Shown here: one piece after another, positions 1-64,000 of the stretch
Position numbering within the stretch: the first letter of the stretch is position 1
Layout: every line of letters begins with the position of its first letter
Assembly: GCA_964399495.1 (NCBI GenBank)
Contig: CAYNQX010000011.1
Coordinates: 16,589 to 80,588, forward strand
Length of the DNA: 64,000 nucleotides
Source: an uncultured bacterium
GTDB taxonomy: Bacteria; Krumholzibacteriota; Krumholzibacteriia; JACNKJ01
Direction: 5' to 3'
Made by a program: the position numbers and the translations under genes
Notes under the pieces: generated by a model
Databases searched by the model: none
The model's input: the letters and a program-made list of their open reading frames with translations, nothing else
What the model was told of the DNA's origin: nothing

Positions 1-356
1 GACCGGATCCCGCGGAGCTTGCGAAGCTCGGCTGGATCACCTACCCGCGCGGAACGGTGAGCCGCGGCATCATCGAGGCCGCGTTCAAGAGGGCGGGTCT
101 GCCCTTTCCGGTGTCGATGGAGATCGATCGCCCCGAGGCGATCCTGCAGCTCGTGCGCGCGGGGCTGGGGCTGGCGGTGCTGCCGGAGCGCCTGCTCGAA
201 TCCTGCGACGGGCACGCGGAGATTCGCCGCATCGAACTGCCAGGGGTCGCGGCGACGCGGCCGATTCGCATCCTCCACCGTCCCGAAACGCAACTCACGC
301 CGGCGGCGAGGACGTTTCTCGCCGACTTGAAACCGCCGATCACCGGGAGGGCGTGA
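1..356 (+). CDS. LysR-family transcriptional regulator, C-terminal substrate-binding part; the 5' end lies upstream of the window
   Basis: The reading frame is open from position 3. The translation ...GWITYPRGTVSRGIIEAAFKRAGLPFPVSMEIDRPEAILQLVRAGLGLAVLPERL... is typical of a LysR co-inducer-binding domain. TGA stop at 354-356. Confidence 0.65.
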   Translation, partial: PDPAELAKLGWITYPRGTVSRGIIEAAFKRAGLPFPVSMEIDRPEAILQLVRAGLGLAVLPERLLESCDGHAEIRRIELPGVAATRPIRILHRPETQLTPAARTFLADLKPPITGRA

Positions 357-2184
357 GCTTCCTGTCCAGCGCCCGCTTCACCGTGACGGCGCCGGACACC
401 AGTTCAATCAGCTGTTGCCGATCGACCGGCTTGGAGGCGAAGTCCGTGAATCCCGACTTCAGGCAGCGTTGGCGGTCCTCGCTGACGGAGTTCGCGGTCA
501 AGGCGATGATCGGCAGGTCGAAGCCGCGCTGTCGCAGCTCCTCGGTGGCCGTGTAGCCGTCCATCACCGGCATCTGGATGTCCATGAGAACGACATCGAA
601 AGGCTCTCCGTTCAACTGCGCGGAGTTCGCGGCGATCACCGCCTCGTTGCCGTCCTCCACGACCGTCACCGTCGCCCCCTGCTTCCGCAGAAGGGACGCC
701 ACCAGGCGTGCATTGGTGGTGTTGTCCTCCGCGAAGAGGATACGGCAGTCGAGCCTGGGCAGTGCGTCCTTCTTCTTCACGACCGGAGCGGCGGGAGCCA
801 GGAACTCGACCTGGGGGTCTTCCAGCCACTCCTGCTCATCGGTGTCGGCGAAGGGGATCTGCAGCGTGAAGCAGGTGCCCTCGCCGGGACAGCTCTGCAC
901 CGTGAGTTCCCCCCCCATCAACTGGATCAGGCGACGGGAGATCGTGAGCCCCAGACCGGTGCCGCCGAACCGGCGGGAAGCCGTTGCGTCGGCCTGCTCG
1001 AATGGGCGGAAGAGCTTCGCCAGGGTCTCGCGCTCGATGCCGATGCCGCTGTCGCTCACGGTGAGCAGCAGGGAGGCGACCTTTCCGGTGATGCTGCGCT
1101 CCGCCGCAACGCGGAGCTTCACATGGCCGGTATCCGTGAACTTGATGGCGTTGCTCATCAGGTTGAGAAGGACCTGCTTGACCCTGAATGCGTCCCCCTC
1201 GATCTGCTTCGGCAAGGGCGTGGGGAATTCCAGTTCGAGATCCAGCCCCTTGTCCTTGGCGCGGCTCTGGAGAAGCACCTTCGCGTCGCGGATCACCCCC
1301 ATCGGTGAGAACGGCTCCCGCTGCAACTCGAGCTCCCCGACCTCGAGCTTCACCAGATCGAGAATATCCGAGATCAGCTTCATCAGGCGCTGTCCGTTGT
1401 TCAGCACGACCTGGATCGCCTCGTCCCGCTCCTCCCGTGTCTGGGTTTCGTCGAGGAGGGTCTCCGAGTAGCCCAGGATCGACGCCATGGGCGTCCGGAT
1501 TTCATGACTCATGTTGGACAGGAAGATGCTCTTGGCGTTGGACGCCAACTCCGCCTGCCGTTTCGCGGCCACGAGCTCATCCTCCCGCCGAGCGAGAAGC
1601 GACAGGTCCTCCAGGTGACGCAGCGCGCTCTTGCGAAAGGTCCAGCCCAGGGGCAAGGACAGGAAGGCCACCGCCACGAGGAGAACGCCCTGGGCGATGA
1701 GCGCGTCGAGCGGACAAGCTGCGAGCCAGGTGGCGGCCAGAGACGCGCTCACCAGAAGGCTCGCCGGCCACACCGCCAGACGACCGGAGAAGGTGGGAGC
1801 GATGACGAAAAGGGACGGCACGATCACGATGGTGGCGAAGCCCACATCACCCGCGCTGTAGATCATCGGCGGCAGGAAACCGATCGACAGGATGGCGCGC
1901 AGGACTCCGAGGCGATCCAGCCACCAGCCACGGAGATCGTCGATACCCGAGACTCTCTTCAGCAGGCCGTTGAGTCCCAGGTTCGTGAAAAGGAAGAGCG
2001 CGCCGAAGAGCGCGGTGAGCGCGGGTCGATCGGAGAAGACGGTGAGCCCCGCACCCGTCAGGATGACCGGAAACCGCATATGGCGATTCAGGTGTCTATT
2101 GAGAGCCCCACCGAAATCAATGGAGCTCGATTCGTGCTCGTTAGGTATCGACATGACGACTCCTGAAGGGGTGTGCCCATCCAA
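340..2184 (-). CDS. hybrid sensor histidine kinase/response regulator: membrane N-terminus, HisKA, HATPase_c, C-terminal receiver
   Basis: H-box SHEIRTPMASILGYSE, ATPase G-boxes (GTGLGLTISRRL), receiver with DVVLMDIQMPVMDG. Several hydrophobic N-terminal helices. Confidence 0.85.
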   Translation of the reverse strand: MDGHTPSGVVMSIPNEHESSSIDFGGALNRHLNRHMRFPVILTGAGLTVFSDRPALTALFGALFLFTNLGLNGLLKRVSGIDDLRGWWLDRLGVLRAILSIGFLPPMIYSAGDVGFATIVIVPSLFVIAPTFSGRLAVWPASLLVSASLAATWLAACPLDALIAQGVLLVAVAFLSLPLGWTFRKSALRHLEDLSLLARREDELVAAKRQAELASNAKSIFLSNMSHEIRTPMASILGYSETLLDETQTREERDEAIQVVLNNGQRLMKLISDILDLVKLEVGELELQREPFSPMGVIRDAKVLLQSRAKDKGLDLELEFPTPLPKQIEGDAFRVKQVLLNLMSNAIKFTDTGHVKLRVAAERSITGKVASLLLTVSDSGIGIERETLAKLFRPFEQADATASRRFGGTGLGLTISRRLIQLMGGELTVQSCPGEGTCFTLQIPFADTDEQEWLEDPQVEFLAPAAPVVKKKDALPRLDCRILFAEDNTTNARLVASLLRKQGATVTVVEDGNEAVIAANSAQLNGEPFDVVLMDIQMPVMDGYTATEELRQRGFDLPIIALTANSVSEDRQRCLKSGFTDFASKPVDRQQLIELVSGAVTVKRALDRKLTPSR

Positions 2185-2366
2185 CGATCATTTCGTTATC
2201 GTCATACCGCCGGAGTCACTTGAGCCCTCATCAGGAATAGAAAGCCGGTAACGACAGTGTTAATTGGATGTTACAAGTGCAAACGGTAGCATTCACAAGA
2301 CGGATCATCTCCCCGCGGCCCCTTGCCTCCTTGCCAGCAGGCCCCAAAAATGCTTCATAATGAGCC

Positions 2367-2933
2367 ATGGGCTTCCCCGACCGCATACGCAGGATCCTCC
2401 ACAACCAGCGCACGCGCTGGCGCCTCGCCGGCCACGACGAGTACACCAACACCTTCGTTTTCCGGGAGTTCGGCGTGCAGGTGGGCGAGGGCTGCCGCAT
2501 CTTCAGCAAGAGCCCCCACGAGACCTTCGGCTCGGAGCCCTATCTCGTGCGCATCGGCAATCACGTCACGATTACCGGCGACGTGAAGTTCATCACTCAC
2601 GATGGCGGCACCTGGGTGTTCCGACAGGAGGATCCCGATTTCGACGTCTTCGGGCCGATCGAGGTGAAGGACAACGTCTTCATCGGCATCGGCACCCTCG
2701 TCATGCCCGGGGTGACGATCGGCGAGAACTCGGTGATCGGGTCGCACAGCGTGGTCTCTCGCGACATCCCGCCGGGCTCCGTGGCGGCCGGTGTGCCCGC
2801 GCGCGTCATCATGACCCTCGAGGAGTACCGCGAGAAGAAACTCGAGGAGCGCACGGTGGTCCGGGGACTCTCGCCATCGGAGCGGAAGGACGTGCTCATG
2901 CGCCTCTGGAACAAGAATAAACCCCTGGATTGA
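2367..2933 (+). CDS. hexapeptide-repeat (left-handed beta-helix) acetyl/acyltransferase
   Basis: Repeated [LIV]-G-x-x-x-x hexapeptides (IGNHVTITGDVKFI, IGIGTLVMPGVTIGENSVIGSHSVV). ATG at 2367. Confidence 0.75.
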   Translation: MGFPDRIRRILHNQRTRWRLAGHDEYTNTFVFREFGVQVGEGCRIFSKSPHETFGSEPYLVRIGNHVTITGDVKFITHDGGTWVFRQEDPDFDVFGPIEVKDNVFIGIGTLVMPGVTIGENSVIGSHSVVSRDIPPGSVAAGVPARVIMTLEEYREKKLEERTVVRGLSPSERKDVLMRLWNKNKPLD

Positions 2934-3021
2934 CAACAACTTACGACGCCCCTTGACAGTCGGCGCCCCGATTACTATCATTGCATTCGAATATACGAAT
3001 GAAGCAATCGAGGAGATCGAC

Positions 3022-3306
3022 GTGGACTTCCATCTCGCCAGCGAACGACTCAAGGCCATGGGGCACCCCACCCGCCTGCGCATCCTCGAGATGCTCAGGG
3101 AAGACGGATGCTGCGTGGGCGAGATCGAGAAGCGGCTGGAGCTGCGGCAGTCCAACGTGAGCCAGCACCTGCGGGTGCTCAAGGCCTGCGGCCTCGTCAC
3201 GATGGAGCGCCGCGGGCAGACCACCTGCTACAGCATCAACGAGCCCCTGGTCACCCCGCTCCTCGATTGCCTGGAAACCGACACGCCGGACACACCCGGC
3301 GAGTAA
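3022..3306 (+). CDS. ArsR/SmtB-family metalloregulatory or redox transcriptional repressor
   Basis: HTH HPTRLRILEML...CVGEI...QSNVSQHLRVLKACGLV. GTG start at 3022 preceded by AGGAGA (3011-3016). The longer ORF from 2953 crosses an AT-rich region with low GC3 and an imperfect inverted repeat (attgcattcgaatatacgaatgaagcaat) that looks like operator/promoter rather than coding. Confidence 0.7.
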   Translation: MDFHLASERLKAMGHPTRLRILEMLREDGCCVGEIEKRLELRQSNVSQHLRVLKACGLVTMERRGQTTCYSINEPLVTPLLDCLETDTPDTPGE

Positions 3307-3322
3307 CCGAACGGAGACGACG

Positions 3323-4360
3323 ATGTCGACCGACCCGCTCATCGATGAGCAGACCGGCCAGAACCTGCGCGAATTCTTCACGACTCGGCTGAACGAGCCC
3401 GTGGAGATGACCCTCTTCACCGCCGACGAGAACGGGGATGCCGTCGAGTTCACTCGCCGCTTCGTCACCGAACTCGCCGCCCTCAGCGACAATCTCGTCC
3501 TGAACGACAAGCCCCTCGGCGACGAACAGCGCGCCCACGGCATGGTGTCCCCCAGCCTGACCCTGGGCGAGAACCTGGGCTACAAGGTGGAGATCCACGG
3601 CGCGCCCAGCGGCCACGAGGCCGGCGCACTGGTGGAGGCCCTGGGCCTCATCGGCTCCGGCGACTCCAGCCTCGGCGCCGAGAGCCGCGAGCTGCTCACT
3701 GCGGTCGACAAGGACGTGTTGCTCTACTCCTTCGTCACGCCCACTTGCCCGCACTGCCCCGGCTCCGTGCTCCAGAACCACAAGATCGCGGTGGAGGCCA
3801 AGGGCAAGGTGCGCTCGGTGGCCGTGAGCGCGGCCGAGAACATGGAACTCGCCCAGCGCTTCAATGTAAGCAGCGTCCCCCAACAGGTAATCAACGAGGA
3901 CCCGGACAGCGCCACCATGGGCACCCAGCCCGAGAAGGCCTATGTGGAGCAGGTTCTGGAGTACGGCGCCAGCGACGCCGAGAGCGTCCTGGCGGCCTCC
4001 CGCGAGCGGGAAGCCGCGAAGTCGAAGCTGTCGGACAGCCCGGAGGCCGCTCTCACGCTGACCGACGCGAACTTCGAGGAAGCCGTCGCGAAGTATCCCT
4101 TCCTCATCGTCGACCTGTGGGCGGAGTGGTGCGGACCCTGCCGCATGCTGGGACCCATCGTCGAGGAACTGGCGGTCGAGCAGAAGGGCCGCATGGTCTT
4201 CGGCAAGCTGGACACCGAGGCCAATCAGCAGGTGCCCGCGCGCTTCGAGGTGCAGTCCATTCCCACGATGCTGGTGTTCAAGAACGGTGAGATGATCGAT
4301 CGCATCGTCGGCGCCAGCCCCAAGGAGGCGCTGCTGGAGAAGCTGGAAGGCCTGCTCTAG
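3323..4360 (+). CDS. thioredoxin-fold protein disulfide oxidoreductase-like protein with two redox motifs (CPHC and WCGPC)
   Basis: N-terminal glutaredoxin/PDO-like unit with CPHC and a C-terminal classical thioredoxin (WAEWCGPCRM). SD acggaga before ATG 3323. Confidence 0.7.
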   Translation: MSTDPLIDEQTGQNLREFFTTRLNEPVEMTLFTADENGDAVEFTRRFVTELAALSDNLVLNDKPLGDEQRAHGMVSPSLTLGENLGYKVEIHGAPSGHEAGALVEALGLIGSGDSSLGAESRELLTAVDKDVLLYSFVTPTCPHCPGSVLQNHKIAVEAKGKVRSVAVSAAENMELAQRFNVSSVPQQVINEDPDSATMGTQPEKAYVEQVLEYGASDAESVLAASREREAAKSKLSDSPEAALTLTDANFEEAVAKYPFLIVDLWAEWCGPCRMLGPIVEELAVEQKGRMVFGKLDTEANQQVPARFEVQSIPTMLVFKNGEMIDRIVGASPKEALLEKLEGLL

Positions 4361-4491
4361 GCGGGAAGTCCGGTTGTCTTGAATCAACCGGCCCCGTTCA
4401 TGCATCGATAGGCACGAGAAACGCACGGACAACCCGAACACGGCGACGGATGCATCGAGCCCGCGCCCCTGCGACATCCAAGGAGACTGGA

Positions 4492-5043
4492 ATGAAGAAG
4501 ATCCTCGTCACGCTGACTCTCGTCGGCACCCTTGCCCTGAGCCTGGCCCTTCCGGCCTCGGCCCTCACCGGCAAGGGCGCCCTCGCCCCCGACTTCACGC
4601 TGACCACCCTGGACGGCAAGCAGGAGATCACGCTCTCGGAGCTTCAGGGCAAGGTGGTCTACATCGACTTCTGGGCGAGCTGGTGCGGGCCCTGTCGCAA
4701 GGCGCTGCCCGCGGTGCAGGCGCTCTGGCACGAGTACCGGGACGAAGAGTTCCAGATGCTCGGCGTGAACCTGGACCGGAAGCTCGAGGCGGGCCTGAAG
4801 TACGTCGAGGCCAAGGGCGTCGACTTCCCCAGCGTCTTCGACGAGGGCGGCCGCGTCTCCACCAGCTTCGGCGTCCGCAGCATCCCGAGCATGCTGATCA
4901 TCGGCCCCGACGGCAAGGTCGCCTATAGCGAGGTGGGCTTCAATCCCCGCGCGCTGCCGGAGATCAAGAGCACCATCAACCGGCTGCTCGGCAAGGCCAC
5001 CGACACCTCGCCGGACGCTTCGGTTCAGAGCTCCAAGCCCTGA
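4492..5043 (+). CDS. TlpA/ResA-family periplasmic thiol:disulfide oxidoreductase (signal peptide)
   Basis: MKKILVTLTLVGTLALSLALPASA signal peptide; WASWCGPC active site. AGGAGA 4481-4486 before ATG 4492. The ORF-track start at 4450 is less likely. Confidence 0.8.
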   Translation: MKKILVTLTLVGTLALSLALPASALTGKGALAPDFTLTTLDGKQEITLSELQGKVVYIDFWASWCGPCRKALPAVQALWHEYRDEEFQMLGVNLDRKLEAGLKYVEAKGVDFPSVFDEGGRVSTSFGVRSIPSMLIIGPDGKVAYSEVGFNPRALPEIKSTINRLLGKATDTSPDASVQSSKP

Positions 5044-5068
5044 CGCGCTTCCCGACCGATTCCAAGCA

Positions 5069-5097
5069 GAGCCCCCGCCGACACGGCGGGGGTTTTT
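5069..5097 (+). terminator. rho-independent terminator after the tlpA-like gene
   Basis: agCCCCCGCCGacacGGCGGGGGtttttcc: GC stem followed by a T5 run, lying between convergent genes. Confidence 0.6.
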
Positions 5098-5110
5098 CCG
5101 TCGTGGGATT

Positions 5111-5596
5111 TCAGTAGAGCCAGGGAATCAGCCGCTTCCCGACCTCGCGTCGGTAGTCGGCATACTCGGGGAAGCGCTCCATGAGCCGCTTCTCCTCGTA
5201 GCGCGACTTCAGGTCGAAGAACACGAACAGGGCCGGCGCGAACAGAAGGCCGGTCAGGCTCGTCCGCCAGAGAGCGAGCCCCAGTGAGGCCGTGACGAGC
5301 CCGCAGTAGATGGGATGCCGCACGTGGCGGAACACGCCCGTGCGCACGAGACGGCCGTCTTCCCGCGGTTCCGGAAACGCGCTGAGCGTGCCGCGCAGGG
5401 CAAGGAGCCCGCCCGTCCCGAACCAGCCGCCGACGAGGATCAGCGCGATCCCTGCCCAGCGCAGGGGCGCGGGCAGGGACAGACGCATCAGGGGCGGCGC
5501 CCACAGGATGAGGGCGAAGATGAGTGCCTGGACGGCGAGCCAGCCCCACCCGCGGCGGCTCGGCGCACTCTTCATGTCCTTTTCGTCCTCGACCAA
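5111..5596 (-). CDS. ICMT/PEMT-family membrane methyltransferase (isoprenylcysteine carboxyl methyltransferase-like)
   Basis: Multi-TM protein with the RHPIYCGLV motif characteristic of the ICMT/phospholipid methyltransferase family. Last gene of the haem-protein operon. Confidence 0.55.
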   Translation of the reverse strand: MVEDEKDMKSAPSRRGWGWLAVQALIFALILWAPPLMRLSLPAPLRWAGIALILVGGWFGTGGLLALRGTLSAFPEPREDGRLVRTGVFRHVRHPIYCGLVTASLGLALWRTSLTGLLFAPALFVFFDLKSRYEEKRLMERFPEYADYRREVGKRLIPWLY

Positions 5597-5616
5597 CGTC
5601 CCCGCTCCTTGCAGCG

Positions 5617-6012
5617 TCAGTTGTCCAGGGCGCCCTCTTCGATCCAGCGCCCGATCGTCAGGATATCACCGTCGGCCAGAGGGGTGAGGCCCAGCGGCAT
5701 CCGGCTGCCGAAGTCGGGGTTCCCGCGGAGCTTCTGGTAGAGCACCGACGCGGTGCTGTCCCCCGCCGCCACGAGCGGCGCGCCGCCGTAGCCGTTCGCG
5801 GGCACGCCGACGAGCCCCGCCCAGCTATGGGTGAACGCGTGGCAATCCACGCAGACCTGCAGGAGCGGCGTCACGTCGGCGGCGAAGGAGATCGGTTCGG
5901 GATCGCCGTCCCCGCCGGGATCGATCACCGCCACGGGATCCCCCAGATCGGAGCAGCCGGCGGCGATCAGGATCGGAAGCGCAAGAAGAGGGAGTAGGCT
6001 CCGCCGCTGCAT
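5617..6012 (-). CDS. c-type cytochrome lipoprotein, planctomycete-type (PSCyt1-like) monohaem domain
   Basis: Lipoprotein signal MQRRSLLPLLALPILIAAGC. One CVDCH haem motif followed by ...GYGGAPLVAAGDSTASVLYQKLRG...SRMPLGLTPLADGDILTIGRWIEEGA, which resembles the PSCyt1 domain. The start codon is 1 nt from the yceI-like stop (TGAcATG). Confidence 0.55.
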   Translation of the reverse strand: MQRRSLLPLLALPILIAAGCSDLGDPVAVIDPGGDGDPEPISFAADVTPLLQVCVDCHAFTHSWAGLVGVPANGYGGAPLVAAGDSTASVLYQKLRGNPDFGSRMPLGLTPLADGDILTIGRWIEEGALDN

Positions 6013-6013
6013 G

Positions 6014-6613
6014 TCAATCCTCCGACTTCGTGATGCGGGCCACGAGGTCCACCTTCACCTGCTGCACCTCGTTCAACTTGAGAACGAGGAACTTGGGGCG
6101 CGAGATCTCGTGGTCCGCGAGATTGACGGGGAACTCCGTCTTCACGTGGAGCAGCCCGTCCTCGGGACGGGTGATCTCCACCGGCACCTCGATCGTGCGC
6201 GCGACTCCGTGCAGGTCGAACTCCCCGCGCAGGGTGAAGGTGGCGCTGCCGCCCACGCCGACCGCGGTCGTCGAGGGGTCCAGCAGCTCCGTCGCGGTGA
6301 AGGTCGCCTCGGGATACTTCCGCACCTCGAGGTGCCTTTCACGCATGTGCGCGTTGCGCTTCCTGAGCCCCGTGTCCAGGCTCGCCAGGTCCACCTTCAC
6401 GGCCACCTGAACACCGGCTGTGAGATTCCGCAGATCCGCGCTCACGCTGCCGGTGACCTTTCGCGTCTTGCCTTCGAAGGTCTCCATGGGCGCCTTCGAG
6501 ACAAAGCGCACCATGCTCTCCGCGTCGGGCGCGATCAGGTACTCCGCGGCCGTGGCGAACAGGGCCGGCGACAACAGGGTCAAGGTCAGGAATGCGATCA
6601 GCGTTCTCTTCAT
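6014..6613 (-). CDS. YceI-family periplasmic polyisoprenoid/quinone-binding protein
   Basis: Signal peptide plus typical YceI-like sequence (LIAPDAESMVRFVSKAPMETFEGKTRKVTGSV...). Confidence 0.8.
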   Translation of the reverse strand: MKRTLIAFLTLTLLSPALFATAAEYLIAPDAESMVRFVSKAPMETFEGKTRKVTGSVSADLRNLTAGVQVAVKVDLASLDTGLRKRNAHMRERHLEVRKYPEATFTATELLDPSTTAVGVGGSATFTLRGEFDLHGVARTIEVPVEITRPEDGLLHVKTEFPVNLADHEISRPKFLVLKLNEVQQVKVDLVARITKSED

Positions 6614-6638
6614 CCTCGGCTCCTTGCATCGGGTCGCA

Positions 6639-7757
6639 TCAGTAGAGGAAGTGGAGCACCAGCTCGGCCTGGAGGTGGTCTTCCTCCGCGAAGGCGTCGC
6701 CGGATTCGTAGCTCTCGTGATTCAGCATGGCCAGGATGCCCATGAAGGGGCTGGCCAGCAGGTCGCAGCCCAGGCCGATCTTGCGATGGCTGCCGGTGAG
6801 CCGGGCCGTGTCGGGGTCGTAGAAGTTCCAGGTGGCGCGGAGGTCGAGGCCTCGGCGCAGTTGCCAGGCCAGCTCCTGGCTGGCGGCCAGCGCCGTGATC
6901 TCGCCGTCCTCCTCATCCCTGCGCTCCCAGTCCCACTCCCCCACCCAGACCAGCGGTCCCCAGGCGAGGGAGGCGAAGGGGCCGGCCACCTGGCGTACGC
7001 TGCCGACGGCGGCCTCCTCGTCGCGGTAACCCGAAGCGCCCAGCGTCAGGTTCAGCGCGCCCAGGGCATGTCGCAACTCGGCGCGCAGCGCGAAGGCCGG
7101 CCTGTTGTCGCCGTCCATGAGCCGTCCGCCGGCGCCGTTGAGAACCCCGAGGCTGAGCGAGGCGTTCGAGCCGGGGAACAGGCCCAGCTCGAGGCCCACG
7201 TCGCTGTGTCCGGGCGGCGCGAAGCCCAGGTAGCGTCTCACGAACTGGCGGTGGTCGGCGAAGCGCCAGCCGTAGGCGGGGGCGAAGCGTCCGGCCTTCA
7301 CGTAGCCGCCGGCCGGCAGGACGAAGGCGAGGCCGTAGACCTCCGTCGCGCCGGAGAGACCCTGCTCCACGTGGAGGGCGAGCTTCTCGTCGGCCTGGAT
7401 GTGCAGGTAGAGGTCTCCCTGCATCTGGAAGAAGTTGTTGCCGGCCTTCCGCTGCCCCTCGGGCGAGTAGCGGTAGAGGGTGCGCAGGTCGGCGCCCAGG
7501 CTCACGGTTTCGCTGAGCGCGGGATCGATGCCCTCCATTGCCTCCATGTCGAGACGCCGCAGGCTCATCTCGTCGGGAATCAGATACTGGCTGGCGTAGG
7601 CGCTGCGCATGCCGCCGCCGGCGGGGTCGACGTGGCAGAGCAGGCACTTCTGGCCGTATCGCGCGCCGTATCGCGGCAGGGCCTGGGCGGCCGCGACCGT
7701 CAGGAGAATCAGGAGAGCCGTCAGGACGGCGCGGGGAACTATTGAGGACGGCGTCAA
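6639..7757 (-). CDS. putative outer-membrane beta-barrel protein with an N-terminal CXXCH haem-binding motif
   Basis: TTG start at 7757 with GGAGA 7 nt upstream gives the signal peptide MTPSSIVPRAVLTALLILLTVAAAQA. CLLCH follows immediately after the signal peptide. The body is rich in alternating/aromatic residues and the C-terminal residue is aromatic (...LVLHFLY), as in OM barrels. The ORF-track start at 7898 would add a non-signal extension. Confidence 0.5.
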   Translation of the reverse strand: MTPSSIVPRAVLTALLILLTVAAAQALPRYGARYGQKCLLCHVDPAGGGMRSAYASQYLIPDEMSLRRLDMEAMEGIDPALSETVSLGADLRTLYRYSPEGQRKAGNNFFQMQGDLYLHIQADEKLALHVEQGLSGATEVYGLAFVLPAGGYVKAGRFAPAYGWRFADHRQFVRRYLGFAPPGHSDVGLELGLFPGSNASLSLGVLNGAGGRLMDGDNRPAFALRAELRHALGALNLTLGASGYRDEEAAVGSVRQVAGPFASLAWGPLVWVGEWDWERRDEEDGEITALAASQELAWQLRRGLDLRATWNFYDPDTARLTGSHRKIGLGCDLLASPFMGILAMLNHESYESGDAFAEEDHLQAELVLHFLY

Positions 7758-7866
7758 GTCGTGTCTCCGTTTCTGCGGGTATCGAAACTCGGGACGCTCC
7801 CGACCGCCCGCTTCGAAGCGGCCGGAAGCGCCATCGGCTGTACCCGGGGGAGCCAGCCGATCCATC

Positions 7867-8841
7867 CTAGTGGTTGAAGGGGTCTCCGTCGTGGGCAAAG
7901 ACGTAGTCGGATCCGTTGCCGCCCGAGTTGGCGGCGCCGTGGCAGCCGACGCACATGCCTCCCATCACCTCGGCGCCCGTACCGCGAGCCTCCATCGAGA
8001 AGTCGGTCGTATCCAGGGCGAACCACTCCCAGTCGCCGTTGCTCGCATCGAAGCCCGCGCCGCGCTTGACCATGCCGGTCATGCCGATGATGGCGCCGGC
8101 GCCGTCGCGGACCTCCTTGGCGATCATGGTGCCCACGGGGTAACCCCAGTCGCCTTCGGCGGGATTGGCCGCGAGCTGCTTACGGAAGATGGTGCGCACG
8201 GCGTTCTCGTCGTTGCCGGCGTGGGCGGCGCCCAGCGCGGCGTCCGGGCCCTGCTCGCTGTCGATCTCGTGCCAGCTCGCGTAGTCGTCGAAGTCGCCGT
8301 CGGCGACCGCGAACTCGTAGGGGTGGGTGAACACGAAGTCCTCGCCCGCGGCGCCCGTGGCGCTGGTGTGGCAACCCTTGCACATACCGTTCATGAGATC
8401 CGCTCCGCTGTCCACGACATCGCCGCTGACGGGATCCAGCATGAAGTACTCCCAGTCGCCGCCATCGGCGTCGTAGCCCGCGGCGCGCTTCACCATGGCC
8501 AGCAGAGCGCCCTCGGCGGCCCACTGCTTATCGCCGGACGCGTCGAAGGTGAAGGTTTCCTTCACGAGGGCCGCGTCCTCGGGGTAGTCGGCGCGCGCGC
8601 CCCGGGACAGGGCCTGGGCGTTGGCGTGGATGCGCCGCGTGTACTCGCCGTCGTTCCCCGCGTGAGCGGCGCCGAGAAAGTCGGAGGGCGCGTTGGTGTA
8701 TTCCACCTGCTCCCAGCTTTCGTAACCGTCGAACTCCGTGGCGTCGTCGGGGTCGGTGGTGCCGCCGTCGTCGGTGCAGCCGACGGCGAAGAGGGCGATG
8801 AGCCCCAGCGGCAGGAGCAAGAGCATGGCGATTCGATTCAT
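7867..8841 (-). CDS. lipoprotein with two tandem cytochrome P460 / cytochrome c'-beta-like domains, each ending in CXXCH
   Basis: Lipobox LFAVGC. Internal duplication: ...LGAAHAGNDGEY...DGGDWEYFMLD...MNGMCKGCH and ...LGAAHAGNDENA...NGDWEWFALD...MGGMCVGCH. A C-terminal haem motif after a beta-rich domain fits the P460/c'-beta fold. Confidence 0.5.
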   Translation of the reverse strand: MNRIAMLLLLPLGLIALFAVGCTDDGGTTDPDDATEFDGYESWEQVEYTNAPSDFLGAAHAGNDGEYTRRIHANAQALSRGARADYPEDAALVKETFTFDASGDKQWAAEGALLAMVKRAAGYDADGGDWEYFMLDPVSGDVVDSGADLMNGMCKGCHTSATGAAGEDFVFTHPYEFAVADGDFDDYASWHEIDSEQGPDAALGAAHAGNDENAVRTIFRKQLAANPAEGDWGYPVGTMIAKEVRDGAGAIIGMTGMVKRGAGFDASNGDWEWFALDTTDFSMEARGTGAEVMGGMCVGCHGAANSGGNGSDYVFAHDGDPFNH

Positions 8842-8959
8842 GGGTCCTCCCGAGTAGGTGTCGATCCGGAATGGGCGCGGGACTCGCGGGACATGTCCCG
8901 GAGCCGCGTGGCCCTTGGATGACGCGATGGTGCGGGAAGGATTCAGGAAACCCGCCGGC

Positions 8960-10603
8960 TCAACCGCCGAAGTGCTCCTGGAAGCGGTTCACCGCCTCCT
9001 GGTTGCCGCAGACGAACACCGAATCCTGCTCCTCGAAACGGAAATCCGCGTCGAAGAGAGTGATCAGTTCCTCGCCTCGCTCCACGGCCACGATGCTGCA
9101 GCCGCTGCGTGAGCGGATGTCCAGATCGGCGGGATGGCTTCCGGCCAGAGTCCGGCCGCTCTCCTTGAGCAGCTTGAGCTGGGGGTCCAGCTCGAGGGTC
9201 TGGCGCCCGAGCAGCTTGCCCACGAGAAGGCTGCTGGCCACCTGGCTGAAGGAGAGCGCGAAGTCCGCGCCCGCGCGGTGGATCTTCTCCAGGTTCTCGG
9301 CCTCGTTGACGCGCGCGAGAATCGGCACGCCGTGGCACCTATCGCGGAGAATCACGGTGGCGAAGAGCGTGGAGATGTCCGAGTCGATGGCCAGCACGAT
9401 GCCCTGGGCCGCCTCCAGCGCCGCCCGGCTGATGGTGATCGGATCCAGGATGTCGCCCACGAGGTCGACGCCCGGCCGGTCCAGCTTGTCCAGCACCAGC
9501 ACGTGCTCGCCCGCCTCCCGCAGGAGAGCGACCACCTGGCCGCCGACCTCGCCGGAGCCCACGACGACCAGCGGACCGCGGGAGCCCACGGGGCGAGTGC
9601 CCGCCTCGAGCCGGATCAGCTGCTCGATGTTCTCGTGGGAACCCGCCACCACCAGGATGCCGCCTGGCCGGATCACCATGTCCGGTCCCGTGTCGGTGTC
9701 GAGTTCGCCCCCCACCCACTGGCCGATGACGATCGCGCCCGTGCCGGCGCCGATCGCCGCCTGGTGCAGGTCGAGTCCCGCGATACGGCTGTCCGGGTGG
9801 ACGCGGATCTGGAACACCTCCAGCTTCTCGCCAAGCTGATGGGCACCCGCCAGTGTGGGGCTCACCCGCTCGCTGGCCCGGGCCGCCAGGGCCACGGCCA
9901 GCAGGTGACGGGGCGCCAGCACCTCGGTGCTGCCGGCGATGCCCAGCACCTCGGCGTAGGTGGGATCGTTGGCCACCGTGAGGATGTCGCCCGTGAAACC
10001 TAGCTGCCGTGCGGTCAGGGCGAGGGTGGCGTTCTCCCCGTCGTTGCCGCCGGCGATCAGGGTGCGCGCGCGCATCAGGCCCGCGTCGAGCAGCGCCTCG
10101 TCGTCGAGGCTGCGGTGCACGACGGCATGGCCGAGGTCGTGCAGGCGCCGCGCCTCGTGCTCGTCCTCCTCGATCACCAGCACCTGCTGGTCGGCGCGCT
10201 CCAGCTCCCCCACCACCGAGGCCACGGCCAGGCTGTGGCGGTAGATGATGAAGTGCCCGTCCATCGAGGTCGCCTCGGTGGGCAGGCGCTGCTCGAAGCG
10301 CGACTCGAAGAACGGCACCAGGTACAGGGGGAAGATCGAGAACAGCAGCATCAGGCCCGAGAGCTGCAGGAACATCATGAGCAGGTTCATGAGCGGGTGG
10401 CTCCAGGGGGAGTCGCTGCCGTAGCCCGTGCTGGTGAGCGTCTCGAACACCACCTCGAGGCTGTTCCAGAAGTCGCGCGGGCGCTCCTCGAGATGCTCCA
10501 TGCCCGACTTGTAGAGCTGCGCCGCCACGAGCAGGAAGAGCAGCACGAGCAGCACGTTCAGGAAGAAACGGTTCTGCATCGACTTCTTACGGCGACCCGC
10601 CAC
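8960..10603 (-). CDS. potassium channel with two RCK/TrkA-N domains (Kch/MthK-like)
   Basis: Selectivity filter TLTSTGYGS after two TM helices. Two Rossmann-type RCK domains (VIGQWVGGE..., VVVGSGEVGGQ...) and a TrkA-C-like tail. Confidence 0.8.
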   Translation of the reverse strand: MAGRRKKSMQNRFFLNVLLVLLFLLVAAQLYKSGMEHLEERPRDFWNSLEVVFETLTSTGYGSDSPWSHPLMNLLMMFLQLSGLMLLFSIFPLYLVPFFESRFEQRLPTEATSMDGHFIIYRHSLAVASVVGELERADQQVLVIEEDEHEARRLHDLGHAVVHRSLDDEALLDAGLMRARTLIAGGNDGENATLALTARQLGFTGDILTVANDPTYAEVLGIAGSTEVLAPRHLLAVALAARASERVSPTLAGAHQLGEKLEVFQIRVHPDSRIAGLDLHQAAIGAGTGAIVIGQWVGGELDTDTGPDMVIRPGGILVVAGSHENIEQLIRLEAGTRPVGSRGPLVVVGSGEVGGQVVALLREAGEHVLVLDKLDRPGVDLVGDILDPITISRAALEAAQGIVLAIDSDISTLFATVILRDRCHGVPILARVNEAENLEKIHRAGADFALSFSQVASSLLVGKLLGRQTLELDPQLKLLKESGRTLAGSHPADLDIRSRSGCSIVAVERGEELITLFDADFRFEEQDSVFVCGNQEAVNRFQEHFGG

Positions 10604-10774
10604 TTCTAGCCCTCCTTCAGAGCCGTCACCAGATCATCCTCGCGCCCATTGAGGCGCGGACCGATGCCCGGGGCACCGGCGGCCCCATGAAAGGTCGCGA
10701 TGATGCGGAAATTCGCGGCAGTCTAGGCGCGGCTCGCTGGCACTGGCAAGGGATTTCCCCGGGCCGATCTCCCC

Positions 10775-11263
10775 CTAGTACAGCGCCTTCAGCGTGCCCC
10801 ATGCCGACCGGGAGGTGGGCGTGGATTCGCACTCGATGCAGTTCATGACGATGGTGTAGTCGAACACCGGATCCAGGCCGGTGTCCGCCACCGCGTAGTA
10901 GGTGCCGGGGCCGAGACAGGCGACGATCTCCTCGGGGCCGGAGTTCGTCGACCAGGCCAGGCAGTCGTTCTCGTCGCAGGAGGCCAGGAGGAACAGGTCG
11001 AGGGCGTCGATGGTGCCGCTGAGCTGAATCGTCACCTGCTGGCTCGAGGCCAGTGTGAACTCGAACACGTGCTCGCCGCCCGCACCACCGTAGAAGCCCC
11101 CCAGCCCGCAGTAGTCGTTGGCGGAGTTCGCGCCGCTGTTGTGGGTATCCGTGTAGCTCATGCCGCAGGCGAAGGGAATCGCCCCGGAACAGTCCAGAGC
11201 GAAGGCGTGAGTGGAAAGCAAGATGACGAACGCAAGAGCGAGCAAAACGGACAGCTGCTTCAA
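10775..11263 (-). CDS. small secreted protein with a PPC (bacterial pre-peptidase C-terminal)-like domain
   Basis: Signal peptide MKQLSVLLALAFVILLSTHAFA. Pattern ...VFEFTL...VTIQLSG..DALDLFLL.....GPGTYYAVAD..... matches the PPC beta-sandwich. Cys-rich. Confidence 0.45.
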   Translation of the reverse strand: MKQLSVLLALAFVILLSTHAFALDCSGAIPFACGMSYTDTHNSGANSANDYCGLGGFYGGAGGEHVFEFTLASSQQVTIQLSGTIDALDLFLLASCDENDCLAWSTNSGPEEIVACLGPGTYYAVADTGLDPVFDYTIVMNCIECESTPTSRSAWGTLKALY

Positions 11264-11309
11264 GATGATCCTCCAGTGGATGTCGTGCCGTTGCCGAAGC
11301 CCGACCGAG

Positions 11310-11753
11310 CTAAGGCGCGGTGCCGTACAGGTAGTTGTAGAGATACTCGATCGTGCTCTGCTGCTCGGTCGCCTCGAAGGCGAGAACGTCGCCGCTGGTC
11401 ACGATTCCCTGCAGCTTGCCTTCCTCCACCACGGGCAGGTGGCGGATCCTGAGCTCGGTCATCACCGATCGGCACTCCTCGAGGCTCGTCTCCAGCTTGC
11501 AGCAGGCCACGGGGGAGGTCATCACCTCGGCCACGCGGGTGGTGCCGGAATCCCGGCTTTCGGCCACGACGCGGGTGAGGATGTCGCGCTCGGTCACGAT
11601 GCCCACCACGCGATCGCCCTTCACCACGACCAGGGATCCGATGCGGCGGAGATTCATCTCCCGGGCGGCGTCCAGAGTGCTGAGATCCTCGACGATGGAG
11701 GCGACCTCGTGCCCCTTCTTCTGGAGGATATCCTTGGCTCTCTTCATATTCAC
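11310..11753 (-). CDS. CBS-pair domain protein
   Basis: Two CBS motifs (VVGIVTERDIL, LQGIVTSGDVL). Confidence 0.8.
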   Translation of the reverse strand: MNMKRAKDILQKKGHEVASIVEDLSTLDAAREMNLRRIGSLVVVKGDRVVGIVTERDILTRVVAESRDSGTTRVAEVMTSPVACCKLETSLEECRSVMTELRIRHLPVVEEGKLQGIVTSGDVLAFEATEQQSTIEYLYNYLYGTAP

Positions 11754-11913
11754 ACTCCCGCAACTTGTTTATGGCTGAATTCTTTCATTATCCTATGTCA
11801 ATTATGAACCCATGACAAGGACATTTCCAGGCTTGCACCGCCCTGGAGACGCCGTTAATCTGTCGGTTCCACCCCCATCCAACCCCCTCACCACCCAACT
11901 CTGGAGTCCAAGT

Positions 11914-13002
11914 ATGTCCGCGGATCCCATCGCCATCAAATCGATTCACCACGTCGAGATCTGGGCCGGAAACGCCAAACAGGCCGCCTATTTCTACCGC
12001 AAGGCCTTCGGATTCTCCCAGCTCGCCTACGCCGGCCTCGAGACCGGTCTCGAGGACCGAACCTCCTACTGCCTCGCCGAGAACAAGGTCCGGCTGGTCG
12101 TGAGCAGCCCTCTCGCCTCCGGCGGCCCGATGGGCAAGTTCCTCGACCAGCACGGCGACGGCGTGCGCGACATCGCCTTCCTGGTGGAGGACGCCGACGC
12201 GGCCTTCGCCGAGGCCGTCGCCCGCGGCGCCAAGCCCTTCAGCGAGCCCCGCGACCGCAGCGACGAGAACGGCACCGTCCGCCACGCCGCGATCCACACC
12301 TACGGCAACGTCGTCCACAGCCTCATCTCCATGAAGGACTACGAGGGCTGCTTCCTGCCCGGCTACCGTCTCCAGGAGATCCCCGAGGAGGGCTTCGGCT
12401 TCCGCGTGATCGACCACATCGTGGGCAACGTGGAAGAAGGTAAGATGGAGTACTGGCGCGAGTGGTACGAGAACGTGCTCGGCTGGCACCAGCATCTCTC
12501 CTTCGACGACAAGGACATCTCCACCGAGTTCACCGCGCTGCGCTCGAAGGTGATGAGCAACGAGAAGGGGAACATCCGCTTCCCCATCAACGAGCCGGCC
12601 AAGGGCAAGAAGAAGAGCCAGATCGAGGAGTACCTCGACTTCAACGAGGGCCCCGGCTCCCAGCACCTCGCCCTGCTCACGCCGGACATCATCAGCACGG
12701 TCACCAAGCTCCGCGCCGCGGGCGTCGAGTTCCTGGAAGTACCTCAGACCTACTACGAGTCACTGAATGACCGTGTGGGCACAATCGACGAGGACATCGC
12801 CACCCTGGCCAAGCTGGGCATTCTCGTCGACCGCGACGACCAGGGCTACCTGCTGCAGCTCTTCACCAAGCCGGTGGAGGATCGGCCGACGCTCTTCTTC
12901 GAGATCATCCAGCGCAAGGGCAGCAACAGCTTCGGCAAGGGCAACTTCCAGGCGCTGTTCGAATCGATCGAACGGGAGCAGGCCAACCGGGGCACGCTCT
13001 AG
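11914..13002 (+). CDS. hppD: 4-hydroxyphenylpyruvate dioxygenase
   Basis: Full-length HPPD signature (IHHVEIWAGNAKQAAYFY..., FFEIIQRKG..FGKGNFQALFESIEREQ). ATG 11914 with GGAG 8 nt upstream. The upstream part of the ORF-track frame from 11812 is an unlikely leader. Confidence 0.9.
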   Translation: MSADPIAIKSIHHVEIWAGNAKQAAYFYRKAFGFSQLAYAGLETGLEDRTSYCLAENKVRLVVSSPLASGGPMGKFLDQHGDGVRDIAFLVEDADAAFAEAVARGAKPFSEPRDRSDENGTVRHAAIHTYGNVVHSLISMKDYEGCFLPGYRLQEIPEEGFGFRVIDHIVGNVEEGKMEYWREWYENVLGWHQHLSFDDKDISTEFTALRSKVMSNEKGNIRFPINEPAKGKKKSQIEEYLDFNEGPGSQHLALLTPDIISTVTKLRAAGVEFLEVPQTYYESLNDRVGTIDEDIATLAKLGILVDRDDQGYLLQLFTKPVEDRPTLFFEIIQRKGSNSFGKGNFQALFESIEREQANRGTL

Positions 13003-13016
13003 AACGAGAGGGCGCC

Positions 13017-13964
13017 ATGCGTCTGTTCAACTACGAACGCGAGGGAAACCCCCGCGCCGGCCTCTGGCTGCGCGGACTCGGCCACGACCTGGCCGAGCTG
13101 CTGGGCGTGGCCGCCTTCGGCCCTCTGAGTCCGGAGAACCTGGGCGAGATTCCGGCCTGGCGCGACGCGCTCGGCGAGGATCCGGAGTCGAGGGCGGATC
13201 GGACCCGGCCGCTGGCGCCGGGCAGCTTCCGCTGGCTGCCGCCGGTGGTGCCCGCCGCGAGCTTCCGCGACTTCTACGCCTTCGAGGAGCACGTGGCCAC
13301 GGCGCGCGCGCGTCGCGGGCTCGAGGTGCCGGAGAACTGGTACCGCTTCCCCGTGTTCTACTTCTCCAATGCGAACGCGCTGTTCGGCCACGAGGCGGAG
13401 ATTCCCGCGCCGACCCACCCCGAAGGCAACGCCTGGCTCGACTACGAACTCGAAGTGGGCGCCGTGCTCGCCGAGGGCGGGCGGGATCTCGCGCCGGAGC
13501 AGGCCGAGTCGCGCATCGCGGGTTACTGCGTATTGAACGACTGGAGCGCGCGGCGGGTGCAGCGCGAGGAGATGGCCGTGGGCCTCGGCCCCGCCAAGGG
13601 CAAGGACTTCGCCACCTCGGTGGGCCCCTTCCTCGTGACCCCCGACGAGATCGCCCACCGCCGGGAGGGCAAGGGCTTCGACCTCGCCATGAGCGCCAGC
13701 GTGAACGGCGAGGAGCGCAGCCGCGGCAACTGGAAGAGCATCCACTACTCCTTCGGCGAGATGATCGCGCGGGCGAGCGACTGCGTCGACCTGAAGCCCG
13801 GCGACCTGTTCGGCAGCGGCACCGTGGGCGGCGGCTGCATCCTCGAACTGGGCCCGGACCCGAGCAACGGTCAAGCCGGAGGCTGGCTCGAGCCCGGCGA
13901 CGCCGTGGAGCTGAACGTGGAGGGACTCGGCAAGCTGCGCGGAACGCTCCGAAGCCAGGACTGA
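13017..13964 (+). CDS. fumarylacetoacetate hydrolase (FAH)-family protein, small ~315-aa type
   Basis: FAH-fold motifs (...NDWSARRVQREEMAVGLGPAKGKDF..., GDLFGSGTVGG). Confidence 0.75.
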   Translation: MRLFNYEREGNPRAGLWLRGLGHDLAELLGVAAFGPLSPENLGEIPAWRDALGEDPESRADRTRPLAPGSFRWLPPVVPAASFRDFYAFEEHVATARARRGLEVPENWYRFPVFYFSNANALFGHEAEIPAPTHPEGNAWLDYELEVGAVLAEGGRDLAPEQAESRIAGYCVLNDWSARRVQREEMAVGLGPAKGKDFATSVGPFLVTPDEIAHRREGKGFDLAMSASVNGEERSRGNWKSIHYSFGEMIARASDCVDLKPGDLFGSGTVGGGCILELGPDPSNGQAGGWLEPGDAVELNVEGLGKLRGTLRSQD

Positions 13965-14001
13965 ATCGACCCTCACCACCACGAGGCACCGGGAGAATCG
14001 A

Positions 14002-15153
14002 ATGCCGATCTACCATCGACTGGGAGAGATCCCCCGCAAAAGGCACGTCGTCTTCGAGCGCGAGGGCGGCGGCATGTACTACGAGCACCTCATGGGCAAC
14101 AAGGGCTTCACGGGGCCCGCGTCCACCATGTACCACCTGCGGCGGCCCACGCAGCTGCGCGAGGTGCGCCTGCTGAAGGAACTGAACTGGGAGGTCGATC
14201 CCGACGCGCGCCTTCGCCCCCGCCACCTGCGCCTGCATCGCCACGAGGCGGGCGGCGGGCCGGTGCTCGATCGCGTGCCCGCGCTGTTCAACGGCGACGT
14301 GGCGATATCCTTCGTCCAACCCGATCGCGTCGACGAGTTCTTCTACCGCAACGGCCAGGGCGACGAGCTGCTCTACGTGAGCGAGGGCGAGGGCGCGGTC
14401 GAGTCCACCATGGGCCGGCTGCCCTTCGGGCCGGGCGACTACGTCGTGATTCCGCGGGGAATCATCCATCGCATCGTGCCCGACGGCCCCTGCCGGATCC
14501 TCGTCGTGGAGAGCGCCGGCGCCGTCGAGACGCCTTCCCGCTACCGCAACGAGTTCGGCCAGTACCTCGAGCACAGCCCCTTCTGCGAGCGGGACATCCG
14601 CAGGCCCGCAGAACAGCGTGTGCATGATGAATCGGGCGAGTTCATCGTCGTCACCAAGATGGGAGGCGCCCTCCACGAGATGGTGATGGCCAACCACCCC
14701 TTCGACGTGGTGGGCTGGGACGGTCACTACTATCCCTGGGCCTTCAACATCCTCGACTTCGAGCCGCTGGTGGGGCGCCTGCACATGCCGCCGCCGATCC
14801 ATCAGACCTTCCAGAGCAGCGGCTTCGTCGTGTGCTCCTTCGTGCCGCGGCTCTACGACTTCCACCCCGATGCGATCCCCGCGCCCTACAACCACAGCAA
14901 CGTGATGACGGACGAGGTGATCTACTATGCTCGGGACAAGTTCATGAGTCGCAAGGGCATCGAGTTCGGCTCGGTGACCCTGCATCCGGACGGCTTCCCC
15001 CACGGCCCGCAGCCCGGCATGATCGAGAAGTCGGTGGGCGTGAAGGACACCGACGAACTGGCGGTGATGATCGACACCTTCCGGCCGCTCAAGGTCGCGA
15101 AGGCCGCGCTGGACACCGAGGACGAGGACTACGTCCGCAGCTGGCTGGAGTAG
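14002..15153 (+). CDS. hmgA: homogentisate 1,2-dioxygenase
   Basis: MPIYHRLGEIPRKRH N-terminus and overall HGD sequence. Confidence 0.9.
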   Translation: MPIYHRLGEIPRKRHVVFEREGGGMYYEHLMGNKGFTGPASTMYHLRRPTQLREVRLLKELNWEVDPDARLRPRHLRLHRHEAGGGPVLDRVPALFNGDVAISFVQPDRVDEFFYRNGQGDELLYVSEGEGAVESTMGRLPFGPGDYVVIPRGIIHRIVPDGPCRILVVESAGAVETPSRYRNEFGQYLEHSPFCERDIRRPAEQRVHDESGEFIVVTKMGGALHEMVMANHPFDVVGWDGHYYPWAFNILDFEPLVGRLHMPPPIHQTFQSSGFVVCSFVPRLYDFHPDAIPAPYNHSNVMTDEVIYYARDKFMSRKGIEFGSVTLHPDGFPHGPQPGMIEKSVGVKDTDELAVMIDTFRPLKVAKAALDTEDEDYVRSWLE

Positions 15154-15155
15154 CC

Positions 15156-15776
15156 ATGGCCGATTTCGACCTGGGCGCCATGGAGCGCCGCGACGTCTAC
15201 CAGCTCCTCACCCGCGTGGTGGCGCCGCGGCCCATCGCCTTCGTGAGCAGCATGGATCCCGAGGGCGGGCGCAACCTGGCGCCCTTCTCCTTCTTCACCC
15301 TGGGCGGCCTCAATCCGCCCTCGCTCGCCTTCTGCCCGGTGAACACGCGCGACGCCTTCGTCAAGGACACCGTGCGCAACATCGAGACCACGGGCGAGTA
15401 CGTGGTGAACGTGGTCACGCGCGCCATGGCCGACAAGGTGAATCAGGCGTCCTGGAACTACCCCCCCGGGGTGGACGAGTATGAAGCCGCCGGTTTCACG
15501 CCCGCCGCCAGCGAGCTCGTGGCGCCGCCCCGCGTGGCCGAGAGCCCCGTGGCGATCGAGTGTCGCCTGCACCGCATCCTGCGCCACGGCGAGGGAGCGC
15601 TGGCCAGCAACTACATCATCGGCGAGGCGCTGCGGGTGCACGTGGAGGATTCGGTCATGGACGCCGGCCACCCCGACGCGCGAAAGCTCGATCTGGTGGG
15701 CCGCCTGGGCGCCGACTGGTACGTGCGCGCCTCCCGGGACGCGCTCTTCGAGCTGCCGCGCCCCGAGGGCCCCTGA
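15156..15776 (+). CDS. flavin reductase-like (FMN-binding split barrel) domain protein
   Basis: RDVYQLLTRVVAPRPIAFVSSMDPEGGRNLAPFSFFT is typical. ATG 15156 lies 2 nt after the hmgA stop. The longer ORF-track frame is an artefact of the upstream gene overlap. Confidence 0.75.
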   Translation: MADFDLGAMERRDVYQLLTRVVAPRPIAFVSSMDPEGGRNLAPFSFFTLGGLNPPSLAFCPVNTRDAFVKDTVRNIETTGEYVVNVVTRAMADKVNQASWNYPPGVDEYEAAGFTPAASELVAPPRVAESPVAIECRLHRILRHGEGALASNYIIGEALRVHVEDSVMDAGHPDARKLDLVGRLGADWYVRASRDALFELPRPEGP

Positions 15777-15789
15777 TTCCCGAACGACG

Positions 15790-15828
15790 AAGCCGCCCGC
15801 CTCCGCGAGGAGACGGGCGGCTTTTTTC
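15790..15828. terminator. rho-independent terminator between convergent genes
   Basis: aGCCGCCCGcctccgcgaggagaCGGGCGGCtttttt: 8-bp GC stem plus T6. Confidence 0.6.
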
Positions 15829-15838
15829 GTGCCCGCGC

Positions 15839-16633
15839 TCAGGGCAACCGGTAGCGCACCGTGAACGGCCCGGTTTCGCCCGCGAAGAGAAACCGCTTCC
15901 AGAACACCAGGGGCGCGCCGTCGTGGTCGTAGCCCTTGACGCCGAAGGGCGAGGCGTCCACCAGCTCCGCGCCGCGGGGCAGCAGCACCTTGCGCATGAG
16001 GAAGGTGTCCTCGGAGAAGTCCCCCGCGAAGGAGTAGGTCCAGACGTCGCCCTCGCGGGTGACGCGGCCCGGATCGCTGTAGGCGACGTTGAACTCGTAG
16101 TTCTCCCCGGGCGCCACCGGCACCGCGAGCTTCACCTCGACGATGCGGCGTTTCTTCTTCATCCGCAGCTCGTGCGGGAGGACGTTCCCGTAGGCGTCCA
16201 CCACCCGCATGTTCTTCGTGCGCTCCACCTCCCAGTCCGCCACGCCCCAGCTCACCTTCGTGAGCAATCGTCCGCGGCCGTTCAAGCCCGAGACGTTCAC
16301 CCAGGTGACGGCCCCGCCGTCGGCCATGACCTGCTCGAACTGGCTGCGCGTCGCGACGCGGTCGCGGTGGTCGAAGTCCGGCAGCTCCTCGGAGCCGTCC
16401 ACGGTGGCGATCTGGTCGCCCGGCACGTCGTAGAACAGGGTCTCGCCGTTCTCGCCGGTGCCCTGAACGATGTAGCGGCTCTCCTGCACCGCGCGCACCC
16501 GACCCGTGATCACCTGGCCGTGGGCCATCACGATCACCGTGTCGTCCGATTTGGATCCCCGGCTCGACGCCCACGCCTCCGGCGCGGTGGCCACGAGCAG
16601 ACCGAGCATCAGGATCATCGTGTTCATCTTCAT
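15839..16633 (-). CDS. hypothetical secreted protein (signal peptide), no recognisable domain
   Basis: Signal MKMNTMILMLGLLVATAPEAWA. Overlaps the anti-sigma gene by 4 nt (ATGA), suggesting co-transcription with the ECF sigma and anti-sigma genes. Confidence 0.5.
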   Translation of the reverse strand: MKMNTMILMLGLLVATAPEAWASSRGSKSDDTVIVMAHGQVITGRVRAVQESRYIVQGTGENGETLFYDVPGDQIATVDGSEELPDFDHRDRVATRSQFEQVMADGGAVTWVNVSGLNGRGRLLTKVSWGVADWEVERTKNMRVVDAYGNVLPHELRMKKKRRIVEVKLAVPVAPGENYEFNVAYSDPGRVTREGDVWTYSFAGDFSEDTFLMRKVLLPRGAELVDASPFGVKGYDHDGAPLVFWKRFLFAGETGPFTVRYRLP

Positions 16634-17118
16634 CGCGAACCCCCTTCCGCCGACAGCTCGTCGGCGCTCAGATGACCAGGCGCAGCAGGCAGCTCCAGCG
16701 TGCCCGCCTCGAAGATGCCGCCGCCGACCTCCCAGCCGCCGTCCAGATAGACGATCACCGGGCCGCCCGTGAGGCGCGGCAGGGAGCCGTCGTTCGGGTC
16801 CAGCAGCGAGGCGAGGCCCAGGGCGAGAAGCAGGACGGCGGCGGCCAGGGTCCAGGCGCGGCCCTTGCCCCGGACGATGCGCAGGCGAACGATCTTGCCC
16901 GTCCGTTCCCCCTCGGCCCGTTCCAGGATCTCCTCCCGCAGCCCGGCGGGCGGCGCGAACTCCAGCAGGTCCCGCAGGGCCTTCCGCTCCGCGCGGCGCG
17001 CATCGGCCAGCGCCGCGCAGGATTCGCAGTCGGCCTGGTGGGCTTCGATCGCGGCGCCGTCGGCCGCTTCGCCGTCCAGCCAGCTCTCGAGGAGCGCGGC
17101 GAACTCGTCACAGCGCAT
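16630..17118 (-). CDS. anti-sigma factor, zinc-finger type with a single TM helix
   Basis: HQADCESC zinc motif near the N-terminus, central hydrophobic helix (WTLAAAVLLLALGLASLL). Overlaps the upstream ECF sigma gene. Confidence 0.65.
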   Translation of the reverse strand: MRCDEFAALLESWLDGEAADGAAIEAHQADCESCAALADARRAERKALRDLLEFAPPAGLREEILERAEGERTGKIVRLRIVRGKGRAWTLAAAVLLLALGLASLLDPNDGSLPRLTGGPVIVYLDGGWEVGGGIFEAGTLELPAAPGHLSADELSAEGGSR

Positions 17119-17659
17119 GTCCCGACCTCCTCAGGTTTTCACGCAGCATCTTCAGCGCTTTGTGTTTGCGGGACGCGACGGTGCCCGGCGCCACCTCGAG
17201 CGCCTCGGCGGTATCCAGATAGGAGAGGCCCTCCACTTCGACGAGCAGGAACACCGCGCGGAGCGGCTCGGGCAGGTCGGCCAGGGCCGCGTCCAGGGCG
17301 GCGCGCAGTTCGCGCCGCTCCAGTTCGCGGTCGGGGCCGGGGAGCTCGAGCGGCTTGCCGGGCGCGCCCGGTTCGTCGCCGGCCAACGTCAGCCAGCGCC
17401 GTTCGCTGCCGCGCTTCCTCAGCCGGCTGAGCGCGGCGTTGCGCGCGCAGCGGTAGAGAAAGGCGGAGCCGAGCTCACGGCCCTCCCGCAGGGCGGGTAG
17501 GGCCGACAGGAAGGCCTCCTGGCAGAGCTCGGCGGCGTGTTCGTCGTCGCCGGTCAGGGATCGGAGAAAGCGGAAGATCCCGGCGCCGTGGCGGTGGTAG
17601 AGGCGGGCCAGCGCGTCGCGCTCTCCGCTCTCCTTCCCCGTCTTCTTCGCCTGGATCAT
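17108..17659 (-). CDS. RNA polymerase sigma-70 factor, ECF subfamily
   Basis: Region 2 (...LYHRHGAGIFRFLRSL..., ELCQEAFL) and region 4 HTH (EGLSYLDTAEALEVAPGTVASRKHKALKML). Confidence 0.85.
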   Translation of the reverse strand: MIQAKKTGKESGERDALARLYHRHGAGIFRFLRSLTGDDEHAAELCQEAFLSALPALREGRELGSAFLYRCARNAALSRLRKRGSERRWLTLAGDEPGAPGKPLELPGPDRELERRELRAALDAALADLPEPLRAVFLLVEVEGLSYLDTAEALEVAPGTVASRKHKALKMLRENLRRSGHAL

Positions 17660-17816
17660 CGCTTCCTCCTTCCGTCGCGTCGTCGTGGAGTAAGACGCGA
17701 CGGCTCGCGATTTCTTCTCCCCAATCTAGCAGATATTGGGAAATCCTTCCCAAGGGCTTCCGGGGCTTGTTTTCGGACCGTCGGAGCTTAAGATAGGGGG
17801 CAGCGAGGAGGTGCCG

Positions 17817-18779
<963 letters not shown>

Positions 18780-18791
18780 CCGGGACGACTC

Positions 18792-18840
18792 GAAACGAAG
18801 ACGCCGCCCCCGACGATCGAGGGCGGCGTCTTCGCGTTTC
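18792..18840. terminator. long perfect hairpin (18-bp stem) between convergent nadA and the dockerin-like gene; probable bidirectional terminator/insulator
   Basis: GAAACGAAGACGCCGCCC-ccgacgatcga-GGGCGGCGTCTTCGCGTTTC. No U-tract on either side. Confidence 0.45.
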
Positions 18841-18846
18841 GTGCGG

Positions 18847-19386
18847 CTAGTGGTTGAAGTGGGCAGCGAAGTAGGCCAGATCGCCGACGGTCACGAGCAG
18901 GTCCCCGTTCATGTCCGCGCAGCTCCGGCCGGTGGACTGCCAGGCCGCGGCGAACAGGGCGAGGTCCTGCACCCTGACGGCGCAGTCCGCGTTGATGTCC
19001 GGCGAGTGGACCTGGGCGACGGTGGCCAGCAGAACACCGGTCGCGTCGATGAAGGTCACGCCGCCGTTCGCGAGACAGCAGCCGCCGATCCGCGGGTTGA
19101 AGGTGACGACCCCCGCGGCGTTGCTCACGGCGCTCATGAGCGGGAAGCCCTGGCCCGGGAAGGCGCAGAGGCTCGACGCGCAGGTTCCGTTGAAGCTCAT
19201 GAATATCGTGGCCCCAGCGCAGGGCAGGCCGGCCGCGTCGTTGACCTGCCCGACGACGGGGATGTCGCCGGAGGGACAGAGGACGATGTTGGAAGGGAAC
19301 ACGCTGGTGGTCGGAGACGCGCACTGGGCCGCGGCGAATCCGGGGAGGAGCAGCAGCAAGGTACTGAGAACGACGAGCTGTTTCAT
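18847..19386 (-). CDS. secreted Cys-rich protein with a C-terminal dockerin-like (two Ca-binding repeat) domain
   Basis: Signal MKQLVVLSTLLLLLPGFAAA. Two repeats DINADCAVRVQDLALFAAAW and DMNGDLLVTVGDLAYFAAHF matching D-x-N-x-D-x-x-V-x-x-x-D-L of dockerin repeats. Confidence 0.5.
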   Translation of the reverse strand: MKQLVVLSTLLLLLPGFAAAQCASPTTSVFPSNIVLCPSGDIPVVGQVNDAAGLPCAGATIFMSFNGTCASSLCAFPGQGFPLMSAVSNAAGVVTFNPRIGGCCLANGGVTFIDATGVLLATVAQVHSPDINADCAVRVQDLALFAAAWQSTGRSCADMNGDLLVTVGDLAYFAAHFNH

Positions 19387-19712
19387 GGGGTACCCTTTCC
19401 GATTTCCAGGTAAACCGTCTCCCGGGGCGGAGCGGCGCAGGGATAATCAGGCGGGGCAGGCACTATTATACAATATATCCCAAATATCGCACAACTGTCC
19501 GCTCCTCTCGACGGGCCCAACACCGAGATCCCAGAGTTCTTCAAGGATTTCAGGACCTCTTGACCTGGATCAATCACTCCTGACCACTTTGTACCTATCT
19601 TCACGTGGTCGCTGACATATCGGTGACGCGTCGATCGATCGATCCAAGGCGGCCGAGTCGACAAGGCCGCCGAGCACGGGAGTGGGATTCCCCACGCCTA
19701 CAAGGAGAATCA

Positions 19713-21158
19713 ATGAAGACCCTGACAGCTCTGCTGCTCATCTGTCTGATCGCTGCGCCGGCTCTGGCTTTCCAGTCGAACCTGCCCAGTGAGCTTTCGG
19801 AGACGAGCAAAGAGTGCCTGGAGTGTCATAAGGATGACAACCCGGCCCTCTACCAGCAGTGGGGAGACAGCAAGCACCACGGCGCCAACGTTGGCTGCTA
19901 CGAGTGCCATGCCGCCGAAAAGGGCGACAAGGACGTGCTTCGCGACGGTACCCACGACGACTTCGTGATCGCGACCATCGTGTCGCCTCTCGACTGCGGC
20001 CGCTGCCACTCCAAGGAAACGGACGAGTTCCTGAACTCGCACCACTCCAAGGCCGGACGCATCATGGGCTCCCTGGACAACCTCCTCGCCGAGGTCGTCG
20101 AGGGCAATAACGGCCTGGTCACCCCCGCCTTCCCGAACGGTATCTCCGCCGCGGCCGTCAACGGTTGCTGGCAGTGCCACGGAAGCGAGATCAAGGTGAA
20201 CAAGGACGGTACCCTGGATGCCGCGACCTGGCCGAACAGCGGCATGGGCCGCGTGAACCCGGACGGCTCCGAGGGTTCCTGCTCCGCGTGCCACAGCCGT
20301 CACAGCTTCTCCGCGGCGCTCGCGCGCCACCCCGAGAACTGCGGCAAGTGCCACATGGGTCCGGATCACCCGCAGCTCGAGGTGTACAACGAGTCCAAGC
20401 ACGGCATCGCGTTCCGTGCGAACATCGACAAGATGAACCTGAACTCCTCCAAGTGGGTTGTCGGCGAGGACTACAGCGCCGCCCCCACCTGCGCCACCTG
20501 CCACATGAGCGCCACGGCGAACCAGGACATCACGCACAACATCGGTCTGCGCGTGAAGTGGAACAACCGTCCGCCGCGTTCCAAGCTGTCGCACACGACG
20601 GACAAGAAGTGGAACCTGGATTCCCAGAAGATCCACGCCGACACCCGTCGTGAGAACATGATGGACGTCTGCAACAACTGCCACCAGGAGCAGTTCTCCC
20701 GGAACTTCTTCATCCAGTACGAGGGCATCCTCGACCTGTACGATCAGAAGTACGCGGAGCCCGGCCTGAGACTCTACAAGGCCGCCACCGCCGTGCTGAA
20801 GACGAACCCCGACTACGTCAAGTTCGTCCATCCGATCGACTGGACCTGGTTCGAGCTGTGGCACCACGAGGGTCGCCGCGTGCGTCACGCCGCCGCCATG
20901 CAGGCGCCGGACTACACGCACTGGCACGGCACCTACGATCTCGCCAAGCACTGGATGACCAAGTACGTGCCCGAGATCAACGACATCATTCACGAGTACA
21001 AGAAGAGCGCGCCCAAGGAAGTCGCCGTTCTCGAGCAGACTCTGAAGGATGTCCAGAACACGGACAACTGGAAGTGGTCCATCAACAAGGAGGACCCGGC
21101 GATCAAGAAGGCGCGTCAGAAGCGTCAGGAGGAGTTCCGCAGCCGCTACAGCAAGTAG
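19713..21158 (+). CDS. octahaem c-type cytochrome, hydroxylamine oxidoreductase (HAO/HDH)-family-like
   Basis: Signal peptide plus 8 CXXCH motifs (CLECH, CYECH, CGRCH, CWQCH, CSACH, CGKCH, CATCH, CNNCH) in ~480 aa. The C-terminal region has W/H/Y-rich THWHGTYDLAKHW. AGGAGA before ATG 19713. The ORF-track start at 19605 is unlikely. Confidence 0.7.
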   Translation: MKTLTALLLICLIAAPALAFQSNLPSELSETSKECLECHKDDNPALYQQWGDSKHHGANVGCYECHAAEKGDKDVLRDGTHDDFVIATIVSPLDCGRCHSKETDEFLNSHHSKAGRIMGSLDNLLAEVVEGNNGLVTPAFPNGISAAAVNGCWQCHGSEIKVNKDGTLDAATWPNSGMGRVNPDGSEGSCSACHSRHSFSAALARHPENCGKCHMGPDHPQLEVYNESKHGIAFRANIDKMNLNSSKWVVGEDYSAAPTCATCHMSATANQDITHNIGLRVKWNNRPPRSKLSHTTDKKWNLDSQKIHADTRRENMMDVCNNCHQEQFSRNFFIQYEGILDLYDQKYAEPGLRLYKAATAVLKTNPDYVKFVHPIDWTWFELWHHEGRRVRHAAAMQAPDYTHWHGTYDLAKHWMTKYVPEINDIIHEYKKSAPKEVAVLEQTLKDVQNTDNWKWSINKEDPAIKKARQKRQEEFRSRYSK

Positions 21159-21187
21159 CCCGCGGAATCCGATCGCTGATATGAATT

Positions 21188-21221
21188 GAGGGGCGGGGTT
21201 CATCCCCGCCCCTTTTCATTT
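21188..21221 (+). terminator. rho-independent terminator after the octahaem cytochrome gene
   Basis: GGGGCGGGGttcatCCCCGCCCCttttcattt. Confidence 0.65.
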
Positions 21222-21322
21222 CCCGTTCCTCGTGATTTCCCGGGGCACCCCATTGTCCGCGACCCCATGTTCCTGCTACCATTATCCGACAACTTTGCCC
21301 CGCATCCCGAGGTTTGGAGATC

Positions 21323-21835
21323 ATGAGAAGCCTACGCAACCTTTGCATCTACACCGCATTGATCCTCATCGCCACCGCCCCTGTAGCCGCCGCCCTCCCC
21401 GCTTCCGGTTCCATCCTGGTCGTCGAGGCCACCCTCATCGAGGGCCTGGCCGACTATCACGGCGAAGTCGTGGAGTCCGAAACCGAGACCATCGCGCGCG
21501 ACGGCAACCGCTACGTGCTCGAGGGCTCCGGCCTGAGCTCCCTGGATGGGCTCCAGGCCCTCTTCCTGGTGGACCACCGCCGCGACACGCAGAAGTCCGC
21601 CGGCCTCCAGCGCGAGCGCTGGCAGGAGGTGCTCCCCGTGAGCGAGGGCTTCTTCGAGCTGAACGTGCTCCCGGACGAGCCCTTCTGGTACCAGATCGCC
21701 GACGTGAACGGCGAGCTGGGCCTCTTCGGTCAGGGTAACCTGCTCCGCTCCGAGGGCGGCGAGGGCGAGCCCTTCCAGGTGTGGCGCATCGACGGATTGA
21801 AGCTCGTGGACCGCTCCGACATCGCGCTGCGCTGA
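21323..21835 (+). CDS. hypothetical secreted protein
   Basis: Signal MRSLRNLCIYTALILIATAPVAAA. No recognisable domain. High GC3 coding bias. Confidence 0.45.
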   Translation: MRSLRNLCIYTALILIATAPVAAALPASGSILVVEATLIEGLADYHGEVVESETETIARDGNRYVLEGSGLSSLDGLQALFLVDHRRDTQKSAGLQRERWQEVLPVSEGFFELNVLPDEPFWYQIADVNGELGLFGQGNLLRSEGGEGEPFQVWRIDGLKLVDRSDIALR

Positions 21836-21906
21836 ACCGCGCGCGCATTGACAGAGCCCCGCGCTTCCCCCTAGCCTCTCGGTTCCGAGCCGAAGGGGAG
21901 CGAGGC

Positions 21907-22680
21907 ATGGCCGCGGGCATCATCTTCGACATCAAGCGCTTCTCGATCCACGACGGGCCGGGCATCCGCACCACCGTGTTCATGAAGGGCTGTCCCCTGG
22001 ACTGCTGGTGGTGCCACAATCCGGAGAGCCGCCGGGCCGAGCCGGCCGTGCTGGCGGGCGAGGAGGTCGGACGGCGCATCGAGGTGGCCGAACTCCTGGC
22101 CGAGATCGAGAAGGACCAGCCCTTCCACGACGAATCCGGCGGCGGCGTCACCTTTTCCGGCGGCGAGCCCCTTGCTCAACCCGAGTTCCTGCTGGCGGCC
22201 CTCGCCGCCTGTGGAGAGCGGGAGATCCATCGCGCCGTGGACAGCACGGGCCACGCGCCCGCCTATCTGCTGCGCCGCGTGGCAGGGGAGACCGAGCTCT
22301 TCCTCTACGACCTGAAGCACATGGACCCCCAGCGCCATCTGCGCTATACGGGTCGGGAGCTCGCGCCGATCCTGACGAACCTGCGCCTGCTGGCGGAGCT
22401 CGGAAGGCCGGTCGAGATCCGGATACCCGTGATCCCCGGCGTGAACGACGACCCGGACAACCTCGACGCCGCGGGGCGATTCGCGGCCGAGCTCGACAAC
22501 GTGACGGGGCTGGTGCTGCTGCCCTTCCATGCGATGGCCATGCACAAGTACGAGCGCTTCGGCCTGGAGCTGCGCCTGCCCGAGACCCAGGAGCCCGAGC
22601 CCGACGCGCTGCGCACCGCCGCCGACCGGCTCGCCGCCCTGGGCCTGAACGTGAGGATCGGAGGATTCGATGATGAATGA
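21907..22680 (+). CDS. glycyl-radical enzyme activating protein (radical SAM, PflA family)
   Basis: CPLDCWWCHN (CX3CX2C) cluster motif, FSGGEPL, and the DGPGIRTTVF N-terminus typical of GRE activases. Overlaps the GRE gene by 11 nt. Confidence 0.85.
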   Translation: MAAGIIFDIKRFSIHDGPGIRTTVFMKGCPLDCWWCHNPESRRAEPAVLAGEEVGRRIEVAELLAEIEKDQPFHDESGGGVTFSGGEPLAQPEFLLAALAACGEREIHRAVDSTGHAPAYLLRRVAGETELFLYDLKHMDPQRHLRYTGRELAPILTNLRLLAELGRPVEIRIPVIPGVNDDPDNLDAAGRFAAELDNVTGLVLLPFHAMAMHKYERFGLELRLPETQEPEPDALRTAADRLAALGLNVRIGGFDDE

Positions 22681-25030
22681 GCGCGTATCCCGCCTGCGCA
22701 CCGAGAGCTTCGAGGCCGCGGTGAGCTTCTCGGCCGAGCGCGCCGAGCTTATCACCGACTTCTATCACGAGCAGCACGGCAAGGCCTCGGTGCCGGTCAC
22801 CCGCGCGCGCGCCTTCGCGCATCTGTGTCGGCACAAGAGCCTCTGGCTCGGCGAGGGCGAGCTGATCGTCGGCGAGCGCGGGCCGCGCCCCAAGGCCGTG
22901 CCCAGCTACCCGGAGATCACCTGCCACACGGTCGAGGATCTCGAGATCCTGCGCAGCCGGCCCATGACGCCCTATTCAGTGAGCGATGGCGATATCGCCA
23001 TCTACCGCGAGAAGGTGATTCCCTACTGGCGGGAGCGCTGCCTCAGGGAGCGGATCTTCGAGGGGCTGGCATCCGAATGGCGCGGCGCGTATGGCGCCGG
23101 CGTCTTCACCGAGTTCATGGAACAACGCGCGCCGGGACACACCACCCTGGACGGCAAGCTCTACGAGCGGGGCCTCCTCGATCTGCAGGCCGACATCGAT
23201 GAAACCCTGGCCGATCTCGATTTCCACGCCGACCCGGAAGCCTCGGCGAAGCGCGAACAGCTCCACGCCATGCGGATCGCCGCCGACGGCGCCCTCGAGT
23301 TCGCACATCGCCACGCGGCGCTGGCCGAGGAGCGAGCCGCGGCCTGTTCCGACCCGGAGCGCCGAGCCGAGCTCGAGCGCATCGCGGCCATCTGCCGCCA
23401 CGTGCCCGCCCACGCGCCGCGCGACTTCCACGAGGCGCTGCAGGCCTACTGGTTCGTCCACCTGGGCACCATCACCGAGCTCAACGGCTGGGACGCCATG
23501 AATCCCGGGCACCTCGACCGTCACCTGCTCCCCTTCTACGAGCGCGGCCTCGCCGACGGCACGCTCACGCGCGAGCGCGCGAAGGAGCTGCTGGCCTGCT
23601 TCTGGATCAAGTTCAACAACCAGCCCGCGCCGCCGAAGGTGGGCGTGACGGCGGCCGAGAGCGGCACCTACAACGACTTCACCAACATCAACCTCGGCGG
23701 CCTGCTGGCCGACGGCGCAGACGGCGTGAGCGAGCTCTCCTATCTGATCCTCGAGGTGGTCGACGAGATCCACCTGCTGCAACCCCAGTGCAACCTGCAG
23801 CTCAGCCGCAAGAATCCGGATCGCTTCCTCAAGGCCGCGTGCCGGGTGGTCCGCAAGGGCTACGGCTATCCGTCGATCTTCAACGCCGACGGCGTCGTCG
23901 AGCAGATGGTGCGCGTGGGCAAGCGGATCGAGGACGCCCGCGACGGCGGCAGCAGCGGCTGCGTGGAGACGGGCGCCTTCGGCAAGGAGGCCTACATCCT
24001 CACCGGCTACTTCAACACGCCGAAGGTGCTGGAGATCGCGATGCACGATGGTGTCGACCCGCGCGGCGGCGAGCGGGTGGGGCCGGCCACCGGCGAGACG
24101 CGCGACTTCGAGAACTTCGACGCGCTCTACGCCGCCTTCGAGACCCAGCTCCAGCACTTCGTCGACATCAAGCTGGCGGGCAACCAGGTGATCGAGCGGC
24201 TCTACGCCGAGTCGATGCCCGCGCCCTTCCTGTCGCTCTACATCGACGACTGCATCGCGAAGGGCCGCGACTACAACGCCGGCGGCGCCCGCTACAACAC
24301 CAGCTACGTGCAGGGCGTGGGCATCGGCAGCATCACCGACGCGCTCTCGGCCATCCGCACCCACGTGTTCGAGGGCGACCTGACGATGGACGAGCTGCTG
24401 AACGCCCTCGCCGCCGACTTCGGGAACGACGAGCCCCTGCGCCGCCGCCTCGCCGACGAGACGCCGCGCTACGGCAATGATGACGACGCGGCCGACGCCA
24501 TCATGCGCCGCGTATTCGACACGCTGTATGGCGCCGTGGACGGCCGCCCCAACACCCGCGGCGGCGACTACCACCTGGACATGCTGCCCACCACCTGCCA
24601 CATCTACTTCGGCTCGGTCACCGGCGCCACGGCCGACGGCCGCCGCGCGGGCGCGCCGCTGTCGGAGGGGATCTCGCCCGTGCAGGGCGCGGATAGGTTG
24701 GGACCCACGGCCGTTCTCAAGAGCGCCGCCAAGATGGACCACCTGCGCACCGGCGGCACCCTGCTCAACATGAAGTTCCTTCCGCGTCTGCTCGCCGACC
24801 GCGAAGGGATCGACGGCCTCGCCCAGCTCATCCGCGGCTACTTCCGCCTGGACGGCCACCATCTGCAGTTCAACGTGGTGGACGTCGACACGCTGCGCCG
24901 CGCCCAGGAGAGGCCCGAGGAGCATCGCGATCTCATCGTGCGGGTGGCCGGTTACAGCGACTACTTCGTGGATATCGGGCGGGAGCTGCAGGACGAGATC
25001 ATCGCGCGGACGGCGCAGGAGGGGCTCTAG
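22670..25030 (+). CDS. glycyl radical enzyme, PFL2 / glycerol-dehydratase-like 1,2-eliminase subfamily (substrate unknown)
   Basis: 786 aa. Glycine-radical motif RVAGYSDYF near the C-terminus. Active-site GSSGCVETG (Cys-x-Glu as in the CutC/GDH/HypD eliminases). No small-subunit genes nearby. Confidence 0.85.
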   Translation: MMNERVSRLRTESFEAAVSFSAERAELITDFYHEQHGKASVPVTRARAFAHLCRHKSLWLGEGELIVGERGPRPKAVPSYPEITCHTVEDLEILRSRPMTPYSVSDGDIAIYREKVIPYWRERCLRERIFEGLASEWRGAYGAGVFTEFMEQRAPGHTTLDGKLYERGLLDLQADIDETLADLDFHADPEASAKREQLHAMRIAADGALEFAHRHAALAEERAAACSDPERRAELERIAAICRHVPAHAPRDFHEALQAYWFVHLGTITELNGWDAMNPGHLDRHLLPFYERGLADGTLTRERAKELLACFWIKFNNQPAPPKVGVTAAESGTYNDFTNINLGGLLADGADGVSELSYLILEVVDEIHLLQPQCNLQLSRKNPDRFLKAACRVVRKGYGYPSIFNADGVVEQMVRVGKRIEDARDGGSSGCVETGAFGKEAYILTGYFNTPKVLEIAMHDGVDPRGGERVGPATGETRDFENFDALYAAFETQLQHFVDIKLAGNQVIERLYAESMPAPFLSLYIDDCIAKGRDYNAGGARYNTSYVQGVGIGSITDALSAIRTHVFEGDLTMDELLNALAADFGNDEPLRRRLADETPRYGNDDDAADAIMRRVFDTLYGAVDGRPNTRGGDYHLDMLPTTCHIYFGSVTGATADGRRAGAPLSEGISPVQGADRLGPTAVLKSAAKMDHLRTGGTLLNMKFLPRLLADREGIDGLAQLIRGYFRLDGHHLQFNVVDVDTLRRAQERPEEHRDLIVRVAGYSDYFVDIGRELQDEIIARTAQEGL

Positions 25031-25032
25031 GA

Positions 25033-25578
25033 TCAGTAGAGCGACTTGATCGCGCTGATCGTGCTCGACGGTACGGACGTGGTGTCGCGGATCCCGACCT
25101 CCACGCTTCGCAGACACGCGACAGGGTTGTACCAGCTCGATGGCGTGTCCACGCCGTGGATGGTGATCCGCAGGCCCTCCGCGTCCTGGGCGGGGATATC
25201 CATGTGGAGGTCGGGAACCGTCTTGAAACACTTCAGGAGTTTATCCCACACGCCGTCCCGCAGAACCTCGAACACGGCATCCGTCATGAAGGCGTGATCC
25301 AGTTCGTCGATCCACAGCTCCGTGATCTCATACTCCCGATCGAAGTGGATCCAGATCTGCTGGGGCGTGTTGTACACCCTTCCCGCCCAGTAGGTCGCCG
25401 GATCGTCATCGATGGCGCATGCCGCATCGCGCGCGATTCCGTAGTCGTCGAAGTAACCGTTGTCGAAGGCCGTCGCGCCGAACTCGGACAGGGCGATGTT
25501 CCCGTCGATATGGGACGCCTGAACCGGAAGGCCGACGAACTGCAGGGGGAGGAGCATGAGGGTCAGGAGCCGTCGCAT
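25033..25578 (-). CDS. secreted protein with an F5/8 type C (discoidin)-like domain
   Basis: Signal peptide. ...DDDPATYWAG...QIWIHFDREYEITELWIDE... resembles the galactose-binding-like fold. Confidence 0.45.
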   Translation of the reverse strand: MRRLLTLMLLPLQFVGLPVQASHIDGNIALSEFGATAFDNGYFDDYGIARDAACAIDDDPATYWAGRVYNTPQQIWIHFDREYEITELWIDELDHAFMTDAVFEVLRDGVWDKLLKCFKTVPDLHMDIPAQDAEGLRITIHGVDTPSSWYNPVACLRSVEVGIRDTTSVPSSTISAIKSLY

Positions 25579-25669
25579 GGATACCTCCAGGATGTTGACG
25601 ATCGCAAGAGGCGGGAGTGTTTCGCGACAAGTGTAGAAGGGGCAAGAGTGACGGTCAAGCCGGAGGCGG

Positions 25670-25702
25670 AATGAAAACGGCCCCGGAGCGATGTCCGGGG
25701 CC
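25670..25702 (-). terminator. terminator of the atp operon (minus strand)
   Basis: On the minus strand: GGCCCCGGacatcgctCCGGGGCC followed by GTTTTCATT, immediately after atpC. Confidence 0.55.
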
Positions 25703-25737
25703 GGAGTATTCGAATCGGCGACGGAGAATCGGGTCCC

Positions 25738-27421
<1,684 letters not shown>

Positions 27422-27455
27422 CTAGCTCCTCGTGTGGACGGTTGTCGGGCGCTGC

Positions 27456-28334
27456 CTACTTCAAGGCCTCCGCGCCTCCGACGATTTCCAGCAGCTCCTT
27501 GGTGATCTGTGCCTGGCGCGCCTTGTTGAAGGACAGCGTGAGATTGTCGATCATCTCCTTCGCGCTGTCCGAGGCCGCCTTCATTGCCGTGCGCCGCGCG
27601 CCCTGCTCGCTCGCCGCCATCTCCAGGAGATAGCGGAAGAACGTGTTGCGCAGGAAGAGCGGCAGCAGTTCGCCGAGCAGGCCCTCGGCGTCCGGCTCTA
27701 GGATGAAATTCAGCTTCGTGCCGCTGCCCTCCTCCTCCTCGTCCTCCGTGCTCGGCAGAGCCAGGGGCAGGACGTGGTCGAGGGTGGGCGGCTGCTCCGC
27801 CGCGTTCTTGAAGCGGGGATAGGCGATGTGGACCTCGTCCACGTCGCCGTCCAGGAAGGCGCCGCTCAGCATGTCCGCGAACATGTCGGCGTCCTCGGGT
27901 CCCGGGCGGTCGGGCAGGTCGATCGTGCTGTACTTCACCTCGCGGCCGATGAAGCGCAGATAGCTCGTGCCCTTCTTGCCGACCGCGTAGATGTCGACCT
28001 CGCGGCCCAGCGCCTCCTGCTCCTTGATGAAGCGCAGGCTCATCCGCATCAGGTTCGTGTTGATGGCGCCGCAGAGGCCGCGGTTGGTGGTGAGCACCAG
28101 CAGCGCGACCCGCTTCACCTCGTCCCGAGTCGTCAGGAGCGGGTGCACGTCGCTCTCGCCCGCGGCCAGGAGCCCCAGCATCTTCGGCAGGGTCTCCGCG
28201 AAGGGACGCGCCGCGCTGAGGTTGTCCACCGCGCGCTTGAACTTGCTGGTGGCCACCATCTCCATGGTGCGCGTGATCTTGTGCGTACTGGTGACGCTCT
28301 TGATCCGCTTCTGGATGTCCTTGGCGTTGGCCAT
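27456..28334 (-). CDS. atpG: F1 ATP synthase gamma subunit
   Basis: Typical gamma N-terminus (MANAKDIQKRIKSV..TKAM) and C-terminus. Confidence 0.9.
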   Translation of the reverse strand: MANAKDIQKRIKSVTSTHKITRTMEMVATSKFKRAVDNLSAARPFAETLPKMLGLLAAGESDVHPLLTTRDEVKRVALLVLTTNRGLCGAINTNLMRMSLRFIKEQEALGREVDIYAVGKKGTSYLRFIGREVKYSTIDLPDRPGPEDADMFADMLSGAFLDGDVDEVHIAYPRFKNAAEQPPTLDHVLPLALPSTEDEEEEGSGTKLNFILEPDAEGLLGELLPLFLRNTFFRYLLEMAASEQGARRTAMKAASDSAKEMIDNLTLSFNKARQAQITKELLEIVGGAEALK

Positions 28335-28341
28335 CGGTCTC

Positions 28342-29853
<1,512 letters not shown>

Positions 29854-29854
29854 C

Positions 29855-30409
29855 TCATTCCTTTCCCAGTTCGGCCGTCATGAGACGGTCTCGCATACGG
29901 CCCAGGCGCGTCCTGAGGCTGCCGTCGACGGTCTGGTCGGCCAGGTTGAGCACCATGCCGGCCAGCAGTTCTTCGTCGGTCTCCGTTTCCAGGAGCACCC
30001 TGGCTCCCGTGGAGCGGCTCAAGGCTCCCTCGATGTCACCCTTCTCCTCGTCTCCCAGGTCGCGCGCGGTGACGAGGCGGCCACGCAGGCGGCCTTCGCG
30101 CACGTCCATGAGATGTCGGAACATCTCGAGGATGTTGCCGAGCAGAGGCTCCCGGTGCTTGTGCAGCAGCACGAGCAGGAAGCGGAGCGTCAGGGTCGAG
30201 GAGGCATCCGACATCAGCTTTTCGAGGGCCCCCCGCTTCTGGGCCACGCCGAGCTCCGGCGATTCCAGCAGGCGACGGAACTCGGGGCTCTCGTCCCAGA
30301 GTTCCCTCAGGGCCAGCAGGTCGGCGCCCACCGCTTCGAGCTCGTCCTTTTCCCGGGCGAGTTCCAGCAGCGCGGCGGCGTAGACCTTTGCGATGGACGC
30401 ATACCTCAC
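29855..30409 (-). CDS. atpH: F1 ATP synthase delta (OSCP) subunit
   Basis: Position between atpF and atpA. OSCP-like sequence. Confidence 0.8.
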
Positions 30410-30960
30410 GACTCATCCACCTCGCTCATGAACTCCTTGGCCAGGCGCGTGTGGTCCGCGTCGTCGAGGGAGCGTTCGAGAAGTTTGCCGGCCACCTGCA
30501 CACTGAGGTCGACGACCTCGGCGCGCAGGGACTCCCGGGCCTTCTCGGCCTCGATCTGGATCTCCTTGCGGGCCGACTCCACGATTCCGTTTGCCTCGGA
30601 CTGCGCCTTGGCGACGATCTCGTCCTGCATGGACTTCGCCGTGACCGTGCCCTGATCGATGATCTTCTGGGCCTCCTGGCGCGCCTCGGCGAGTTCCGCC
30701 TGCTGCTGCTCGAGCAGCTTGCGGCCCTCCTCGCGCGCCTCGTCGGCCTCGGCCAGGGACGCGCGGATCTTCTCCTCGCGCCGGTCCAGGCCGTCGACGA
30801 TCGGACCCCAGGCCGTCTTCCTCAACAGGATGAGGAGACCGACGAAGGTCGCGACCGTCCAGAAGATCAGTCCCGGATCGGGGCTGAGCAGGCTGTAGCT
30901 CCGGCCGCCGTCGGCGGCGGAGAGCAGGAAGGGTAGTCCGGCGTGAAACAGGTCACACAT
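30406..30960 (-). CDS. atpF: Fo ATP synthase subunit b
   Basis: N-terminal TM helix followed by a long charged coiled coil (EEAR, KIRASLAEADEAREEGRKLLEQQQAELAEARQEAQKII). Confidence 0.85.
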   Translation of the reverse strand: MCDLFHAGLPFLLSAADGGRSYSLLSPDPGLIFWTVATFVGLLILLRKTAWGPIVDGLDRREEKIRASLAEADEAREEGRKLLEQQQAELAEARQEAQKIIDQGTVTAKSMQDEIVAKAQSEANGIVESARKEIQIEAEKARESLRAEVVDLSVQVAGKLLERSLDDADHTRLAKEFMSEVDES

Positions 30961-30978
30961 GGATGTTTTCCTTCGCGT

Positions 30979-31248
30979 TTAACCGGAAGACGTCGCGAGC
31001 ATGATGCAGATAACGAGAGCGAACAGGCCGACACCCTCGATCAGGGCGGCCGCGAGGATCATGGCGCCACGGATGTCGCCGGCGGCCTCGGGCTGACGGG
31101 CGATGCCCTCCATGGCCGAAGCGGCCAGTTTACCGATGCCCAGTCCGGCGCCGATGACGGCGATGCCGGCACCGATGCCCGCGGACAGATGGGCGGCGTT
31201 CAAAGCAGCGAAGAAGGGAAGCATCTGATACTCCTCCTGGGTGGACAT
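30979..31248 (-). CDS. atpE: Fo ATP synthase subunit c
   Basis: Two-helix hairpin proteolipid with the conserved GIGAGIA.IGAGLGIG and ion-binding E (ALIEGV). Confidence 0.85.
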   Translation of the reverse strand: MSTQEEYQMLPFFAALNAAHLSAGIGAGIAVIGAGLGIGKLAASAMEGIARQPEAAGDIRGAMILAAALIEGVGLFALVICIMLATSSG

Positions 31249-31276
31249 GGGCCGAAGCCCGGTTTCGGTCCCCGGC

Positions 31277-32209
31277 TTAGTGCTCGGGATGGACCGCCTG
31301 GTAGATGAAAATCGTAGACAGGAACGTGAAAATGAAGGCCTGCAGGAAGGCCACGAAAATCTCGAAAGCGCTGATGGCCACTGCGCCCGCGAAGGGCAGG
31401 GGAGCGAGATAGACGGTCTTCAGCGAAAGTCCGAAGATCAACCCGAAGAAGCTCAGGATGATGATGTGCCCCGCGATCATGTTGGCGAACAGTCGCATGG
31501 TGAGCGCGAAGGGCTTGGTGAACATGCCCATGATCTCGATCGGGATCATGATCGGCACGAGCGGCCAGGGCACGCCGGGCGGCACGAGCGCCTTCCAGTG
31601 CGCGATGAAGCCGTTTTCCTTGATGCCCGCGACCTGGGTCACGAAGAAGGTGATGAGCGCCAGCGTCGCCGTGACGTTGATGTTGCCGGAGGCCGTGGCC
31701 ATGGTGGGAATCATGCCGAGCAGGTTGAGGAACAGGATGAAGAAGAAGAAGTTCATCAGCAGCGGCATGAAGCGGCGCCCGACCTTGGGGCCCATGATGT
31801 TGTACACCACCTCGTCGCGCATGTAGACGATGATCGCCTCGAAGAAGTTGCGCAGGCGGCCCTTGGGCACGAGGCCGTCCTGATCGGTCTGCCTGGCGGC
31901 GCGGCTCACGACGAGGGTGAGGAGGATGGCGGCCAGCCAGATCATGATGACGTGGATCGAGGGAGCGAGATCGATGTGCAGGCTGCCCAGCTTCAGCGTG
32001 GGCAGGGGGAGCAGCTCGGCCAGGTTCCACTTGGTGTGGTGGGTCAGCTCCCAGTAGTCGCGATTGAGGACGTGTCCGAGAGCATCGAGCTTGTCGCCGT
32101 GCCCGGCCGCGTGCTCGACGGCATGTTCCGCGCCGTGGGCAACGTCGGCGGTCGCCGCGTGGGCGTCGTGTCCCGGTGCCTGAGTGCTCGCGAGGAACAA
32201 GGGCATCAC
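31277..32209 (-). CDS. atpB: Fo ATP synthase subunit a
   Basis: Conserved R in LTMRLFANMIAGH and polytopic membrane protein features. Confidence 0.9.
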   Translation of the reverse strand: MMPLFLASTQAPGHDAHAATADVAHGAEHAVEHAAGHGDKLDALGHVLNRDYWELTHHTKWNLAELLPLPTLKLGSLHIDLAPSIHVIMIWLAAILLTLVVSRAARQTDQDGLVPKGRLRNFFEAIIVYMRDEVVYNIMGPKVGRRFMPLLMNFFFFILFLNLLGMIPTMATASGNINVTATLALITFFVTQVAGIKENGFIAHWKALVPPGVPWPLVPIMIPIEIMGMFTKPFALTMRLFANMIAGHIIILSFFGLIFGLSLKTVYLAPLPFAGAVAISAFEIFVAFLQAFIFTFLSTIFIYQAVHPEH

Positions 32210-32212
32210 TCC

Positions 32213-32620
32213 TTAAGAGTCGGTTCCGTTCTCCGGCGCCCGTCGCACCGGCAGTTCACGCGATAGGACCCACCCCTCGAGCATCACGTAGAGAGGGTAG
32301 CTCAGGCCCACCGCGATCAGATAGTGGCGGAGGCTCCAGTCAAGCCGGTACCGGACGACGAGCGCCACGGCGGCCAGCATGAGGGCCCGGATCAACAGCC
32401 CCGTGAAGAAGATCCGCATGAAGCGGATGTTGGAGGCGCCCAGCGCCGCCCTCACAGGGAAGAAGCTCGCCACGGCGCTCAGCGCCGCCGCGATGATACC
32501 GGCCGCGGCGCCCGGGAACTCGCCGGGTTCGCCTTCGCCGATCAGGAGGTCGCCCACCAGGAGCGCCGCCGCGGCGATGGCCACAAGGCCCAGGAGGAAG
32601 CTGATCACTAGACGGTTCAC
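32213..32620 (-). CDS. atpI: ATP synthase protein I (AtpI)-like small hydrophobic protein
   Basis: GTG 32620 overlaps the atpZ stop (GTGA). Four hydrophobic segments. Position upstream of atpB. The long ORF-track frame (start 32902) overlaps atpZ in another frame and is rejected. Confidence 0.55.
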   Translation of the reverse strand: MNRLVISFLLGLVAIAAAALLVGDLLIGEGEPGEFPGAAAGIIAAALSAVASFFPVRAALGASNIRFMRIFFTGLLIRALMLAAVALVVRYRLDWSLRHYLIAVGLSYPLYVMLEGWVLSRELPVRRAPENGTDS

Positions 32621-32902
32621 GGCTCGTCCGGCTTCCCTTCCTCGTCGGCCTCTTCTTCCTTCTTCTTCTCGTGGACCTTCGTCTCCACCCGGACCACCTC
32701 GCGGTAGATCCAGAGGAATCCGCCCACCGCTCCCAGGGCGACGCCCACCAGCGTGAAGACCGGCAGCGTGCCCAGCTTCCCGTCCAACCACCACCCACCA
32801 AGGGCGTAGAGCGCCACAGAGGCCGCGTACGTGATGCCCAGGTGCGCATAGGACAGGGCGGAAACGTCGTGACGCCGCGCTGTCGTAAGGCGCCTTGACC
32901 AT
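32617..32902 (-). CDS. atpZ: AtpZ/AtpR-family small membrane protein, first gene of the atp operon
   Basis: ...GGWWLDGKLGTLPVFTLVGVALGAVGGF... matches the AtpZ/ATPase_gene1 motif (G..LD...GT.P.F...G...G). Followed by a Lys/Glu-rich tail. Confidence 0.6.
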
Positions 32903-32958
32903 CGTTTCAGTCGACCCTGTCGACTCATGGCTCAGGCCTTACGGTGCTGGTAGCTGTT

Positions 32959-32987
32959 TGGGAACTTGGAGCCGGGTCAGAATAGTC
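32959..32987 (-). promoter_or_regulatory. candidate sigma-70 promoter of the atp operon
   Basis: On the minus strand TTGATT-17 nt-TATTCT, about 55 nt upstream of the atpZ ATG. Confidence 0.3.
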
Positions 32988-33403
32988 AGGCCACTAAACG
33001 GAATCAAGCAGAGAATGCGGAAAAGATCACAAGCGGGCCGGGAATCTCCCTCCGGCGCAAGAATGACCGGATAGACGAAGGGGCCCACCGATTTGGCGGG
33101 CCCCAGACGCACTTGCTAAAAGCCAATGGGTGGAGATCCGTGTCCGGGTAAGGCGTAGGATGGCCCGCCTCCCCGGAGAAGCCGGCTACTCCCAGAGCAC
33201 CTTGCGAGGCTCCGAGACCAGAACCGCCAGCAATCTCAGAATCGCGAGTAGCGGATCGGCACCGAAAGTGCCCTCCTTCCTGTCGCGTTCTTCTGCTACC
33301 CATTGTCCTCTCAACGCCTGCCTCCCTGATTTATAGCGATCCGCCGCCCTCCCCGAAGGGATGATCGGCGCCATGGCAGCTCAAACGGGTCTGTCCATGG
33401 TTC

Positions 33404-33421
33404 GGTCGACTTTCGTCGACC
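33404..33421 (-). other. stable GNRA hairpin (GGTCGAC-GAAA-GTCGACC) downstream of the micropeptide pair, preceded by a second GC stem (CACCGCC...GGCGGTG at about 33422-33455); a 3' structure/terminator without a U-tract
   Basis: Perfect 7-bp stem with GAAA tetraloop. The adjacent stem-loop is read on the minus strand directly after the pep1 stop. Confidence 0.35.
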
Positions 33422-33474
33422 TCCACCGCCTTGAACCGGGGGAGGTTCGGGCGGTGATTCGATGACCGGGCTTG

Positions 33475-33540
33475 CTACCACCAGGTCTTGGTCAGGTAAA
33501 TCCCACTGGCCGAAATCATGGCCATGAAGACGATAAACAT
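33475..33540 (-). CDS. small ORF: 21-aa hydrophobic micropeptide MFIVFMAMISASGIYLTKTWW
   Basis: ATG with AAGGAGG 8 nt upstream. The C-terminus LTKTWW is shared with the neighbouring peptide. The 15-bp repeat ccaccaggtcttggt encodes TKTWW. Confidence 0.45.
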   Translation of the reverse strand: MFIVFMAMISASGIYLTKTWW

Positions 33541-33623
33541 TTGGAAGACCTCCTTGTCTCGATCACTTGCCAATCGTGCGGACTCGGCGTGATGGTCTGT
33601 CGTCCCCGAGTATCGAACGAGGC

Positions 33624-33707
33624 CTACCACCAGGTCTTGGTCCACCAGGTCTTGGTCAGCCAGGCGGTGTAGGCTCCGGTCAGCGCGGTCAGCATGGTGA
33701 TCAACAT
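33624..33707 (-). CDS. small ORF: 27-aa hydrophobic micropeptide MLITMLTALTGAYTAWLTKTWWTKTWW
   Basis: ATG with GGGAGG 7 nt upstream. About 47 nt downstream of the predicted sigma-54 TSS. TKTWW is duplicated. The 94-aa ORF-track frame extends upstream through the low-complexity, promoter-containing sequence and is rejected. Confidence 0.5.
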   Translation of the reverse strand: MLITMLTALTGAYTAWLTKTWWTKTWW

Positions 33708-33763
33708 CTTCTTTCCTCCCTTGGTGTCCTCCGGGTTTCCCCGGCTGTCTTCACCCTTCTCAT

Positions 33764-33779
33764 TGCAACCGAAGTGCCA
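33764..33779 (-). promoter_or_regulatory. sigma-54 (RpoN) promoter, consensus -24/-12 elements
   Basis: The minus strand reads TGGCAC-ttcgg-TTGCA (exact TGGCAC-N5-TTGCW). The GC of -12 is at 33767/33766, predicting a TSS near 33754. It lies directly downstream of the sigma-54 EBP gene and upstream of the micropeptide ORFs. Confidence 0.6.
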
Positions 33780-33889
33780 TGAATCGACCTCATCGGCCGC
33801 CAGGACTCCGACGCCACGCAACTCATTTGTTGTCAGGGAGATAGAGAGGGCTCGACTCACTACTGAAGGCAGGTGCGAGAAAAAGAAAA

Positions 33890-33905
33890 GTCGCCGATCG
33901 GCGAC
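33890..33905. promoter_or_regulatory. perfect 16-bp palindrome GTCGCCGATCGGCGAC, a candidate EBP upstream activating site about 125 bp upstream of the sigma-54 promoter; a second palindrome GCGCCAAGGCGC lies at 33921-33932
   Basis: The palindromes sit at a distance typical for enhancer sites of bacterial EBPs. Confidence 0.35.
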
Positions 33906-33993
33906 CATTTGAGAGCATAAGCGCCAAGGCGCTGATTTCAGCGAAGATAAGATCTCATCAATTCGGCTACACTATGTCGCCATTCGGCGCCAA

Positions 33994-35727
33994 TTATTCG
34001 CCGCGAGAAGCCCTGAGGCCCAGCGCCTTGAGCTTCCTGTGGAGGTACTGACGGGAGATCCCGAGCCGCTCGGCCGCCCGGTTCACGCGGCCGCCGCACT
34101 GGGCCAGGGTCGCCGCGATCTTCTCGCGCTCCACCCGGATCACCAGGGCCTTGAGCGTCTCGTCCGCCGGAGAGTCGGCCGCCGGATGCGCGCCGGGCCT
34201 GGGGGCGTCCAGGGCCAGGTGCTCCTCGCCCATGCGCGGCCCGCCGTCGAACAGGGCCAGGCTGCGTTCGATGCACTTCTCGAGCTGGCGGATGTTGCCC
34301 GGCCAGGCCTCGGCCTCGAGCCTGCGCAGGGCCGCCGCCGTGAAGCGGGGCGCCTCCAGCCCGAGACGCTCGGCATAGAGGCCGAGGAAGTGCTCGGCCA
34401 GCAGGGTCACGTCCTCGGGGCGGTCGCGCAGGGGAGGCAGATCCACCGTGAGCACGTTGAGCCGGTAGTACAGGTCTTCCCTGAACTCCTTGCGGGACAC
34501 GCGCTCCTCGAGATCCACGTGAGTGGCCGCGATCACCCGCACGTCCACCCGGATATCCCCCTGGCCGCCGACCCTGCGGAGCTCGCCGGCCTCCAGGACC
34601 CGGAGCAGCTTCACCTGCAGCGAGTGAGGCATCTCTCCGACCTCGTCCAGAAACAGCGTGCCGCCGTCGGCCTGCTCGAAGAGGCCGGCCCGGCTCTGCT
34701 CGGCGCCCGTGAAGGCGCCCTTCACGTGCCCGAAGAGCTCGGCCTCGAGCAGGTTCTCGGGAATGGCGCCGCAGTTGATCGCCACGAAGGGCTGGTCGGC
34801 CCAGGGACTCTCGGTGTGGAGCGCCCGGGCGATGAGCTCCTTGCCGGTGCCCGTTTCGCCCGTAACCCGCACGGTGCTGCGATAGCGCGTCATGCGGCGG
34901 AGCCGGTCGATCACGCCCAGCATCGCGGGGCTGGCCGCCAGGATACGGCCGAACTGGGTCCGCTCGCCGAGGGCGCCGCGCAGCTCCTCGTTCTCGGCCT
35001 GGAGCTGGCGAGTTTCGTCGCGGGCCTCCTCGAGCTCTTCCAGGCGCAACATGGCGGCGGCCGCCAGGCGCGAAAACACCTCGAGCACGGGCACGTCGTT
35101 GCGCCCGAACTGACCGGCCTGGGAGCCGTCGAGGTAGAGCACGCCGAGCAGGCGCTCGCCGGCGAGCAGCGGCGTCGCCACCACGGTCTCGAGATCCAGA
35201 TCGAGGATGCTCTGGCGCTCGAGCCCCTCGCGAGCCACGCGCCCCTGATGCACGACGCTGCGACGCTCGACGAGCGCGTCCCTCACCACCGAGCGGCTGA
35301 TGGCGCTGAACTCGGCGCCCTCGGGCCTGGCGAGGTCGATGCGGAGGGCTCCCTCCTTGTCGATGCGGAAGAACGCGGCCCGTTCGCCGCCCACCAGTTC
35401 CAGACCCACGTCCAGCACGCGCTCCGGCAGCCGGGCCGTGTCGCCGGCCACCAGCACCTCGGTGTTGGCTTCCAGAAGGTCCAGCAGCCGCGCGTGGGAA
35501 CGATCGAGGCCTTCGAGCTCGCCGAGACGATCGCGCAGCTCGCGAATCTGCCCTCGCAGGCGCTCGGATTCCCAGGCCTCGCTGCCGCCCGATGCTGACG
35601 ACTGCTTTGCGGGCTCGGATTCCTTCGCCGGCGCGGGTGCCGCGGCGGCGGACTTGCCCAGCAGCTTCTCCAGAGCCGGAGACCGGGCAGGCAGGGACGA
35701 CTTGGATTTCGAGGAGTCATCGGACAT
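33994..35727 (-). CDS. sigma-54-dependent transcriptional activator (EBP) with an N-terminal GAF sensory domain and a C-terminal Fis-type HTH
   Basis: AAA+ sigma-54 interaction domain ([14 protein letters not shown] motif in [25 protein letters not shown], arginine finger region). A GAF-like region lies upstream. C-terminal HTH ...[23 protein letters not shown] 35727 with GAGAGG upstream. The ORF-track start at 35754 is also possible. Confidence 0.85.
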
Positions 35728-35814
35728 TTCGGGACCTCTCGGGAAACGGTGCACCCGGGAGTGTAACCAAAATGCGCCAACTCGTCAATTCAGGCCGGAT
35801 TTGTCTCGTATCGG

Positions 35815-36804
35815 CTACAGGTCCGTGTTGTGGAGCTCCTGGCGAACCCGCTCGAGCACCTTCTCGCGGATCGCCGACTCCTCGCCGCGAAGTTCGCAGC
35901 CCGAGGCGGCGAAGTGACCGCCGCCGCCGAAGTGGACGGCCACGGCCTGCACGTTCACGCGCCCCTTGCCCCGGAAACCCACCTTCCACTCGCCGTCCTC
36001 GGCGAGCTTCATCTGCACGACCACCTCCACCGGCTCCAGACTCCTCGGCAGGTTGATGAAGTCGTCCTCGCCGAAGAGCGGAATCGCCTCGGGCGGCAGG
36101 CCGTTGGGCGTCAGGGTGAGCAGCGCGATGCGGTCGTCCTCGTAGAGCTTCAGCGACTCGAGGGCGCGGCGCATCAGCATGAGGTAGGCGGGATGCTTGC
36201 GATCGTGAACCTTCGCCGAGATCGCCGAGGGCTCGGCGCCGCGCTCCACCAGGAAGCTCGCCGCCCGGAACATCGGAGCGTCGGCGTTCTGATGCCGGAA
36301 GCCGCCGCTGTCGGTCATGATGCCGGTGTAGAGGCAGGTGGCGGTGTCCACGTCGATCGCATCGGGGTCGTAGGCGTGGATGAGATCGAAGATCTGCAGC
36401 GCGGCCGCGCCGTAGCTCGTGTCCTTGAGGTCGTGAGGGTCGTAGTCGCTGCCGCCGATGTGGTGGTCGATGCGCAGGACGCGCTCGAAGTCGCCGTCGT
36501 CGAAGCCGGTGCGGTCGAGACCGGTGCTGTCCACCACCACGTAGAGCGTGTCGGCGAACTCGGGATTGCGCACCTCGTCGCGGCCGTCCTCGATCTCGTC
36601 GAAGCCCGGCAGGTAATCGAACTTGGGCGAACGGGGAAAGGGGCCGAAGACGGCCACGTCCACGCCCTTGGCGTCGAGGAAGCGGGCGAGGGCGAGGCAG
36701 GAGCCGAGAACGTCTCCGTCCGGATGCTTGTGCAGCAGCAGGCGCACCCGCTTCTGGGCCAGCAGGAACTCGGCGGTATCACGCAAGGTGGCGACGTCGA
36801 ACAT
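35815..36804 (-). CDS. nrnA: DHH/DHHA1 phosphoesterase, NrnA-like bifunctional oligoribonuclease/pAp phosphatase
   Basis: DHH motif (RIDHHIGG), DHHA1 motif (GGGGHFAASG). Confidence 0.75.
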   Translation of the reverse strand: MFDVATLRDTAEFLLAQKRVRLLLHKHPDGDVLGSCLALARFLDAKGVDVAVFGPFPRSPKFDYLPGFDEIEDGRDEVRNPEFADTLYVVVDSTGLDRTGFDDGDFERVLRIDHHIGGSDYDPHDLKDTSYGAAALQIFDLIHAYDPDAIDVDTATCLYTGIMTDSGGFRHQNADAPMFRAASFLVERGAEPSAISAKVHDRKHPAYLMLMRRALESLKLYEDDRIALLTLTPNGLPPEAIPLFGEDDFINLPRSLEPVEVVVQMKLAEDGEWKVGFRGKGRVNVQAVAVHFGGGGHFAASGCELRGEESAIREKVLERVRQELHNTDL

Positions 36805-36962
36805 GGATCCTCCACACGGGCTACGGTCTTGGGAAGCCGCTCAATATAGCCTCTCCTCGCTCGCGAAGCCAGCCCCAAGGAGAGCGGACTTGCCGCGGAG
36901 GGCGCGGGGCGCTAGGCTTCGCGCTCGGAGGCGGCGTTCCGCCACCCACCTGAAAGGGGAAG

Positions 36963-37322
36963 ATGATGCGCCAGCACGTGACCCTGCTCGCGGCCCTGCT
37001 CATCGCTCACAGCGCACTGGGCCTGCTGATCGCCGCGATCGTGTTCGTTTCGGTGGCGGGCGGCGGCATGCTGTCCGGCGACGCGGAGGCGATGCTCATC
37101 ACCGGCACCGTGGCCACCATCATCGGCGGCTTCTTCGCCTCGATCGCCCTGCCGGGTCTGATCGCCGGCTTCGGCCTGCTCTCCTTCAAGCCCTGGGCGC
37201 GAATCCTCGCCATGATCGTGTGCATCCTCGGCCTGCTGAACGTTCCGCTGGGCACCGCGCTCGGCATCTACGGAATCTGGGCGCTGGCGAAGGAGGAGTC
37301 GTCGGAGCTGTTCCGGGGATGA
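36963..37322 (+). CDS. small hydrophobic membrane protein (3-4 TM), unknown function
   Basis: Strongly hydrophobic. The stop overlaps the start of the downstream dehydrogenase (ATGA). Confidence 0.5.
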   Translation: MMRQHVTLLAALLIAHSALGLLIAAIVFVSVAGGGMLSGDAEAMLITGTVATIIGGFFASIALPGLIAGFGLLSFKPWARILAMIVCILGLLNVPLGTALGIYGIWALAKEESSELFRG

Positions 37323-38464
37323 CGCGCATCGGACCCGCTATTCGCGTCTCCCTATTCGCGGTGATTGCGGCGATGCCGTTCCTCGATTGCTCACACGGCG
37401 GTGGGGATCTGCCCCCGGCATCGCGGGACACCCTGATCGACGGACTGGCCCAGCCCATCGACCTGAGCCTCCACCCGGAGGGCGATCTTCTCATCGCCCT
37501 GAAGCCGGGGGAGATCCTCCGCATCGATCCCGTCACCGACACCGAACACTTCCTCAGCTATCTCAGCCTCGACGATGTGGATCATGCGGGAGAAAGGGGG
37601 CTCATCTCCTTTGCGCTCGCTCCCGACTTCGACATGACGCAACGCGTCTACGTGTACTACAGCAAGGCGTCGCGTTCTCGTTTTCGCGTATCCCACTTCA
37701 CCGAACATGAGGGGCGTCTGGATCCGGACAGCGAACAACTCGTATGGGAGAACCCCGACGTCTGCAACGGCGGCGTCCACTTTGGCGGCGACCTCACCTT
37801 CGGTCCGGATGGGAAGCTCTTCTTCACGACAGGGGATGAGGCCTCCGAAGCTCTGCCCCAGGACCTGACCAATGCCTGCGGCAAGGTATTCAGGCTGGAT
37901 CCCGACGGAAGCGTTCCCGCCGACAATCCATGGTCGGACGGCGAGGGGGCGAATCAGGATGGCGTCTGGGCCATGGGACTCCGAAACCCATTCCGCGCGA
38001 CCTGGGACCTCCCATCCGGACGCTTCTTCATCGCGGAGGTCGGCGGCAATAACCACGTAACGGCCTGGGAGGACCTTCACCTCGGCAATCCCGGAGCGAA
38101 TTACGGATGGCCGCCCTGCGAAGGGCCCTGCGATTCCCCTATCGCGAACTGCGACTGCGATTCCCACGATCCCCCCATCTGGGCCTACCCCCACGGGGGC
38201 AGCGGCGCTGCGTTCGTGGGAGGGTTCGTCTACCGGCATGACGGAGGCTTGGCCGCGCTGCAAGAGACCTTCATCTGCGGCGACTATGTGCAGGGCTGGA
38301 TCAAGGCGCTGCGCTTCTCGGAGGATGGTCGGCGCGTCGAATCCACGAGCGTGATCATTCGGGACGCGGGACTCGTGGTGTCGCTGATTCAGGGCCGAGA
38401 GGGGGAGATCTACTTCGCGGACCTGATGGGCTCAGTTCAGAGGCTGAGGTTCGACTCGCCGTGA
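37319..38464 (+). CDS. soluble PQQ-dependent aldose sugar dehydrogenase-like beta-propeller protein (GSDH/YliI family)
   Basis: ...DTLIDGLAQPIDLSLHPEGDLLIALKPGEILRID... and the repeated propeller blades are typical of glucose/sorbosone dehydrogenases. Signal peptide MTRIGPAIRVSLFAVIAAMPF. ATG 37319 is in frame with the long ORF-track frame, whose upstream part is antisense to nrnA and rejected. Confidence 0.6.
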   Translation: MTRIGPAIRVSLFAVIAAMPFLDCSHGGGDLPPASRDTLIDGLAQPIDLSLHPEGDLLIALKPGEILRIDPVTDTEHFLSYLSLDDVDHAGERGLISFALAPDFDMTQRVYVYYSKASRSRFRVSHFTEHEGRLDPDSEQLVWENPDVCNGGVHFGGDLTFGPDGKLFFTTGDEASEALPQDLTNACGKVFRLDPDGSVPADNPWSDGEGANQDGVWAMGLRNPFRATWDLPSGRFFIAEVGGNNHVTAWEDLHLGNPGANYGWPPCEGPCDSPIANCDCDSHDPPIWAYPHGGSGAAFVGGFVYRHDGGLAALQETFICGDYVQGWIKALRFSEDGRRVESTSVIIRDAGLVVSLIQGREGEIYFADLMGSVQRLRFDSP

Positions 38465-38465
38465 T

Positions 38466-39371
38466 TCACTTGCCGACTCCCGCTGCTCGCACCACCGGAA
38501 CAGACTCCCGACGTCGAGCCTCACGCTTGTAGCGCCAGGCCCAGCGGATCGCATCCCGTTCGCACTCCCGGACGCACTCACCGCAAGCGAAGCAATCCGA
38601 GGTCTGGCGTCCCGCGCCGACCTTCTGACTGAGCGAGGCGCAGGGCGTCGCCGTCAGGCAGTCGCCGCAGCGATTGCAAGTGGCGGTCACCCCCAACTCG
38701 AGCAGGCTGATCCGTTCGAAGGCCCACGCCAGCAGACCCACCGGGCACACGGCGGAGCAGAAGGGGCGATGTACGATGAAGCTCGTAAAAACGAGGAACG
38801 CGAAGGGCAGCCACACCGCAGTCGAGTTCCAGCCCCGCCAGTCGAATGCTTTCGCCGGATCGATCCAGTCGTAGAGGATCACCGACTTCCATGCGAGCAG
38901 CCCCCCGAACACGATGAGTAGACCGATCCGCAGAGCGACCCCGACCCTCATCGGAATCACTCGAAGGCGGCGGCGGCGGAGCTTGCCGGTCAACTCCTGC
39001 ACGAAACCCACAGGACACACCCAGCCGCAGAAGAGACGCCCACCGGCCAGCGTCGAGATCATGATGACGGCCAGGAGAACGAACATGCCGATGGCGGGAG
39101 CGCCGTAATAGATCGGCAGCACGATGCTGTGGCTGAAGGCAGTGAGCGGTAAGGGATTCAGGTCGATGTAATACACGATTCGCGGGAAGAGGGACGCCAG
39201 GACTCCACCGAGCAGGAGGAAGGCGACAACTCGATGGACCACCGGTAGCCATCGCCGACGACGGAAGAGGCTGAGATGCCCCACCCCTGCAAGGAGAAGC
39301 AGGAAGACGGTGACATAGGTCCAACTGTGAACCTGCTCGTAGAAGTTCTTCCAGAGAACGTCGAGCATCAT
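38466..39371 (-). CDS. membrane-bound 4Fe-4S polyferredoxin, NapH/MauN/NosR-C-like
   Basis: Several TM helices. Two CxxCP motifs on the cytoplasmic side (CGWVCPVG, CSAVCPVG) plus ferredoxin-type CNRCGDC...CASL and CFACGECVREC. Confidence 0.65.
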   Translation of the reverse strand: MMLDVLWKNFYEQVHSWTYVTVFLLLLAGVGHLSLFRRRRWLPVVHRVVAFLLLGGVLASLFPRIVYYIDLNPLPLTAFSHSIVLPIYYGAPAIGMFVLLAVIMISTLAGGRLFCGWVCPVGFVQELTGKLRRRRLRVIPMRVGVALRIGLLIVFGGLLAWKSVILYDWIDPAKAFDWRGWNSTAVWLPFAFLVFTSFIVHRPFCSAVCPVGLLAWAFERISLLELGVTATCNRCGDCLTATPCASLSQKVGAGRQTSDCFACGECVRECERDAIRWAWRYKREARRRESVPVVRAAGVGK

Positions 39372-39446
39372 GGCCCCCGATCGAACACGCCGATGCGGGA
39401 TTCTTGAGCTTATCGAGAAGTCTGTCCAGGGAAACCTGGCAATCGA

Positions 39447-42400
39447 TTAATTCGCGATCTCCCGCAGCCGCGTCAACACCGCGGCGCGGTCGGGCCGCGC
39501 CAGGAAACGCTCGCGCTCGTGGCCCTCGGGGAAGTGCAGGGAGAGGTCGCGCAGGACCTCGAGGGCGAGGCGGAGTTCCGCGGCGGCGCTCTCGGGATCG
39601 CCCGCGGCGAGGGCGAGTTCCGCGGCCTCGCGGTGAACCACCCATCGTTCCTCGGGCATCTCCAGTCTCATGCCGTGCTCGAGGGACTGCTCCAGGGAAA
39701 GAGCCGCGCCCTTGAGTTCTCCGAGAGTCCGCAGGCGACGGCCTTCCAGTCGCCAGGCCATCGGTAGGTAGCGGGGATCGCCTATCTCCTCCGCATAGTC
39801 GATCACCTCGGCAATCCACTCCCCGTCTCGCTCATCGCCGGGTGCAATGTCGATCCGGTTCAACATGGCCCACTTCACTCGCCGACCTGCATCCAGCTTT
39901 CTGAAGCGCGCAAGCGAGCTGTCCATCAGCTCGACCGCGGCGTCTCGAGATGATTCGATGTGATATCCGTAGGCGAGCAGCTGTTCGACCATCGCGTGCT
40001 CGAATTCGAGATCGAGTTCCGTGATCACGGGCAGACACGCCGCCAGGAGTTCACGCGCGCCCTCCAGATCTCCGAACAGGTGGGCACAGATGGCCAGGTC
40101 CCTCCGGATGCTCACTGCAAGTTCCGGATCGTCGGCGCCTTCCAGTTGAGCACGGAGATCCGATTCGACCTCCCGCATCCGACGATAGTCCCCGAGTAGA
40201 CTGAGAACGTGTCGAAGATTCGCGTTCAACGTATTGAGCCGGTAGGTCTCCCCCTTGAGGCGCGCGGCTTCGATGGCCTTGCGGTTGGCCTGTTCGGCTA
40301 ACCGGAGTTCACCTCGATTGACATGGACCAGGGCCTCCAGCATCACGATGCGCATATCGAGATCGGGAGTCTGACCTCGCGCGGCGAGCTCCCTCATCTC
40401 CAGAAGCAGGGCATCCAGATCGCGCATCTCCTCGGGAATCCCCGCGTTGATGATCCGCTCGGACAAGAAGATGAGCAGATCCAGGCGCATACGCTCAGGG
40501 CCATCCTCATCGCGCAGACCGTTCAGGGCCAGATGGCCGTGACGGATGCCCGCCGCTCGATCCCCTCGTTGCGATGCCAGCGTTCCCTCGGCCATGTGAA
40601 GCACCCACAATCCGGGCCTGCCTGCGAACTTCTCTCGATATCCATCGGCAAGGGACTCCGCCCGCTGGTAGTCGCCGTGGACGGCAAGGACGATGATCTC
40701 CCTCGCCGCCACCTGGATCTCTAGCATCGTTCCCCGGTACTCGGTCTCGCGAGCCTCCTTCCAGCGAAGCAAGAGCTCGTGGGCCAGACGGATCGATTGG
40801 GATGCAGCGAGGCGATAAACGAGAAGCCGACTCACTTCTCCGCTGATCTCAAGCTCTAGGTCGGCCTCAATCTCCCAAAACAAGCTTGTCGCCGTGTCAA
40901 AGTCCTCGTCCAGGAGCGCGCGTTGATGCTCCATCAATGTGAGCAGAACACGCAACCGCCCTGCGATGGAGAACTCTTCCGAGACGACCCGCAGGCGCGC
41001 CAGTGCGGACTCGGACGACCCTCTCGCGAGAGCGAGTATGGAGGACTGGGGCAGTTGAAGTATCCAGTCGAGCGTGGACGCGCGAATCGCCAGTTCGATG
41101 AGTCGCGCCCAACGCCCGGGCTCTTCCCCGGCCATTCGCCATAGCTCTTCGAGAAGGCCTTCCGGCGGCCTTGGAAAGGTCCCGGCGTACGCCGGAGATC
41201 CCGACTCGACATGGACCTTCCCAGAGGAATCCTGGCGAGCGAGCCCCAGCGCTTCGAATCGCTCCAGGGCGGTGCCGACGTCGAGATCCTCGAACCACGG
41301 ATCGAGAGAGGAAACATCGAGGAGGGAGTTCGCCAGGCCGCAAGCTCCGAGCAACTGGTTCTCCTCCGGGTGTAGCTGCGTCGGCGCGCCGGCGTCCTCC
41401 CTTTGCCAGATCTCGTCAAACTGTTCCTCCGAGATGCTCAGCACAGCCACGCCGTCCATATCCACCAGCAGCCGTCTCTCGAACGCGAACCGGAGTATCC
41501 GTTCGAGCTCCCGGGGGTCGCGCTCGGACAGCTCGTCGAAGAGCCGGAACATCCGATCACCGAGCATCAGATCGTCACAAGAACCGGATCGCAGAAGCTT
41601 CTCCACCCATCGCCGTAATGAACGGCGATCATGGATGTCCGCGGGCGGAGGTGGCGCGGGCTTGACGAGGAAGATGGATCGGGGCATCCGGTTCAGGCCG
41701 AAGCGTTCGCGCAACGCATCCATCCAGATCGTCATCGACCGCCATTCTCCTTCGGCCCTGAGGGTCTTCCCGAAGAAGAGATCCAAGTCGCCCGGCAGGT
41801 CGGGGCGGAACCTGCTCAAGCCCAGCAGGTCTCCCTCCTGGATCGACTTGAGCAGGGCCTCCCCCTGCGCGGCGCGCCAGGGAAGGGCACCAGCGAGAAC
41901 CTCGAACACGAGAACGGCCAAGGCGTGGAGATCATCACGCCAATCTAGCGCGGCACCGCCCAGCCTGCGGGGAGAGAGGTAGGCCGGCGTGCCTCCCTGC
42001 GCGACTTTACCTAGGGGTACGGCTAAACCGAGATCACCCAAGATCAGCGGATTGGAATCCGGCCGTCCGACGAGCAGATTTGCGGCCTTGAGATCGGCGT
42101 GGCCAAAGCCTGCGTCGTGAAGCAGATCCAGCGCATCGGCCACCAGCGCCATGGCATCGAGCAGTTCCCGATCTCCCGGCTTCCAGTCCTGAAGCGTCGT
42201 GCCCTCCAGGAGCGGAAAGAGCAACCAGTGCCGCCCTTCACCGTTGGTGCCGGAATCGACGACCTGAAGAAGGGCCGGATGGGTCCAACGTCGGGAAAGC
42301 TCCCCTTCCCTTTCGAGGAGTGGATCGATCTCCGGCCCCCGACTCAGCTTGAGCGCGGCCGGTTCACCGTTGCGATCGCGAGACTCGAAGACCCGGGCGC

Positions 42401-42458
42401 TGCTGCCCTCGCCCAGAAGGCGAATTCGCGGCGGTTCGAAGATTTTGGAATCAGTCAT
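39447..42458 (-). CDS. Ser/Thr protein kinase with a very large C-terminal TPR/helical-repeat region
   Basis: Kinase subdomains: GEGSSARV, AALK, catalytic HADLKAANLL, DLG, TPAYLSPR. About 700 aa of helical repeats follow. ATG 42458 with GGAG upstream. The TTG start at 42497 lies inside a terminator T-run and is rejected. Confidence 0.75.
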   Translation of the reverse strand: MTDSKIFEPPRIRLLGEGSSARVFESRDRNGEPAALKLSRGPEIDPLLEREGELSRRWTHPALLQVVDSGTNGEGRHWLLFPLLEGTTLQDWKPGDRELLDAMALVADALDLLHDAGFGHADLKAANLLVGRPDSNPLILGDLGLAVPLGKVAQGGTPAYLSPRRLGGAALDWRDDLHALAVLVFEVLAGALPWRAAQGEALLKSIQEGDLLGLSRFRPDLPGDLDLFFGKTLRAEGEWRSMTIWMDALRERFGLNRMPRSIFLVKPAPPPPADIHDRRSLRRWVEKLLRSGSCDDLMLGDRMFRLFDELSERDPRELERILRFAFERRLLVDMDGVAVLSISEEQFDEIWQREDAGAPTQLHPEENQLLGACGLANSLLDVSSLDPWFEDLDVGTALERFEALGLARQDSSGKVHVESGSPAYAGTFPRPPEGLLEELWRMAGEEPGRWARLIELAIRASTLDWILQLPQSSILALARGSSESALARLRVVSEEFSIAGRLRVLLTLMEHQRALLDEDFDTATSLFWEIEADLELEISGEVSRLLVYRLAASQSIRLAHELLLRWKEARETEYRGTMLEIQVAAREIIVLAVHGDYQRAESLADGYREKFAGRPGLWVLHMAEGTLASQRGDRAAGIRHGHLALNGLRDEDGPERMRLDLLIFLSERIINAGIPEEMRDLDALLLEMRELAARGQTPDLDMRIVMLEALVHVNRGELRLAEQANRKAIEAARLKGETYRLNTLNANLRHVLSLLGDYRRMREVESDLRAQLEGADDPELAVSIRRDLAICAHLFGDLEGARELLAACLPVITELDLEFEHAMVEQLLAYGYHIESSRDAAVELMDSSLARFRKLDAGRRVKWAMLNRIDIAPGDERDGEWIAEVIDYAEEIGDPRYLPMAWRLEGRRLRTLGELKGAALSLEQSLEHGMRLEMPEERWVVHREAAELALAAGDPESAAAELRLALEVLRDLSLHFPEGHERERFLARPDRAAVLTRLREIAN

Positions 42459-42495
42459 CGGCAGCTCCGGGGGGAAGGACCCCGAAAGCCTAGGC

Positions 42496-42527
42496 AAAAA
42501 AAACGGGCCCCGTCAAGACGGGGCCCT
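42496..42527 (-). terminator. rho-independent terminator for the small secreted-protein gene (minus strand)
   Basis: The minus strand reads GGGCCCCGtcttgaCGGGGCCC followed by GTTTTTTTT. Confidence 0.55.
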
Positions 42528-42567
42528 GCGCGACAGGAAGGAGGGTTGAACTCGCCGCGATGAATGC

Positions 42568-42714
42568 TTAGGGCGTGGAGAAGTCGTTGTCCTTATCATC
42601 GCCCAGCTGACTGCTGAACTGCACATCACCAAAGCCAGGGTCCGCCGCCGAGTAGGTCCCGAAGCCGATGAGGGAGAAGAGGGTGATCCACAGTGCAATC
42701 GTCAGGCTTTTCAT
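42568..42714 (-). CDS. small secreted protein (48 aa) MKSLTIALWITLFSLIGFGTYSAADPGFGDVQFSSQLGDDKDNDFSTP
   Basis: ATG with GGAG 8 nt upstream. Clear signal peptide. Dedicated terminator downstream. Below the ORF-track size cutoff. Confidence 0.45.
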   Translation of the reverse strand: MKSLTIALWITLFSLIGFGTYSAADPGFGDVQFSSQLGDDKDNDFSTP

Positions 42715-43230
42715 CGCTGCCACTCCTTTGGGTTTGTAACGAGTTCGCCTGGGTCATTGCAGGGCGGGTTCCCGTGCCAGGGAAGCCGCGCGGGGCGGTG
42801 GACCGGGGAACTGGCCGGCATGTGGCAGGATGCGCGAATTCCTCCTTTCCCCTTTGGTGGCAACGAGTTGACGACTGCAAATCTGCATTGCGCGGCCGGA
42901 GATTTCGGTGGGAATCGCTGGGGTGGGAGCCGGCGGGGCGAGGAGCACCCGAGAAGGCGGGGCAATTCTCCCAGCCTCCGAAGCCCTCGCCCGGAATCGC
43001 GGGACATCGAAGGGAGGGCCCCGAGACGACACGCCGCCGAAAGGCCGCGGGGCGATTCGCCCGCTCGGGGTGAAATCACCCAGCCGTCTGCGCGAAGAGG
43101 GCTCGAAGGGGAAAGCTGCGGGCCGTCGCGGCGCGTCGTGTCCCATTTCCGGCTGGGGCGGCGACCGTTCTCCGTGCTAGCTTCGCCCGGGATGGTCGCG
43201 CGGAGACAGGCCTTTCGGGAAGGAGCCGCC

Positions 43231-43782
43231 ATGGACGCGATGCGAGGTAGTGATCTGCTGGCCCTCGTCCGATGGACCCTCGAGCGCTGGTGCGCCGGCG
43301 AACCGTGGGCGGAAGGCGGTCCCGGCCTGCCGGACGAGAAGGACGGCCCCGTGGACGGCCTCTTCGTCACCCTGAAGCAGGGGCCGGCGCTGCGGGGCTG
43401 CATCGGCACCGTCAGCCGTCAGGATTCCCTCGACGCCAGCCTGCGCGAGATGGCCGTGCAGGCGGCCGGCAGCGATCCGCGCTTCCCACCGGTCGAGGCC
43501 GAGGAGCTGCCCGGGCTCACCCTGTCCCTGAGCATTCTCTCGCCGCCGGAGCCGGTGAGCGACCCGGAGTCCATCGAGATCGGACGGGACGGTCTGATCC
43601 TGGAACAGGGCAACCGACGCGGGCTACTCCTGCCGGAGGTGCCGGTGGAGGTGGGATGGGACAGGGAGCGCTTCCTGGAGGAGCTCTGCCGCAAGGCCTT
43701 CCTGCCGCCGGGCGCGTGGCGGGATCCCGCCAGCACCCTTCAGCGCTTCACGAGCGAGCAGTTCAGCGAACGCGAGGATTGA
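43231..43782 (+). CDS. AMMECR1-domain protein
   Basis: ...FVTLKQGPALRGCIGT... is the AMMECR1 signature. GGGAAGGAG SD before ATG 43231. The upstream part of the ORF-track frame is rejected. Confidence 0.8.
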   Translation: MDAMRGSDLLALVRWTLERWCAGEPWAEGGPGLPDEKDGPVDGLFVTLKQGPALRGCIGTVSRQDSLDASLREMAVQAAGSDPRFPPVEAEELPGLTLSLSILSPPEPVSDPESIEIGRDGLILEQGNRRGLLLPEVPVEVGWDRERFLEELCRKAFLPPGAWRDPASTLQRFTSEQFSERED

Positions 43783-45793
43783 GCCCGGCCGCCCCCGTGG
43801 GCAAAGGCCTCCCCAGCAGGTGGAGGTAGCGCTGGGACCGCTCGATCCGCGACAGGATGATCTGCTGTCGCCTGGACAGCCCCTCATCGGCGGCGAGCGC
43901 CTCCTCGGGAATCGAATGCAGCACGGCCAGCCCGGCCTCGTAGTCCTCGAGCCTCAGCGCCAGCACGCGACCCAGTTCATGCGTGAGCCGCGGGTCGCCC
44001 GGCCTCGTGGCGAGTTTCCCCTCGATCGTCGCCAGGTGGTCGTGGGCCCTCTCTTCCCAGCCGTTGACCTTGGTGCCCTGAAAGCGCCGCAGCTCCGATA
44101 GAGGTTCCGCCAGCGCCGGGTCGAGCGTGAGGGCGCGCTTCAGGCAGACGTCGAAGATCACGGGCCTGTCCCACATGAAGTAGATGTAGGCCAGGTTGCC
44201 GTAGGCGTGGGCCTCGGTGGGGTTGAGCTCCAGAGCCTTGAACAGGCACTCCTCGGCGCGGTCCATGTCCTCCTCGTCCTGCCCGCGCTGCGTGTAGGCG
44301 AAGCCGAGGTTCTGCCAGGCCTGCGAGGAGCGGTCGTTCTGCCGCAGCGCCTCCACGTTGTAGAACACGGACTTGTCCCAGTCCCCCTGATCGCCCCAGT
44401 AGTGGGCGAGTGTGACGAAGTCGTCGTGGTAGTCCTTCACCTGCACGAGGGGCAGGTGCATGAGCAGGCCGACCCCCACCATGAGCAGCAGCGGCAGCGG
44501 CAGCAGCCGCCAGCGTCGCTCGCGGACGAGGCCCACCAAAAGCGCCAGGCCGTGACCGGCGAACGGGATCAGCCAGATCAGGATCGGCAGTCGATAGCGG
44601 CTGGTGACGAAGAACAGGATGACGCTCGCCGCCACCGTGAGCAGCGAAGCCGCCGCGAGCCGCGACGCGCGCCCCCGCCGCAGCCCGAACACCAGGCCCA
44701 GAACGCCCAGCGGAAGCACCAGCGTGTACCAGACCAGGGGCCAGCGCAGCATCGGCGCCAGGTATTCCCTGAAGAAGTAGATGTTGAAGTGGTTGGGGAT
44801 CTCGTAGTGCCCCATCAGCAGCCCCGTCTTGCGCATCAGCAGGGAACCCGCCTCGCCGGGACGCTGCTTGAAGAACTGCCAGGCCCTGCCTCCCCAGAAC
44901 CGGCTGGTCTCCGAAGGGCTCGCCTCCCGGCCCAGTGCCTGCGAGGCGACGCGGCGGCTCGAGCCCTCGAGGTCGTACTGCATCGACGTGGGCACCTGGA
45001 AGCCGCCCGTGGCGCTGGGGTTGTTGCCGATGAACAGGTTGATCCCGCCGTTGCTGCTTATCAGAACCCAGTCGCCGCCCACGATCCGGTTGCGCAGCGT
45101 GAAGGGCGAAATCACCAGCATCGCTCCCAGCACTAGCAGGAGTCCCCGTCGCCAGGGCCAGGCTTTCGGCTTCAGGATCGGTCGGGCGAAGCCCTGCTGG
45201 ATCAGCACCACCGGCACGAGCAGCAGCAGGTTGGGCTTGCCGAGGGCGGCGGCGCCGAGCAGCGCGCCCACCCCGAGCATGCGTCGACCGGAGAACTTCT
45301 CCTCGTCGACGGCCAGCAACCAGGCGGTCACGGCGAGGAAGAACATCGTCAGCGTGATCTCCAGCAGTTCGCCCGCGTAGAACAGGAAGGGCGCGTAGAG
45401 CGTCGCCATGACGGCCGTGGCCACGGCGGCCGCGCGACCGAAGAGGCGCCTGGCGATGAGCGCGAGGACACCGGCGGTGATGCCGGCGAGGAGAGCCTGG
45501 ACGACCCGCACCCACCAGAGAGCCGTCGCGCCGCTCGGCCCCATGACGAGCGCGAGGAAATAGGGATACAGGGGAGCGCTGTGAAAGAAGACGCCGCTGC
45601 CCCAGAAGTCGCCGGCCAGGATTTCCCGGGCGCGATCCACGTATTCGACGGAATCGCGATGGGGCTCGTCGAACAGAACCTGGCCGCGCAGGGGCAGCAG
45701 ATAGATCACCCTCAGCAGCGAGGCGATCGCCGTGGTGATGAGAAACAGCAGGACGGAAAAGTGGCTGCTCCCGCCGCGGTTGTCGCGAGTCAT
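43763..45793 (-). CDS. membrane glycosyltransferase family 39 (PMT/ArnT-like) protein with C-terminal TPR repeats
   Basis: About 11 TM helices with the DE/RD loop region after TM1 (...VLFDEPHRDSVEYVDRAR...), then a periplasmic TPR region (WQNLGFAYTQRGQ, AYGNLAYIYFMW). ATG at 45793. Confidence 0.65.
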   Translation of the reverse strand: MTRDNRGGSSHFSVLLFLITTAIASLLRVIYLLPLRGQVLFDEPHRDSVEYVDRAREILAGDFWGSGVFFHSAPLYPYFLALVMGPSGATALWWVRVVQALLAGITAGVLALIARRLFGRAAAVATAVMATLYAPFLFYAGELLEITLTMFFLAVTAWLLAVDEEKFSGRRMLGVGALLGAAALGKPNLLLLVPVVLIQQGFARPILKPKAWPWRRGLLLVLGAMLVISPFTLRNRIVGGDWVLISSNGGINLFIGNNPSATGGFQVPTSMQYDLEGSSRRVASQALGREASPSETSRFWGGRAWQFFKQRPGEAGSLLMRKTGLLMGHYEIPNHFNIYFFREYLAPMLRWPLVWYTLVLPLGVLGLVFGLRRGRASRLAAASLLTVAASVILFFVTSRYRLPILIWLIPFAGHGLALLVGLVRERRWRLLPLPLLLMVGVGLLMHLPLVQVKDYHDDFVTLAHYWGDQGDWDKSVFYNVEALRQNDRSSQAWQNLGFAYTQRGQDEEDMDRAEECLFKALELNPTEAHAYGNLAYIYFMWDRPVIFDVCLKRALTLDPALAEPLSELRRFQGTKVNGWEERAHDHLATIEGKLATRPGDPRLTHELGRVLALRLEDYEAGLAVLHSIPEEALAADEGLSRRQQIILSRIERSQRYLHLLGRPLPTGAAGLNPRVR

Positions 45794-45886
45794 GTCTTGG
45801 CTTACTCCCTGTCTTGTCAGGCCTTGCGAGCCCTGGATCCGAGCAGGCACTCTAGCGAGTCGAGGCGGCGGGCGCAAGTGAGGTCG

Positions 45887-45916
45887 TTGACGCCACCCGG
45901 GTTCGACTGCTATAAT
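45887..45916 (+). promoter_or_regulatory. near-consensus sigma-70 promoter for the downstream CTD-protein gene
   Basis: TTGACG followed by 18 nt, then TATAAT, about 40 nt upstream of ATG 45957, in the divergent intergenic region. Confidence 0.5.
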
Positions 45917-45956
45917 TGCTTGCAATTCATAGGCTTGCACCAAGCGAGGTAAGGCC

Positions 45957-47675
45957 ATGACCCGGATCCTTCGGCATCGGCATGCGAGCCGTCTGCTCGG
46001 CGCGCTGTTGCTCCTCACGTTCGTCGCCACCGCCCCCGCGCTCGCCCGCCACAAGAAGGTGGCGTTCGTCGACGACGACTGGGAGCCCGTCGAGCGCCGT
46101 ACCTACCTTGACGACCCCGGCTACGAGAACTGGATCGTCGATGCCCTCAACGCGGAGGACATCGAGTTCGACTGGTACGAGGTGCAGCAGCAGGGCATGC
46201 CCCCGCAGCTGCCCTTACTCAGCGAGCTCGCGGACCATCAGCTCGTGCTCTGGGATTGCGGCGCCGAGACCGAGGGCGCCATGGGTTACGATGAGCGGGC
46301 GCTCATCCGCGCCTATCGCAACCTGGGCGGCAAGGTGCTGCTGTTCGGACAGGGCATCCTGAATTCGCTGGATGCGGAACTCGCGCAGAACCCCGGCGAT
46401 CCGGAGATCATCGACTTCATCGAGAACCACCTCGGCGTTTCGGAGGTGATGCTGGACATCGAGGTCGTCGAACTCCTGCCGCCCACCTACGTGCCCTACA
46501 TGAGCGGCCTCCCGCCGACGTCGCTGGACTACAGCGACCTGCCCGACACCGACCCCGCGCTCGTCGACGCCATCACGCCCATGCCCGGCGTGGACACGAT
46601 CCTCGACGGCCTGCTGCCCTTCGGCGGCTACGTCTCCGTGTCCACCACCACCTTCCTGCCCGCGCCGCTCCACTTCCAGACGGTCCTGCCCCACGCTATC
46701 GACAGCCCCCAGCTCAGGGGCCAGTGGCTGCTCGGCACCATGGAGACCGTGGGCTACCAGGGCTTCGAGCTGATGGACTTCATGCTGGGCAGCGAGTACT
46801 TCGGCGAGGCATTTGACTGCCCGCCGAGCTGGATCGGCTGGGACAGCGGCCCCAACGCCATGGGCTTCGAGGCCTGGGGCAGCAGCACCTGCTCCGAGAT
46901 CTGGTCGATGGACCTCTTCAGGAACGATGACACCTGCTTCTGGGAGCTCGGCTTCAGCCACGTGATCCAGAGCGTCAGCCACAACAGCGAGATGATCCTG
47001 ATGGAGCTGGGCACCGCCAGCAACTCCGACTTCGTGCGCATCCGGGCGCAGACCAACGCCGGCAGCCCCTACCAGTACGACCTCGAGTTCAAGGTGAAGG
47101 AGGCCGGCGCCGTCATCCAGATCGACGGCCACGAGGGCCTGAACCTCGGCGAGACCTATCGCATCATGTTCGAGCAGTCGGGTGACCCGTTGAATCTGGG
47201 TGTCTGGGTGTACGATCACCTCGGTATGGTCGTCGCCTACTTCGAGCAGCCGAACTTCAACCCGGTCTTCTCGAAGCTGAGAATGCGCACCGTCCCCCAC
47301 GGCGTCACCGTGGACGGACCCACCATCGGCTGGATCGACGACATCTTCCTCGAAGGCTGCCTCGACTTCACGCCCACCGCCAGCGACCCCGCTCCCGCGG
47401 CGCGCGCGGCGCTGAACGTGCACCCCAATCCCTTCAACCCGAGCACCGCGATCGCCGTCGACCTGCCCCGGGCCGGCGAGGTCACGGTGGCCGTCCACGA
47501 CATGTCGGGACGGCGAATCCGAACCCTGGCCGAGGGCTGGCGCGATGCCGGATCTCTCGACCTGAGCTGGGACGGAAGGGACGAGGCCGGCCGCGGCATG
47601 GGCAGCGGCGTCTACCTGGTGCGTGTCGTGGATGTCACGGGCGAGCGGGGAGCGAAGGCGGTCTTGCTGAAGTAA
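45957..47675 (+). CDS. secreted protein of unknown function with a T9SS/Por-type C-terminal sorting domain (FlgD-Ig-like)
   Basis: Signal peptide MTRILRHRHASRLLGALLLLTFVATAPALA. C-terminus ...LNVHPNPFNPSTAIAVDLPRAGEVTVAVHDMSGRRIRTL...GSGVYLVRVV...KAVLLK matches the TIGR04183-like CTD. Confidence 0.6.
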   Translation: MTRILRHRHASRLLGALLLLTFVATAPALARHKKVAFVDDDWEPVERRTYLDDPGYENWIVDALNAEDIEFDWYEVQQQGMPPQLPLLSELADHQLVLWDCGAETEGAMGYDERALIRAYRNLGGKVLLFGQGILNSLDAELAQNPGDPEIIDFIENHLGVSEVMLDIEVVELLPPTYVPYMSGLPPTSLDYSDLPDTDPALVDAITPMPGVDTILDGLLPFGGYVSVSTTTFLPAPLHFQTVLPHAIDSPQLRGQWLLGTMETVGYQGFELMDFMLGSEYFGEAFDCPPSWIGWDSGPNAMGFEAWGSSTCSEIWSMDLFRNDDTCFWELGFSHVIQSVSHNSEMILMELGTASNSDFVRIRAQTNAGSPYQYDLEFKVKEAGAVIQIDGHEGLNLGETYRIMFEQSGDPLNLGVWVYDHLGMVVAYFEQPNFNPVFSKLRMRTVPHGVTVDGPTIGWIDDIFLEGCLDFTPTASDPAPAARAALNVHPNPFNPSTAIAVDLPRAGEVTVAVHDMSGRRIRTLAEGWRDAGSLDLSWDGRDEAGRGMGSGVYLVRVVDVTGERGAKAVLLK

Positions 47676-47756
47676 CGCTCCGGTGGGCGTCGTCTCGCTT
47701 CACTTCGAGCTCGCCGGGCGAGCCCTCAGAGGCGCTCGAGCGATCGCCCACCTCCG

Positions 47757-47790
47757 CTAGCGAAGCGTCCGGGAGATTCTGCGGAGCTCC
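47757..47790. repeat. REP-like repeat copy overlapping the 3' end and stop codon of the kinase gene; inverted relative to the tandem copies at 51445-51524
   Basis: ctagcgaagcgtccgggagattctgcggagctcc versus the reverse complement of 51445-51484, tgcgaagcgtccgggagagtttgcggagccc (about 27/31 identical). Confidence 0.5.
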
Positions 47791-50700
47791 TGTTGCCAGG
47801 CGGCATTGTCCGGTTCGGCCTTCGCCAGCTCCTCGAGCACCTGCACTCTGCGGAAGGGCTCCCGTTCCGCGGGGTTCTCCATGAGCAGCCCCAGCAGGGC
47901 CTCCCGGGAGTCACCGCCCAGCGCGGCTTCGATGCGCGCGGCGAGCAGCGCGAGTTCGAACTCCAGCTCCACCGGTGGCCAGCTATCGGCCGCCTCACGC
48001 ATCGCCGTCAGCGTCTCGCCGGCGCGCTCGGCCCGCCCCGTCTCCAGCAGAAACCGCAGACGGTCCACCGAGGCCTTCAGACCCTCGTCGGACGCCCCTT
48101 CCGACTCCGCGAGCGACAGTGCCCGCTCGAACGCCTCCTCGGCGGCCTGCGCGTCGCCTCGCGCCGCCAGCAGCTTCGCCTCGGCCCGGATGCTGGATAC
48201 CAGCGCTCCGCCCAGGTCCAGTTCCTCCCGCGTCGTTCGAGCCTCGCTCAGAGGACCCTCCGCCTCATCCAGACGCCCCAGATCCAGCAGCACCTCACCG
48301 AGGTTGTGCAGGGCGACGGCAGCACGCGCGCGGTTCCTCCCTTCGCGGTGAAGATCGACCGCCCGCGAGAAATGCGGAATCGCCTCGCCGAGTCGTCCGG
48401 CCCGCACGGCCAGGCCGCCGAGACTGTTCTCGATGGCGGCCAGCCCCGGTCCGTCGCCGACCCGCTCCTTCAGTTCCCTGGCCTCGTCGAGCAGGCGCCG
48501 CGCCTCGGCCAGCTCCCCCAGCTTGCTCCGGATGATGCCGAGGTTCACCAGGATCTGGGCATACTCGATCACGAGCCCGAGCCGCTTGCGCAGGGCGAGG
48601 CTCTCCTCGAGACAGCTCAGGGACTCGTCGTGAGCGCCGAGACGCCAGAGCACCGTGCCCAGATTCGCCAGCGCGGCGGTGCGCAGGTAGCGCTCGGGAC
48701 CCGTGGTCGCCTCGGCCACCACCTCCTCGAAGAGCGCGCGAGCCTCCTCGAGCTGTCCGCGCTGGAGATGGATGGTCCCCTGCGTCTGGCGGATCGCGTT
48801 GCAGGCGGGGCCGTCGTGTTCGCTCAGGAGCATGGCGGTTTCGCAGGAGCGCAGGGCCTCGTCCCAGTCGTTCGCGCGAGCCTGCAGATAGGCCCGGCTG
48901 CGGAGTATCCGCGAGTGTTCGGCGCGGGCGTCGGCGGGACAGTGGGCAAGGGCGGCGTCGAAGGCGCGCGCCGCCTCCTCCAGCCTGCCGCCGTGGTAGA
49001 AGCACTCGCCGCGCAGACGCTCCAGTTCGGCCCGCAGCTCCTCGTCGATGAGAGGCGTGAGCAGGCTGGCCGCGCCGGCGAGCAGTTCCACCGCTTCGTC
49101 GTAGCGTCCCTCGGTCTGGGCCAGCAGCCCGAGCTCGCGCAGGGTGTCCAGCCGCAGTGCGCGAGCCTTGCCCTCGGGCTCCTCGAGCCACCAGAGGTCG
49201 GCCTCCTCCCGCGCCCGCTCCAGGTGGCGCCGCGCCGACTCGGGAGCGTAGAGCCCGCGGGCGCGCTGACCGGCCTTGAGATGATAGGGCAGGGCGCGGC
49301 GGGCGGCGCCGGCGCCGTCGAAGTGACGCGCGATCGCCGCCGCGCTCTCGGCCCGTTCGGCGGAACTGCGTTCGAGATGCTCGCCCACCTCGAGGTGGTA
49401 CTCGCGGCGGATCTCCTCGCCGAGTCCCTCGTAGAGCGCGCGACGCACCAGGGCGTGGTCGAAGAGAAAGCGACCCTCTCGCGCCTGCACGAGTCGGGTG
49501 CGCCGCTCCAGCCCCTGCAGACGGCGCAGAATCCGGATCTTGCGCTCCTCGAGAACCGCCGCCAGCACCTCCGCCGTGAAGGCCTCGCCCTCCACGGCCG
49601 CCAGCTCGAGGAGCTCGCGTTCGTCGTCGCCGAGAGACGAGAGACGATGGTTCACCAGGTCCTGAAGGCGCTCGGGCAGTGGCAGCTCCCAGTTCTCGGG
49701 CGCCTCGGCCAGATCCGACGGTTTCCGCTGGGCCAGGATCTCGAGCATCTCTCTCAGGACGAAAGGATTGCCGCCGCTCTCGTCCCGCAGTCGCGTCGCG
49801 GCCGCCTCCGGGTCGGGAGCGCCCGGGAGCGCCACCTCCACCAGCTCCATCACCGCCGCGTGCGCCAGTCGCGCGAGCTCGATCGTCTCGGCGCGCTCCT
49901 CCGAGCGGAAGCCGCGCAGGAGCGTGGCCAGATGGGAATCGTCGTCCAGCTCTTCGGAGCGGTAGCTGATGAGAATCGGCGGCAGGGCGCCGCGGCGTCC
50001 GCGCGCGAGGAAGGCGAGAAGGTCGAGCGTGGCCCGGTCGCTGCGATGCAGGTCCTCGAGCCAGATCAGCAGCACGCCGTCGCGGGGATCGGCCGCCAGT
50101 GCGGCGAGCAGGGCGCGCAGGGCCTCGAAGAGCTGCTCCCGGTTCTCGGGCACGGCGCCCGCCGCGCCCTCGCCCGTCAGGAAGGGGTGCAGCAGGTCGG
50201 CGCGGGCGAGCCCCTCCTCGCCTCCACCCAGGTAGACCGCGAGCTGTTCGCGCCGCTCGAGTTCGCGGGCGCGCAGCGCCGGGCGGACGGCCTCGAGCCA
50301 GGGCTGATAGGGAAAGGCCTCGCGGCCGGGCTGGGTGCGTCCCACGAGGAGCTGCGCCGCGTCGAAACCGGCGCGCGCGAGGCCTTCGCGCACGAGGCGG
50401 GTCTTGCCGATGCCCGCTTCGCCGGCGAGCGCGACGAGGGCGGGACCGTCGCCGATCAGGAAGCGGCGCAGGCGATCGAGTTCGAGACCGCGTCCCGCCA
50501 TGGGCAGGGGAAAGTGCTCCGCGCCGGCGGTGCCCTTGCCCGGAGCGGCCTCGAGTTCGAGTTCCGGCAGGGAGCGCGTATGGCGCAGGAGGGCGTCGAC
50601 CTGGCGCAGGTCGGAGAGCAGGGCGGCCGCGGAGGCGTAGCGGTCTTCGCGACGCTTGGCCAGCCCGCGGGCCAGCACCCAGTCCAGGGGCTCGGGCACG

Positions 50701-51398
50701 CCCGGGTGGAGACGGCTCGCCGGCGGCGGCTCCTCGTTGACGATCGCGTACACCACCGCCAGCGGATGGCTGCCGCGGAAGGGCAGGCGTCCCGTGAGCA
50801 GTTCGAAGAGCACGACGCACAGCGAGAAGAGGTCGCTGCGCGCGTCCAGCGCCTCGCCGAGGCCCTGCTCCGGCGACATGTAGTGGGGCGAGCCGAACAC
50901 GATGCCGCTGCGCGAGAGGCTTGTCTCGTCGGAGAAGGTGGTGAGGCCGAAGTCCATGAGTCGGGGGCGGGCGTCGTCGTCCAGCATGATGTTGCCGGTC
51001 TTCACGTCGCGGTGGACGATCCCCCGCATGTGGACGAAATCCAGGGTCTCCAGCACCGGCATCACGAGGTCGATGGCGCTGGCGGGGGCGAGGCCGTCGT
51101 CGGCCAGGACATCCTTGAGGCTGGGGCCGGGCAGGTACTCCATGACGAGGTAGGGCTGCTGCCCCTCGTGGATGTTCACCCCCAGCACCTTCACCAGACC
51201 CGGATGCGTCAGCTCCATGCCGACGCGGGCCTCGCGGGCGAACAGCTCCTTCTCGCGGTCGGTGGCCATGGCCCCGCCGCGCAGGAGTTTCACGGCCACG
51301 CGGGCGCCGTCGCGGCGGTCCAGGCCCTCGTAGACCTGACCCATGCCGCCCTCGCCCAGCAGGCGCTTCAGCTCGTAGGGCCCCAGGTAGTCGTGCAT
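47757..51398 (-). CDS. Ser/Thr protein kinase - AAA/NB-ARC-like ATPase - TPR multidomain signalling protein (about 1213 aa)
   Basis: Kinase (LGEGGMGQVY, VAVK, HRDVKTGNIM, DFG, SPEQ). P-loop GEAGIGKTRL and a downstream STAND-like region. Many TPR repeats. ATG 51398 with GAGGAG 6 nt upstream. Confidence 0.8.
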   Translation of the reverse strand: MHDYLGPYELKRLLGEGGMGQVYEGLDRRDGARVAVKLLRGGAMATDREKELFAREARVGMELTHPGLVKVLGVNIHEGQQPYLVMEYLPGPSLKDVLADDGLAPASAIDLVMPVLETLDFVHMRGIVHRDVKTGNIMLDDDARPRLMDFGLTTFSDETSLSRSGIVFGSPHYMSPEQGLGEALDARSDLFSLCVVLFELLTGRLPFRGSHPLAVVYAIVNEEPPPASRLHPGVPEPLDWVLARGLAKRREDRYASAAALLSDLRQVDALLRHTRSLPELELEAAPGKGTAGAEHFPLPMAGRGLELDRLRRFLIGDGPALVALAGEAGIGKTRLVREGLARAGFDAAQLLVGRTQPGREAFPYQPWLEAVRPALRARELERREQLAVYLGGGEEGLARADLLHPFLTGEGAAGAVPENREQLFEALRALLAALAADPRDGVLLIWLEDLHRSDRATLDLLAFLARGRRGALPPILISYRSEELDDDSHLATLLRGFRSEERAETIELARLAHAAVMELVEVALPGAPDPEAAATRLRDESGGNPFVLREMLEILAQRKPSDLAEAPENWELPLPERLQDLVNHRLSSLGDDERELLELAAVEGEAFTAEVLAAVLEERKIRILRRLQGLERRTRLVQAREGRFLFDHALVRRALYEGLGEEIRREYHLEVGEHLERSSAERAESAAAIARHFDGAGAARRALPYHLKAGQRARGLYAPESARRHLERAREEADLWWLEEPEGKARALRLDTLRELGLLAQTEGRYDEAVELLAGAASLLTPLIDEELRAELERLRGECFYHGGRLEEAARAFDAALAHCPADARAEHSRILRSRAYLQARANDWDEALRSCETAMLLSEHDGPACNAIRQTQGTIHLQRGQLEEARALFEEVVAEATTGPERYLRTAALANLGTVLWRLGAHDESLSCLEESLALRKRLGLVIEYAQILVNLGIIRSKLGELAEARRLLDEARELKERVGDGPGLAAIENSLGGLAVRAGRLGEAIPHFSRAVDLHREGRNRARAAVALHNLGEVLLDLGRLDEAEGPLSEARTTREELDLGGALVSSIRAEAKLLAARGDAQAAEEAFERALSLAESEGASDEGLKASVDRLRFLLETGRAERAGETLTAMREAADSWPPVELEFELALLAARIEAALGGDSREALLGLLMENPAEREPFRRVQVLEELAKAEPDNAAWQQELRRISRTLR

Positions 51399-51444
51399 GC
51401 CACTCCTCGCGCGGAGCATAGGGGGGGAATGGCGAAAATGGCAA

Positions 51445-51546
51445 GGGCTCCGCAAACTCTCCCGGACGCTTCGCACGGACGTGAGGGCTCCGCAAACTCT
51501 CCCGGACGCTTCGCACGGACGTGAGGCGCTTTCCGGGAGAGTTTGC
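51445..51546. repeat. tandem direct repeat (2 x 40 bp, 100% identical) followed by a 15-bp inverted partial copy that can form a long hairpin; REP/BIME-like element in the 5' leader of the kinase gene
   Basis: gggctccgcaaactctcccggacgcttcgcacggacgtga occurs twice (51445-51484 and 51485-51524). tccgggagagtttgc at 51532-51546 is the reverse complement of gcaaactctcccgga. Confidence 0.6.
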
Positions 51547-51558
51547 TCCGCCGCGTGC

Positions 51559-54534
51559 TTACTTCAGGAGGAGAAGCTTTCGGGTGTGGGTCGTGCCTTC
51601 CTGTTCCAGTCGCAGGAAGTAGACGCCGCTGGCGCGGCCCCGCGCGTTCCAGGTGAACTCGTGCCAGCCGGCGGCCAGGGTGGCCCGAAGCGGTTCGTCC
51701 ACCCGCCGCCCGCGCAGATCGTAGACTACCGCGCGGACGCGTCCTGCGCGCGGCAGACCGAAGCGGATCCGCGTGACGGGGTTGAAGGGGTTGGGAAACG
51801 GCGCCCGCAGGGTGAGAGCCGCGGGGGGCGCGGGATCTCCCGCGGGCACCGGGCTCACGCTGTTGACGGCGCAGGGCGTGCCGTGGGGAGCGCGGGAGTT
51901 GGCCCAGGAGCCGGGAAGCGCGTTGTCCCGATGCGGCTCGATCAGCTCGAGGGTGGGTCCCTCCTCGTCGGGTTCGGCCGGCCAGGGGGGATTGCTGCCG
52001 TAGGTGAGCGCGTCCTCCAGGTTCATGTCGGGCGAGTAGATGCGCACCAGTTCGCCGCTGCCCCGGAGCCCGAAATTCAAACCGCCGACGACGTTGTCCA
52101 CTTCGGGAAACAGGGTCCGGAAGAGCGCGGCGTCCTCGCAGAGGACGAGGTAGCCATGCGGCGGAATCGTGCTTCCCGGGGGGAATTCGAAGTCGTGGTC
52201 GTCGTTCTCGTCGCGGAAGTGCCAGCCCTCCATGTCCAGGCCGCGTTGGGTGCGATTGACCAGTTCCACCCAGTCGCCCGGGTCGAATTCGTCGGCGGAA
52301 CGGCAGTTGATCTCGTTGATCGCCACCAGCTCGTCCGGGCGGAACACGGCGACGAGGGAGGTGTCGGCGAGAGCCGTCACCGTGATGGACTCCTCGTGGG
52401 GCAAGCCCGGGTCGGACCAGCCCAGGAAGTCATAGCCGAGCTCGGGCACCGCCCTGAGACGGAAGGGCAGGTTCGCGAAGCCGCGCCCGCTGTGGGGCAG
52501 GTCGACGGTGATGGCGGTGAGTTCCATGCGGCCGGCTCCGGGAGGATCCACGGACAGGTCGATACGGATCGTGTCCCCGAGGCCGAAACAGGTCGTCAAG
52601 TGGGACAGCATGTGGAGCGGACGCTCCTCGATGAAGTCGCGGAGTCGCACCATGCTGGCCGTCCAGTGGCTGTAGCCGTAGCCCCAGCGCTCCATGTGCC
52701 GTCCGATGTCGGCGTCCATCTCGGCCACCACGGCATCGGTTTGCGCGAGCATCGCCTCGGGGTGGAAATCGGTGTCCATGTGCTCGACGAAGGCGTTGAT
52801 GAAGTCCTGACGGAACTCCGCGCTCTCCAGCAGGGCCCGCAGCGGATAGCGGTTCGAGGGGTAGAACTTGTCGATGGCGTACCGCAGCGTGTCGTGGTCC
52901 GGGCCGTTGACGACCCAGTCCAGGTCGAGGCCGGCGTCGAGGTCGTAGGCCAGGTAGCGCCACTTGCCGCCGGGAGCCTGGGGCTGCCAGTACTTCGTGT
53001 TGGCGCCAGGCCAGTCGACGTTCCCCACGTAGATGTTCATCACGTTGTAGTCGATGAAGCTGGGAATCTCGATCTGGGCCTCCACCACGGCGTAGTTGGC
53101 GGGTTCGTCCAGGGGATGGCCGTCGATGAAGCCGATGAGGTCGCGGAAGGGCTGATCGTCGCCCTCGATCACGTTGTAGGGATAGCGAAGGATGTCCACG
53201 GCGTCCGGATCGACGCCGTGATGCGCGGCCAGGTAGTCCTCGTTCTGACGCTCGCGGAGATTCAGGATGCCCCAGTACTCGCCGTTGAGGAATGTCACGG
53301 CGGGCCGGAAGGCCATGAGGTCGATGTCCAGGTTCCAGGCCATGCGCTGGATGACGCCGTCGCGGAAATGCGCGAGGCACCAGTCCTGCCCGGAGTTGCG
53401 CAGGATCGCCTGATCGTACTCGTCGAAGGGGCGGTCGGGGAAGAAGGGGTAGTCGAAATCCCCGTCGCCGTAGTTCGTGCGGGCGATGAGCCGGAACGAC
53501 TTCTGCGGAAGCAGGCGGCTGCTGCCGCCGAAAATCTTGAATCCCGCGTCCTGGGCGAAGGTCTCGCCACCCGGCTCGAACACCTCCACGTGAACCGGAC
53601 GCTCCCAGTTCTGGAAGAAGTTCGCGCCATCGTGAGGCCAGTTGGGGTCGCCGTTCGTGCCCACCACGTGGATGCCGATGTCGGGATCCCACAGGTTGGA
53701 CGGATCGGTGCTCAGGGAGACGATGGGCAGACTCGAAGCTTCGCCGACCAGGTAGGTCCCCGTGATCGTCGCGCTGGGCAGCTTGCCGGGTGTCCAGGCG
53801 CGGGCGCGCAGGACGGTGGTGCTGTCCACGGCCAGCGGCTCCGTGTAGAGCGGATCGGTCTCGGTGGGCAGACGCCCGCCGACCGTGTAGCGGACCTCGG
53901 TACCCGCCACGACATGGTAGAGCCCCACCTCGGTCGCCCACCAGTACAGGCCGGTGGGCAGCGTGAACATGGGCGGCAGCGAGATGTCGAGGTAGCCGGG
54001 ACCCAGGTTCGCGACGCCGGGGCTGGGATGCTCCATGCGGAACCACTCCGGCCCCTGCGCGGGCAACCGCCCCTCGGAGATGTCGCTGATCATGAAGCCG
54101 GTGTGGACGGAATCCACGCGAGTCCCGCCGGGATCGCTGAGCAGGACGGGTTCGCCGTCGCCATCGAGCTTGAAGTTGGTGTGGGGATTCTCGGGATCCC
54201 GCCGATCCTTCCCCGACGCGAACACGATCAGAAACTCGCCGGGATCCAGCGAGATCGACGGAAACACCCACATGTCCGGCTGGAGCGGATCGTCGGAGAG
54301 CCGGTATCCGGCCAGGTCGACCGCCGCGGCGCCCGCGTTGAGGATCTCGATCCAGTCCTCGTGGTCGCCGTCCTCGTCCTCGAGAGTGCTGGCGTTCGCC
54401 GACTGCGCCTCGTTGACGAGAACCTGGGCATGCACCCGCTCCCCGCCGACGACCCCCAGGCACAGGCCGAGCAGCAGGACCGAGAGAACACGACAGTCAC
54501 TCCACCCGCAATCACAATTCCCAACGCGCATCAT
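51559..54534 (-). CDS. secreted CotH-family atypical kinase-like protein with lamin-tail domains and a T9SS/Por-type C-terminal sorting domain
   Basis: Signal peptide. LTD-like motifs (VLVNEAQ...DWIEILN; VAINEIN...DWVELVN). Central CotH-like core (...RLLPQKSFRL...ILRNSGQDW...FLNGEYWGILNLRER...). C-terminus ...PFPNPFNPVTRIRFGLPRAGRVRAVVYDLRGRRV...SGVYFLRL...KLLLLK. Confidence 0.55.
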   Translation of the reverse strand: MMRVGNCDCGWSDCRVLSVLLLGLCLGVVGGERVHAQVLVNEAQSANASTLEDEDGDHEDWIEILNAGAAAVDLAGYRLSDDPLQPDMWVFPSISLDPGEFLIVFASGKDRRDPENPHTNFKLDGDGEPVLLSDPGGTRVDSVHTGFMISDISEGRLPAQGPEWFRMEHPSPGVANLGPGYLDISLPPMFTLPTGLYWWATEVGLYHVVAGTEVRYTVGGRLPTETDPLYTEPLAVDSTTVLRARAWTPGKLPSATITGTYLVGEASSLPIVSLSTDPSNLWDPDIGIHVVGTNGDPNWPHDGANFFQNWERPVHVEVFEPGGETFAQDAGFKIFGGSSRLLPQKSFRLIARTNYGDGDFDYPFFPDRPFDEYDQAILRNSGQDWCLAHFRDGVIQRMAWNLDIDLMAFRPAVTFLNGEYWGILNLRERQNEDYLAAHHGVDPDAVDILRYPYNVIEGDDQPFRDLIGFIDGHPLDEPANYAVVEAQIEIPSFIDYNVMNIYVGNVDWPGANTKYWQPQAPGGKWRYLAYDLDAGLDLDWVVNGPDHDTLRYAIDKFYPSNRYPLRALLESAEFRQDFINAFVEHMDTDFHPEAMLAQTDAVVAEMDADIGRHMERWGYGYSHWTASMVRLRDFIEERPLHMLSHLTTCFGLGDTIRIDLSVDPPGAGRMELTAITVDLPHSGRGFANLPFRLRAVPELGYDFLGWSDPGLPHEESITVTALADTSLVAVFRPDELVAINEINCRSADEFDPGDWVELVNRTQRGLDMEGWHFRDENDDHDFEFPPGSTIPPHGYLVLCEDAALFRTLFPEVDNVVGGLNFGLRGSGELVRIYSPDMNLEDALTYGSNPPWPAEPDEEGPTLELIEPHRDNALPGSWANSRAPHGTPCAVNSVSPVPAGDPAPPAALTLRAPFPNPFNPVTRIRFGLPRAGRVRAVVYDLRGRRVDEPLRATLAAGWHEFTWNARGRASGVYFLRLEQEGTTHTRKLLLLK

Positions 54535-54813
54535 CCCAGCCCTCGGCGTTCATGGGTTCACCAGGGAGTGCGGGCCCGGAAAATGGCCAGCACACGATCG
54601 GAACCATTCAATTATACAACATCGGGAGCCCAAACCCAATCGATGATTCGGGAGCTTGATATTAGTCACAAACATATGACGGACGGGCGATTTCGGCGAT
54701 GGAATTATCTTCGATGTTCGCGGCCGTGGGATCGGTCGGGCCCTGATGCGCGAGGCTCCTGGACAAGCGAAGCCGGTGGAGCCTACCATTCCGGCTCAAC
54801 CACCGAGGTCTTC

Positions 54814-56397
54814 GTGAACGACGATCTGCGACTTCAACTCCTGGATTCATCCGGCGCCGCCATTGGCGATTCCCTGCCGCTCTCGGGCGAGGAGCGAATC
54901 CTGGGGCGCGATGAGGATTGCCTCCCCCGCCTGACGAGCAAGAGCGTCAGCCGACGCCACGCGCGCCTGTTCCGCGAGGGGGACCGCTGGATGGTCGAGG
55001 ATCTCGACAGCCGCTTCGGCACCCGCCTCAACGGCGAGGCGCTCGAATCCCCCACCGCGTTGCGGGCCGGCGACCACCTCGTTCTGGGCAAGGCCGAACT
55101 GAGCGTGCTGTCCGGGAATCCCGCCTCCGTCGAAGCGTCGACGAGCCCCGCCGGCGAGCGTCGCTATCGCGTGCTCCTGGAGATCCTCGAGCTCCTGGCC
55201 GGCGAACGCTCCCTGCCCGAGATCCTCGCCGAGGTGATCCGCGTGGCGGGCGAGGCCGTGGCCGCCGACCGCGGATTCATCCTGCTTCACGACTCCGAGA
55301 GCGAGCGCTGGCGCCCCGACACCGTGGCGGCCTGGCGCGCCGCCGACCTGGGCGAGGACGCGCCGCCCGGCTTCGACGAGGCCGCCATCGGGCACGTGAG
55401 TCAGACCGTGCTGCGCGAGGCGGTGGAGACCGGCCGCTCCGTGTTCCTGCGCGCGGTCACCACCGATCCCCGCTTCGAAGGCGCCGAGAGTCTGCTCGCC
55501 CAGCATGTCCAGACCCTGCTCTGCGTCCCGCTGCTCAGCGGCGACAAGCCCCTGGGCGCCTTCTACGTGGACCGCCGCCACGAGGGCAGCGGCCCCTTCG
55601 ACGATGGCGACCGCGAACTGCTCGAGACCGTGGCGACCCAGGCCGGCCGGGTCATCGAGAAGGAGCAGCTCGAGCGCGCGCGGGCCGGCGCGGAGAAGCT
55701 CGCGCTGCTCGGCACCCTCGTGGGACGGATCACCCACGAGCTCAAGAACCCCCTGTACAACGTGCGCGGCACGACCGAGAACATCGTGGCGAAGCTGGAG
55801 GGCGGCGGTCTCGACGACGCCGATCTCCACACGCGCCTGAACCGTGTCCTCGCGGGCCTCGACAAGGCCGAGGATCGCATGCGCAGCCTGCTTCGCTTCG
55901 CCCGGCCCGGGGGAACGGGCCGGGAGCCGGTGGATCTCGGTCGCGTGCTCACCGCCGCCGCCGTGGAAGCCACCCCTCGCTTCCGCGAGCAGGGGATCTC
56001 CCTCGAGCGCGACTATCCCAAGGGCCTCATGGTCATGGCCGACACGGAGGCCCTGGAGCAGGTGTTCAGCAACCTGCTCGTGAACGCGGCCCAGGCCATG
56101 GGCGAGGGCGGCGGCGCGGTGAGGCTCGCCGCCACGGCGCGCGCCCGCCTGGGCGAGAGCCCGGACTGGGTGGAGGTGCTCGTGGAGGACGACGGCCCCG
56201 GCGTCCCGCCCGAGAACCTCGAACGGATCTTCGACGACTTCTTCACGACCAAGCGGGGCAGCGGGGGCAGCGGGCTGGGACTGGCGATCTGTCGCCACCT
56301 CGTGGAGGAGCACCGCGGCAGCATCGCGGTCGAGAATCGCGAGGAGGGCGGCGCGCGATTTCGAGTCGGGCTTCCCCTCCGGGGGCTCAGGGATTGA
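54814..56397 (+). CDS. FHA domain - GAF domain sensor histidine kinase
   Basis: GTG 54814 with GAGG upstream. FHA (...LGRDEDCLPRLTSKSVSRRHARLFREGDRWMVEDLDSRFGTRLNG...), GAF, H-box ITHELKNPL, HATPase (NLLVNAAQAM, DDGPGV, GSGLGL). The 5' part of the 1666-aa ORF-track frame is antisense to the CotH gene and rejected. Upstream sequence has low GC3. Confidence 0.7.
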   Translation: MNDDLRLQLLDSSGAAIGDSLPLSGEERILGRDEDCLPRLTSKSVSRRHARLFREGDRWMVEDLDSRFGTRLNGEALESPTALRAGDHLVLGKAELSVLSGNPASVEASTSPAGERRYRVLLEILELLAGERSLPEILAEVIRVAGEAVAADRGFILLHDSESERWRPDTVAAWRAADLGEDAPPGFDEAAIGHVSQTVLREAVETGRSVFLRAVTTDPRFEGAESLLAQHVQTLLCVPLLSGDKPLGAFYVDRRHEGSGPFDDGDRELLETVATQAGRVIEKEQLERARAGAEKLALLGTLVGRITHELKNPLYNVRGTTENIVAKLEGGGLDDADLHTRLNRVLAGLDKAEDRMRSLLRFARPGGTGREPVDLGRVLTAAAVEATPRFREQGISLERDYPKGLMVMADTEALEQVFSNLLVNAAQAMGEGGGAVRLAATARARLGESPDWVEVLVEDDGPGVPPENLERIFDDFFTTKRGSGGSGLGLAICRHLVEEHRGSIAVENREEGGARFRVGLPLRGLRD

Positions 56398-56447
56398 CGC
56401 CGGCGAGGGAAATCGATGAAGCTCGCACGACACCGAAGGAGTGATTC

Positions 56448-57785
<1,338 letters not shown>

Positions 57786-57797
57786 GGCCGCCCCGGA

Positions 57798-59531
57798 TCA
57801 GTCGAGTCGCAGCACCTTCCGGGTCGCGACCCGGGCTCCCGTCTCCACGCGGTAGAAATAGACGCCCGAGCTCGCGCGGCGGCCGGCGTCGTCGCGGCCG
57901 TCCCAGAGAATCGTGTGGCGTCCCGCGCCCCGGCTCGCTTCGAGCAGGGAGCGCACCTTCCGCCCCGACAGGTCATAGATAGCCAGGCGCACGCCGGCGG
58001 GCCTCGCCAGCTCGAAGCTCAGCGTTGTCGCGGAGGTGAAGGGGTTCGGGTGGTTGCCCAGCTTCGGCGCGTCGCCGCCGCCCCAGGGCATGTCGCCGAT
58101 ACCGACGAGCTGCGTTTCGAACGCCGCCTGCAGATTCACGAACGGACCGATATGCCCGCCGGCTCCCTGGGGCCAGCCGGTGTCGATGAGGTGCTGGCGC
58201 AGCATGGCCGGCGACATCAGCGTGCCGTGGGTCTGCAGCATGTAGGACTGCATCAGGGCGCAGGCGGCCGAGACGATCGGGGTGGCCGAGCTCGTGCCGT
58301 TGAAGCCGCTCGTGTAGTACTGGTTCGGATCGCCGCCGCCGGAGTCGTAGGAACCGTAGCCGGTCGAGAAGACGCCGGTGCCCCAGCCCTGCAGGTTCAC
58401 GCGGGAGCCGTAGGTGCTGAAGGAGAGCGTGCTGTGGGCGGTGTTGTTCGTGCCCGCCCCGACGATGATCGCGCCGCTGTCGCCGCGGTTCATGTAGGGC
58501 TCGTAGGGCGCGCTGTCGAGGTTCTGGCTGCCGTTGCCCGCGGCCCCCACGACGATCACGCCCGCGTCGGCGCCCGCCTTCACGACCGTCCACACCGACA
58601 GATCGAGCTCGGCCGGCCCGTAGCCGCCGCCCGCGCCGTTGGCCTGCATCTCCAGGATCACGATGTCGCCGGCGCCGGAGTTCGCGATGGCGCTGGTGAT
58701 GCATGCGGTGCGGCGCCAGCCCTCCTCGACCGTCCATTCCGGATAGGTGTAGACCTCCGCGCCGTGGGCCATGCCGCTGCAGCCGTAGCCGTCCACGGTG
58801 GCCGAGGTTTCGCCCAGCACCGCGGTGCCGTGCTCGTGCCAGCCGTAGGCGATCACGTCGGGATGGATCGTCTGGCCGGGCTCCAGGTGCAGGTCGATGT
58901 CGTTGAAATCCTCGTGGGTCGGATTCCAGCCGTACTCGCAGTCCGAGATGCGGATGCCCTGGCCCGTGATCCCCTGCGCCCAGGCGTAGTCGGAGTCGAT
59001 TCCCGGATTGCCCGCGCGGTAGCCCTGGTTCCCCGAGTAGTCCGAGGTGGTGGGCGGAATGTCGAAGGGCGGCGGGGTGCCGACGCACTCGAGCGATACC
59101 CACTCGACCGCGGGCAGGTCGCTCAGGGCTTCGGCCGCGTCCAGCAGCGTGGCGCCTTGCGCGTCGGGCGTGACCGCGATCATCATCCCCGCCAGGTCGG
59201 GCTGGGCGCGGCCGCTGTTCGCGCGGGCGCGGGCCTCCAGGTCGAGGAGTCGCGACTCGGGCAGACGGATCAGAGGCTCGAAGCGGATTCCTCTCGATTC
59301 GGCCGCGTGCCTCGCCGCGGCGAGGTCGGCGCCGGTGCGGGAGACGAGGGTCCCCTCGACACGCGCGCGGACGTGGTCCGCGAACTTCACCACGAGCCGC
59401 TGCTCGAACTCGGCGTGGATGACGAGGGGCTCGGAAGGGAGCGGCATGCGCTCCTGAAGAGCGAGAGCGGCGCTGCCGGAAAGATGGAGAGAGACGGCGA
59501 CCGCGAGGGTCGTCCGGATCATACGGAGCAT
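57798..59531 (-). CDS. secreted S8-family (subtilisin-like) serine peptidase with a T9SS/Por-type C-terminal sorting domain
   Basis: Signal peptide. Catalytic His (HGTAVLG) and Ser (GTSSATP). CTD ...LGNHPNPFTSATTLSFELARPAGVRLAIYDLSGRKV...SGVYFYRVETGARVATRKVLRLD. Confidence 0.8.
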   Translation of the reverse strand: MLRMIRTTLAVAVSLHLSGSAALALQERMPLPSEPLVIHAEFEQRLVVKFADHVRARVEGTLVSRTGADLAAARHAAESRGIRFEPLIRLPESRLLDLEARARANSGRAQPDLAGMMIAVTPDAQGATLLDAAEALSDLPAVEWVSLECVGTPPPFDIPPTTSDYSGNQGYRAGNPGIDSDYAWAQGITGQGIRISDCEYGWNPTHEDFNDIDLHLEPGQTIHPDVIAYGWHEHGTAVLGETSATVDGYGCSGMAHGAEVYTYPEWTVEEGWRRTACITSAIANSGAGDIVILEMQANGAGGGYGPAELDLSVWTVVKAGADAGVIVVGAAGNGSQNLDSAPYEPYMNRGDSGAIIVGAGTNNTAHSTLSFSTYGSRVNLQGWGTGVFSTGYGSYDSGGGDPNQYYTSGFNGTSSATPIVSAACALMQSYMLQTHGTLMSPAMLRQHLIDTGWPQGAGGHIGPFVNLQAAFETQLVGIGDMPWGGGDAPKLGNHPNPFTSATTLSFELARPAGVRLAIYDLSGRKVRSLLEASRGAGRHTILWDGRDDAGRRASSGVYFYRVETGARVATRKVLRLD

Positions 59532-59596
59532 GGGGACCTCCGGCGTGGGGGATGGGCTATCCTGTCGCGTTCAGTATATCATATCGGGTTAGTGAC

Positions 59597-60898
59597 TCAG
59601 AGCCGAACTCGGTGCGCCGCCTGGATCTCCTCGATTCGCGCCTCGGGCACCCCCGCCTTGGACGCAAACTCCGGCCATCGCTTCATTGCCCGCAGAACCT
59701 TGTCGAGCATGTCGTCGGCCGGCGCCCTCTTGATGCCGGCCACTTCGGCCAGAGCGCGGAGGTTCTCGCGGGTGAATCCGTCCCGCTGCCCATTCACGCT
59801 CATCTGGTGGCGTGAGGTCCACTCCCCTGTGGGATTCCAGGCGTAGGAGAGATCGAAAGCGGGAGAGAGGCGCCATCGGCCTCGCCGATCCATGAGGAAG
59901 GCGATGTTCTTCACGTGGTCGTCGCAGTTTCGACCCACCACGTTGAAGAAGGCACGAAGCACCTGCTGCTCGATATCCGCTCGAGACAACCTCAGCCGAC
60001 GGATCACCTGGAGCGACTGCTCGTAGGAATAGGCCGCGGGTTGCCGATAATCGTAGTGCGCCATCGCTCCGAGAGACTGCATGTGCCGCCTCCCACCCCG
60101 GAGAGTGCGATCGAATCGCCTGGTCATGAAATGACTGCGTCCTCCCTCATGGTGCAGCCTGCATTCGGACATCTCGATGCCCGCCTCGACGGCCATGAGA
60201 TGATAGGCATATTCGATCTTCCCATAGCCCTTCGGCGAGGCGGATTCCTGGTGGACCACGTCGCCGATGCCGTCGAATTTCATGAGCCAGGGTTCGAATC
60301 CCGGTCCCGCATCGACCTGTCCCGAACGAAACTCCCCGCTGACCGGATTCCACGCAAGGATCGCCTTCGCTCTCGCTCCTCCCGCGGAGGTTCCGACACG
60401 GAGGATATCCTGAATCGACTCGCGGTCGTCGAGGCCAGAGAACGCGCCATGCAATCCGCTGCGCTCATCCAGAACACGACTCGCCAACTCGACCAGGCGC
60501 GCGACATCGACGCTGTCCCTGCTCCCGGGCGGACCGAGTGTCGCCGGTTCGAACTCCAGTGCGCCCATTCCCCGGCTTCCCACATAGCAGAGCCGCTCGA
60601 CCGGGTGGAAACTCGCGGCCATCCTGCCCTGCTCGGCGAGCCAGGCATCGATGAGGGCGTTGCCGTATCGGTCCGGGAGTGAATCGGCCAGGAGGCCCGG
60701 CAGCCCCCGAAACGTGTTGCGGGCCAGGGCGGGAAACTCGTAGGGGAATTCGCCGAGAGGCATGGTGAGCGGAGCCAGTTCGATCCCGCTATCGAGGAAA
60801 TCGGGGTTGTACTGGAAAATCCCGGTCTCGCGATCCTCCAACCAGGTCACCGCCCCGACGAGGGTGCCCCACAGCTTCACGCGTGCGTCATGAATCAT
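59597..60898 (-). CDS. hipA: HipA-family Ser/Thr kinase toxin (type II TA)
   Basis: HipA N-terminal (...LWGTLVGAVTWLE...FQYNPDFL...) and catalytic C-terminal region with the DDHVKN motif. ATG 60898. The longer ORF-track frame (start 60982) overlaps hipB more extensively. Confidence 0.75.
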   Translation of the reverse strand: MIHDARVKLWGTLVGAVTWLEDRETGIFQYNPDFLDSGIELAPLTMPLGEFPYEFPALARNTFRGLPGLLADSLPDRYGNALIDAWLAEQGRMAASFHPVERLCYVGSRGMGALEFEPATLGPPGSRDSVDVARLVELASRVLDERSGLHGAFSGLDDRESIQDILRVGTSAGGARAKAILAWNPVSGEFRSGQVDAGPGFEPWLMKFDGIGDVVHQESASPKGYGKIEYAYHLMAVEAGIEMSECRLHHEGGRSHFMTRRFDRTLRGGRRHMQSLGAMAHYDYRQPAAYSYEQSLQVIRRLRLSRADIEQQVLRAFFNVVGRNCDDHVKNIAFLMDRRGRWRLSPAFDLSYAWNPTGEWTSRHQMSVNGQRDGFTRENLRALAEVAGIKRAPADDMLDKVLRAMKRWPEFASKAGVPEARIEEIQAAHRVRL

Positions 60899-61259
60899 CG
60901 TCGACCTCGCCGTCGCCCCATTCCCAAGCGCCGTCTGCCGGACGCGTCGCCTCGGGTCGAGCCCGCTTCCGCTCCGAGCCACTCCTACCGATCCTGTCCA
61001 TCGGCCTTACCCTAGGATCGGGAAGCAGCGCTTCGACATGCTGCTGAATGCCCAGCGCGGACAGCACACGAAGGAAGGTATCCAAAGAGACGCCCTGCCC
61101 CTTCTCCAGTCGACGGATGGTGCGCTCCGACACCCCGGCTTCTCTCGCCAACTCCTCTTGGGTGATGTTCCGAGACAACCTGATCGCCCCCAAGCGCTTG
61201 CACAGCGCCTTCTCGATCTGATTGCTGGAAGCCAATACGAAGTCGATATTATAGGCCAT
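60888..61259 (-). CDS. hipB: HipB-like XRE-family HTH antitoxin
   Basis: HTH LSRNITQEELAREAGVSERTIRRLEKG. It lies immediately upstream of hipA and overlaps it. An AT-rich leader is upstream. Confidence 0.6.
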   Translation of the reverse strand: MAYNIDFVLASSNQIEKALCKRLGAIRLSRNITQEELAREAGVSERTIRRLEKGQGVSLDTFLRVLSALGIQQHVEALLPDPRVRPMDRIGRSGSERKRARPEATRPADGAWEWGDGEVDDDS

Positions 61260-61401
61260 ATTTTACCGCTTTCGACCAATTAGAGACCGCGTCCAGTAAT
61301 ATGTTGCCGATTAAGTGAACTGTCAAGTCAAAGGACATGCTACCGGCAATCTGTTGCTGGTCATCAAGCGTATAGCCAGAATTCCGGCCACTATTTGCCG
61401 G

Positions 61402-62430
61402 TTATTGATCTCGGTCACTGATTTCGATCAATGAAGCCCGGGGCTTGGCGCAGAGCAGGGGCAGGCTGCCCACCCGCCGGATCGTCGCGGCGCCTGGACA
61501 GAACAGCGTGGAGCCGTCCACGTTCAGCGGGAAAGGCCGTCCGCAGTCGAGCTCGAGCGAGTCGTTGCAGACGAGATGCTCCATCCCCCACTTCCCGGGG
61601 TCTTCGGCGATCGCCCCGCTGCGCGCCGCCTTCGCCTGGGCCAGCAGGCGGCGCGTGCCCCGGTCGCGCAGGGCGAAGCAGTGGAAGCGCTCCGAACCCA
61701 GCGGGTCGTCCGAGAAGGCGAGGTCCTTGCCCAGGTAACCGTTCACGAGAATCAGGGCCTGGAAGCGGCCCTCGACGACATCGACGCCGTCCACGCGCAG
61801 CCGCCACTCGCGCGGGCGGGTGAAGGGCGCCTTCGCGAGCCGCTCCAGAATCGCCATCGTCATGCCGGTGGTGAAGGGTCCGAGATCCCCGAACACCTGG
61901 CTGAGCACGCCCTTGTACCACTTCATGAAGCGGTTCTCGGTGTAGTGCGGAATGCGGCCGAACAGCTCGGCGCCGCCGTAGCCGACGAAGTGCTTGGGCG
62001 GCAGGCCCTCCACCTCGGCGCGCAGCAGGTCGCAGGGCGCGGTGCGGTCGTGTTCGATGGCGTCCGAGAACACGTCGATGGCGGCCACGATCTCGTCGGG
62101 CATGCCGAGCACCTTGCCGATGAGGTCGGCCGAGCCCTTGCGGAGGAAACCCAGACGGATCTCGTCCAGAGGCGCTCCGGCGTCGACGCAGCCGGCCATG
62201 ACCGCGTTGAAGGTGCCCGAGCCGCCGGCCGATATCACGACCCGCGCGCCCTCGCGCACGAGGGACTCCGCGAGCGCCCGCGCTTCCGGGTGGGTCTCGA
62301 CGGCGTGCAGGGTCGCGGCGGTACAGCCCCGCTCGGCGAAGAGCGGCTCGATGCGCTTCACCTTGCCCCAGTCGGCGATGGAGCCCGAGACCGACGTGGC
62401 GATGACCTCGATGCGCGTGCTCCTATCCAT
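61402..62430 (-). CDS. diacylglycerol-kinase catalytic-domain (DAGK_cat/YegS-like) lipid kinase
   Basis: ...VVISAGGSGTFNAV... and overall DAGK_cat-like organisation. Overlaps the upstream PlsC-fusion gene by 8 nt. Confidence 0.65.
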   Translation of the reverse strand: MDRSTRIEVIATSVSGSIADWGKVKRIEPLFAERGCTAATLHAVETHPEARALAESLVREGARVVISAGGSGTFNAVMAGCVDAGAPLDEIRLGFLRKGSADLIGKVLGMPDEIVAAIDVFSDAIEHDRTAPCDLLRAEVEGLPPKHFVGYGGAELFGRIPHYTENRFMKWYKGVLSQVFGDLGPFTTGMTMAILERLAKAPFTRPREWRLRVDGVDVVEGRFQALILVNGYLGKDLAFSDDPLGSERFHCFALRDRGTRRLLAQAKAARSGAIAEDPGKWGMEHLVCNDSLELDCGRPFPLNVDGSTLFCPGAATIRRVGSLPLLCAKPRASLIEISDRDQ

Positions 62431-63832
62431 CCCGACCTCCGTTGCGCAGATTCGCCACGAACTCCGCGGCCTCGGTTCTCAGCTCCTCGCGCGACCGCCT
62501 GCCGTCCAGGCGCAGCACCGGCAGGTCGAAGCGACGTTCGGCCGCCGCGCAGACCGCCAGGTAGGCGCCGCGCAGCTTGTCGAGCTTCTCGCCGGTCTCG
62601 TGCACCTGCTTCGACTCGCCGCGGGAGTCGATCCTGCTGATGGCCTCGGCCGCGGGCAGGTCGATGAACACCGCCGCGTCGGGCATCTCGAGATGGGTGA
62701 GCCCGAGGCGCTGCAGCCATCTCAACTCCGGAAAGCGGCGCGCCAGCGCGTCGGCGGCGCGCAGGGGCTCGCGTCCGGACATCACGCCCAGCGCGCGCCC
62801 GCAGAACTCCGGGTCGAAACCCTCGTCCTTGTAGAGTATCGACCAGGCCGTCATGTTGAGCAGCGGCGATCCGTCCATGACGGCCCAGCCGGGGTCGTGC
62901 CAGCGGCGGCTCTCGGCCAGCAGCCGATCCCGCAGCAGCAGTTCGGCCAGCTTGGGGAACTTGTAGCCGGCCAGCGAGCGGGCGCTCTTGGCTCGCCGGC
63001 TCAGGTGCAGGCGCAGGCGTTCGGTGGTGAGAGGCTGCAGTTCCCTGGGCTCGCCGCATTCCAGCAGACGCAGCTCGTCGCCGATGAAGGCCACGCTGTC
63101 CCTGCCCGAAAGCTCCTCCGCCAGACCCTTCGCCAGCGTGCTCTTGCCGGAGCCGTCGATGCCGAGAGCCGCCACGGTGAAGGTGTCCCTGCGGCGCACC
63201 CGACGCTGCTGGCGTCGTGTCGCCTCGACCCGGGCCAGTTCCTCGACGCTCGCCTGCAGAGCCGCCGTGAGGTCGCGCGGGCGGCCGCTCAGACGGCGGG
63301 CCGGGGCGAGCAGCACCCGGTTCCAGACCGGCAGCGGCAGGGCCGCGCCGCGGGGAAGCGCCCGCTCCGGGCCCAGGACATGGGCGGGAATCACGGCCAG
63401 TTCCGGATGCTTCTCGAGCAGGCGACCCACGCCGCTCCGAAAGGGCGCCATCTCGCCCGGCTCGCCGCGCGTGCCCTCCGGAAAGAGGATGAGGCTCTCG
63501 CCGCTCGCGATGCAGCGCTCCATCGCCTCCAGCGCATCGCCGCCCTGCCCGGATCGATCCACCCAGACCGGCGCCAGGAGTCGGTCCATGACCCGCGCGA
63601 GCCGACGGGACTTCCCGAAGTGATCGGCGGCCGCCACGGGGTGCGTGCGCGCCAGGTGACGCTTCGGCAGCACGCTCATCAGCAGCAGCGTGTCGAGGTG
63701 GCTGTTGTGGTTGGCGACGATGAGGAACTGGTCGAGCTCCTCGAGCTGCGCGGCGCCCTGCACGTGCAGGCCGAAGAGCAGCTTCAGCAACGGGCGGAGC
63801 AGGAGTCGATGGAATGCCGCTCGGAGGTCCAC
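62423..63832 (-). CDS. fusion protein: N-terminal lysophospholipid acyltransferase (PlsC/LPLAT) + C-terminal thymidylate-kinase-like P-loop domain
   Basis: LPLAT motifs HNSHLD and FPEGTR. C-terminal Walker A GIDGSGKST and a Tmk-like lid region. Confidence 0.6.
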   Translation of the reverse strand: MDLRAAFHRLLLRPLLKLLFGLHVQGAAQLEELDQFLIVANHNSHLDTLLLMSVLPKRHLARTHPVAAADHFGKSRRLARVMDRLLAPVWVDRSGQGGDALEAMERCIASGESLILFPEGTRGEPGEMAPFRSGVGRLLEKHPELAVIPAHVLGPERALPRGAALPLPVWNRVLLAPARRLSGRPRDLTAALQASVEELARVEATRRQQRRVRRRDTFTVAALGIDGSGKSTLAKGLAEELSGRDSVAFIGDELRLLECGEPRELQPLTTERLRLHLSRRAKSARSLAGYKFPKLAELLLRDRLLAESRRWHDPGWAVMDGSPLLNMTAWSILYKDEGFDPEFCGRALGVMSGREPLRAADALARRFPELRWLQRLGLTHLEMPDAAVFIDLPAAEAISRIDSRGESKQVHETGEKLDKLRGAYLAVCAAAERRFDLPVLRLDGRRSREELRTEAAEFVANLRNGGRDG

Positions 63833-63839
63833 GGCGATC

Positions 63840-64000
63840 TCAGTAGATCTCGGTGAAGTAGCGCAGGTAGTGGAACACCACCGGCGCCGCGAAGAGCTGG
63901 GCGCGCAGGCCGTCGATCCAGCGGCCGCGCCCCGGTTCGAGCTGGGCGGGGTCGATGCCCAGATCCTCCTCGACCGCGCGCAGGGTGAAGTTGCCCATCT
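63840..64000 (-). CDS. 3' end of a gene running out of the window (C-terminus ...AAPVVFHYLRYFTEIY), function unknown
   Basis: Open frame with strong GC3 bias to the window edge. An internal ATG at 63998 could be the start, but the N-terminus is more likely beyond the window. Confidence 0.3.
   Translation of the reverse strand, partial: MGNFTLRAVEEDLGIDPAQLEPGRGRWIDGLRAQLFAAPVVFHYLRYFTEIY

Follow-up and report, generated by a model that had tools for sequence, protein, structure and literature searches.

This locus raises the question of which process may be served by a row of five genes that code, among others, for unusual haem proteins. The genes lie within a stretch of 64,000 nucleotides from an uncultured bacterium (GCA_964399495.1 CAYNQX010000011.1:16589-80588), called the window below. 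The original prediction took them for a single operon, active either in electron transfer between the periplasm and the outer membrane or in the detoxification of N-oxides (NH2OH/NO). Analysis of the open reading frames confirmed all five on the minus strand (GC3 0.87–0.91); they are listed here with two further elements of the window.

g1, 7867..8841, minus strand: lipoprotein with two P460-fold haem c domains.
g2, 6639..7757, minus strand: Cyc2-like fused monohaem cytochrome-porin.
g3, 6014..6613, minus strand: secreted YceI-family lipocalin (polyisoprenoid/quinone-binding fold).
g4, 5617..6012, minus strand: small monohaem c-type cytochrome lipoprotein, PSCyt1 type.
g5, 5111..5596, minus strand: membrane methyltransferase of the PEMT/ICMT superfamily.
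Hairpin, 5072..5092, minus strand: 9-bp G+C hairpin between convergent genes, directly past the g5 stop.
Octahaem gene, 19605-21158, on the other strand: eight CXXCH motifs, matching HAO-family structures.

The g1 stop (7867) and the g2 start (7757) are 109 nt apart, a gap that would shrink to 1 nt if g2 began with the ATG at 7865; the TTG at 7757 was retained on the basis of the alignment of homologues, a GGAG located 8 nt upstream and the JGI gene call. The next gaps measure 25 nt (g2–g3), 1 nt (g3–g4, with the predicted junction TGAcATG) and 20 nt (g4–g5). The hairpin (MFE -26 kcal/mol, z -2.4) has no T tract and the terminator scan made no call there; judged by its sequence, it is a possible transcript end. 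The operon neighbours in the window are thiol-redox genes (Pfam scan).

The N-terminus of the g2 protein runs from MTPSSIVPRAVLTALLILLTVAAAQA (the signal peptide, judged by eye) into LP...CLLCH. This motif, the sole CXXCH of the protein (residues 38–42, nt 7632–7646), follows the signal peptide directly, and the complete order is signal peptide, ALPRYGARY-GQK-CLLCH, 16-strand barrel and C-terminal aromatic signal LHFLY. The CXXCH, including its histidine, is invariant in 100 homologues, in which the aromatic C-terminus is also kept. The AF2 model (pLDDT 92.3) shows a 16-strand barrel, in agreement with the haem-bearing outer-membrane barrel originally proposed for 6639-7757. In this model a monohaem c domain of about 55 residues precedes a 16-strand OprP-like porin; as the two form one polypeptide, a single haem is predicted to be held at or in the pore. 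OprP is the top structural match of the model, and an OprP/OprO-like barrel is the relative reported for Cyc2 (Keffer et al. 2021, PMC8406198). No sequence match to g2 was found in Pfam, NCBIfam or PDB; one member of its family carries a precomputed Porin_O_P match.

Cyc2 is the outer-membrane cytochrome-porin used by iron-oxidizing bacteria, and the criteria of Keffer et al. (2021; PMC8406198) served to judge whether g2 belongs to its group; for Cyc2 itself they include Fe(II) oxidase activity and a haem potential near +200 mV. Like the Cyc2 of Acidithiobacillus ferrooxidans and Cyc2PV-1 of Mariprofundus, g2 combines a signal peptide, a single N-terminal CXXCH and a 16-strand OprO/OprP-like barrel; its 372 aa, counted from the TTG at 7757, exceed the minimum of the FeGenie filter for Cyc2 (length >=365 aa), although it is shorter (about 370 aa) than the Cyc2 proteins (395–542 aa). 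Profile–profile comparison was made with a canonical set of 120 metagenome loci carrying the literal FAR[QK][TY]-x3-CXXCH, a set picked by motif only, in which the characterized proteins are not included. It indicates homology over the full length (hhalign 98.8%, E 8.9e-17, 329 columns) and for the barrel alone (93.8%, E 1.8e-7), against 0.6–0.7% for reversed controls. In the HMM-versus-sequence search, canonical Cyc2 was matched only across the signal peptide and haem motif (22–33 bits). The pre-haem motif follows the Cyc2 register, A-x-P-x-aromatic-small-x-basic-[YT]-x3-CXXCH, with the same three-residue spacing before CXXCH. The literal Cyc2 consensus AXPXFAR[Q/K][T/Y], however, occurs in none of 226 g2-family members, where F is replaced by Y/F, A by A/S, R by A (position 7) and Q/K by R, as in ALPRYGARY of the window. 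The PXL that follows CXXCH in Cyc2 is likewise missing from the family, which has P-x-GGG-x-R instead (CH-V-D-P-A-G-G-G-M-R in the window), its proline standing one residue earlier than that of PXL in 212 of the 226 members. With both literal motifs missing, substrate and potential could differ from those of Cyc2. We classify g2, on these comparisons, as a divergent member of the Cyc2 fused cytochrome-porin superfamily; the barrel, first taken for a rarity, thus belongs to a widespread group.

The g2 clade comprises 3,326 representatives at 50% identity and is present in at least 164 species genomes. We examined 80 species-representative loci, mostly from Eisenbacteria, Krumholzibacteria, Bacteroidota and Ignavibacteria; all 80 are from MAGs. 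A g4-type cytochrome gene adjoins g2 on the same strand, across several phyla, in 60 of these loci by tblastn and in 69 by clustering, often as two or three tandem copies. YceI adjoins g2, also on the same strand, in 39 of the 80. Within the Eisenbacteria/Krumholzibacteria clade it is conserved as part of the module; the loci of Bacteroidota and Ignavibacteria, which make up half of those with the module, keep the barrel and cytochromes without it. The anticipated synteny in relatives is thus found for the barrel, the small PSCyt1-type cytochrome lipoprotein and YceI, which constitute the conserved unit; the five genes are co-directional in the window but do not form a conserved five-gene operon. 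Near g2, the 80 loci share no conserved gene for a terminal oxidase, bc1 or any other iron-related function, and none of the 120 canonical-motif Cyc2 loci contains a PSCyt1-type cytochrome, YceI or a di-P460 gene. The partners that g2 has in the window, namely the small cytochrome, the lipid/quinone-binding protein and the rare haem protein with two P460-type domains, have not been reported for Cyc2.

The assignment of g3 to YceI was confirmed by Pfam (PF04264; 83.8 bits for a cut-off of 23.7, E 2.1e-23), and its PDB relatives are E. coli YceI, X158 domains and TT1927b. The g4 lipoprotein (lipobox IAAGC, CVDCH at nt 5839-5853) had been assigned to PSCyt1. The window copy itself has no match to the Pfam family (PF07635) even at E<=1, but seven of 10 syntenic homologues score 27.9–54.5 bits (cut-off 22, best E 1.8e-14), so that for g4 the assignment is tentative and stands only through them. 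The g4 protein keeps the RMP and WIxxGA motifs, and the common pattern is CxxCH...G.P.V..GD...S.L..K...MP...L....I..WI..GA.

The lipoprotein g1 (lipobox FAVGC) matches Pfam Cytochrome_P460 in two stretches (E 3.4e-17), and its halves are 41 per cent identical to each other (E 4e-28), as expected for the predicted pair of P460 folds. Each domain has the beta-sheet fold and C-terminal CXXCH of the P460/c'-beta proteins. The features of g1, all read on the minus strand, are as follows.

P460-fold domains: about residues 35–176 and 177–324.
CKGCH: residue 154, nt 8368-8382.
CVGCH: residue 297, nt 7939-7953.
Candidate cross-link lysine K94: nt 8560-8562.
Candidate cross-link lysine K242: nt 8116-8118.

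Whether lysine or phenylalanine occupies the cross-link position had been raised at the outset: it is lysine in both domains. K94 aligns to Lys78 of McP460 and Lys70 of NeP460 (reference residues from PMC11928373, table 2), domain 2 has K242 at the equivalent position, and both are invariant in the family. In cytochrome P460, the lysine–haem cross-link is marked by a ferrous Soret band at 460 nm. An arginine at the Arg50 capping position of McP460 is also shared (alignment read by eye). The distal carboxylate for NH2OH oxidation is Glu96 in NeP460 and Asp102 in McP460; NsP460, with Ala131 at this position, does not oxidize NH2OH (PMC11928373). The corresponding residues of g1 are L114 and T255, in domains 1 and 2, and g1 in this respect resembles NsP460. 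Against the g1-family profile, true P460s rank higher (4.5e-8 to 3e-7) than c'-beta (about 2e-6). Unlike the known P460 proteins (NeP460 2je3, McP460 6hiu, NsP460 6amg), which are single-domain homodimers, g1 is a lipid-anchored covalent tandem (its relative P0130 is triple) with an extra 12-residue loop containing an invariant LGxAH, and its genomic association is with a Cyc2-like porin rather than with nitrifier or methanotroph nitrogen metabolism. Tandem P460s are rare (about 33 clusters). The di-P460 gene occurs in two of the 80 module loci, and all 10 inspected di-P460 contexts (the window, L060, L201, L204, L205, L207, L209, L211, L212 and the P0004 contig) carry a g2 homologue and YceI; g1 is a lineage-restricted accessory of the Cyc2-like module.

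We consider it reasonably probable (about 0.6) that the locus encodes a Cyc2-type outer-membrane electron-transfer module, which lends support to the general idea of electron transfer between the periplasm and the outer membrane; by analogy with Cyc2, the likeliest substrate is Fe(II). The g2 haem would take electrons from a small dissolved reductant entering the pore, most likely Fe2+. The lipid-anchored g4 cytochrome, probably His/Met-ligated, is the likely immediate redox partner because it is a near-universal neighbour of g2, and would play the role of Cyc1 in the classical Cyc2 system. Lipocalins of the YceI type bind ubiquinone-8 or polyprenyl chains, and g3, the clade-specific third component, might perhaps hold a quinone close to the outer membrane, as a cofactor with a redox or antioxidant function. 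As both its domains are without the distal carboxylate, oxidation of NH2OH by g1 is less likely than a function as haem partner or in the binding of small ligands. Several points weigh against the module as proposed: P460-type haems are low in potential and would be a poor fit as downstream carriers from Fe(II), Cyc2 homologues occur also in organisms not known for iron oxidation, the literal Cyc2 motifs are missing, and the surroundings of g2 offer thiol-redox genes in the window and no conserved iron genes in the 80 loci.

Other explanations share part of this evidence. In an envelope antioxidant system comparable to BcnA-LcoA, YceI would trap lipid-derived radicals or carry quinol, and g2, g4 and g1 would re-reduce or oxidize it, protecting the outer membrane. 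The conservation of YceI in the Eisenbacteria/Krumholzibacteria clade and the precedent of BcnA with cytochrome b561 agree with this, as do the ArsR regulator, thioredoxin-domain proteins and TlpA/AhpC-type redoxins abutting the module in the window and in the three loci most closely related to it, the OsmC gene of L212 and an H2O2_YaaD gene near the L204 module. The thiol-redox neighbours, however, are kept only among close relatives, the loci of Bacteroidota and Ignavibacteria dispense with YceI, no cytochrome b561 is present among the operon, flanking or conserved neighbouring genes, and a periplasmic scavenger needs no pore-embedded haem; we regard this explanation as unlikely. More speculatively, the locus could represent an undescribed outer-membrane redox machine, widespread in the FCB group, in which the Cyc2-type pore haem would pass electrons to dedicated partners unknown for Cyc2: YceI, whose quinone would act as a shuttle, soluble or periplasmic, and, in some lineages, a catalytic, lysine-cross-linked tandem P460 lipoprotein that might, for example, link the oxidation of Fe(II) to reactions of NO, nitrite or peroxide at the envelope. 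This is decidedly unlikely; if true, the P460 cofactor would have a function beyond the nitrogen metabolism of nitrifiers and methanotrophs.

The NH2OH/NO detoxification unit first proposed would centre on the P460 lipoprotein and be linked to the octahaem gene, which does encode an HAO-family protein 11 kb away. The cross-link lysines and the profile ranking of g1 speak for it, but the Leu and Thr at the carboxylate position and the absence of the di-P460 gene from 78 of the 80 loci do not. The HAO gene is moreover separated from the module by its strand and by tyrosine-catabolism genes, a sigma factor and NadA, and the Pfam-scanned parts of the window contain no further N-cycle genes, which leaves this proposal quite improbable and without support here. 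Finally, g2 could be an ordinary anion/phosphate-type porin, as its OprP and Porin_O_P matches might suggest, with CXXCH as a structural disulfide or metal site and a chance clustering with periplasmic cytochromes. An invariant C-x-x-C-H flanked by a motif in Cyc2 register, and the recurrence of adjoining c-type cytochromes across phyla, make this very improbable.

The preferred Cyc2-type module can also be set beside other systems. MtrCAB, MtoAB and PioAB are likewise outer-membrane conduits joining a barrel, c-type haem and lipoprotein cytochromes. [quoted passage not shown] Here, in contrast, the components are separate proteins, the partner is an outer-membrane cytochrome-porin, and there is no CBM, LPMO or b561. 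With the recurrent linkage of YceI to cytochromes found here, there are three independent indications that this little-understood lipocalin takes part in redox processes.

In metagenomes, Fe(II) oxidation by microbes is recognized chiefly by Cyc2 as a genetic marker. The large sister clade described here fails the published motif filter and sits in phyla seldom considered for iron cycling; depending on the tool, iron surveys may miss it or call it Cyc2, overlooking its different partner genes. Potential N2O-producing cytL genes are counted with PF16694, and tandem P460s would enter these counts despite the missing catalytic carboxylate and their tie to a metal/electron-transfer module. As a natural single-chain form of the usual homodimer, the tandem P460 offers a handy test of the lysine cross-link outside NH2OH oxidation.

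The last gene, g5, is co-directional with the operon and lies outside the conserved module, being absent from all 80 related loci. The prediction of an ICMT-like membrane methyltransferase holds at the level of the PEMT/ICMT type (Pfam PEMT 45.9 bits, cut-off 25, E 8.6e-12; ICMT 32.1 bits, cut-off 24, E 1.5e-7), all NCBIfam equivalogs scoring far under their cut-offs. Beyond the window it is present only in the closest relatives, L211, L212 and the P0004 contig, on which it lies among redoxin genes, three genes away. It is probably a passenger tied to the adjacent thiol-redox genes.

The five genes are encoded head-to-tail on the minus strand, with GC3 values of 0.87–0.91 and a codon-position GC pattern typical of real genes. 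The gaps between them, from g1 to g5, are 109, 25, 1 and 20 nt. These data confirm the five minus-strand genes of the original prediction and its TGAcATG junction between yceI and the PSCyt gene (the 1-nt gap).

Genes of the operon.
7867–8841, minus strand: g1, tandem P460 lipoprotein, 324 aa
6639–7757, minus strand: g2, Cyc2-like haem barrel, 372 aa
6014–6613, minus strand: g3, secreted YceI lipocalin, 199 aa
5617–6012, minus strand: g4, small PSCyt1-type cytochrome, 131 aa
5111–5596, minus strand: g5, PEMT/ICMT-superfamily membrane methyltransferase, 161 aa

An alternative ATG start for g2 is found at 7865, 1 nt past the g1 stop. The TTG at 7757 is the preferred start, because it is preceded by GGAG 8 nt upstream, gives a normal 26-residue signal peptide and agrees with the N-termini of 100 homologues and with the JGI gene call. 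A hairpin 3' of g5 (9 bp, G+C, dG −26 kcal/mol, z −2.4, without a T tract) separates this gene from a convergent redoxin gene; scans for consensus promoters and terminators gave no match. The identical sequence is also present on JGI contig Ga0171655_1000424, and a 63%-identical locus is found in an ENA record labelled Krumholzibacteria_VGXI01.

The g2 protein has no match in Pfam, NCBIfam or the PDB sequences, and tblastn against plasmids gave none; its identity is derived solely from structure prediction and profile–profile comparison. Proteins of this family end, like other outer-membrane barrels, in an aromatic residue (LHFLY). Cyc2 has been described as a protein of at least 365 aa with a signal peptide, a single CXXCH and a 16-strand OprO/OprP-like barrel (Keffer et al. 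2021, PMC8406198). g2 agrees with this description in signal peptide, single CXXCH, length and the 16 strands of its predicted structure. M112, H169 and H369, all nearly invariant, are candidates for the distal ligand of the g2 haem.

For comparison, a canonical set of 70 complete proteins (395–542 aa) was drawn from metagenome contigs by a search for CXXCH preceded by the literal Cyc2 motif; the set is thus defined by motif and not by the characterized Cyc2 proteins. In nearly all motif matches a spacer of three residues precedes CXXCH, which places the A-L-P-R-Y-G-A-R-Y-GQK-CLLCH of the window in register with A-x-P-x-F-A-R-[QK]-[TY]-xxx-CXXCH. A plain HMM of the g2 family matched the canonical proteins only in the signal peptide and haem motif. 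The full-length hhalign alignment spans the signal peptide to nearly the end of the barrel.

Comparison of the g2 family with the canonical set by hhalign (probability, E-value, columns), with controls.
Full length: 98.8%, E 8.9e-17, 329 columns
Full length, template reversed (control): 0.6%, E 0.091, 63 columns
Barrel only, signal peptide and haem region removed: 93.8%, E 1.8e-7, 253 columns
Barrel only, template reversed (control): 0.7%, E 0.077, 62 columns
Two canonical subgroups, mutually: 99.9%, E 1.6e-33, 407 columns

The motif register and the homology, which extends to the barrel alone and is set against the reversed controls, show that the g2 clade belongs to the Cyc2 superfamily, as a divergent branch. 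The literal Cyc2 motif is present in none of 226 members of the clade: position 7 is Ala in place of the Arg of Cyc2, and where PXL follows the haem site in Cyc2, these proteins have P-x-GGG-x-R. Keffer et al. took motif-less sequences out of their Cyc2 tree (PMC8406198), so the g2 clade is probably missing from it. 'Cyc2' has been recorded in Krumholzibacteria by surveys that used FeGenie, and these records may belong to the g2 clade.

A word-indexed search gave 111 clusters of the g2 family. A full HMM scan, for which the profile was built from 100 sequences, matched 3326 representatives at 50% identity, and 516 of these reached E ≤ 1e-30. Among species-representative genomes, at least 164 carry a relative. 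Eighty of them were examined; all are MAGs, chiefly from Eisenbacteria, Krumholzibacteria, Latescibacterota, Zixibacteria, Ignavibacteria and Bacteroidota. Gemmatimonadetes, Rokuibacteriota, Nitrospirae and other labels occur on one record each. Three distant relatives (P0109, P0110 and P0111, 473–488 aa) have two CXXCH (YAARAGRTCDNCH ... C.ACHVDPAGGGMR) ahead of the barrel and, judged from their motifs, represent the cytochrome-porin in a dihaem form. Two apparent barrel–YceI fusions, P0037 (489 aa) and P0099 (346 aa), were dismissed as probable assembly or gene-calling artefacts. In one, the C-terminal LHFLY of the barrel lies internally and reads on into YceI; the other is a deletion chimera, with the N-terminal barrel half joined to a middle portion of YceI.

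Synteny was counted in the 80 loci. A g4-type cytochrome adjoins g2 in 60 of them by tblastn and in 69 by clustering, often as two or three tandem copies in Bacteroidota and Ignavibacteria. YceI adjoins g2 in 39 loci, essentially within the Eisenbacteria/Krumholzibacteria/Latescibacterota group; a g1-type gene occurs in two loci and a g5-type gene in none. The five genes predicted to form a unit, adjacent in the window, are therefore not conserved as a five-gene set. Neighbours resembling YceI, g4 or P460 were not found in 120 canonical-motif Cyc2 loci (773 kb), which makes these partners specific to the g2 clade. The locus is a module of the Cyc2 superfamily that differs in its motif and in its conserved partner genes.

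The g4 family has the pattern CxxCH...GP.V.PGD...S.L..KL...RMP...L....I..WI..GA, and its conserved Met-Pro suggests a haem of the His/Met electron-transfer type. The predicted PSCyt1 assignment holds through the syntenic homologues, seven of ten of which score above the Pfam threshold (best E 1.8e-14), but the copy in the window has no Pfam PSCyt1 match. Both families of haem lipoproteins have acidic residues after the lipobox Cys: CTDD in g1 (window 8773–8778, residues 22–25; family C-[ST]-[DE]-D-[DG]) and CSDL in g4 (window 5941–5952; family C-[SED]-D-x-G-D-P). We take this stretch to resemble the export signal of Bacteroidota lipoproteins, and on that likeness g1 and g4 could be exposed at the cell surface instead of facing the periplasm.

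Eight module loci and two di-P460 loci also encode a T9SS-sorted protein of about 290 aa with an N-terminal G.PGE..C..CH motif (L004 3837–4706; L204 2738–3619; also L011, L017, L033–L036, L044 and L209); none is found in the window. From its motifs, this is a secreted haem protein; it fits an electron path across the envelope and may act as an extracellular haem partner. A larger T9SS cluster of 22 loci was rejected as a single family, since it is united by the common T9SS tail and only eight members are the haem protein.

The most unusual element of the locus is the rare tandem P460 protein, which lies beside the module in every context inspected. In all 10 of these contexts the di-P460 gene (38–100% identity to g1) adjoins a g2 homologue and YceI, co-directionally or divergently. 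The linkage is one-way, the module often being present without di-P460. The g1 family consists of 37 clusters: about 33 tandem lipoproteins (304–343 aa), one triple protein (P0130, 461 aa) and three single-domain Bacteroidota lipoproteins (P0145–P0147, 178–183 aa), which keep the lysine. The P460 gene of L032 reaches a masked gap, which cuts short the count of its domains. At L213 (7718–9613) a single-domain P460 gene does not adjoin a Cyc2-like gene; an FTR1 iron permease with fused cytochrome c domains is 1 kb away. L205 (6001–9851) carries a variant module with di-P460, a very divergent g2 (390 aa, PQFSNFTGNSCISCH), a 106-aa single-TM protein, YceI and a lipoprotein-type Rieske protein. No paper was found in the literature that combines P460 or YceI with Cyc2, or that describes a tandem P460.

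The prediction of two P460-type domains in one lipoprotein proved correct. Under the g1 family profile the true P460s (NeP460 4.5e-8, NsP460 1.4e-7, McP460 2.9e-7) outscore the c'-beta relatives (about 2e-6). In the alignment the invariant K94 falls at the cross-link lysine (McP460 Lys78, NeP460 Lys70; PMC11928373), and K242, also invariant, is its counterpart in domain 2. Between its first and second strands each domain carries about 12 residues that solved P460s lack (window 8620–8670 and 8180–8230; residues 52–64 and 199–211). They include an invariant L-G-x-A-H, the His of which (H60, H207) might serve as a further haem ligand or as a pocket residue.

YceI-type domains bind ubiquinone-8 or polyprenyl chains, and Cbp2D and BcnA-LcoA are two known systems that couple them to cytochromes. 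Only the nearest relatives have a g5-type gene after the module, and one of these has it three genes farther along, amid redoxin genes; g5 is treated as a passenger. Convergent with the operon, the plus strand (2953–5043) encodes an ArsR-family regulator, a 345-aa double-thioredoxin protein and a TlpA/AhpC-type redoxin lipoprotein. L211, L212 and the P0004 contig keep this block beside the operon, and L212 has OsmC in addition.

This analysis establishes g2 in both architecture and homology and g1 in fold and key residues, together with the family assignments and the synteny. In the mechanism that we propose, g2 would hold one haem at its pore and exchange electrons with small dissolved species, by analogy Fe2+; g4 would be its proximal redox partner, YceI would supply a bound isoprenoid quinone, and g1 would be an add-on haem partner or ligand binder. 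The main rival, an envelope antioxidant system, is unlikely. That g2 is a porin without haem is highly improbable; C38, C41 and H42 are invariant in its family, as are P28, P45, G47 and R51.

N-oxide detoxification, part of the original prediction, ranks between these two and is improbable. In g1 the distal carboxylate column (Glu96 in NeP460, Asp102 in McP460, Ala131 in the inactive NsP460; PMC11928373) has Leu114 (domain 1) and Thr255 (domain 2); with these replacements, NH2OH oxidation is not expected on current structure–function knowledge. The octahaem c-type cytochrome 11 kb away (19605–21158, plus strand; eight CXXCH) is of the HAO family as predicted, judging from its PDB matches: the best is 4qo5, a 'hypothetical multiheme protein' (6.5e-44), followed by hydroxylamine oxidoreductases (1e-25), and its N-terminus weakly matches NapC/NirT. 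However, tyrosine-catabolism genes, a sigma factor and NadA lie between it and the operon, with which it is not syntenic. Overall, the original observation of the operon stands, and its interpretation in part.

No terminal oxidase was found in the scanned parts of the window. A pyruvate formate-lyase with its radical-SAM activase (21781–25030, plus strand) and an F-type ATP synthase operon (26000–32209, minus strand) point to the chromosomal backbone of a facultative or fermentative organism.

What the first reader, a model, noticed from the sequence alone, without database searches (positions are those of the whole stretch)
19387..21221. Octahaem HAO-family cytochrome in a heterotroph-like context, with a distinctive AT-rich leader
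A 482-aa protein with a signal peptide and exactly 8 CXXCH motifs spaced as in hydroxylamine oxidoreductase / epsilon-Hao-type octahaem enzymes. It is monocistronic, with its own strong terminator. It is preceded by a 326-bp region much more AT-rich than the rest of the window, containing TTGACC, (TCGA)3 and AT-stretch elements. Together with the P460-like protein, this implies hydroxylamine/nitrite/NO chemistry in an organism that otherwise looks like an aerobic heterotroph (tyrosine catabolism). It is unclear whether it is an oxidative HAO (Tyr cross-link) or a reductive epsilon-Hao-like nitrite/hydroxylamine reductase.
Basis: partly seen in the sequence, partly recalled or inferred. Interest (0 to 1): 0.6.

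Follow-up and report, generated by a model that had tools for sequence, protein, structure and literature searches.

The report
Octahaem HAO-like nitrite reductase gene
This is a real gene for a secreted eight-haem enzyme of the hydroxylamine-oxidoreductase family, but it belongs to a widespread and already described branch that most likely reduces nitrite when oxygen is absent, so it is an ordinary member of a known kind.

Summary
ATG 19713 to stop 21158 (+) encodes a 481-aa protein with a Sec signal peptide and exactly eight CXXCH motifs. Upstream lies a 326-bp divergent intergenic region; downstream lies a strong intrinsic terminator.

The protein is an HAO-family octahaem cytochrome. Nothing matches Otr, MccA or ONR. 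Its closest solved relative is the Ignicoccus octahaem nitrite reductase IhOCC, which has no P460 haem. It is 57-91% identical to thousands of proteins from non-nitrifying anaerobes. These include the cable-bacterial pMHC and Calditrichota "epsilon-Hao", which the literature treats as nitrite reductases of nitrate ammonification.

In 80 related genomes the gene often sits next to nap nitrate-reductase genes, or behind a tetrahaem-cytochrome/NrfC/NrfD quinol-dehydrogenase module. No invariant Tyr could be placed at the cross-link position. The nearest candidate, Tyr401, is Trp or Ile in 16 of 200 orthologues. NeHAO's distal Tyr334 is an invariant Arg here.

The "distinctive leader" is an ordinary promoter region. 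It carries a conserved FNR/CRP-type box at class-II spacing and a (TCGA)n repeat whose copy number varies between strains.

Best reading: an anaerobically induced reductive Hao. The product and the electron donor in this organism are unknown. Verdict: new member of a known kind, modest interest.

The parts
19387..19712 (.). Divergent intergenic region: promoter and about 105-nt 5' UTR of the hao-like gene, and presumably the promoter of the opposite-strand gene 18847-19386
   Evidence: 326 bp, 56.4% GC; other intergenic regions 51-69%. 88% identical to the leader of a 91%-identical orthologue, with a diverged middle block. No Rfam family matches, and the fold z-score is -1.6.
19560..19573 (+). 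FNR/CRP-family binding box TTGACCTGGATCAA (consensus TTGAY-N4-RTCAA)
   Evidence: Only match in the 64-kb window; 0.03 expected by chance. In the orthologous leader of L090/L091 (TTGATACAGGTCAA) the half-sites still fit the TTGAY/RTCAA consensus, though each has one substitution, while 3 of 4 spacer bases differ. The same pattern lies upstream of the orthologue in L001, L013, L014, L044, L062, L074 and L078, against a background of 0.016 per 550 bp.
19596..19601 (+). Candidate -10 hexamer TATCTT. It starts 29.5 bp downstream of the box centre, the class-II FNR geometry, which predicts a transcription start near 19608
   Evidence: Read from the sequence. TATGTT is at the same place in L090. This is an inference from consensus; the simple sigma-70 scan did not call it.
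19631..19642 (+). (TCGA)3 short tandem repeat in the 5' UTR, polymorphic in copy number
   Evidence: 3 copies in the window, 4 in L081-L084 (which encode the identical protein), 2 in L090/L091.
19702..19707 (+). Shine-Dalgarno sequence AAGGAG, 5 nt before the ATG
   Evidence: Sequence; conserved in L090.
19713..21158 (+). CDS: 481-aa periplasmic octahaem cytochrome c of the HAO family (pMHC / epsilon-Hao-like reductive branch)
19713..19769 (+). Sec signal peptide (19 aa, ALA|F cleavage site)
   Evidence: Sequence. This is inference; no predictor was run.
21188..21221 (+). Intrinsic terminator: 11-bp stem with 9 G-C pairs, 5-nt loop, T-rich tail

Best explanation
The gene encodes a periplasmic octahaem cytochrome c of the hydroxylamine-oxidoreductase family. 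It belongs to the reductive branch, which has no Tyr cross-link. Within that branch it falls in the conserved group of about 480-aa proteins that includes the cable-bacterial pMHC, the Calditrichota "epsilon-Hao" and, by the literature, the orange Beggiatoa octahaem cytochrome.

**Proposed mechanism.**
- The protein is exported by Sec and loaded with eight c-type haems.
- Seven bis-His haems pass electrons to the five-coordinate haem 4 (CWQCH, residue 152).
- There, nitrite (possibly also NO or NH2OH) is bound in a pocket formed by the conserved Asp218-His219 pair and an invariant Arg286. It is reduced, most likely as far as ammonium.
- Transcription is monocistronic, from a class-II FNR/CRP-dependent promoter. 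The enzyme should therefore be made when oxygen is absent, or when N-oxides are present.
- In many relatives the electrons come from quinol through an adjacent tetrahaem-cytochrome/NrfC-like/NrfD-like module, or the gene sits beside nap. In this organism the donor is not encoded nearby and is unknown.

**Shown:** family membership, motif conservation, gene contexts in relatives, and presence and conservation of the FNR-type box.

**Inferred:** substrate, product, direction of catalysis, regulation and oligomeric state.
For: **Family.**
- PF13447 scores 8.7e-29.
- PDB sequence hits are HAO-family proteins only. The best is IhOCC 4qo5 (4e-44; 7e-60 with a family profile). NeHAO scores about 1e-25 and Kustc0458 (6h5l) 7e-21.
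- Foldseek finds only 4qo5.
- hhalign against a profile of oxidative HAOs gives probability 99.9.

**Group membership.**
- More than 7,500 homologues were found, the listed best 120 being 64-91% identical to the query. The best 80 genome loci are 56-77% identical.
- Hosts include Electrothrix/Electronema (63-65% identical), Calditrichota (64%), Nitrospirota, Marinimicrobia, Hydrogenedentota, Verrucomicrobiota and Planctomycetota.

**Context in relatives.**
- 26-28 of 80 loci carry tetrahaem cytochrome c, a TAT-exported 4Fe-4S NrfC-like protein and NrfD, on the same strand next to hao and mostly upstream of it. Pfam confirmed this on L054.
- 17 of 80 loci have napA within 5 kb.
- The 81%-identical orthologue L092 has napA-G-H-B immediately upstream, divergently transcribed.

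**Literature.**
- C. abyssi reduces nitrate, lacks NrfA, and has epsilon-Hao next to nap (PMC5317091).
- The cable-bacterial pMHC clade is sister to epsilon-Hao and is expressed during DNRA (bioRxiv 10.1101/2020.02.22.960823).
- BOGUAY_0691 has nitrite reductase activity (PMC6449678).
- IhOCC is a nitrite reductase without P460 (PMC9250108).
- HAOs without the cross-link are reductases (PMC8042395).

**Active site, across 200 orthologues.**
- Asp218 and His219 are 200/200. They align with NeHAO Asp267-His268.
- NeHAO Tyr334 is replaced by Arg286, also 200/200.
- No Tyr falls opposite NeHAO Tyr467 in either alignment.
- Tyr401 is Y 184, W 9, I 7.

**Regulation.** The FNR-type box is unique in the window, conserved, and enriched upstream of orthologues. 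In Electrothrix L013 a Crp/FNR-family regulator gene lies directly upstream of hao.

**Anaerobic capacity of the host.** A glycyl-radical enzyme and its activase are at 21781-25030.
Against: - No biochemical data exist for this protein or for any orthologue closer than about 57-65% identity.
- The window copy has no nap genes, no NrfBCD-like module and no other obvious electron donor within about 20 kb. A respiratory role is therefore extrapolated from relatives.
- The alignment of the C-terminal loop to the Tyr467 region of NeHAO has low confidence. MAFFT and hhalign disagree (H403 versus L410). A secondary-structure-guided alignment could place Tyr401, conserved at 92%, at the cross-link position.
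- The AlphaFold model is poor (pLDDT 71; TM 0.33 to IhOCC) and contains no haems, so the active site could not be inspected.
- The native orange Beggiatoa homologue also oxidised NH2OH and N2H4 in vitro.
- Ca. Thioglobus autotrophicus carries a homologue of that orange cytochrome, on a sister lineage, yet does not grow on nitrite.
- The promoter assignment rests on consensus matching only.
Confidence: 0.62

Rival explanations
1. The enzyme is reductive, but the physiological product is not ammonium. It could reduce nitrite to NO, as Kuenenia HAOr does. Or it could reduce nitrite to hydroxylamine, which a hybrid-cluster protein or the nearby P460-domain protein then handles (the 'reverse-HURM' pathway proposed for Nautilia).
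For: - HAOr without the cross-link releases NO under physiological reductants.
- The reverse-HURM pathway has been discussed for environmental epsilon-Hao-like genes.
- A tandem P460-domain protein lies 11 kb away in the window.
- The clade has its own invariant His/Arg-rich C-terminal motif, WHHEGRRxRH...HWHGTY. IhOCC and NeHAO lack it. It could tune the product.
Against: - Cable bacteria and C. abyssi, which carry orthologues and lack NrfA, produce ammonium from nitrate.
- Epsilon-Hao enzymes reduce nitrite and NH2OH in vitro (which cites Haase 2017).
- Kustc0458 is only a distant relative (E 7e-21, partial coverage) and needs a dihaem partner that is absent here.
- No hcp gene is in the window.
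Confidence: 0.15
2. The enzyme detoxifies nitrite, NO or hydroxylamine rather than serving respiration. It would be a stand-alone periplasmic scavenger fed by non-specific periplasmic cytochromes.
For: - In this window the gene is monocistronic and has no dedicated quinol-dehydrogenase or nap partner.
- About half of the 80 related loci also show no recognisable partner.
- Ca. Thioglobus autotrophicus, which has a homologue of the orange cytochrome, does not respire nitrite.
- An FNR/Dnr-type box is equally compatible with induction by N-oxide stress.
Against: - The gene is tightly linked to Nap or to NrfBCD-like modules in many relatives, which argues for a respiratory chain.
- The protein is highly conserved across phyla.
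- Partner genes could lie elsewhere in the genome, since only a contig of about 70 kb is known.
Confidence: 0.13
3. The enzyme is an oxidative P460-type HAO. Tyr401 (or Tyr408) cross-links to haem 4 of the neighbouring subunit, and the enzyme oxidises hydroxylamine or hydrazine.
For: - Tyr401 lies in a loop between two predicted helices, like the loop that carries Tyr467 in NeHAO. The local sequences resemble each other (PDYTHW against WTYTEGW).
- Tyr401 is conserved at 92% and Tyr408 at 100%.
- The native orange Beggiatoa homologue showed NH2OH and N2H4 oxidase activity.
Against: - Tyr401 is Trp or Ile in 16 of 200 orthologues that share the same motif and operon contexts.
- IhOCC has Trp at the position of 401 and Tyr at the position of 408, and has no P460 haem.
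- Neither MAFFT nor hhalign puts a Tyr opposite Tyr467.
- NeHAO Tyr334 is Arg here.
- No haoB, c554, cM552, amo or hzs genes appear in the window, and none is a recurrent neighbour.
- The contexts seen are nap and quinol dehydrogenases.
- The FNR-type promoter argues against an aerobic oxidative role.
Confidence: 0.05
4. The enzyme acts on a non-nitrogen substrate (sulfite, tetrathionate, metals), or is only an electron-transfer protein.
For: Multihaem cytochromes of this superfamily are promiscuous in vitro. Many related loci give no functional clue.
Against: - The catalytic Asp-His pair is conserved and one open-coordination haem is expected.
- The genetic linkage in relatives is specifically to nap.
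- There is no similarity to Otr or MccA.
Confidence: 0.05

Closest known systems
Cable-bacterial periplasmic multihaem cytochrome (pMHC) and the orange Ca. Maribeggiatoa octahaem cytochrome BOGUAY_0691. This clade also holds Nitrospirota, Calditrichota and Gammaproteobacteria sequences and is sister to epsilon-Hao.
   Same: - 63-65% identical to the Electrothrix and Electronema proteins, and of the same length (about 480 aa).
- Same eight CXXCH motifs.
- Same invariant C-terminal motif.
- FNR-type box upstream in Electrothrix as well.
- The literature's proposed function is periplasmic reduction of nitrite to ammonium.
   Different: - In cable bacteria the gene follows or flanks the nap operon. 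Here it is solitary, with no nap within the window.
- I could not retrieve the BOGUAY_0691 sequence. Its relation to the query rests on the 57% identity to the cable-bacterial protein reported.
Epsilon-Hao of Campylobacterota (Nautilia, Campylobacter, Caminibacter) and the "epsilon-Hao" of Caldithrix abyssi
   Same: - HAO-family octahaem protein reported to lack the cross-linking Tyr.
- Reduces nitrite and hydroxylamine.
- Linked to nap.
- 64% identical to a Calditrichota MAG orthologue that lies behind nap genes.
   Different: - By the published tree, the Campylobacterota enzymes form the sister clade, not the same clade.
- No Campylobacterota sequence was available here for direct comparison.
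- Those systems were described with nap linkage. The NrfBCD-like module found in many relatives of the query is not part of that description.
IhOCC, the octahaem cytochrome c nitrite reductase of Ignicoccus hospitalis (PDB 4QO5)
   Same: - Best solved-structure match (E 4e-44; 7e-60 with a profile).
- Shares the roughly 28-residue insertion between haem motifs 4 and 5.
- Same haem order.
- No P460 haem.
   Different: - Only about 24% identical overall.
- IhOCC lacks the WHHEGRRxRH...HWH motif, having LFYSNSIRY...TFKR instead.
- It is archaeal and membrane-associated.
NrfA with NrfBCD (E. coli-type cytochrome c nitrite reductase system)
   Same: Works like it. In about a third of related loci the Hao gene occupies the place of nrfA, next to a small multihaem cytochrome, a TAT-exported 4Fe-4S protein and an NrfD-type membrane subunit.
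   Different: - Not homologous at the family level used here: eight haems rather than five.
- The catalytic haem is His-ligated through CXXCH, not Lys-ligated through CXXCK.
- The module is absent from this window.
Oxidative HAO / HOX / HDH (N. europaea HAO, Kuenenia kustc1061 and kustc0694)
   Same: - Same superfamily and haem-motif order.
- Identical spacing of motifs 3-4, 5-6 and 6-7.
- Conserved Asp-His pair.
   Different: - No invariant Tyr at the cross-link position.
- Tyr334 is replaced by Arg.
- About 38 residues between motifs 4 and 5, against 10.
- About 65-90 residues shorter.
- No haoB, c554 or cM552 partners.
- NCBIfam HDH scores 67 bits against a cutoff of 900.

Membership tests
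HAO family of octahaem cytochromes c (PF13447; clade 1 of Soares et al. 2022: HAO/HDH and IhOCC) | Eight c-type haem-binding motifs in one periplasmic polypeptide | tested here: met
   Eight CXXCH at residues 35, 62, 95, 152, 190, 210, 260 and 320. There are no other Cys pairs. A Sec signal peptide is present.
HAO family of octahaem cytochromes c (PF13447; clade 1 of Soares et al. 2022: HAO/HDH and IhOCC) | Significant sequence similarity to solved HAO-family members and not to other octahaem families (Otr, MccA, ONR) | tested here: met
   PF13447 at 8.7e-29. PDB hits are 4qo5, 4fas/1fgj/6m0p, 6h5l, 6hif, 4n4j and 6t5e only. No Otr, MccA or ONR hit at E<=1. hhalign to an oxidative-HAO profile gives probability 99.9.
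HAO family of octahaem cytochromes c (PF13447; clade 1 of Soares et al. 2022: HAO/HDH and IhOCC) | Catalytic haem 4 with His (CXXCH) proximal ligation and a distal Asp-His pair | tested here: met
   The fourth motif is CWQCH and there is no CXXCK. Asp218-His219 align with NeHAO Asp267-His268 and are 200/200 in orthologues. Five-coordination itself cannot be tested from sequence.
HAO family of octahaem cytochromes c (PF13447; clade 1 of Soares et al. 2022: HAO/HDH and IhOCC) | Homotrimer built on C-terminal helices | not testable with these tools
   The model predicts long C-terminal helices (326-362, 374-395, 404-429, 434-448, 462-480). No multimer prediction is available.
Oxidative P460-type HAO/HOX/HDH | Tyr aligned with NeHAO Tyr467, which cross-links to haem 4 of the adjacent subunit | tested here: inconclusive
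   The NeHAO sequence was verified against 4fas, and Tyr467 lies in GGWTYTEGW. MAFFT puts Tyr467 opposite His403. hhalign puts it opposite Leu410, with no confidence. Neither is a Tyr. A shift of 2 residues would reach Tyr401, and the loop has pLDDT below 50.
Oxidative P460-type HAO/HOX/HDH | Strict conservation of the cross-linking Tyr among orthologues | tested here: not met
   Tyr401 is Y 184, W 9, I 7 in 200 orthologues that share an otherwise invariant motif. Tyr408 is invariant, but IhOCC also has Tyr there and has no P460 haem.
Oxidative P460-type HAO/HOX/HDH | Distal Tyr334 (NeHAO numbering) in the active-site pocket | tested here: not met
   WANY(334)P in NeHAO aligns with WNNR(286)P in the query. 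Arg is 200/200 in orthologues.
Oxidative P460-type HAO/HOX/HDH | Genomic partners haoB, cytochrome c554 and cM552, or amo or hzs genes | tested here: not met
   None is in the annotated window. None is among the recurrent neighbours in 80 loci. Only a contig of about 70 kb of this genome is known.
Reductive Hao: pMHC / epsilon-Hao-like nitrite reductases | Sequence membership in the clade that contains the cable-bacterial pMHC and the Calditrichota epsilon-Hao | tested here: met
   63-65% identity over the full length to Electrothrix/Electronema (L012-L016) and 64% to Calditrichota (L015). They share the invariant C-terminal motif. This rests on identity and motif; no tree was built.
Reductive Hao: pMHC / epsilon-Hao-like nitrite reductases | Genetic linkage to periplasmic nitrate reductase (nap) or to a quinol-dehydrogenase module | tested here: not met
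   Not met for the window copy, which is solitary. Met in relatives: napA within 5 kb in 17 of 80 loci and in L092, and an NrfB/C/D-like module in 26-28 of 80 loci.
Reductive Hao: pMHC / epsilon-Hao-like nitrite reductases | Nitrite or hydroxylamine reductase activity with negligible NH2OH oxidation, and no 460-nm band | not testable with these tools
   This needs purified protein. Literature data exist only for epsilon-Hao, IhOCC, HAOr and BOGUAY_0691.
Octahaem tetrathionate reductase (Otr), MccA, and ONR/NrfA-type nitrite reductases | Sequence similarity to the family; Lys-ligated catalytic haem (CXXCK in ONR/NrfA); catalytic haem in the N-terminal module (Otr, MccA) | tested here: not met
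   No sequence hit to 1sp3, 4rkm or 2ot4 at E<=1. No CXXCK. Foldseek hits to NrfA and ONR have E>=2.

The most novel reading that the evidence does not exclude
In the roughly 92% of orthologues that keep Tyr401, including this one, the tyrosine does cross-link to haem 4 of the neighbouring subunit. A widespread enzyme of non-nitrifying anaerobes would then carry a P460-type cofactor and be truly bifunctional. It would oxidise NH2OH or N2H4 as well as reduce nitrite, as was reported for the native orange Beggiatoa protein. The Trp and Ile variants would be purely reductive derivatives.
Probability: 0.06. Interest if true: 0.75.

Novelty: new member of a known kind. Interest (0 to 1): 0.3.

Why it matters
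HAO-like genes are routinely annotated "hydroxylamine oxidoreductase/dehydrogenase" and are easily read as signs of nitrification. This case shows that the annotation misleads. The gene belongs to a very large, highly conserved group that probably carries nitrite reduction (DNRA-type or related) in many uncultured anaerobes and facultative anaerobes that lack NrfA. That matters for nitrogen budgets in low-oxygen habitats.

Three by-products of this work are useful for annotating and testing the group, although none of them is unexpected:
- a recurrent tetrahaem/NrfC/NrfD-Hao operon;
- an invariant Arg in place of the HAO distal Tyr, together with a clade-specific His/Arg-rich C-terminal motif;
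- an FNR-type promoter.

For this window itself the finding is ordinary.

Tried and rejected
- **Structure-based placement of the cross-link Tyr.** The AlphaFold2 model built from 42 homologues has pLDDT 71, with the haem core and the 396-405 loop below 50. It superposes poorly even on IhOCC (TM 0.33, rmsd 21 A). It was not usable for residue-level inference. No coordinates or multimer/haem modelling were available.\n- **Sequence placement of Tyr467.** phmmer and hmmsearch alignments to NeHAO stop at about residue 361. MAFFT and global hhalign disagree with each other. I relied on conservation instead.\n- **Naming of epsilon-Hao representatives.** A cluster look-up of 10 representatives returned only MAG names (Planctomycetota, Brocadiaceae, Desulfobacterales) and no Campylobacterota. 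A direct comparison with characterised epsilon-Hao was therefore not possible.\n- **BOGUAY_0691.** Neither the published primers nor the N-terminus was found in any sequence held. MacGregor 2013 is not in the library.\n- **RNA element in the leader.** There is no Rfam hit above noise (radC, 18.9 bits against a gathering score of 40). The fold z-score is -1.6. Rejected.\n- **Flanking small secreted proteins as partners** (179 aa upstream, 170 aa downstream). Neither has a homologue next to hao in any other lineage. Rejected.\n- **Otr, MccA or ONR identity.** Rejected.\n- **The longer GTG-19605 ORF (517 aa).** Rejected because of the frame-shifting repeat polymorphism.\n- **The antisense 497-aa ORF (19710-21203).** It was treated as a shadow ORF of a high-GC gene and not pursued.
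Full report
**1. What is there**

The + strand carries an ORF from ATG 19713 to the stop at 21158 (481 aa).

- ORF lists extend it to GTG 19605. That extension is not real: strain variants encoding the identical protein have one more TCGA unit in the leader, which shifts the frame.
- The protein starts with a typical Sec signal, MKTLTALLLICLIAAPALA|FQ.
- It has exactly eight CXXCH motifs, at residues 35, 62, 95, 152, 190, 210, 260 and 320. There is no CXXCK and no spare Cys outside the signal peptide. Composition-matched shuffles give 0.03 motifs on average.
- The upstream gene (18847-19386) is divergent.
- A strong intrinsic terminator lies at 21188-21214, with an 11-bp stem holding 9 G-C pairs. 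A 164-bp gap follows before the next gene.
- The gene is therefore monocistronic.

**2. Family**

- Pfam gives PF13447 (Multi-haem_cyto) at 8.7e-29.
- NCBIfam gives only a weak partial hit to HDH, 67 bits against a cutoff of 900.
- Against all PDB sequences, the only hits are HAO-family proteins:
  - IhOCC of Ignicoccus hospitalis (4qo5), 4e-44
  - N. europaea HAO, about 1e-25
  - Kuenenia Kustc0458 (6h5l), 7e-21
  - HDH, 5e-14
  - HOX, 3.5e-13
- With a profile of 42 homologues, IhOCC rises to 7e-60 and the others stay at 1e-14 to 1e-25.
- Motif spacing matches NeHAO for intervals 3-4, 5-6 and 6-7. The 4-5 interval is 38 residues against 10 in NeHAO; IhOCC has the same insertion.
- Foldseek with the AlphaFold model finds only 4qo5 (E 2.5e-10). 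The model is poor (pLDDT 71, TM 0.33) and I do not use it for detail.

**3. How common, and where**

- The word-indexed search returns more than 7,500 homologues. The listed best 120 are 64-91% identical, about 480 aa long, and named "hydroxylamine oxidoreductase/dehydrogenase" or left unnamed.
- The exhaustive search of 50%-identity representatives finds 1,623 clusters at E<=1e-3. Only two representatives stand for the query's own group. The group is therefore tight and highly conserved.
- In GTDB species genomes the best 80 loci (56-77% identical) come from:
  - Electrothrix and Electronema (cable bacteria)
  - Calditrichota
  - Nitrospirota/Thermodesulfovibrionia, including magnetotactic forms
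  - Marinimicrobia
  - Hydrogenedentota
  - Verrucomicrobiota
  - Planctomycetota, including Scalindua and Brocadiaceae MAGs
  - Eisenbacteria
  - Acidobacteriota
  - Gammaproteobacteria
- None of these is a classical nitrifier.
- The exact protein is on 22 metagenome contigs with the same neighbours as the window.

**4. Context in relatives**

I called ORFs within 5 kb of the orthologue in all loci and clustered them. Two patterns recur.

- **A quinol-dehydrogenase module (26-28 of 80 loci).** It consists of three genes on the same strand next to hao, mostly upstream of it:
  - a tetrahaem cytochrome c of about 205-260 aa;
  - a TAT-exported 4Fe-4S protein of about 300-340 aa (NrfC/HybA-like);
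  - an NrfD-family membrane protein of about 420 aa.

  Pfam confirmed all three on L054. The same set lies downstream of hao in L089. This is the arrangement of nrfBCD with Hao in the place of NrfA.
- **nap genes (17 of 80 loci).** napA lies within 5 kb, usually with napD, napG and napH. This holds for all the cable-bacterial loci and for Calditrichota L015. The 81%-identical orthologue L092 has napA-napG-napH-napB immediately upstream, divergently transcribed.

Other contexts:

- Nitrospirota loci add a haem-sensor (Tll0287-like) histidine kinase and an OmpR-type regulator upstream.
- Electrothrix L013 has a Crp/FNR-family regulator directly upstream.
- Marinimicrobia place the gene after an ACIII-like cluster and a porin, and before molybdenum-cofactor biosynthesis genes.
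- No haoB, c554 or cM552 cluster recurs.
- The window copy has none of these partners. Its two small secreted neighbours have no homologues next to hao elsewhere.

**5. Literature**

- Caldithrix abyssi reduces nitrate, lacks NrfA, and has an "epsilon-Hao" next to nap. That protein is proposed to be its nitrite reductase (PMC5317091).
- The cable bacterium Ca. Electronema sp. GS performs DNRA and expresses nap plus a periplasmic multihaem cytochrome (pMHC). The pMHC clade also holds Nitrospirae, Calditrichaeota and Gammaproteobacteria sequences. It is 57% identical to the orange Ca. Maribeggiatoa cytochrome BOGUAY_0691 and is sister to epsilon-Hao (bioRxiv 10.1101/2020.02.22.960823).
- Native BOGUAY_0691 had nitrite reductase activity, and also NH2OH and N2H4 oxidase activity, in vitro (PMC6449678).
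- IhOCC is described as an octahaem nitrite reductase without a P460 haem (PMC9250108).
- Kuenenia HAOr, which lacks the Tyr cross-link, reduces nitrite and cannot oxidise NH2OH. Epsilon-Hao enzymes behave likewise (PMC8042395).
- Environmental "hao" genes without the Tyr are abundant in anoxic mat layers (PMC8940962).
- At 63-65% identity to the cable-bacterial proteins, the window protein falls in the range of this pMHC group.

**6. Oxidative or reductive?**

I verified my NeHAO sequence against 4fas and 1fgj. The cross-linking Tyr467 sits in GGWTYTEGW, and the Kuenenia HOX Tyr sits in NQTYGNG.

*Well-aligned core.*
- Asp218-His219 match the catalytic Asp267-His268.
- NeHAO's distal Tyr334 (WANYP) is Arg286 here (WNNRP).
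- Asp218, His219 and Arg286 are each invariant in 200 orthologues.

*C-terminal loop, where the alignment is weak.*
- MAFFT puts Tyr467 opposite His403.
- hhalign against a profile of 41 oxidative HAOs puts it opposite Leu410, with no confidence.
- Matching predicted helix ends would allow Tyr401.

*Conservation, which I used instead.*
- Within the otherwise invariant motif WHHEGRRxRH-x3-M-x2-PD[Y]THWHGTY, residue 401 is Tyr in 184 orthologues, Trp in 9 and Ile in 7.
- The variants include orthologues with the NrfBCD-like operon and the anammox-lineage copies.
- A residue that must form two covalent bonds to a haem would not tolerate Trp or Ile.
- Tyr408 is invariant. IhOCC also has a Tyr there, and a Trp at the position of 401, and has no P460 haem.

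Taken with the contexts and the literature, the reductive assignment is well supported. It is not proven.

**7. The leader**

- The 326-bp region has 56.4% GC. Other intergenic regions in the window range from 51 to 69%. It is an ordinary divergent promoter region.
It is the only match in 64 kb, with 0.03 expected.
- A TATCTT hexamer starts 29.5 bp downstream of the box centre (19596-19601). That is class-II FNR geometry and predicts a transcription start near 19608 and a 5' UTR of about 105 nt. This is an inference from consensus.
- In the 91%-identical orthologue the box reads TTGATACAGGTCAA. Each half-site has one substitution but still fits the TTGAY/RTCAA consensus, while 3 of 4 spacer bases differ.
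- The same pattern lies upstream of the orthologue in seven further loci from four or more phyla. The background is 0.016 per 550-bp window.
- (TCGA)3 is a repeat whose copy number varies between strains: 2, 3 or 4 copies.
- No Rfam family matches, and the UTR fold is not unusual (z -1.6).

**8. The host**

- The window encodes O2-dependent tyrosine catabolism: HPPD, homogentisate dioxygenase and FAA hydrolase.
- It also encodes a glycyl-radical enzyme with its activase immediately downstream of hao.
- It encodes an F-type ATP synthase, and secreted proteins with T9SS sorting tails.
- This suggests a facultatively anaerobic heterotroph of the FCB group, not a strict aerobe.
- hao is somewhat GC-poorer (62.2%) than its neighbours (67.8 +/- 2.2%). 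Together with the patchy phyletic distribution, this is compatible with horizontal acquisition.

**9. Verdict**

This is a real, intact, probably anaerobically induced gene for a reductive HAO-family octahaem cytochrome. It is an orthologue of the pMHC/epsilon-Hao-like putative nitrite reductases.

- **Shown:** family membership, orthology range, motif conservation, contexts in relatives, and the conserved FNR-type box.
- **Inferred:** substrate, product (ammonium against NO or NH2OH), direction of catalysis, regulation and the electron donor.
- **Classification:** a new member of a known kind, of modest interest.

Noticed in passing
window 7867-8841 (-), with neighbours at 5617-7898 (-): A 324-aa secreted protein has two tandem cytochrome-P460-family domains (PF16694, 3.4e-17), each ending in a CXXCH (MCKGCH, MCVGCH). 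Downstream on the same strand lie three more genes: a 419-aa protein with one N-terminal CXXCH and no Pfam hit; a YceI-like protein (6014-6613); and a 131-aa monohaem protein. I did not check whether the P460 Lys cross-link residue is present.
   Followed up: partly
L054:5143-9419, with similar operons in L001, L002, L043, L045, L049, L055-L057, L059-L061, L063-L068, L070-L073, L076, L077, L079 and L089: A recurrent operon in Planctomycetota, Verrucomicrobiota, Hydrogenedentota and others: tetrahaem cytochrome c, TAT-exported 4Fe-4S NrfC-like protein, NrfD-like membrane protein, then the Hao orthologue. It is an nrfBCD-type quinol-dehydrogenase module with Hao in the place of NrfA. A conserved 150-aa protein with no Pfam hit often follows hao (12 loci).
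   Followed up: partly
window 20862-20939 (residues 384-409 of the protein): A clade-specific, almost invariant C-terminal motif: WHHEGRRxRH-x3-M-x2-PD[Y/W/I]THWHGTY. H384, H385, R388, R391, H392, W404, H405 and Y408 are conserved in at least 199 of 200 orthologues. The motif is absent from IhOCC and from oxidative HAOs. IhOCC has the same haem set without these His residues, so they are unlikely to be haem ligands. Their role is unexplained; they may line the active site or a channel of the neighbouring subunit.
   Followed up: partly
window 19631-19642; L081-L084 and L090/L091 leaders: The (TCGA)n repeat in the 5' UTR has 3 copies in the window, 4 in other contigs encoding the identical protein, and 2 in the 91%-identical orthologue.
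   Followed up: yes
window 21781-25030 (+): A glycyl-radical enzyme (PFL-like, 786 aa) and its radical-SAM activase lie directly downstream of hao and a 170-aa secreted protein of unknown function. The substrate of this enzyme was not examined.
   Followed up: no
window 38466-39371 (-): A 301-aa protein with Fer4_5 and 4Fe-4S motifs (NapH/RdxA/NosR-like membrane ferredoxin type) sits next to a 290-aa ORF with no Pfam hit. It could be a quinol-oxidising partner for periplasmic reductases, but it is 17 kb from hao.
   Followed up: no
L017, L020, L021, L023, L028, L030, L032, L048, L080 (Nitrospirota): In Nitrospirota a sensor kinase with a Tll0287-like (haem-binding) periplasmic domain and an OmpR-type response regulator precede hao. 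A Zn-dependent phospholipase-C-like protein (245 aa) follows it. napA is divergent upstream.
   Followed up: partly
L085/L086, L009, L011 (Marinimicrobia): Hao follows an alternative-complex-III-like cluster (molybdopterin/FeS fusion, NrfD, ActD, cytochrome c) and an Alginate_exp-type porin. Molybdenum-cofactor biosynthesis genes follow hao. This exact protein is listed in 364 index blocks of the public assembly collection (24 contigs carrying it were read).
   Followed up: no
window 51559-54534 (-), 57798-59531 (-), 45957-47675 (+): Large secreted proteins (CotH/LTD, subtilase) carry Por_Secre_tail (T9SS) and FlgD_ig domains. These point to an FCB-group organism. Two large Ser/Thr kinases (39447-42497 and 47757-51476) are also present.
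   Followed up: no
window 19713-21158: The hao gene is 62.2% GC against 67.8 +/- 2.2% for 18 other genes of the window. This is a mild compositional outlier, compatible with horizontal acquisition.
   Followed up: yes
window 15839-17659 (-): An ECF sigma factor (183 aa), a putative anti-sigma factor (162 aa) and a 264-aa secreted protein form an operon two genes upstream of hao. No link to hao was found in other lineages.
   Followed up: no

Follow-up and report, generated by a model that had tools for sequence, protein, structure and literature searches.

A predicted trans-4-hydroxy-L-proline dehydratase encoded with a short, single-domain activase in an uncultured Krumholzibacteriota-like bacterium

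A glycyl radical enzyme (GRE) gene that lies beside little more than the gene for its activase raises the question of which substrate the enzyme acts on and what kind of activase serves it. For the locus described here, the original prediction was of a 786-aa GRE of the eliminase clade, with an RVAGYS motif and a Cys-Val-Glu active site, and of an adjacent activase overlapping the GRE gene by 11 nt; all of this was borne out by the analysis below. It had also held that the substrate could not be read from context, a limit that proved mistaken as sequence alone assigns the enzyme. The two genes lie as follows in the window, by which we mean the whole 64-kb stretch of DNA analysed:

21907..22680, + strand: predicted HypD-activating enzyme, a radical-SAM activase of 257 aa in a single-cluster, insert-free form (from NCBIfam matches, Cys count and AF2/Foldseek)
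22670..25030, + strand: hypD, predicted trans-4-hydroxy-L-proline dehydratase, a GRE of 786 aa (from the NF043068 score and the match to 6VXC)

The called GRE gene is annotated with the Pfam domains PFL-like and Gly_radical, and the GRE and activase match their families with E-values of 0 to 1e-79, far past chance. Membership of the glycyl radical enzyme superfamily is indicated by an RVxG[FWY]-type motif (RVAGYS, G761) together with a mid-protein Cys (C431), and by the overlapping activase gene at 21907-22680 with its CX3CX2C motif (CPLDCWWC). The CXE motif that marks GRE 1,2-eliminases is present as C431-V432-E433. The two loops map to:

23957..23968, + strand: Cys loop GCVE, holding the CXE motif with thiyl-radical Cys431 and Glu433 (from the translation; equivalent to C434/E436 of C. 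difficile HypD, PMC7077986)
24941..24958, + strand: glycyl radical motif RVAGYS with Gly761 (from the translation; equivalent to G765 of C. difficile HypD)

Among the NCBIfam equivalogs, the GRE passed NF043068 (glycl_HYPD) at 1191.7 bits against a cut-off of 1100, with residues 3-784 aligned on profile positions 1-783. It fell short of the models for choline TMA-lyase CutC (TIGR04394; 468 bits, cut-off 1050), sulfopropanediol dehydratases (496, cut-off 1000), indoleacetate decarboxylase (367, cut-off 1100) and HPA decarboxylase (312, cut-off 1150). In a HMMER comparison with solved GREs, crystallised C. difficile HypD (6VXC) matched at 52.2% identity, E 1.2e-291 and 973 bits; glycerol dehydratase, CutC, IslA, HplG, HpyG and HpzG each reached 487 bits or less. 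The suggestion that GRE length fits HypD or glycerol dehydratase was correct, the protein having 786 aa against the 789 of C. difficile HypD. Fourteen catalytic and hydroxyproline (Hyp)-binding residues, with roles taken from the crystal structure paper (PMC7077986), were checked in the alignment to 6VXC and all are kept. Identical positions (C. difficile numbering) are F152, R156, H160, W277, D278, K326, S334, D339, F340, C434, V435, E436, Y450, T645 and G765, so that the Asp278 and His160 equivalents proposed as a check are both retained along with every other Hyp-binding residue compared. Three of these, S334, D339 and D278, are HypD-specific according to the structure's authors (PMC7077986), and every residue contacting Hyp in 6VXE is identical in the GRE.

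The GRE might be an eliminase for something else, be it another hydroxyproline isomer, N-methyl-hydroxyproline, glycerol, 1,2-propanediol or a further compound; Hyp-related context is absent from the window, sister GRE families (HplG, HpyG and HpzG) act on other hydroxyproline derivatives (PMC13450708), and metagenomes contain variants resembling HypD whose Cys loop is changed. We consider this very unlikely given that HplG, HpyG and HpzG score only 391-443 bits and glycerol dehydratase 487 bits beside the 973 of 6VXC, that all equivalogs other than HypD were missed by more than 500 bits, and that the 6VXE contacts include the HypD-specific residues. Because the NF043068 equivalog was passed, the margin over other solved GREs is wide and the Hyp-binding residues are all kept, the substrate is predicted to be hydroxyproline and the GRE is assigned as HypD, which adds one member to a family already known. 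It resembles the C. difficile enzyme (6VXC/6VXE; Levin et al. 2017; Backman et al. 2020, PMC7077986) over its full length: the Gly and Cys loops are shared, the substrate-binding and catalytic residues do not differ, and in both systems the activase gene lies immediately upstream. The two systems differ in that the present host is an uncultured environmental bacterium of 67% GC without an adjacent proC, in having Glu597 where C. difficile has K601, and in an activase that lacks the two-cluster ferredoxin-like insert. The placement of this host near Krumholzibacteriota is drawn from AtpD, whose nearest matches are MAGs of that group.

This missing domain, which the original prediction overlooked, is the only unusual feature of the gene pair. 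The activase frame runs from an ATG at 21907 to a TGA at 22680 and carries the motifs CPLDCWWC, DGPGIR and GGEP; its cluster-binding motif and the stretch that sets it apart are:

21991..22014, + strand: CX3CX2C motif CPLDCWWC (C29, C33, C36), ligand of the radical-SAM [4Fe-4S] cluster (from the translation)
22015..22086, + strand: short Cys-free linker HNPESRRAEPAVLAGEEVGRRIEV in place of a ferredoxin-like insert of ~48 residues and 8 Cys (from the spacer comparison)

In the alignment the activase lacks none of the residues invariant among radical-SAM and GRE-AE proteins, and C29, C33 and C36 are invariant among 120 activase sequences. The protein has four Cys in total and no auxiliary Cys. 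Its spacer from CX3CX2C to GGEP is 48 residues with no Cys, against 96 residues with 8 Cys in canonical HypD activases, and the two CX2CX2CX3C motifs (8 Cys) of canonical (non-PFL, non-RNR) GRE activases are absent. The top NCBIfam match was nevertheless the HypD-AE equivalog T4HPD_activ_SAM (NF043069), whose alignment of 267 bits comes in two parts and leaves out profile positions ~46-96. The cut-off of that model, 425 bits, implies the full architecture with the insert, and was missed because those ~48 residues with their two CX2CX2CX3C motifs are lacking. The broader TIGR02494 model (PFLE/PFLC type) was passed (265.5 bits, cut-off 174.35). With activases of these two families the protein shares DGPGIR, CX3CX2C, GGEP and the entire C-terminal two-thirds. 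A split-off ferredoxin gene that might stand in for the lost domain was not found in the 64-kb window, where the sole ORF with a CX2CX2CX3C motif lies 15 kb off and encodes a Fer4_5 membrane protein.

Such an architecture recalls E. coli pyruvate formate-lyase (PFL) activase (PFL-AE; 3C8F/3CB8), a single-domain partial TIM barrel of near-equal length with one [4Fe-4S] site, to which the present activase aligns end to end. Its AF2 model (pLDDT 95.4) is a compact fold in which the linker forms a confident beta-hairpin with no exposed scar, and the top structural match by Foldseek is 3CB8_A (TM 0.90/0.94, rmsd 1.4 A). Taken by itself this would favour reading the pair as a PFL-type C-acetyltransferase with a PFL-AE, a reading already refuted by sequence and practically out of the question. 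On the PFL model TIGR01255 the GRE reaches 120.3 bits where 994 are required, and its score with PFL 1H16 is 96 bits, so the clustering with PFL that had been named as grounds for refuting the eliminase call came out negative. The Cys loop of PFL is a Cys-Cys pair, and the GRE instead has the eliminase CXE loop. The activase too falls below the PFL-AE models TIGR02493 and PRK11145 (193.2 and 140.8 bits, cut-offs 231.75 and 375), its nearest sequence relatives are HypD activases (45-64% identity, against ~31% for PFL-AE, whose partner is PFL rather than an eliminase), and it nests among HypD activases in neighbour-joining (NJ) trees. Its lineage is thus placed by sequence as descended from insert-bearing HypD activases and not from PFL-AE.

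The overlap (22670-22680, 11 nt) and a ribosome-binding site, GGAGGA, 5 nt ahead of the GRE ATG predict that the activase and hypD are translationally coupled. The source metagenome contigs, when run through independent gene callers, likewise gave 257 aa and 786 aa. Two features lie upstream:

21188..21214, + strand: terminator-like hairpin (11-bp stem with 9 GC pairs, then a T-rich tail) parting the upstream multihaem cytochrome gene from the activase/hypD unit
21323..21835, + strand: gene for a conserved 170-aa secreted protein, 71 nt upstream of the activase (signal-peptide-like N-terminus; same place in orthologous loci)

Neither Pfam nor NCBIfam has a match for the 170-aa protein. The interval between its gene and that of the activase shows no terminator-like site, and the three genes are possibly co-transcribed. 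In orthologs at 80-84% identity the lengths and synteny of the pair are unchanged, and against the L083 ortholog dN/dS was 0.30 for the activase and 0.19 for hypD, with atpD at 0.21. GC and GC3 of both genes are like those of neighbouring genes; this match and the conserved synteny rule out a recent horizontally acquired island, so any acquisition of the pair was not recent. From the dN/dS values, the kept lengths and synteny and the coupling, both genes appear functional and under purifying selection.

A less favourable view is that the short activase is a crippled remnant, with HypD inactive or activated by a full-length activase encoded elsewhere. According to Selvaraj 2014, as cited in PMC13450708, the glycyl radical of 4-HPAD reportedly requires the ferredoxin-like domain in order to last; stop codons interrupt the HypD gene at a related short-activase locus (L088), an activase gene is missing beside several other HypDs, and the visible part of this genome is 64 kb. 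We judge this very unlikely. Purifying selection acts on both genes, three activase orthologs of 80-100% identity share the identical length of 257 aa, the catalytic motifs are all intact in translationally coupled genes, and the modelled fold is compact and confident. Further, non-function would not readily account for the insert-free form being the rule in a whole Bacteroidota HypD class and recurring in three or more lineages. The auxiliary clusters were also dispensable for in vitro activation by IbsAE and 4-Hpad-AE (PMC10239695).

Very probably the pair is HypD with its dedicated radical-SAM activase in a natural single-domain form, activity being predicted by homology to C. difficile. 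The activase would hold one [4Fe-4S] cluster at C29/C33/C36 and reductively cleave S-adenosylmethionine, and the resulting 5'-deoxyadenosyl radical would take a hydrogen from Gly761 of HypD. The glycyl radical would pass to a thiyl radical on Cys431, which would abstract the C5 hydrogen of hydroxyproline, with Asp275, His157 and Glu433 aiding departure of the 4-hydroxyl as water to give pyrroline-5-carboxylate (P5C). From there, housekeeping enzymes may yield proline by reducing P5C, or glutamate by oxidising it, the outcome being anaerobic use of hydroxyproline from collagen or plants. The ferredoxin-like insert with two auxiliary clusters, present in most GRE activases, has been deleted in this activase lineage, and from that loss the electron is presumed to come directly from flavodoxin or ferredoxin, as for PFL-AE.

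The surroundings add little to this assignment. No microcompartment, small-subunit or transporter genes lie beside the pair, as had been noted, and the 64-kb window yielded no P5C reductase, PutA, Hyp transporter or prolidase genes and no RNA elements or tRNAs. In some other loci HypD is accompanied by PutA, an OCD-family reductase, an ABC permease, an M24 prolidase or GntR regulators; across 80 other HypD loci, the activase is the only near-universal neighbour, so a bare two-gene context is normal for HypD. Homologs of the window's flanking genes were not found in those 80 loci, leaving no synteny beyond the pair. The original prediction had set the pair in an O2-dependent background on the strength of HPPD, HGD and an ATP synthase. 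HPPD was upheld (TIGR01263, 443.7 bits, cut-off 277); the putative HGD was not (TIGR01015, 66.7 bits, cut-off 510.75), being only a distant HgmA-like cupin. A facultative lifestyle remains plausible but O2-dependence was over-read, the HGD being weak and ATP synthase uninformative on O2. Neighbouring genes encode a multihaem cytochrome c and sigma-54 regulators. Facultative organisms with a GRE are nothing unusual, as E. coli with its PFL illustrates.

Insert-free HypD activases are, on sequence, not rare. They adjoin bona fide HypDs in a Planctomycetota/Verrucomicrobiota (PVC) clade (L002, L004, L007, L086 and L087), in L089 (of the Bacteroidota class, where an M24 prolidase gene follows) and in L213, and are the rule throughout that Bacteroidota HypD class. 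The Bacteroidota (264-271 aa) and PVC metagenome (254-261 aa) forms share with the present activase the domain loss, the activase-then-HypD order and a non-basic HypD residue 597; they differ in the linker (60 residues in Bacteroidota, 52 in PVC and 48 here) and fall in separate NJ clades. Joint monophyly of the Bacteroidota or PVC classes with the window clade appeared in 0 of 100-200 NJ bootstraps, and these trees suggest that the deletions in separate lineages were independent. Relatives with 8, 7, 6, 4 and 0 auxiliary Cys are paired with one enzyme family, the 4-, 6- and 7-Cys intermediates being extant. In the open-access literature we found no report of insert-free HypD activases or of HypD in Krumholzibacteriota; reviews name PFL-AE and RNR-AE alone as without the auxiliary-cluster domain, whose role they give as unknown (as late as 2026).

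Comparison across HypDs pointed to one residue that varies with the activase insert:

24458..24460, + strand: Glu597 codon (Lys601 in C. difficile), co-varying with loss of the activase insert

Position 597 is K/R/H in 57/57 HypDs with 7-10-Cys activases and K in 4/4 with 4-Cys activases; where the activase is insert-free, all HypDs found have E/Q/N there. One further HypD (L017) has Asp at 597 and no activase within its flanks. In a targeted metagenome scan, 42 of 49 HypDs with E597 (86%) had a short activase. The seven exceptions carry 8-Cys activases, so E597 is not a strict predictor. Of 14 candidate sites in short-activase HypDs, 597 alone, with 596 and 131 in part, sets them apart from the nearest HypDs with long activases; the others are common to both and are for that reason taken as phylogenetic signal; 596 was dropped as a marker, being inconsistent (D/E/N/G/Y/A). 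A tentative reading, about which we are more doubtful than confident, is that several lineages independently lost the two-cluster domain, each with a non-basic HypD 597, and that the co-variation marks a contact or coupling between GRE and auxiliary domain. Residue 597, a position on the HypD surface, is offered as a lead to the site of action of the missing domain.

HypD is a known and widespread anaerobic hydroxyproline-catabolic enzyme, now extended to an uncultured Krumholzibacteriota-like lineage; the enzyme being well known, the gene call is by itself of little weight. It does show that sequence can reveal the substrate of orphan GRE pairs like this one, and that insert-free activases are under-called by the NCBIfam HypD-AE model. 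The activases grading from 8 to 0 auxiliary Cys form a natural series for probing the role of the domain, for which electron delivery, docking, radical persistence and O2/iron economy are candidates. If it reflects such a contact or coupling, the co-variation at 597 would be the first sequence handle on what the auxiliary-cluster domain does.

The pair of interest comprises a radical-SAM activase gene and a glycyl radical enzyme (GRE) gene:

21907 to 22680, plus strand: radical-SAM activase gene (ATG at 21907, TGA at 22680), 257 amino acids, with the motifs DGPGIR, CPLDCWWC and GGEP
22670 to 25030, plus strand: GRE gene, here assigned as HypD, 786 amino acids, with a C-terminal RVAGYS (Gly761) and the Cys loop SSGCVETG (Cys431, Glu433)

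The genes overlap by 11 nt (22670–22680), with GGAGGA just 5' of the GRE start and AGGGGAG 5' of the activase start. The boundaries (257 and 786 amino acids) were also called independently on public metagenome contigs carrying identical proteins, which occur on nine contigs (e.g. ENA ERZ23498658 scaffold_582). ORF translation and these gene calls bear out the lengths, motifs and overlap given in the original prediction.

[quoted passage not shown] It fell far under the cut-offs of all other NCBIfam GRE equivalogs, missing those for CutC (468 bits; cut-off 1050), sulfopropanediol dehydratase (496 bits; 1000), indoleacetate decarboxylase (367 bits; 1100) and PFL (120 bits; 994); the GRE is therefore not PFL-type, and the clustering with PFL that would speak against an eliminase was clearly not seen. 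Among all PDB sequences, the top match was Clostridioides difficile HypD (6VXC/6VXE; E 1.2e-291, 973 bits), followed by a second tier at 370–487 bits of glycerol dehydratase, CutC, PflD, HpzG, HpyG, HplG and IslA. HMMER alignment to C. difficile HypD (52.2% identity), using its native numbering, showed strict conservation of F152, R156, H160, W277, D278, K326, S334, D339, F340, C434, V435, E436, Y450, T645 and G765, which are the Hyp-binding and acid-base residues of that enzyme (PMC7077986). D278 and D339 are reported to be invariant among HypDs but not among the remaining eliminases, and C. difficile variants at H160, D278, D339, E436, S334 and F340 are inactive (PMC7077986). The earlier view that the substrate could not be read is superseded by the model score, the best PDB match and the conserved Hyp-binding residues: the GRE is, as predicted from its sequence, HypD, and the pair is not an orphan eliminase but a new HypD/HypD-activating enzyme (HypD-AE) representative of an already known family.

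A related subfamily of HypD-like proteins (loci L163 and L182; also L137, L138 and L169) is ~59% identical and has the Cys loop SGCVTIS rather than SGCVETG. In this subfamily Thr replaces the CXE-motif Glu that C. difficile HypD requires, and the other seven Hyp-binding or catalytic residues checked are conserved; these genes pair with 8-Cys activases, and their chemistry or substrate may be different.

The surroundings of the pair include the following:

11779 to 13002: HPPD gene (TIGR01263; 443.7 bits, cut-off 277)
11779 to 15153: gene cluster encoding HPPD, FAH-family hydrolase and HgmA-like cupin
19605 to 21158: multihaem cytochrome c gene, upstream of the 170-amino-acid gene
21188 to 21214: strong terminator-like hairpin after the cytochrome c gene
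21323 to 21835: gene for a 170-amino-acid acidic secreted protein without a family match
downstream of HypD: convergent 181-amino-acid gene, then an F1Fo ATP synthase operon

The activase gene begins 71 nt past the end of the 170-amino-acid gene. Neither this gene nor the cytochrome c gene has an evident functional link to HypD. Both keep their positions in the orthologous loci L083/L084 and in JGI 3300072015, and ortholog contigs (activases 84% and 80% identical) share the order cytochrome, 170-amino-acid gene, 257-amino-acid activase, HypD and ATP synthase. Because of this synteny, and because the GC and GC3 of the pair match those of neighbouring genes, the pair is regarded as resident and not a recent insertion. 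Neither proC nor putA, nor any prolidase or amino-acid transporter gene, was found anywhere in the 64-kb window. This is not anomalous, since among 80 HypD loci from GTDB genomes the activase was the sole near-universal neighbour; ABC permeases (10), M24 prolidases (6), GntR regulators (5) and OCD-type reductases (4) were sporadic. At seven loci (L010, L017, L033, L035, L044, L060 and L077) no activase homologue was detected in the flanks (8 kb upstream, 4.7 kb for L017; 2–8 kb downstream), and the activase must therefore be encoded elsewhere.

Window GC is 63–72% throughout. AtpD has 84–86% identity to Candidatus Krumholzibacteriota MAG proteins and ≤78% to those of other named phyla, from which we infer a Krumholzibacteriota-like host. 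The large signalling and surface proteins encoded at 39447–42497, 45933–47675, 47757–51563, 51559–54549 and 57798–59570 are two Ser/Thr kinases (one of 1268 amino acids, carrying AAA and TPR arrays), two secreted proteins, one of them a subtilase, whose C-termini are FlgD-Ig-like domains, and a protein with a CotH/lamin-tail domain. Such C-terminal domains and abundant Ser/Thr kinases fit an FCB-group/Krumholzibacteriota-like host. Of the HPPD and HGD reported previously, HPPD is genuine; the HgmA-like cupin bears only a distant resemblance to HGD (66.7 bits; cut-off 510.75) and is thus a divergent cupin dioxygenase, not a canonical homogentisate dioxygenase. In L083 a flavin reductase gene comes after the HPPD/FAH/cupin cluster. 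The proposed facultative lifestyle is plausible, with O2-dependent HPPD beside multihaem cytochromes and a GRE, and is unremarkable. A 341-amino-acid ORF (42757–43782) carries at its C-terminus an AMMECR1 domain (163 bits), a family frequently associated with a radical-SAM/Memo system. The window has a single ferredoxin-type ORF (38466–39371, minus strand; 301 amino acids, Fer4_5 with a C-terminal CX2CX2CX3C); it is 15 kb away from the activase, to which it probably has no relation.

The activase itself departs from the canonical HypD-AE architecture. It has four Cys in total, and its CX3CX2C-to-GGEP spacing is 48 residues with no Cys, whereas canonical HypD activases have 96 residues containing two CX2CX2CX3CP motifs (8 Cys). 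The HypD-AE profile matched in two stretches, skipping profile positions ~46–96, and the activase consequently falls under the equivalog cut-off (267 bits versus 425); it passed the generic GRE-activase model TIGR02494 and missed the PFL-AE models. E. coli PFL-AE aligns with it end to end, and PFL-AE structures were the best PDB matches of its AlphaFold2 model (120 homologues; mean pLDDT 95.4, pTM 0.92), with 3CB8_A giving a predicted fit of TM 0.90/0.94 and rmsd 1.4 Å; PFL-AE nevertheless has ~31% sequence identity to the activase, compared with 45–64% for HypD activases. The gene is not decaying, as invariant family columns are all intact, three orthologs have kept a length of exactly 257 amino acids, and comparison with the 84% ortholog gives a dN/dS of 0.30 (HypD 0.19; atpD 0.21). 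According to a 2026 review, the vast majority of GRE activases have a ferredoxin-like domain, with PFL-AE and RNR-AE as exceptions, and its structure and function are stated to be unknown (PMC13450708), as is the function of the auxiliary clusters (PMC11528403); IbsAE and 4-Hpad-AE can be activating in vitro without these clusters (PMC10239695). No description of a single-domain HypD activase was found in the open-access literature searched.

Insert-free HypD-type activases are in fact common in databases. Of the top 150 representatives (50% identity), 65 lacked auxiliary Cys, 13 had a partial set and 64 the full set, and the short forms still scored best against the HypD-AE model. A large class with 60-residue spacing (264–271 amino acids; Bacteroidales/Bacteroidota MAGs) adjoins genuine HypDs, as in L089, where the activase is followed by a 787-amino-acid HypD with all key residues and an M24 prolidase. 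A second short clade, with 52-residue spacing, comes from MAGs of Planctomycetota/Verrucomicrobiota (PVC) and from metagenomes. In its locus L086 (1058–11862) the short activase and HypD lie beside a divergent putA (Pro_dh and Aldedh, 1205 amino acids), several PIN/antitoxin pairs and a Y1 transposase-like gene, an arrangement suggestive of a mobile element or island in which HypD is linked to pyrroline-5-carboxylate oxidation. The HypD gene adjoining the short activase of L088 (3111–5244; OCD/mu-crystallin-family gene adjacent) was called in four fragments with in-frame stops, reflecting either pseudogenisation or misassembly. Intermediates comprise 7-Cys forms and the 6-Cys homologue P0004, the closest relative of the window clade; 4-Cys activases are found in L005 and L006, both from Akkermansia-labelled MAGs, as well as in L008 and L067. 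L108 and L117 have a Cys-free, low-complexity Ser/Ala/Pro-rich linker of 78–90 residues. A graded series of insert decay spans P0004, P0005/P0006/P0025/P0039/P0054/P0077, L005, L006, L008, L067, L108 and L117.

In neighbour-joining (NJ) bootstrap trees with the linker masked, the window activase clade had 100% bootstrap recovery; in no replicate (0/200 and 0/100) did it group with either short clade, PVC or Bacteroidota, and it showed a tendency (46–60%) to pair with P0004, a long 6-Cys form. In the HypD tree, the HypDs of short activases were likewise not united (0/100), and the differing deletion sizes (48, 52, 55–56 and 60 residues) agree with separate loss events. The insert was probably lost independently in the window lineage and in others, a reading graded as probable and not proven because the trees are NJ only. 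The single-domain activase is a recurrent natural variant, probably derived independently in this lineage.

HypDs were compared by activase type across L001–L080, L083, L086–L090 and L092–L213. Most discriminating sites also occurred in the closest HypDs with long activases, and so reflect phylogenetic signal. Position 597 (Glu597 in the window HypD, codon 24458–24460, plus strand; Lys601 of C. difficile) sits in x-x-[KR]-T-P-K/R-Y-G-N-D-D-D, directly before TPKYGNDDD. In the unbiased GTDB sample it was K/R/H in 57/57 HypDs with 7–10-Cys activases, K in 4/4 with 4-Cys activases, and E or Q in all five with insert-free activases; loci found from the activase side had E (L086, L087, L089/L090), Q (L088) or N (L213). 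The HypD of L017, one of the loci without a flanking activase, has Asp. As a predictive test, metagenome contigs were scanned for E-T-P-x-Y-G-N-D-D-D: the activase could be classified at 49 HypD loci, and was Cys-free in 42 and 8-Cys in seven. In all cases seen, therefore, a short activase appears to require a non-basic residue at position 597, but such a residue does not by itself predict a short activase. Our hypothesis is that residue 597 may contact the ferredoxin-like domain. The single-domain activase and the co-variation at position 597 together offer a modest but concrete handle on the role of the auxiliary-cluster domain in GRE activases.
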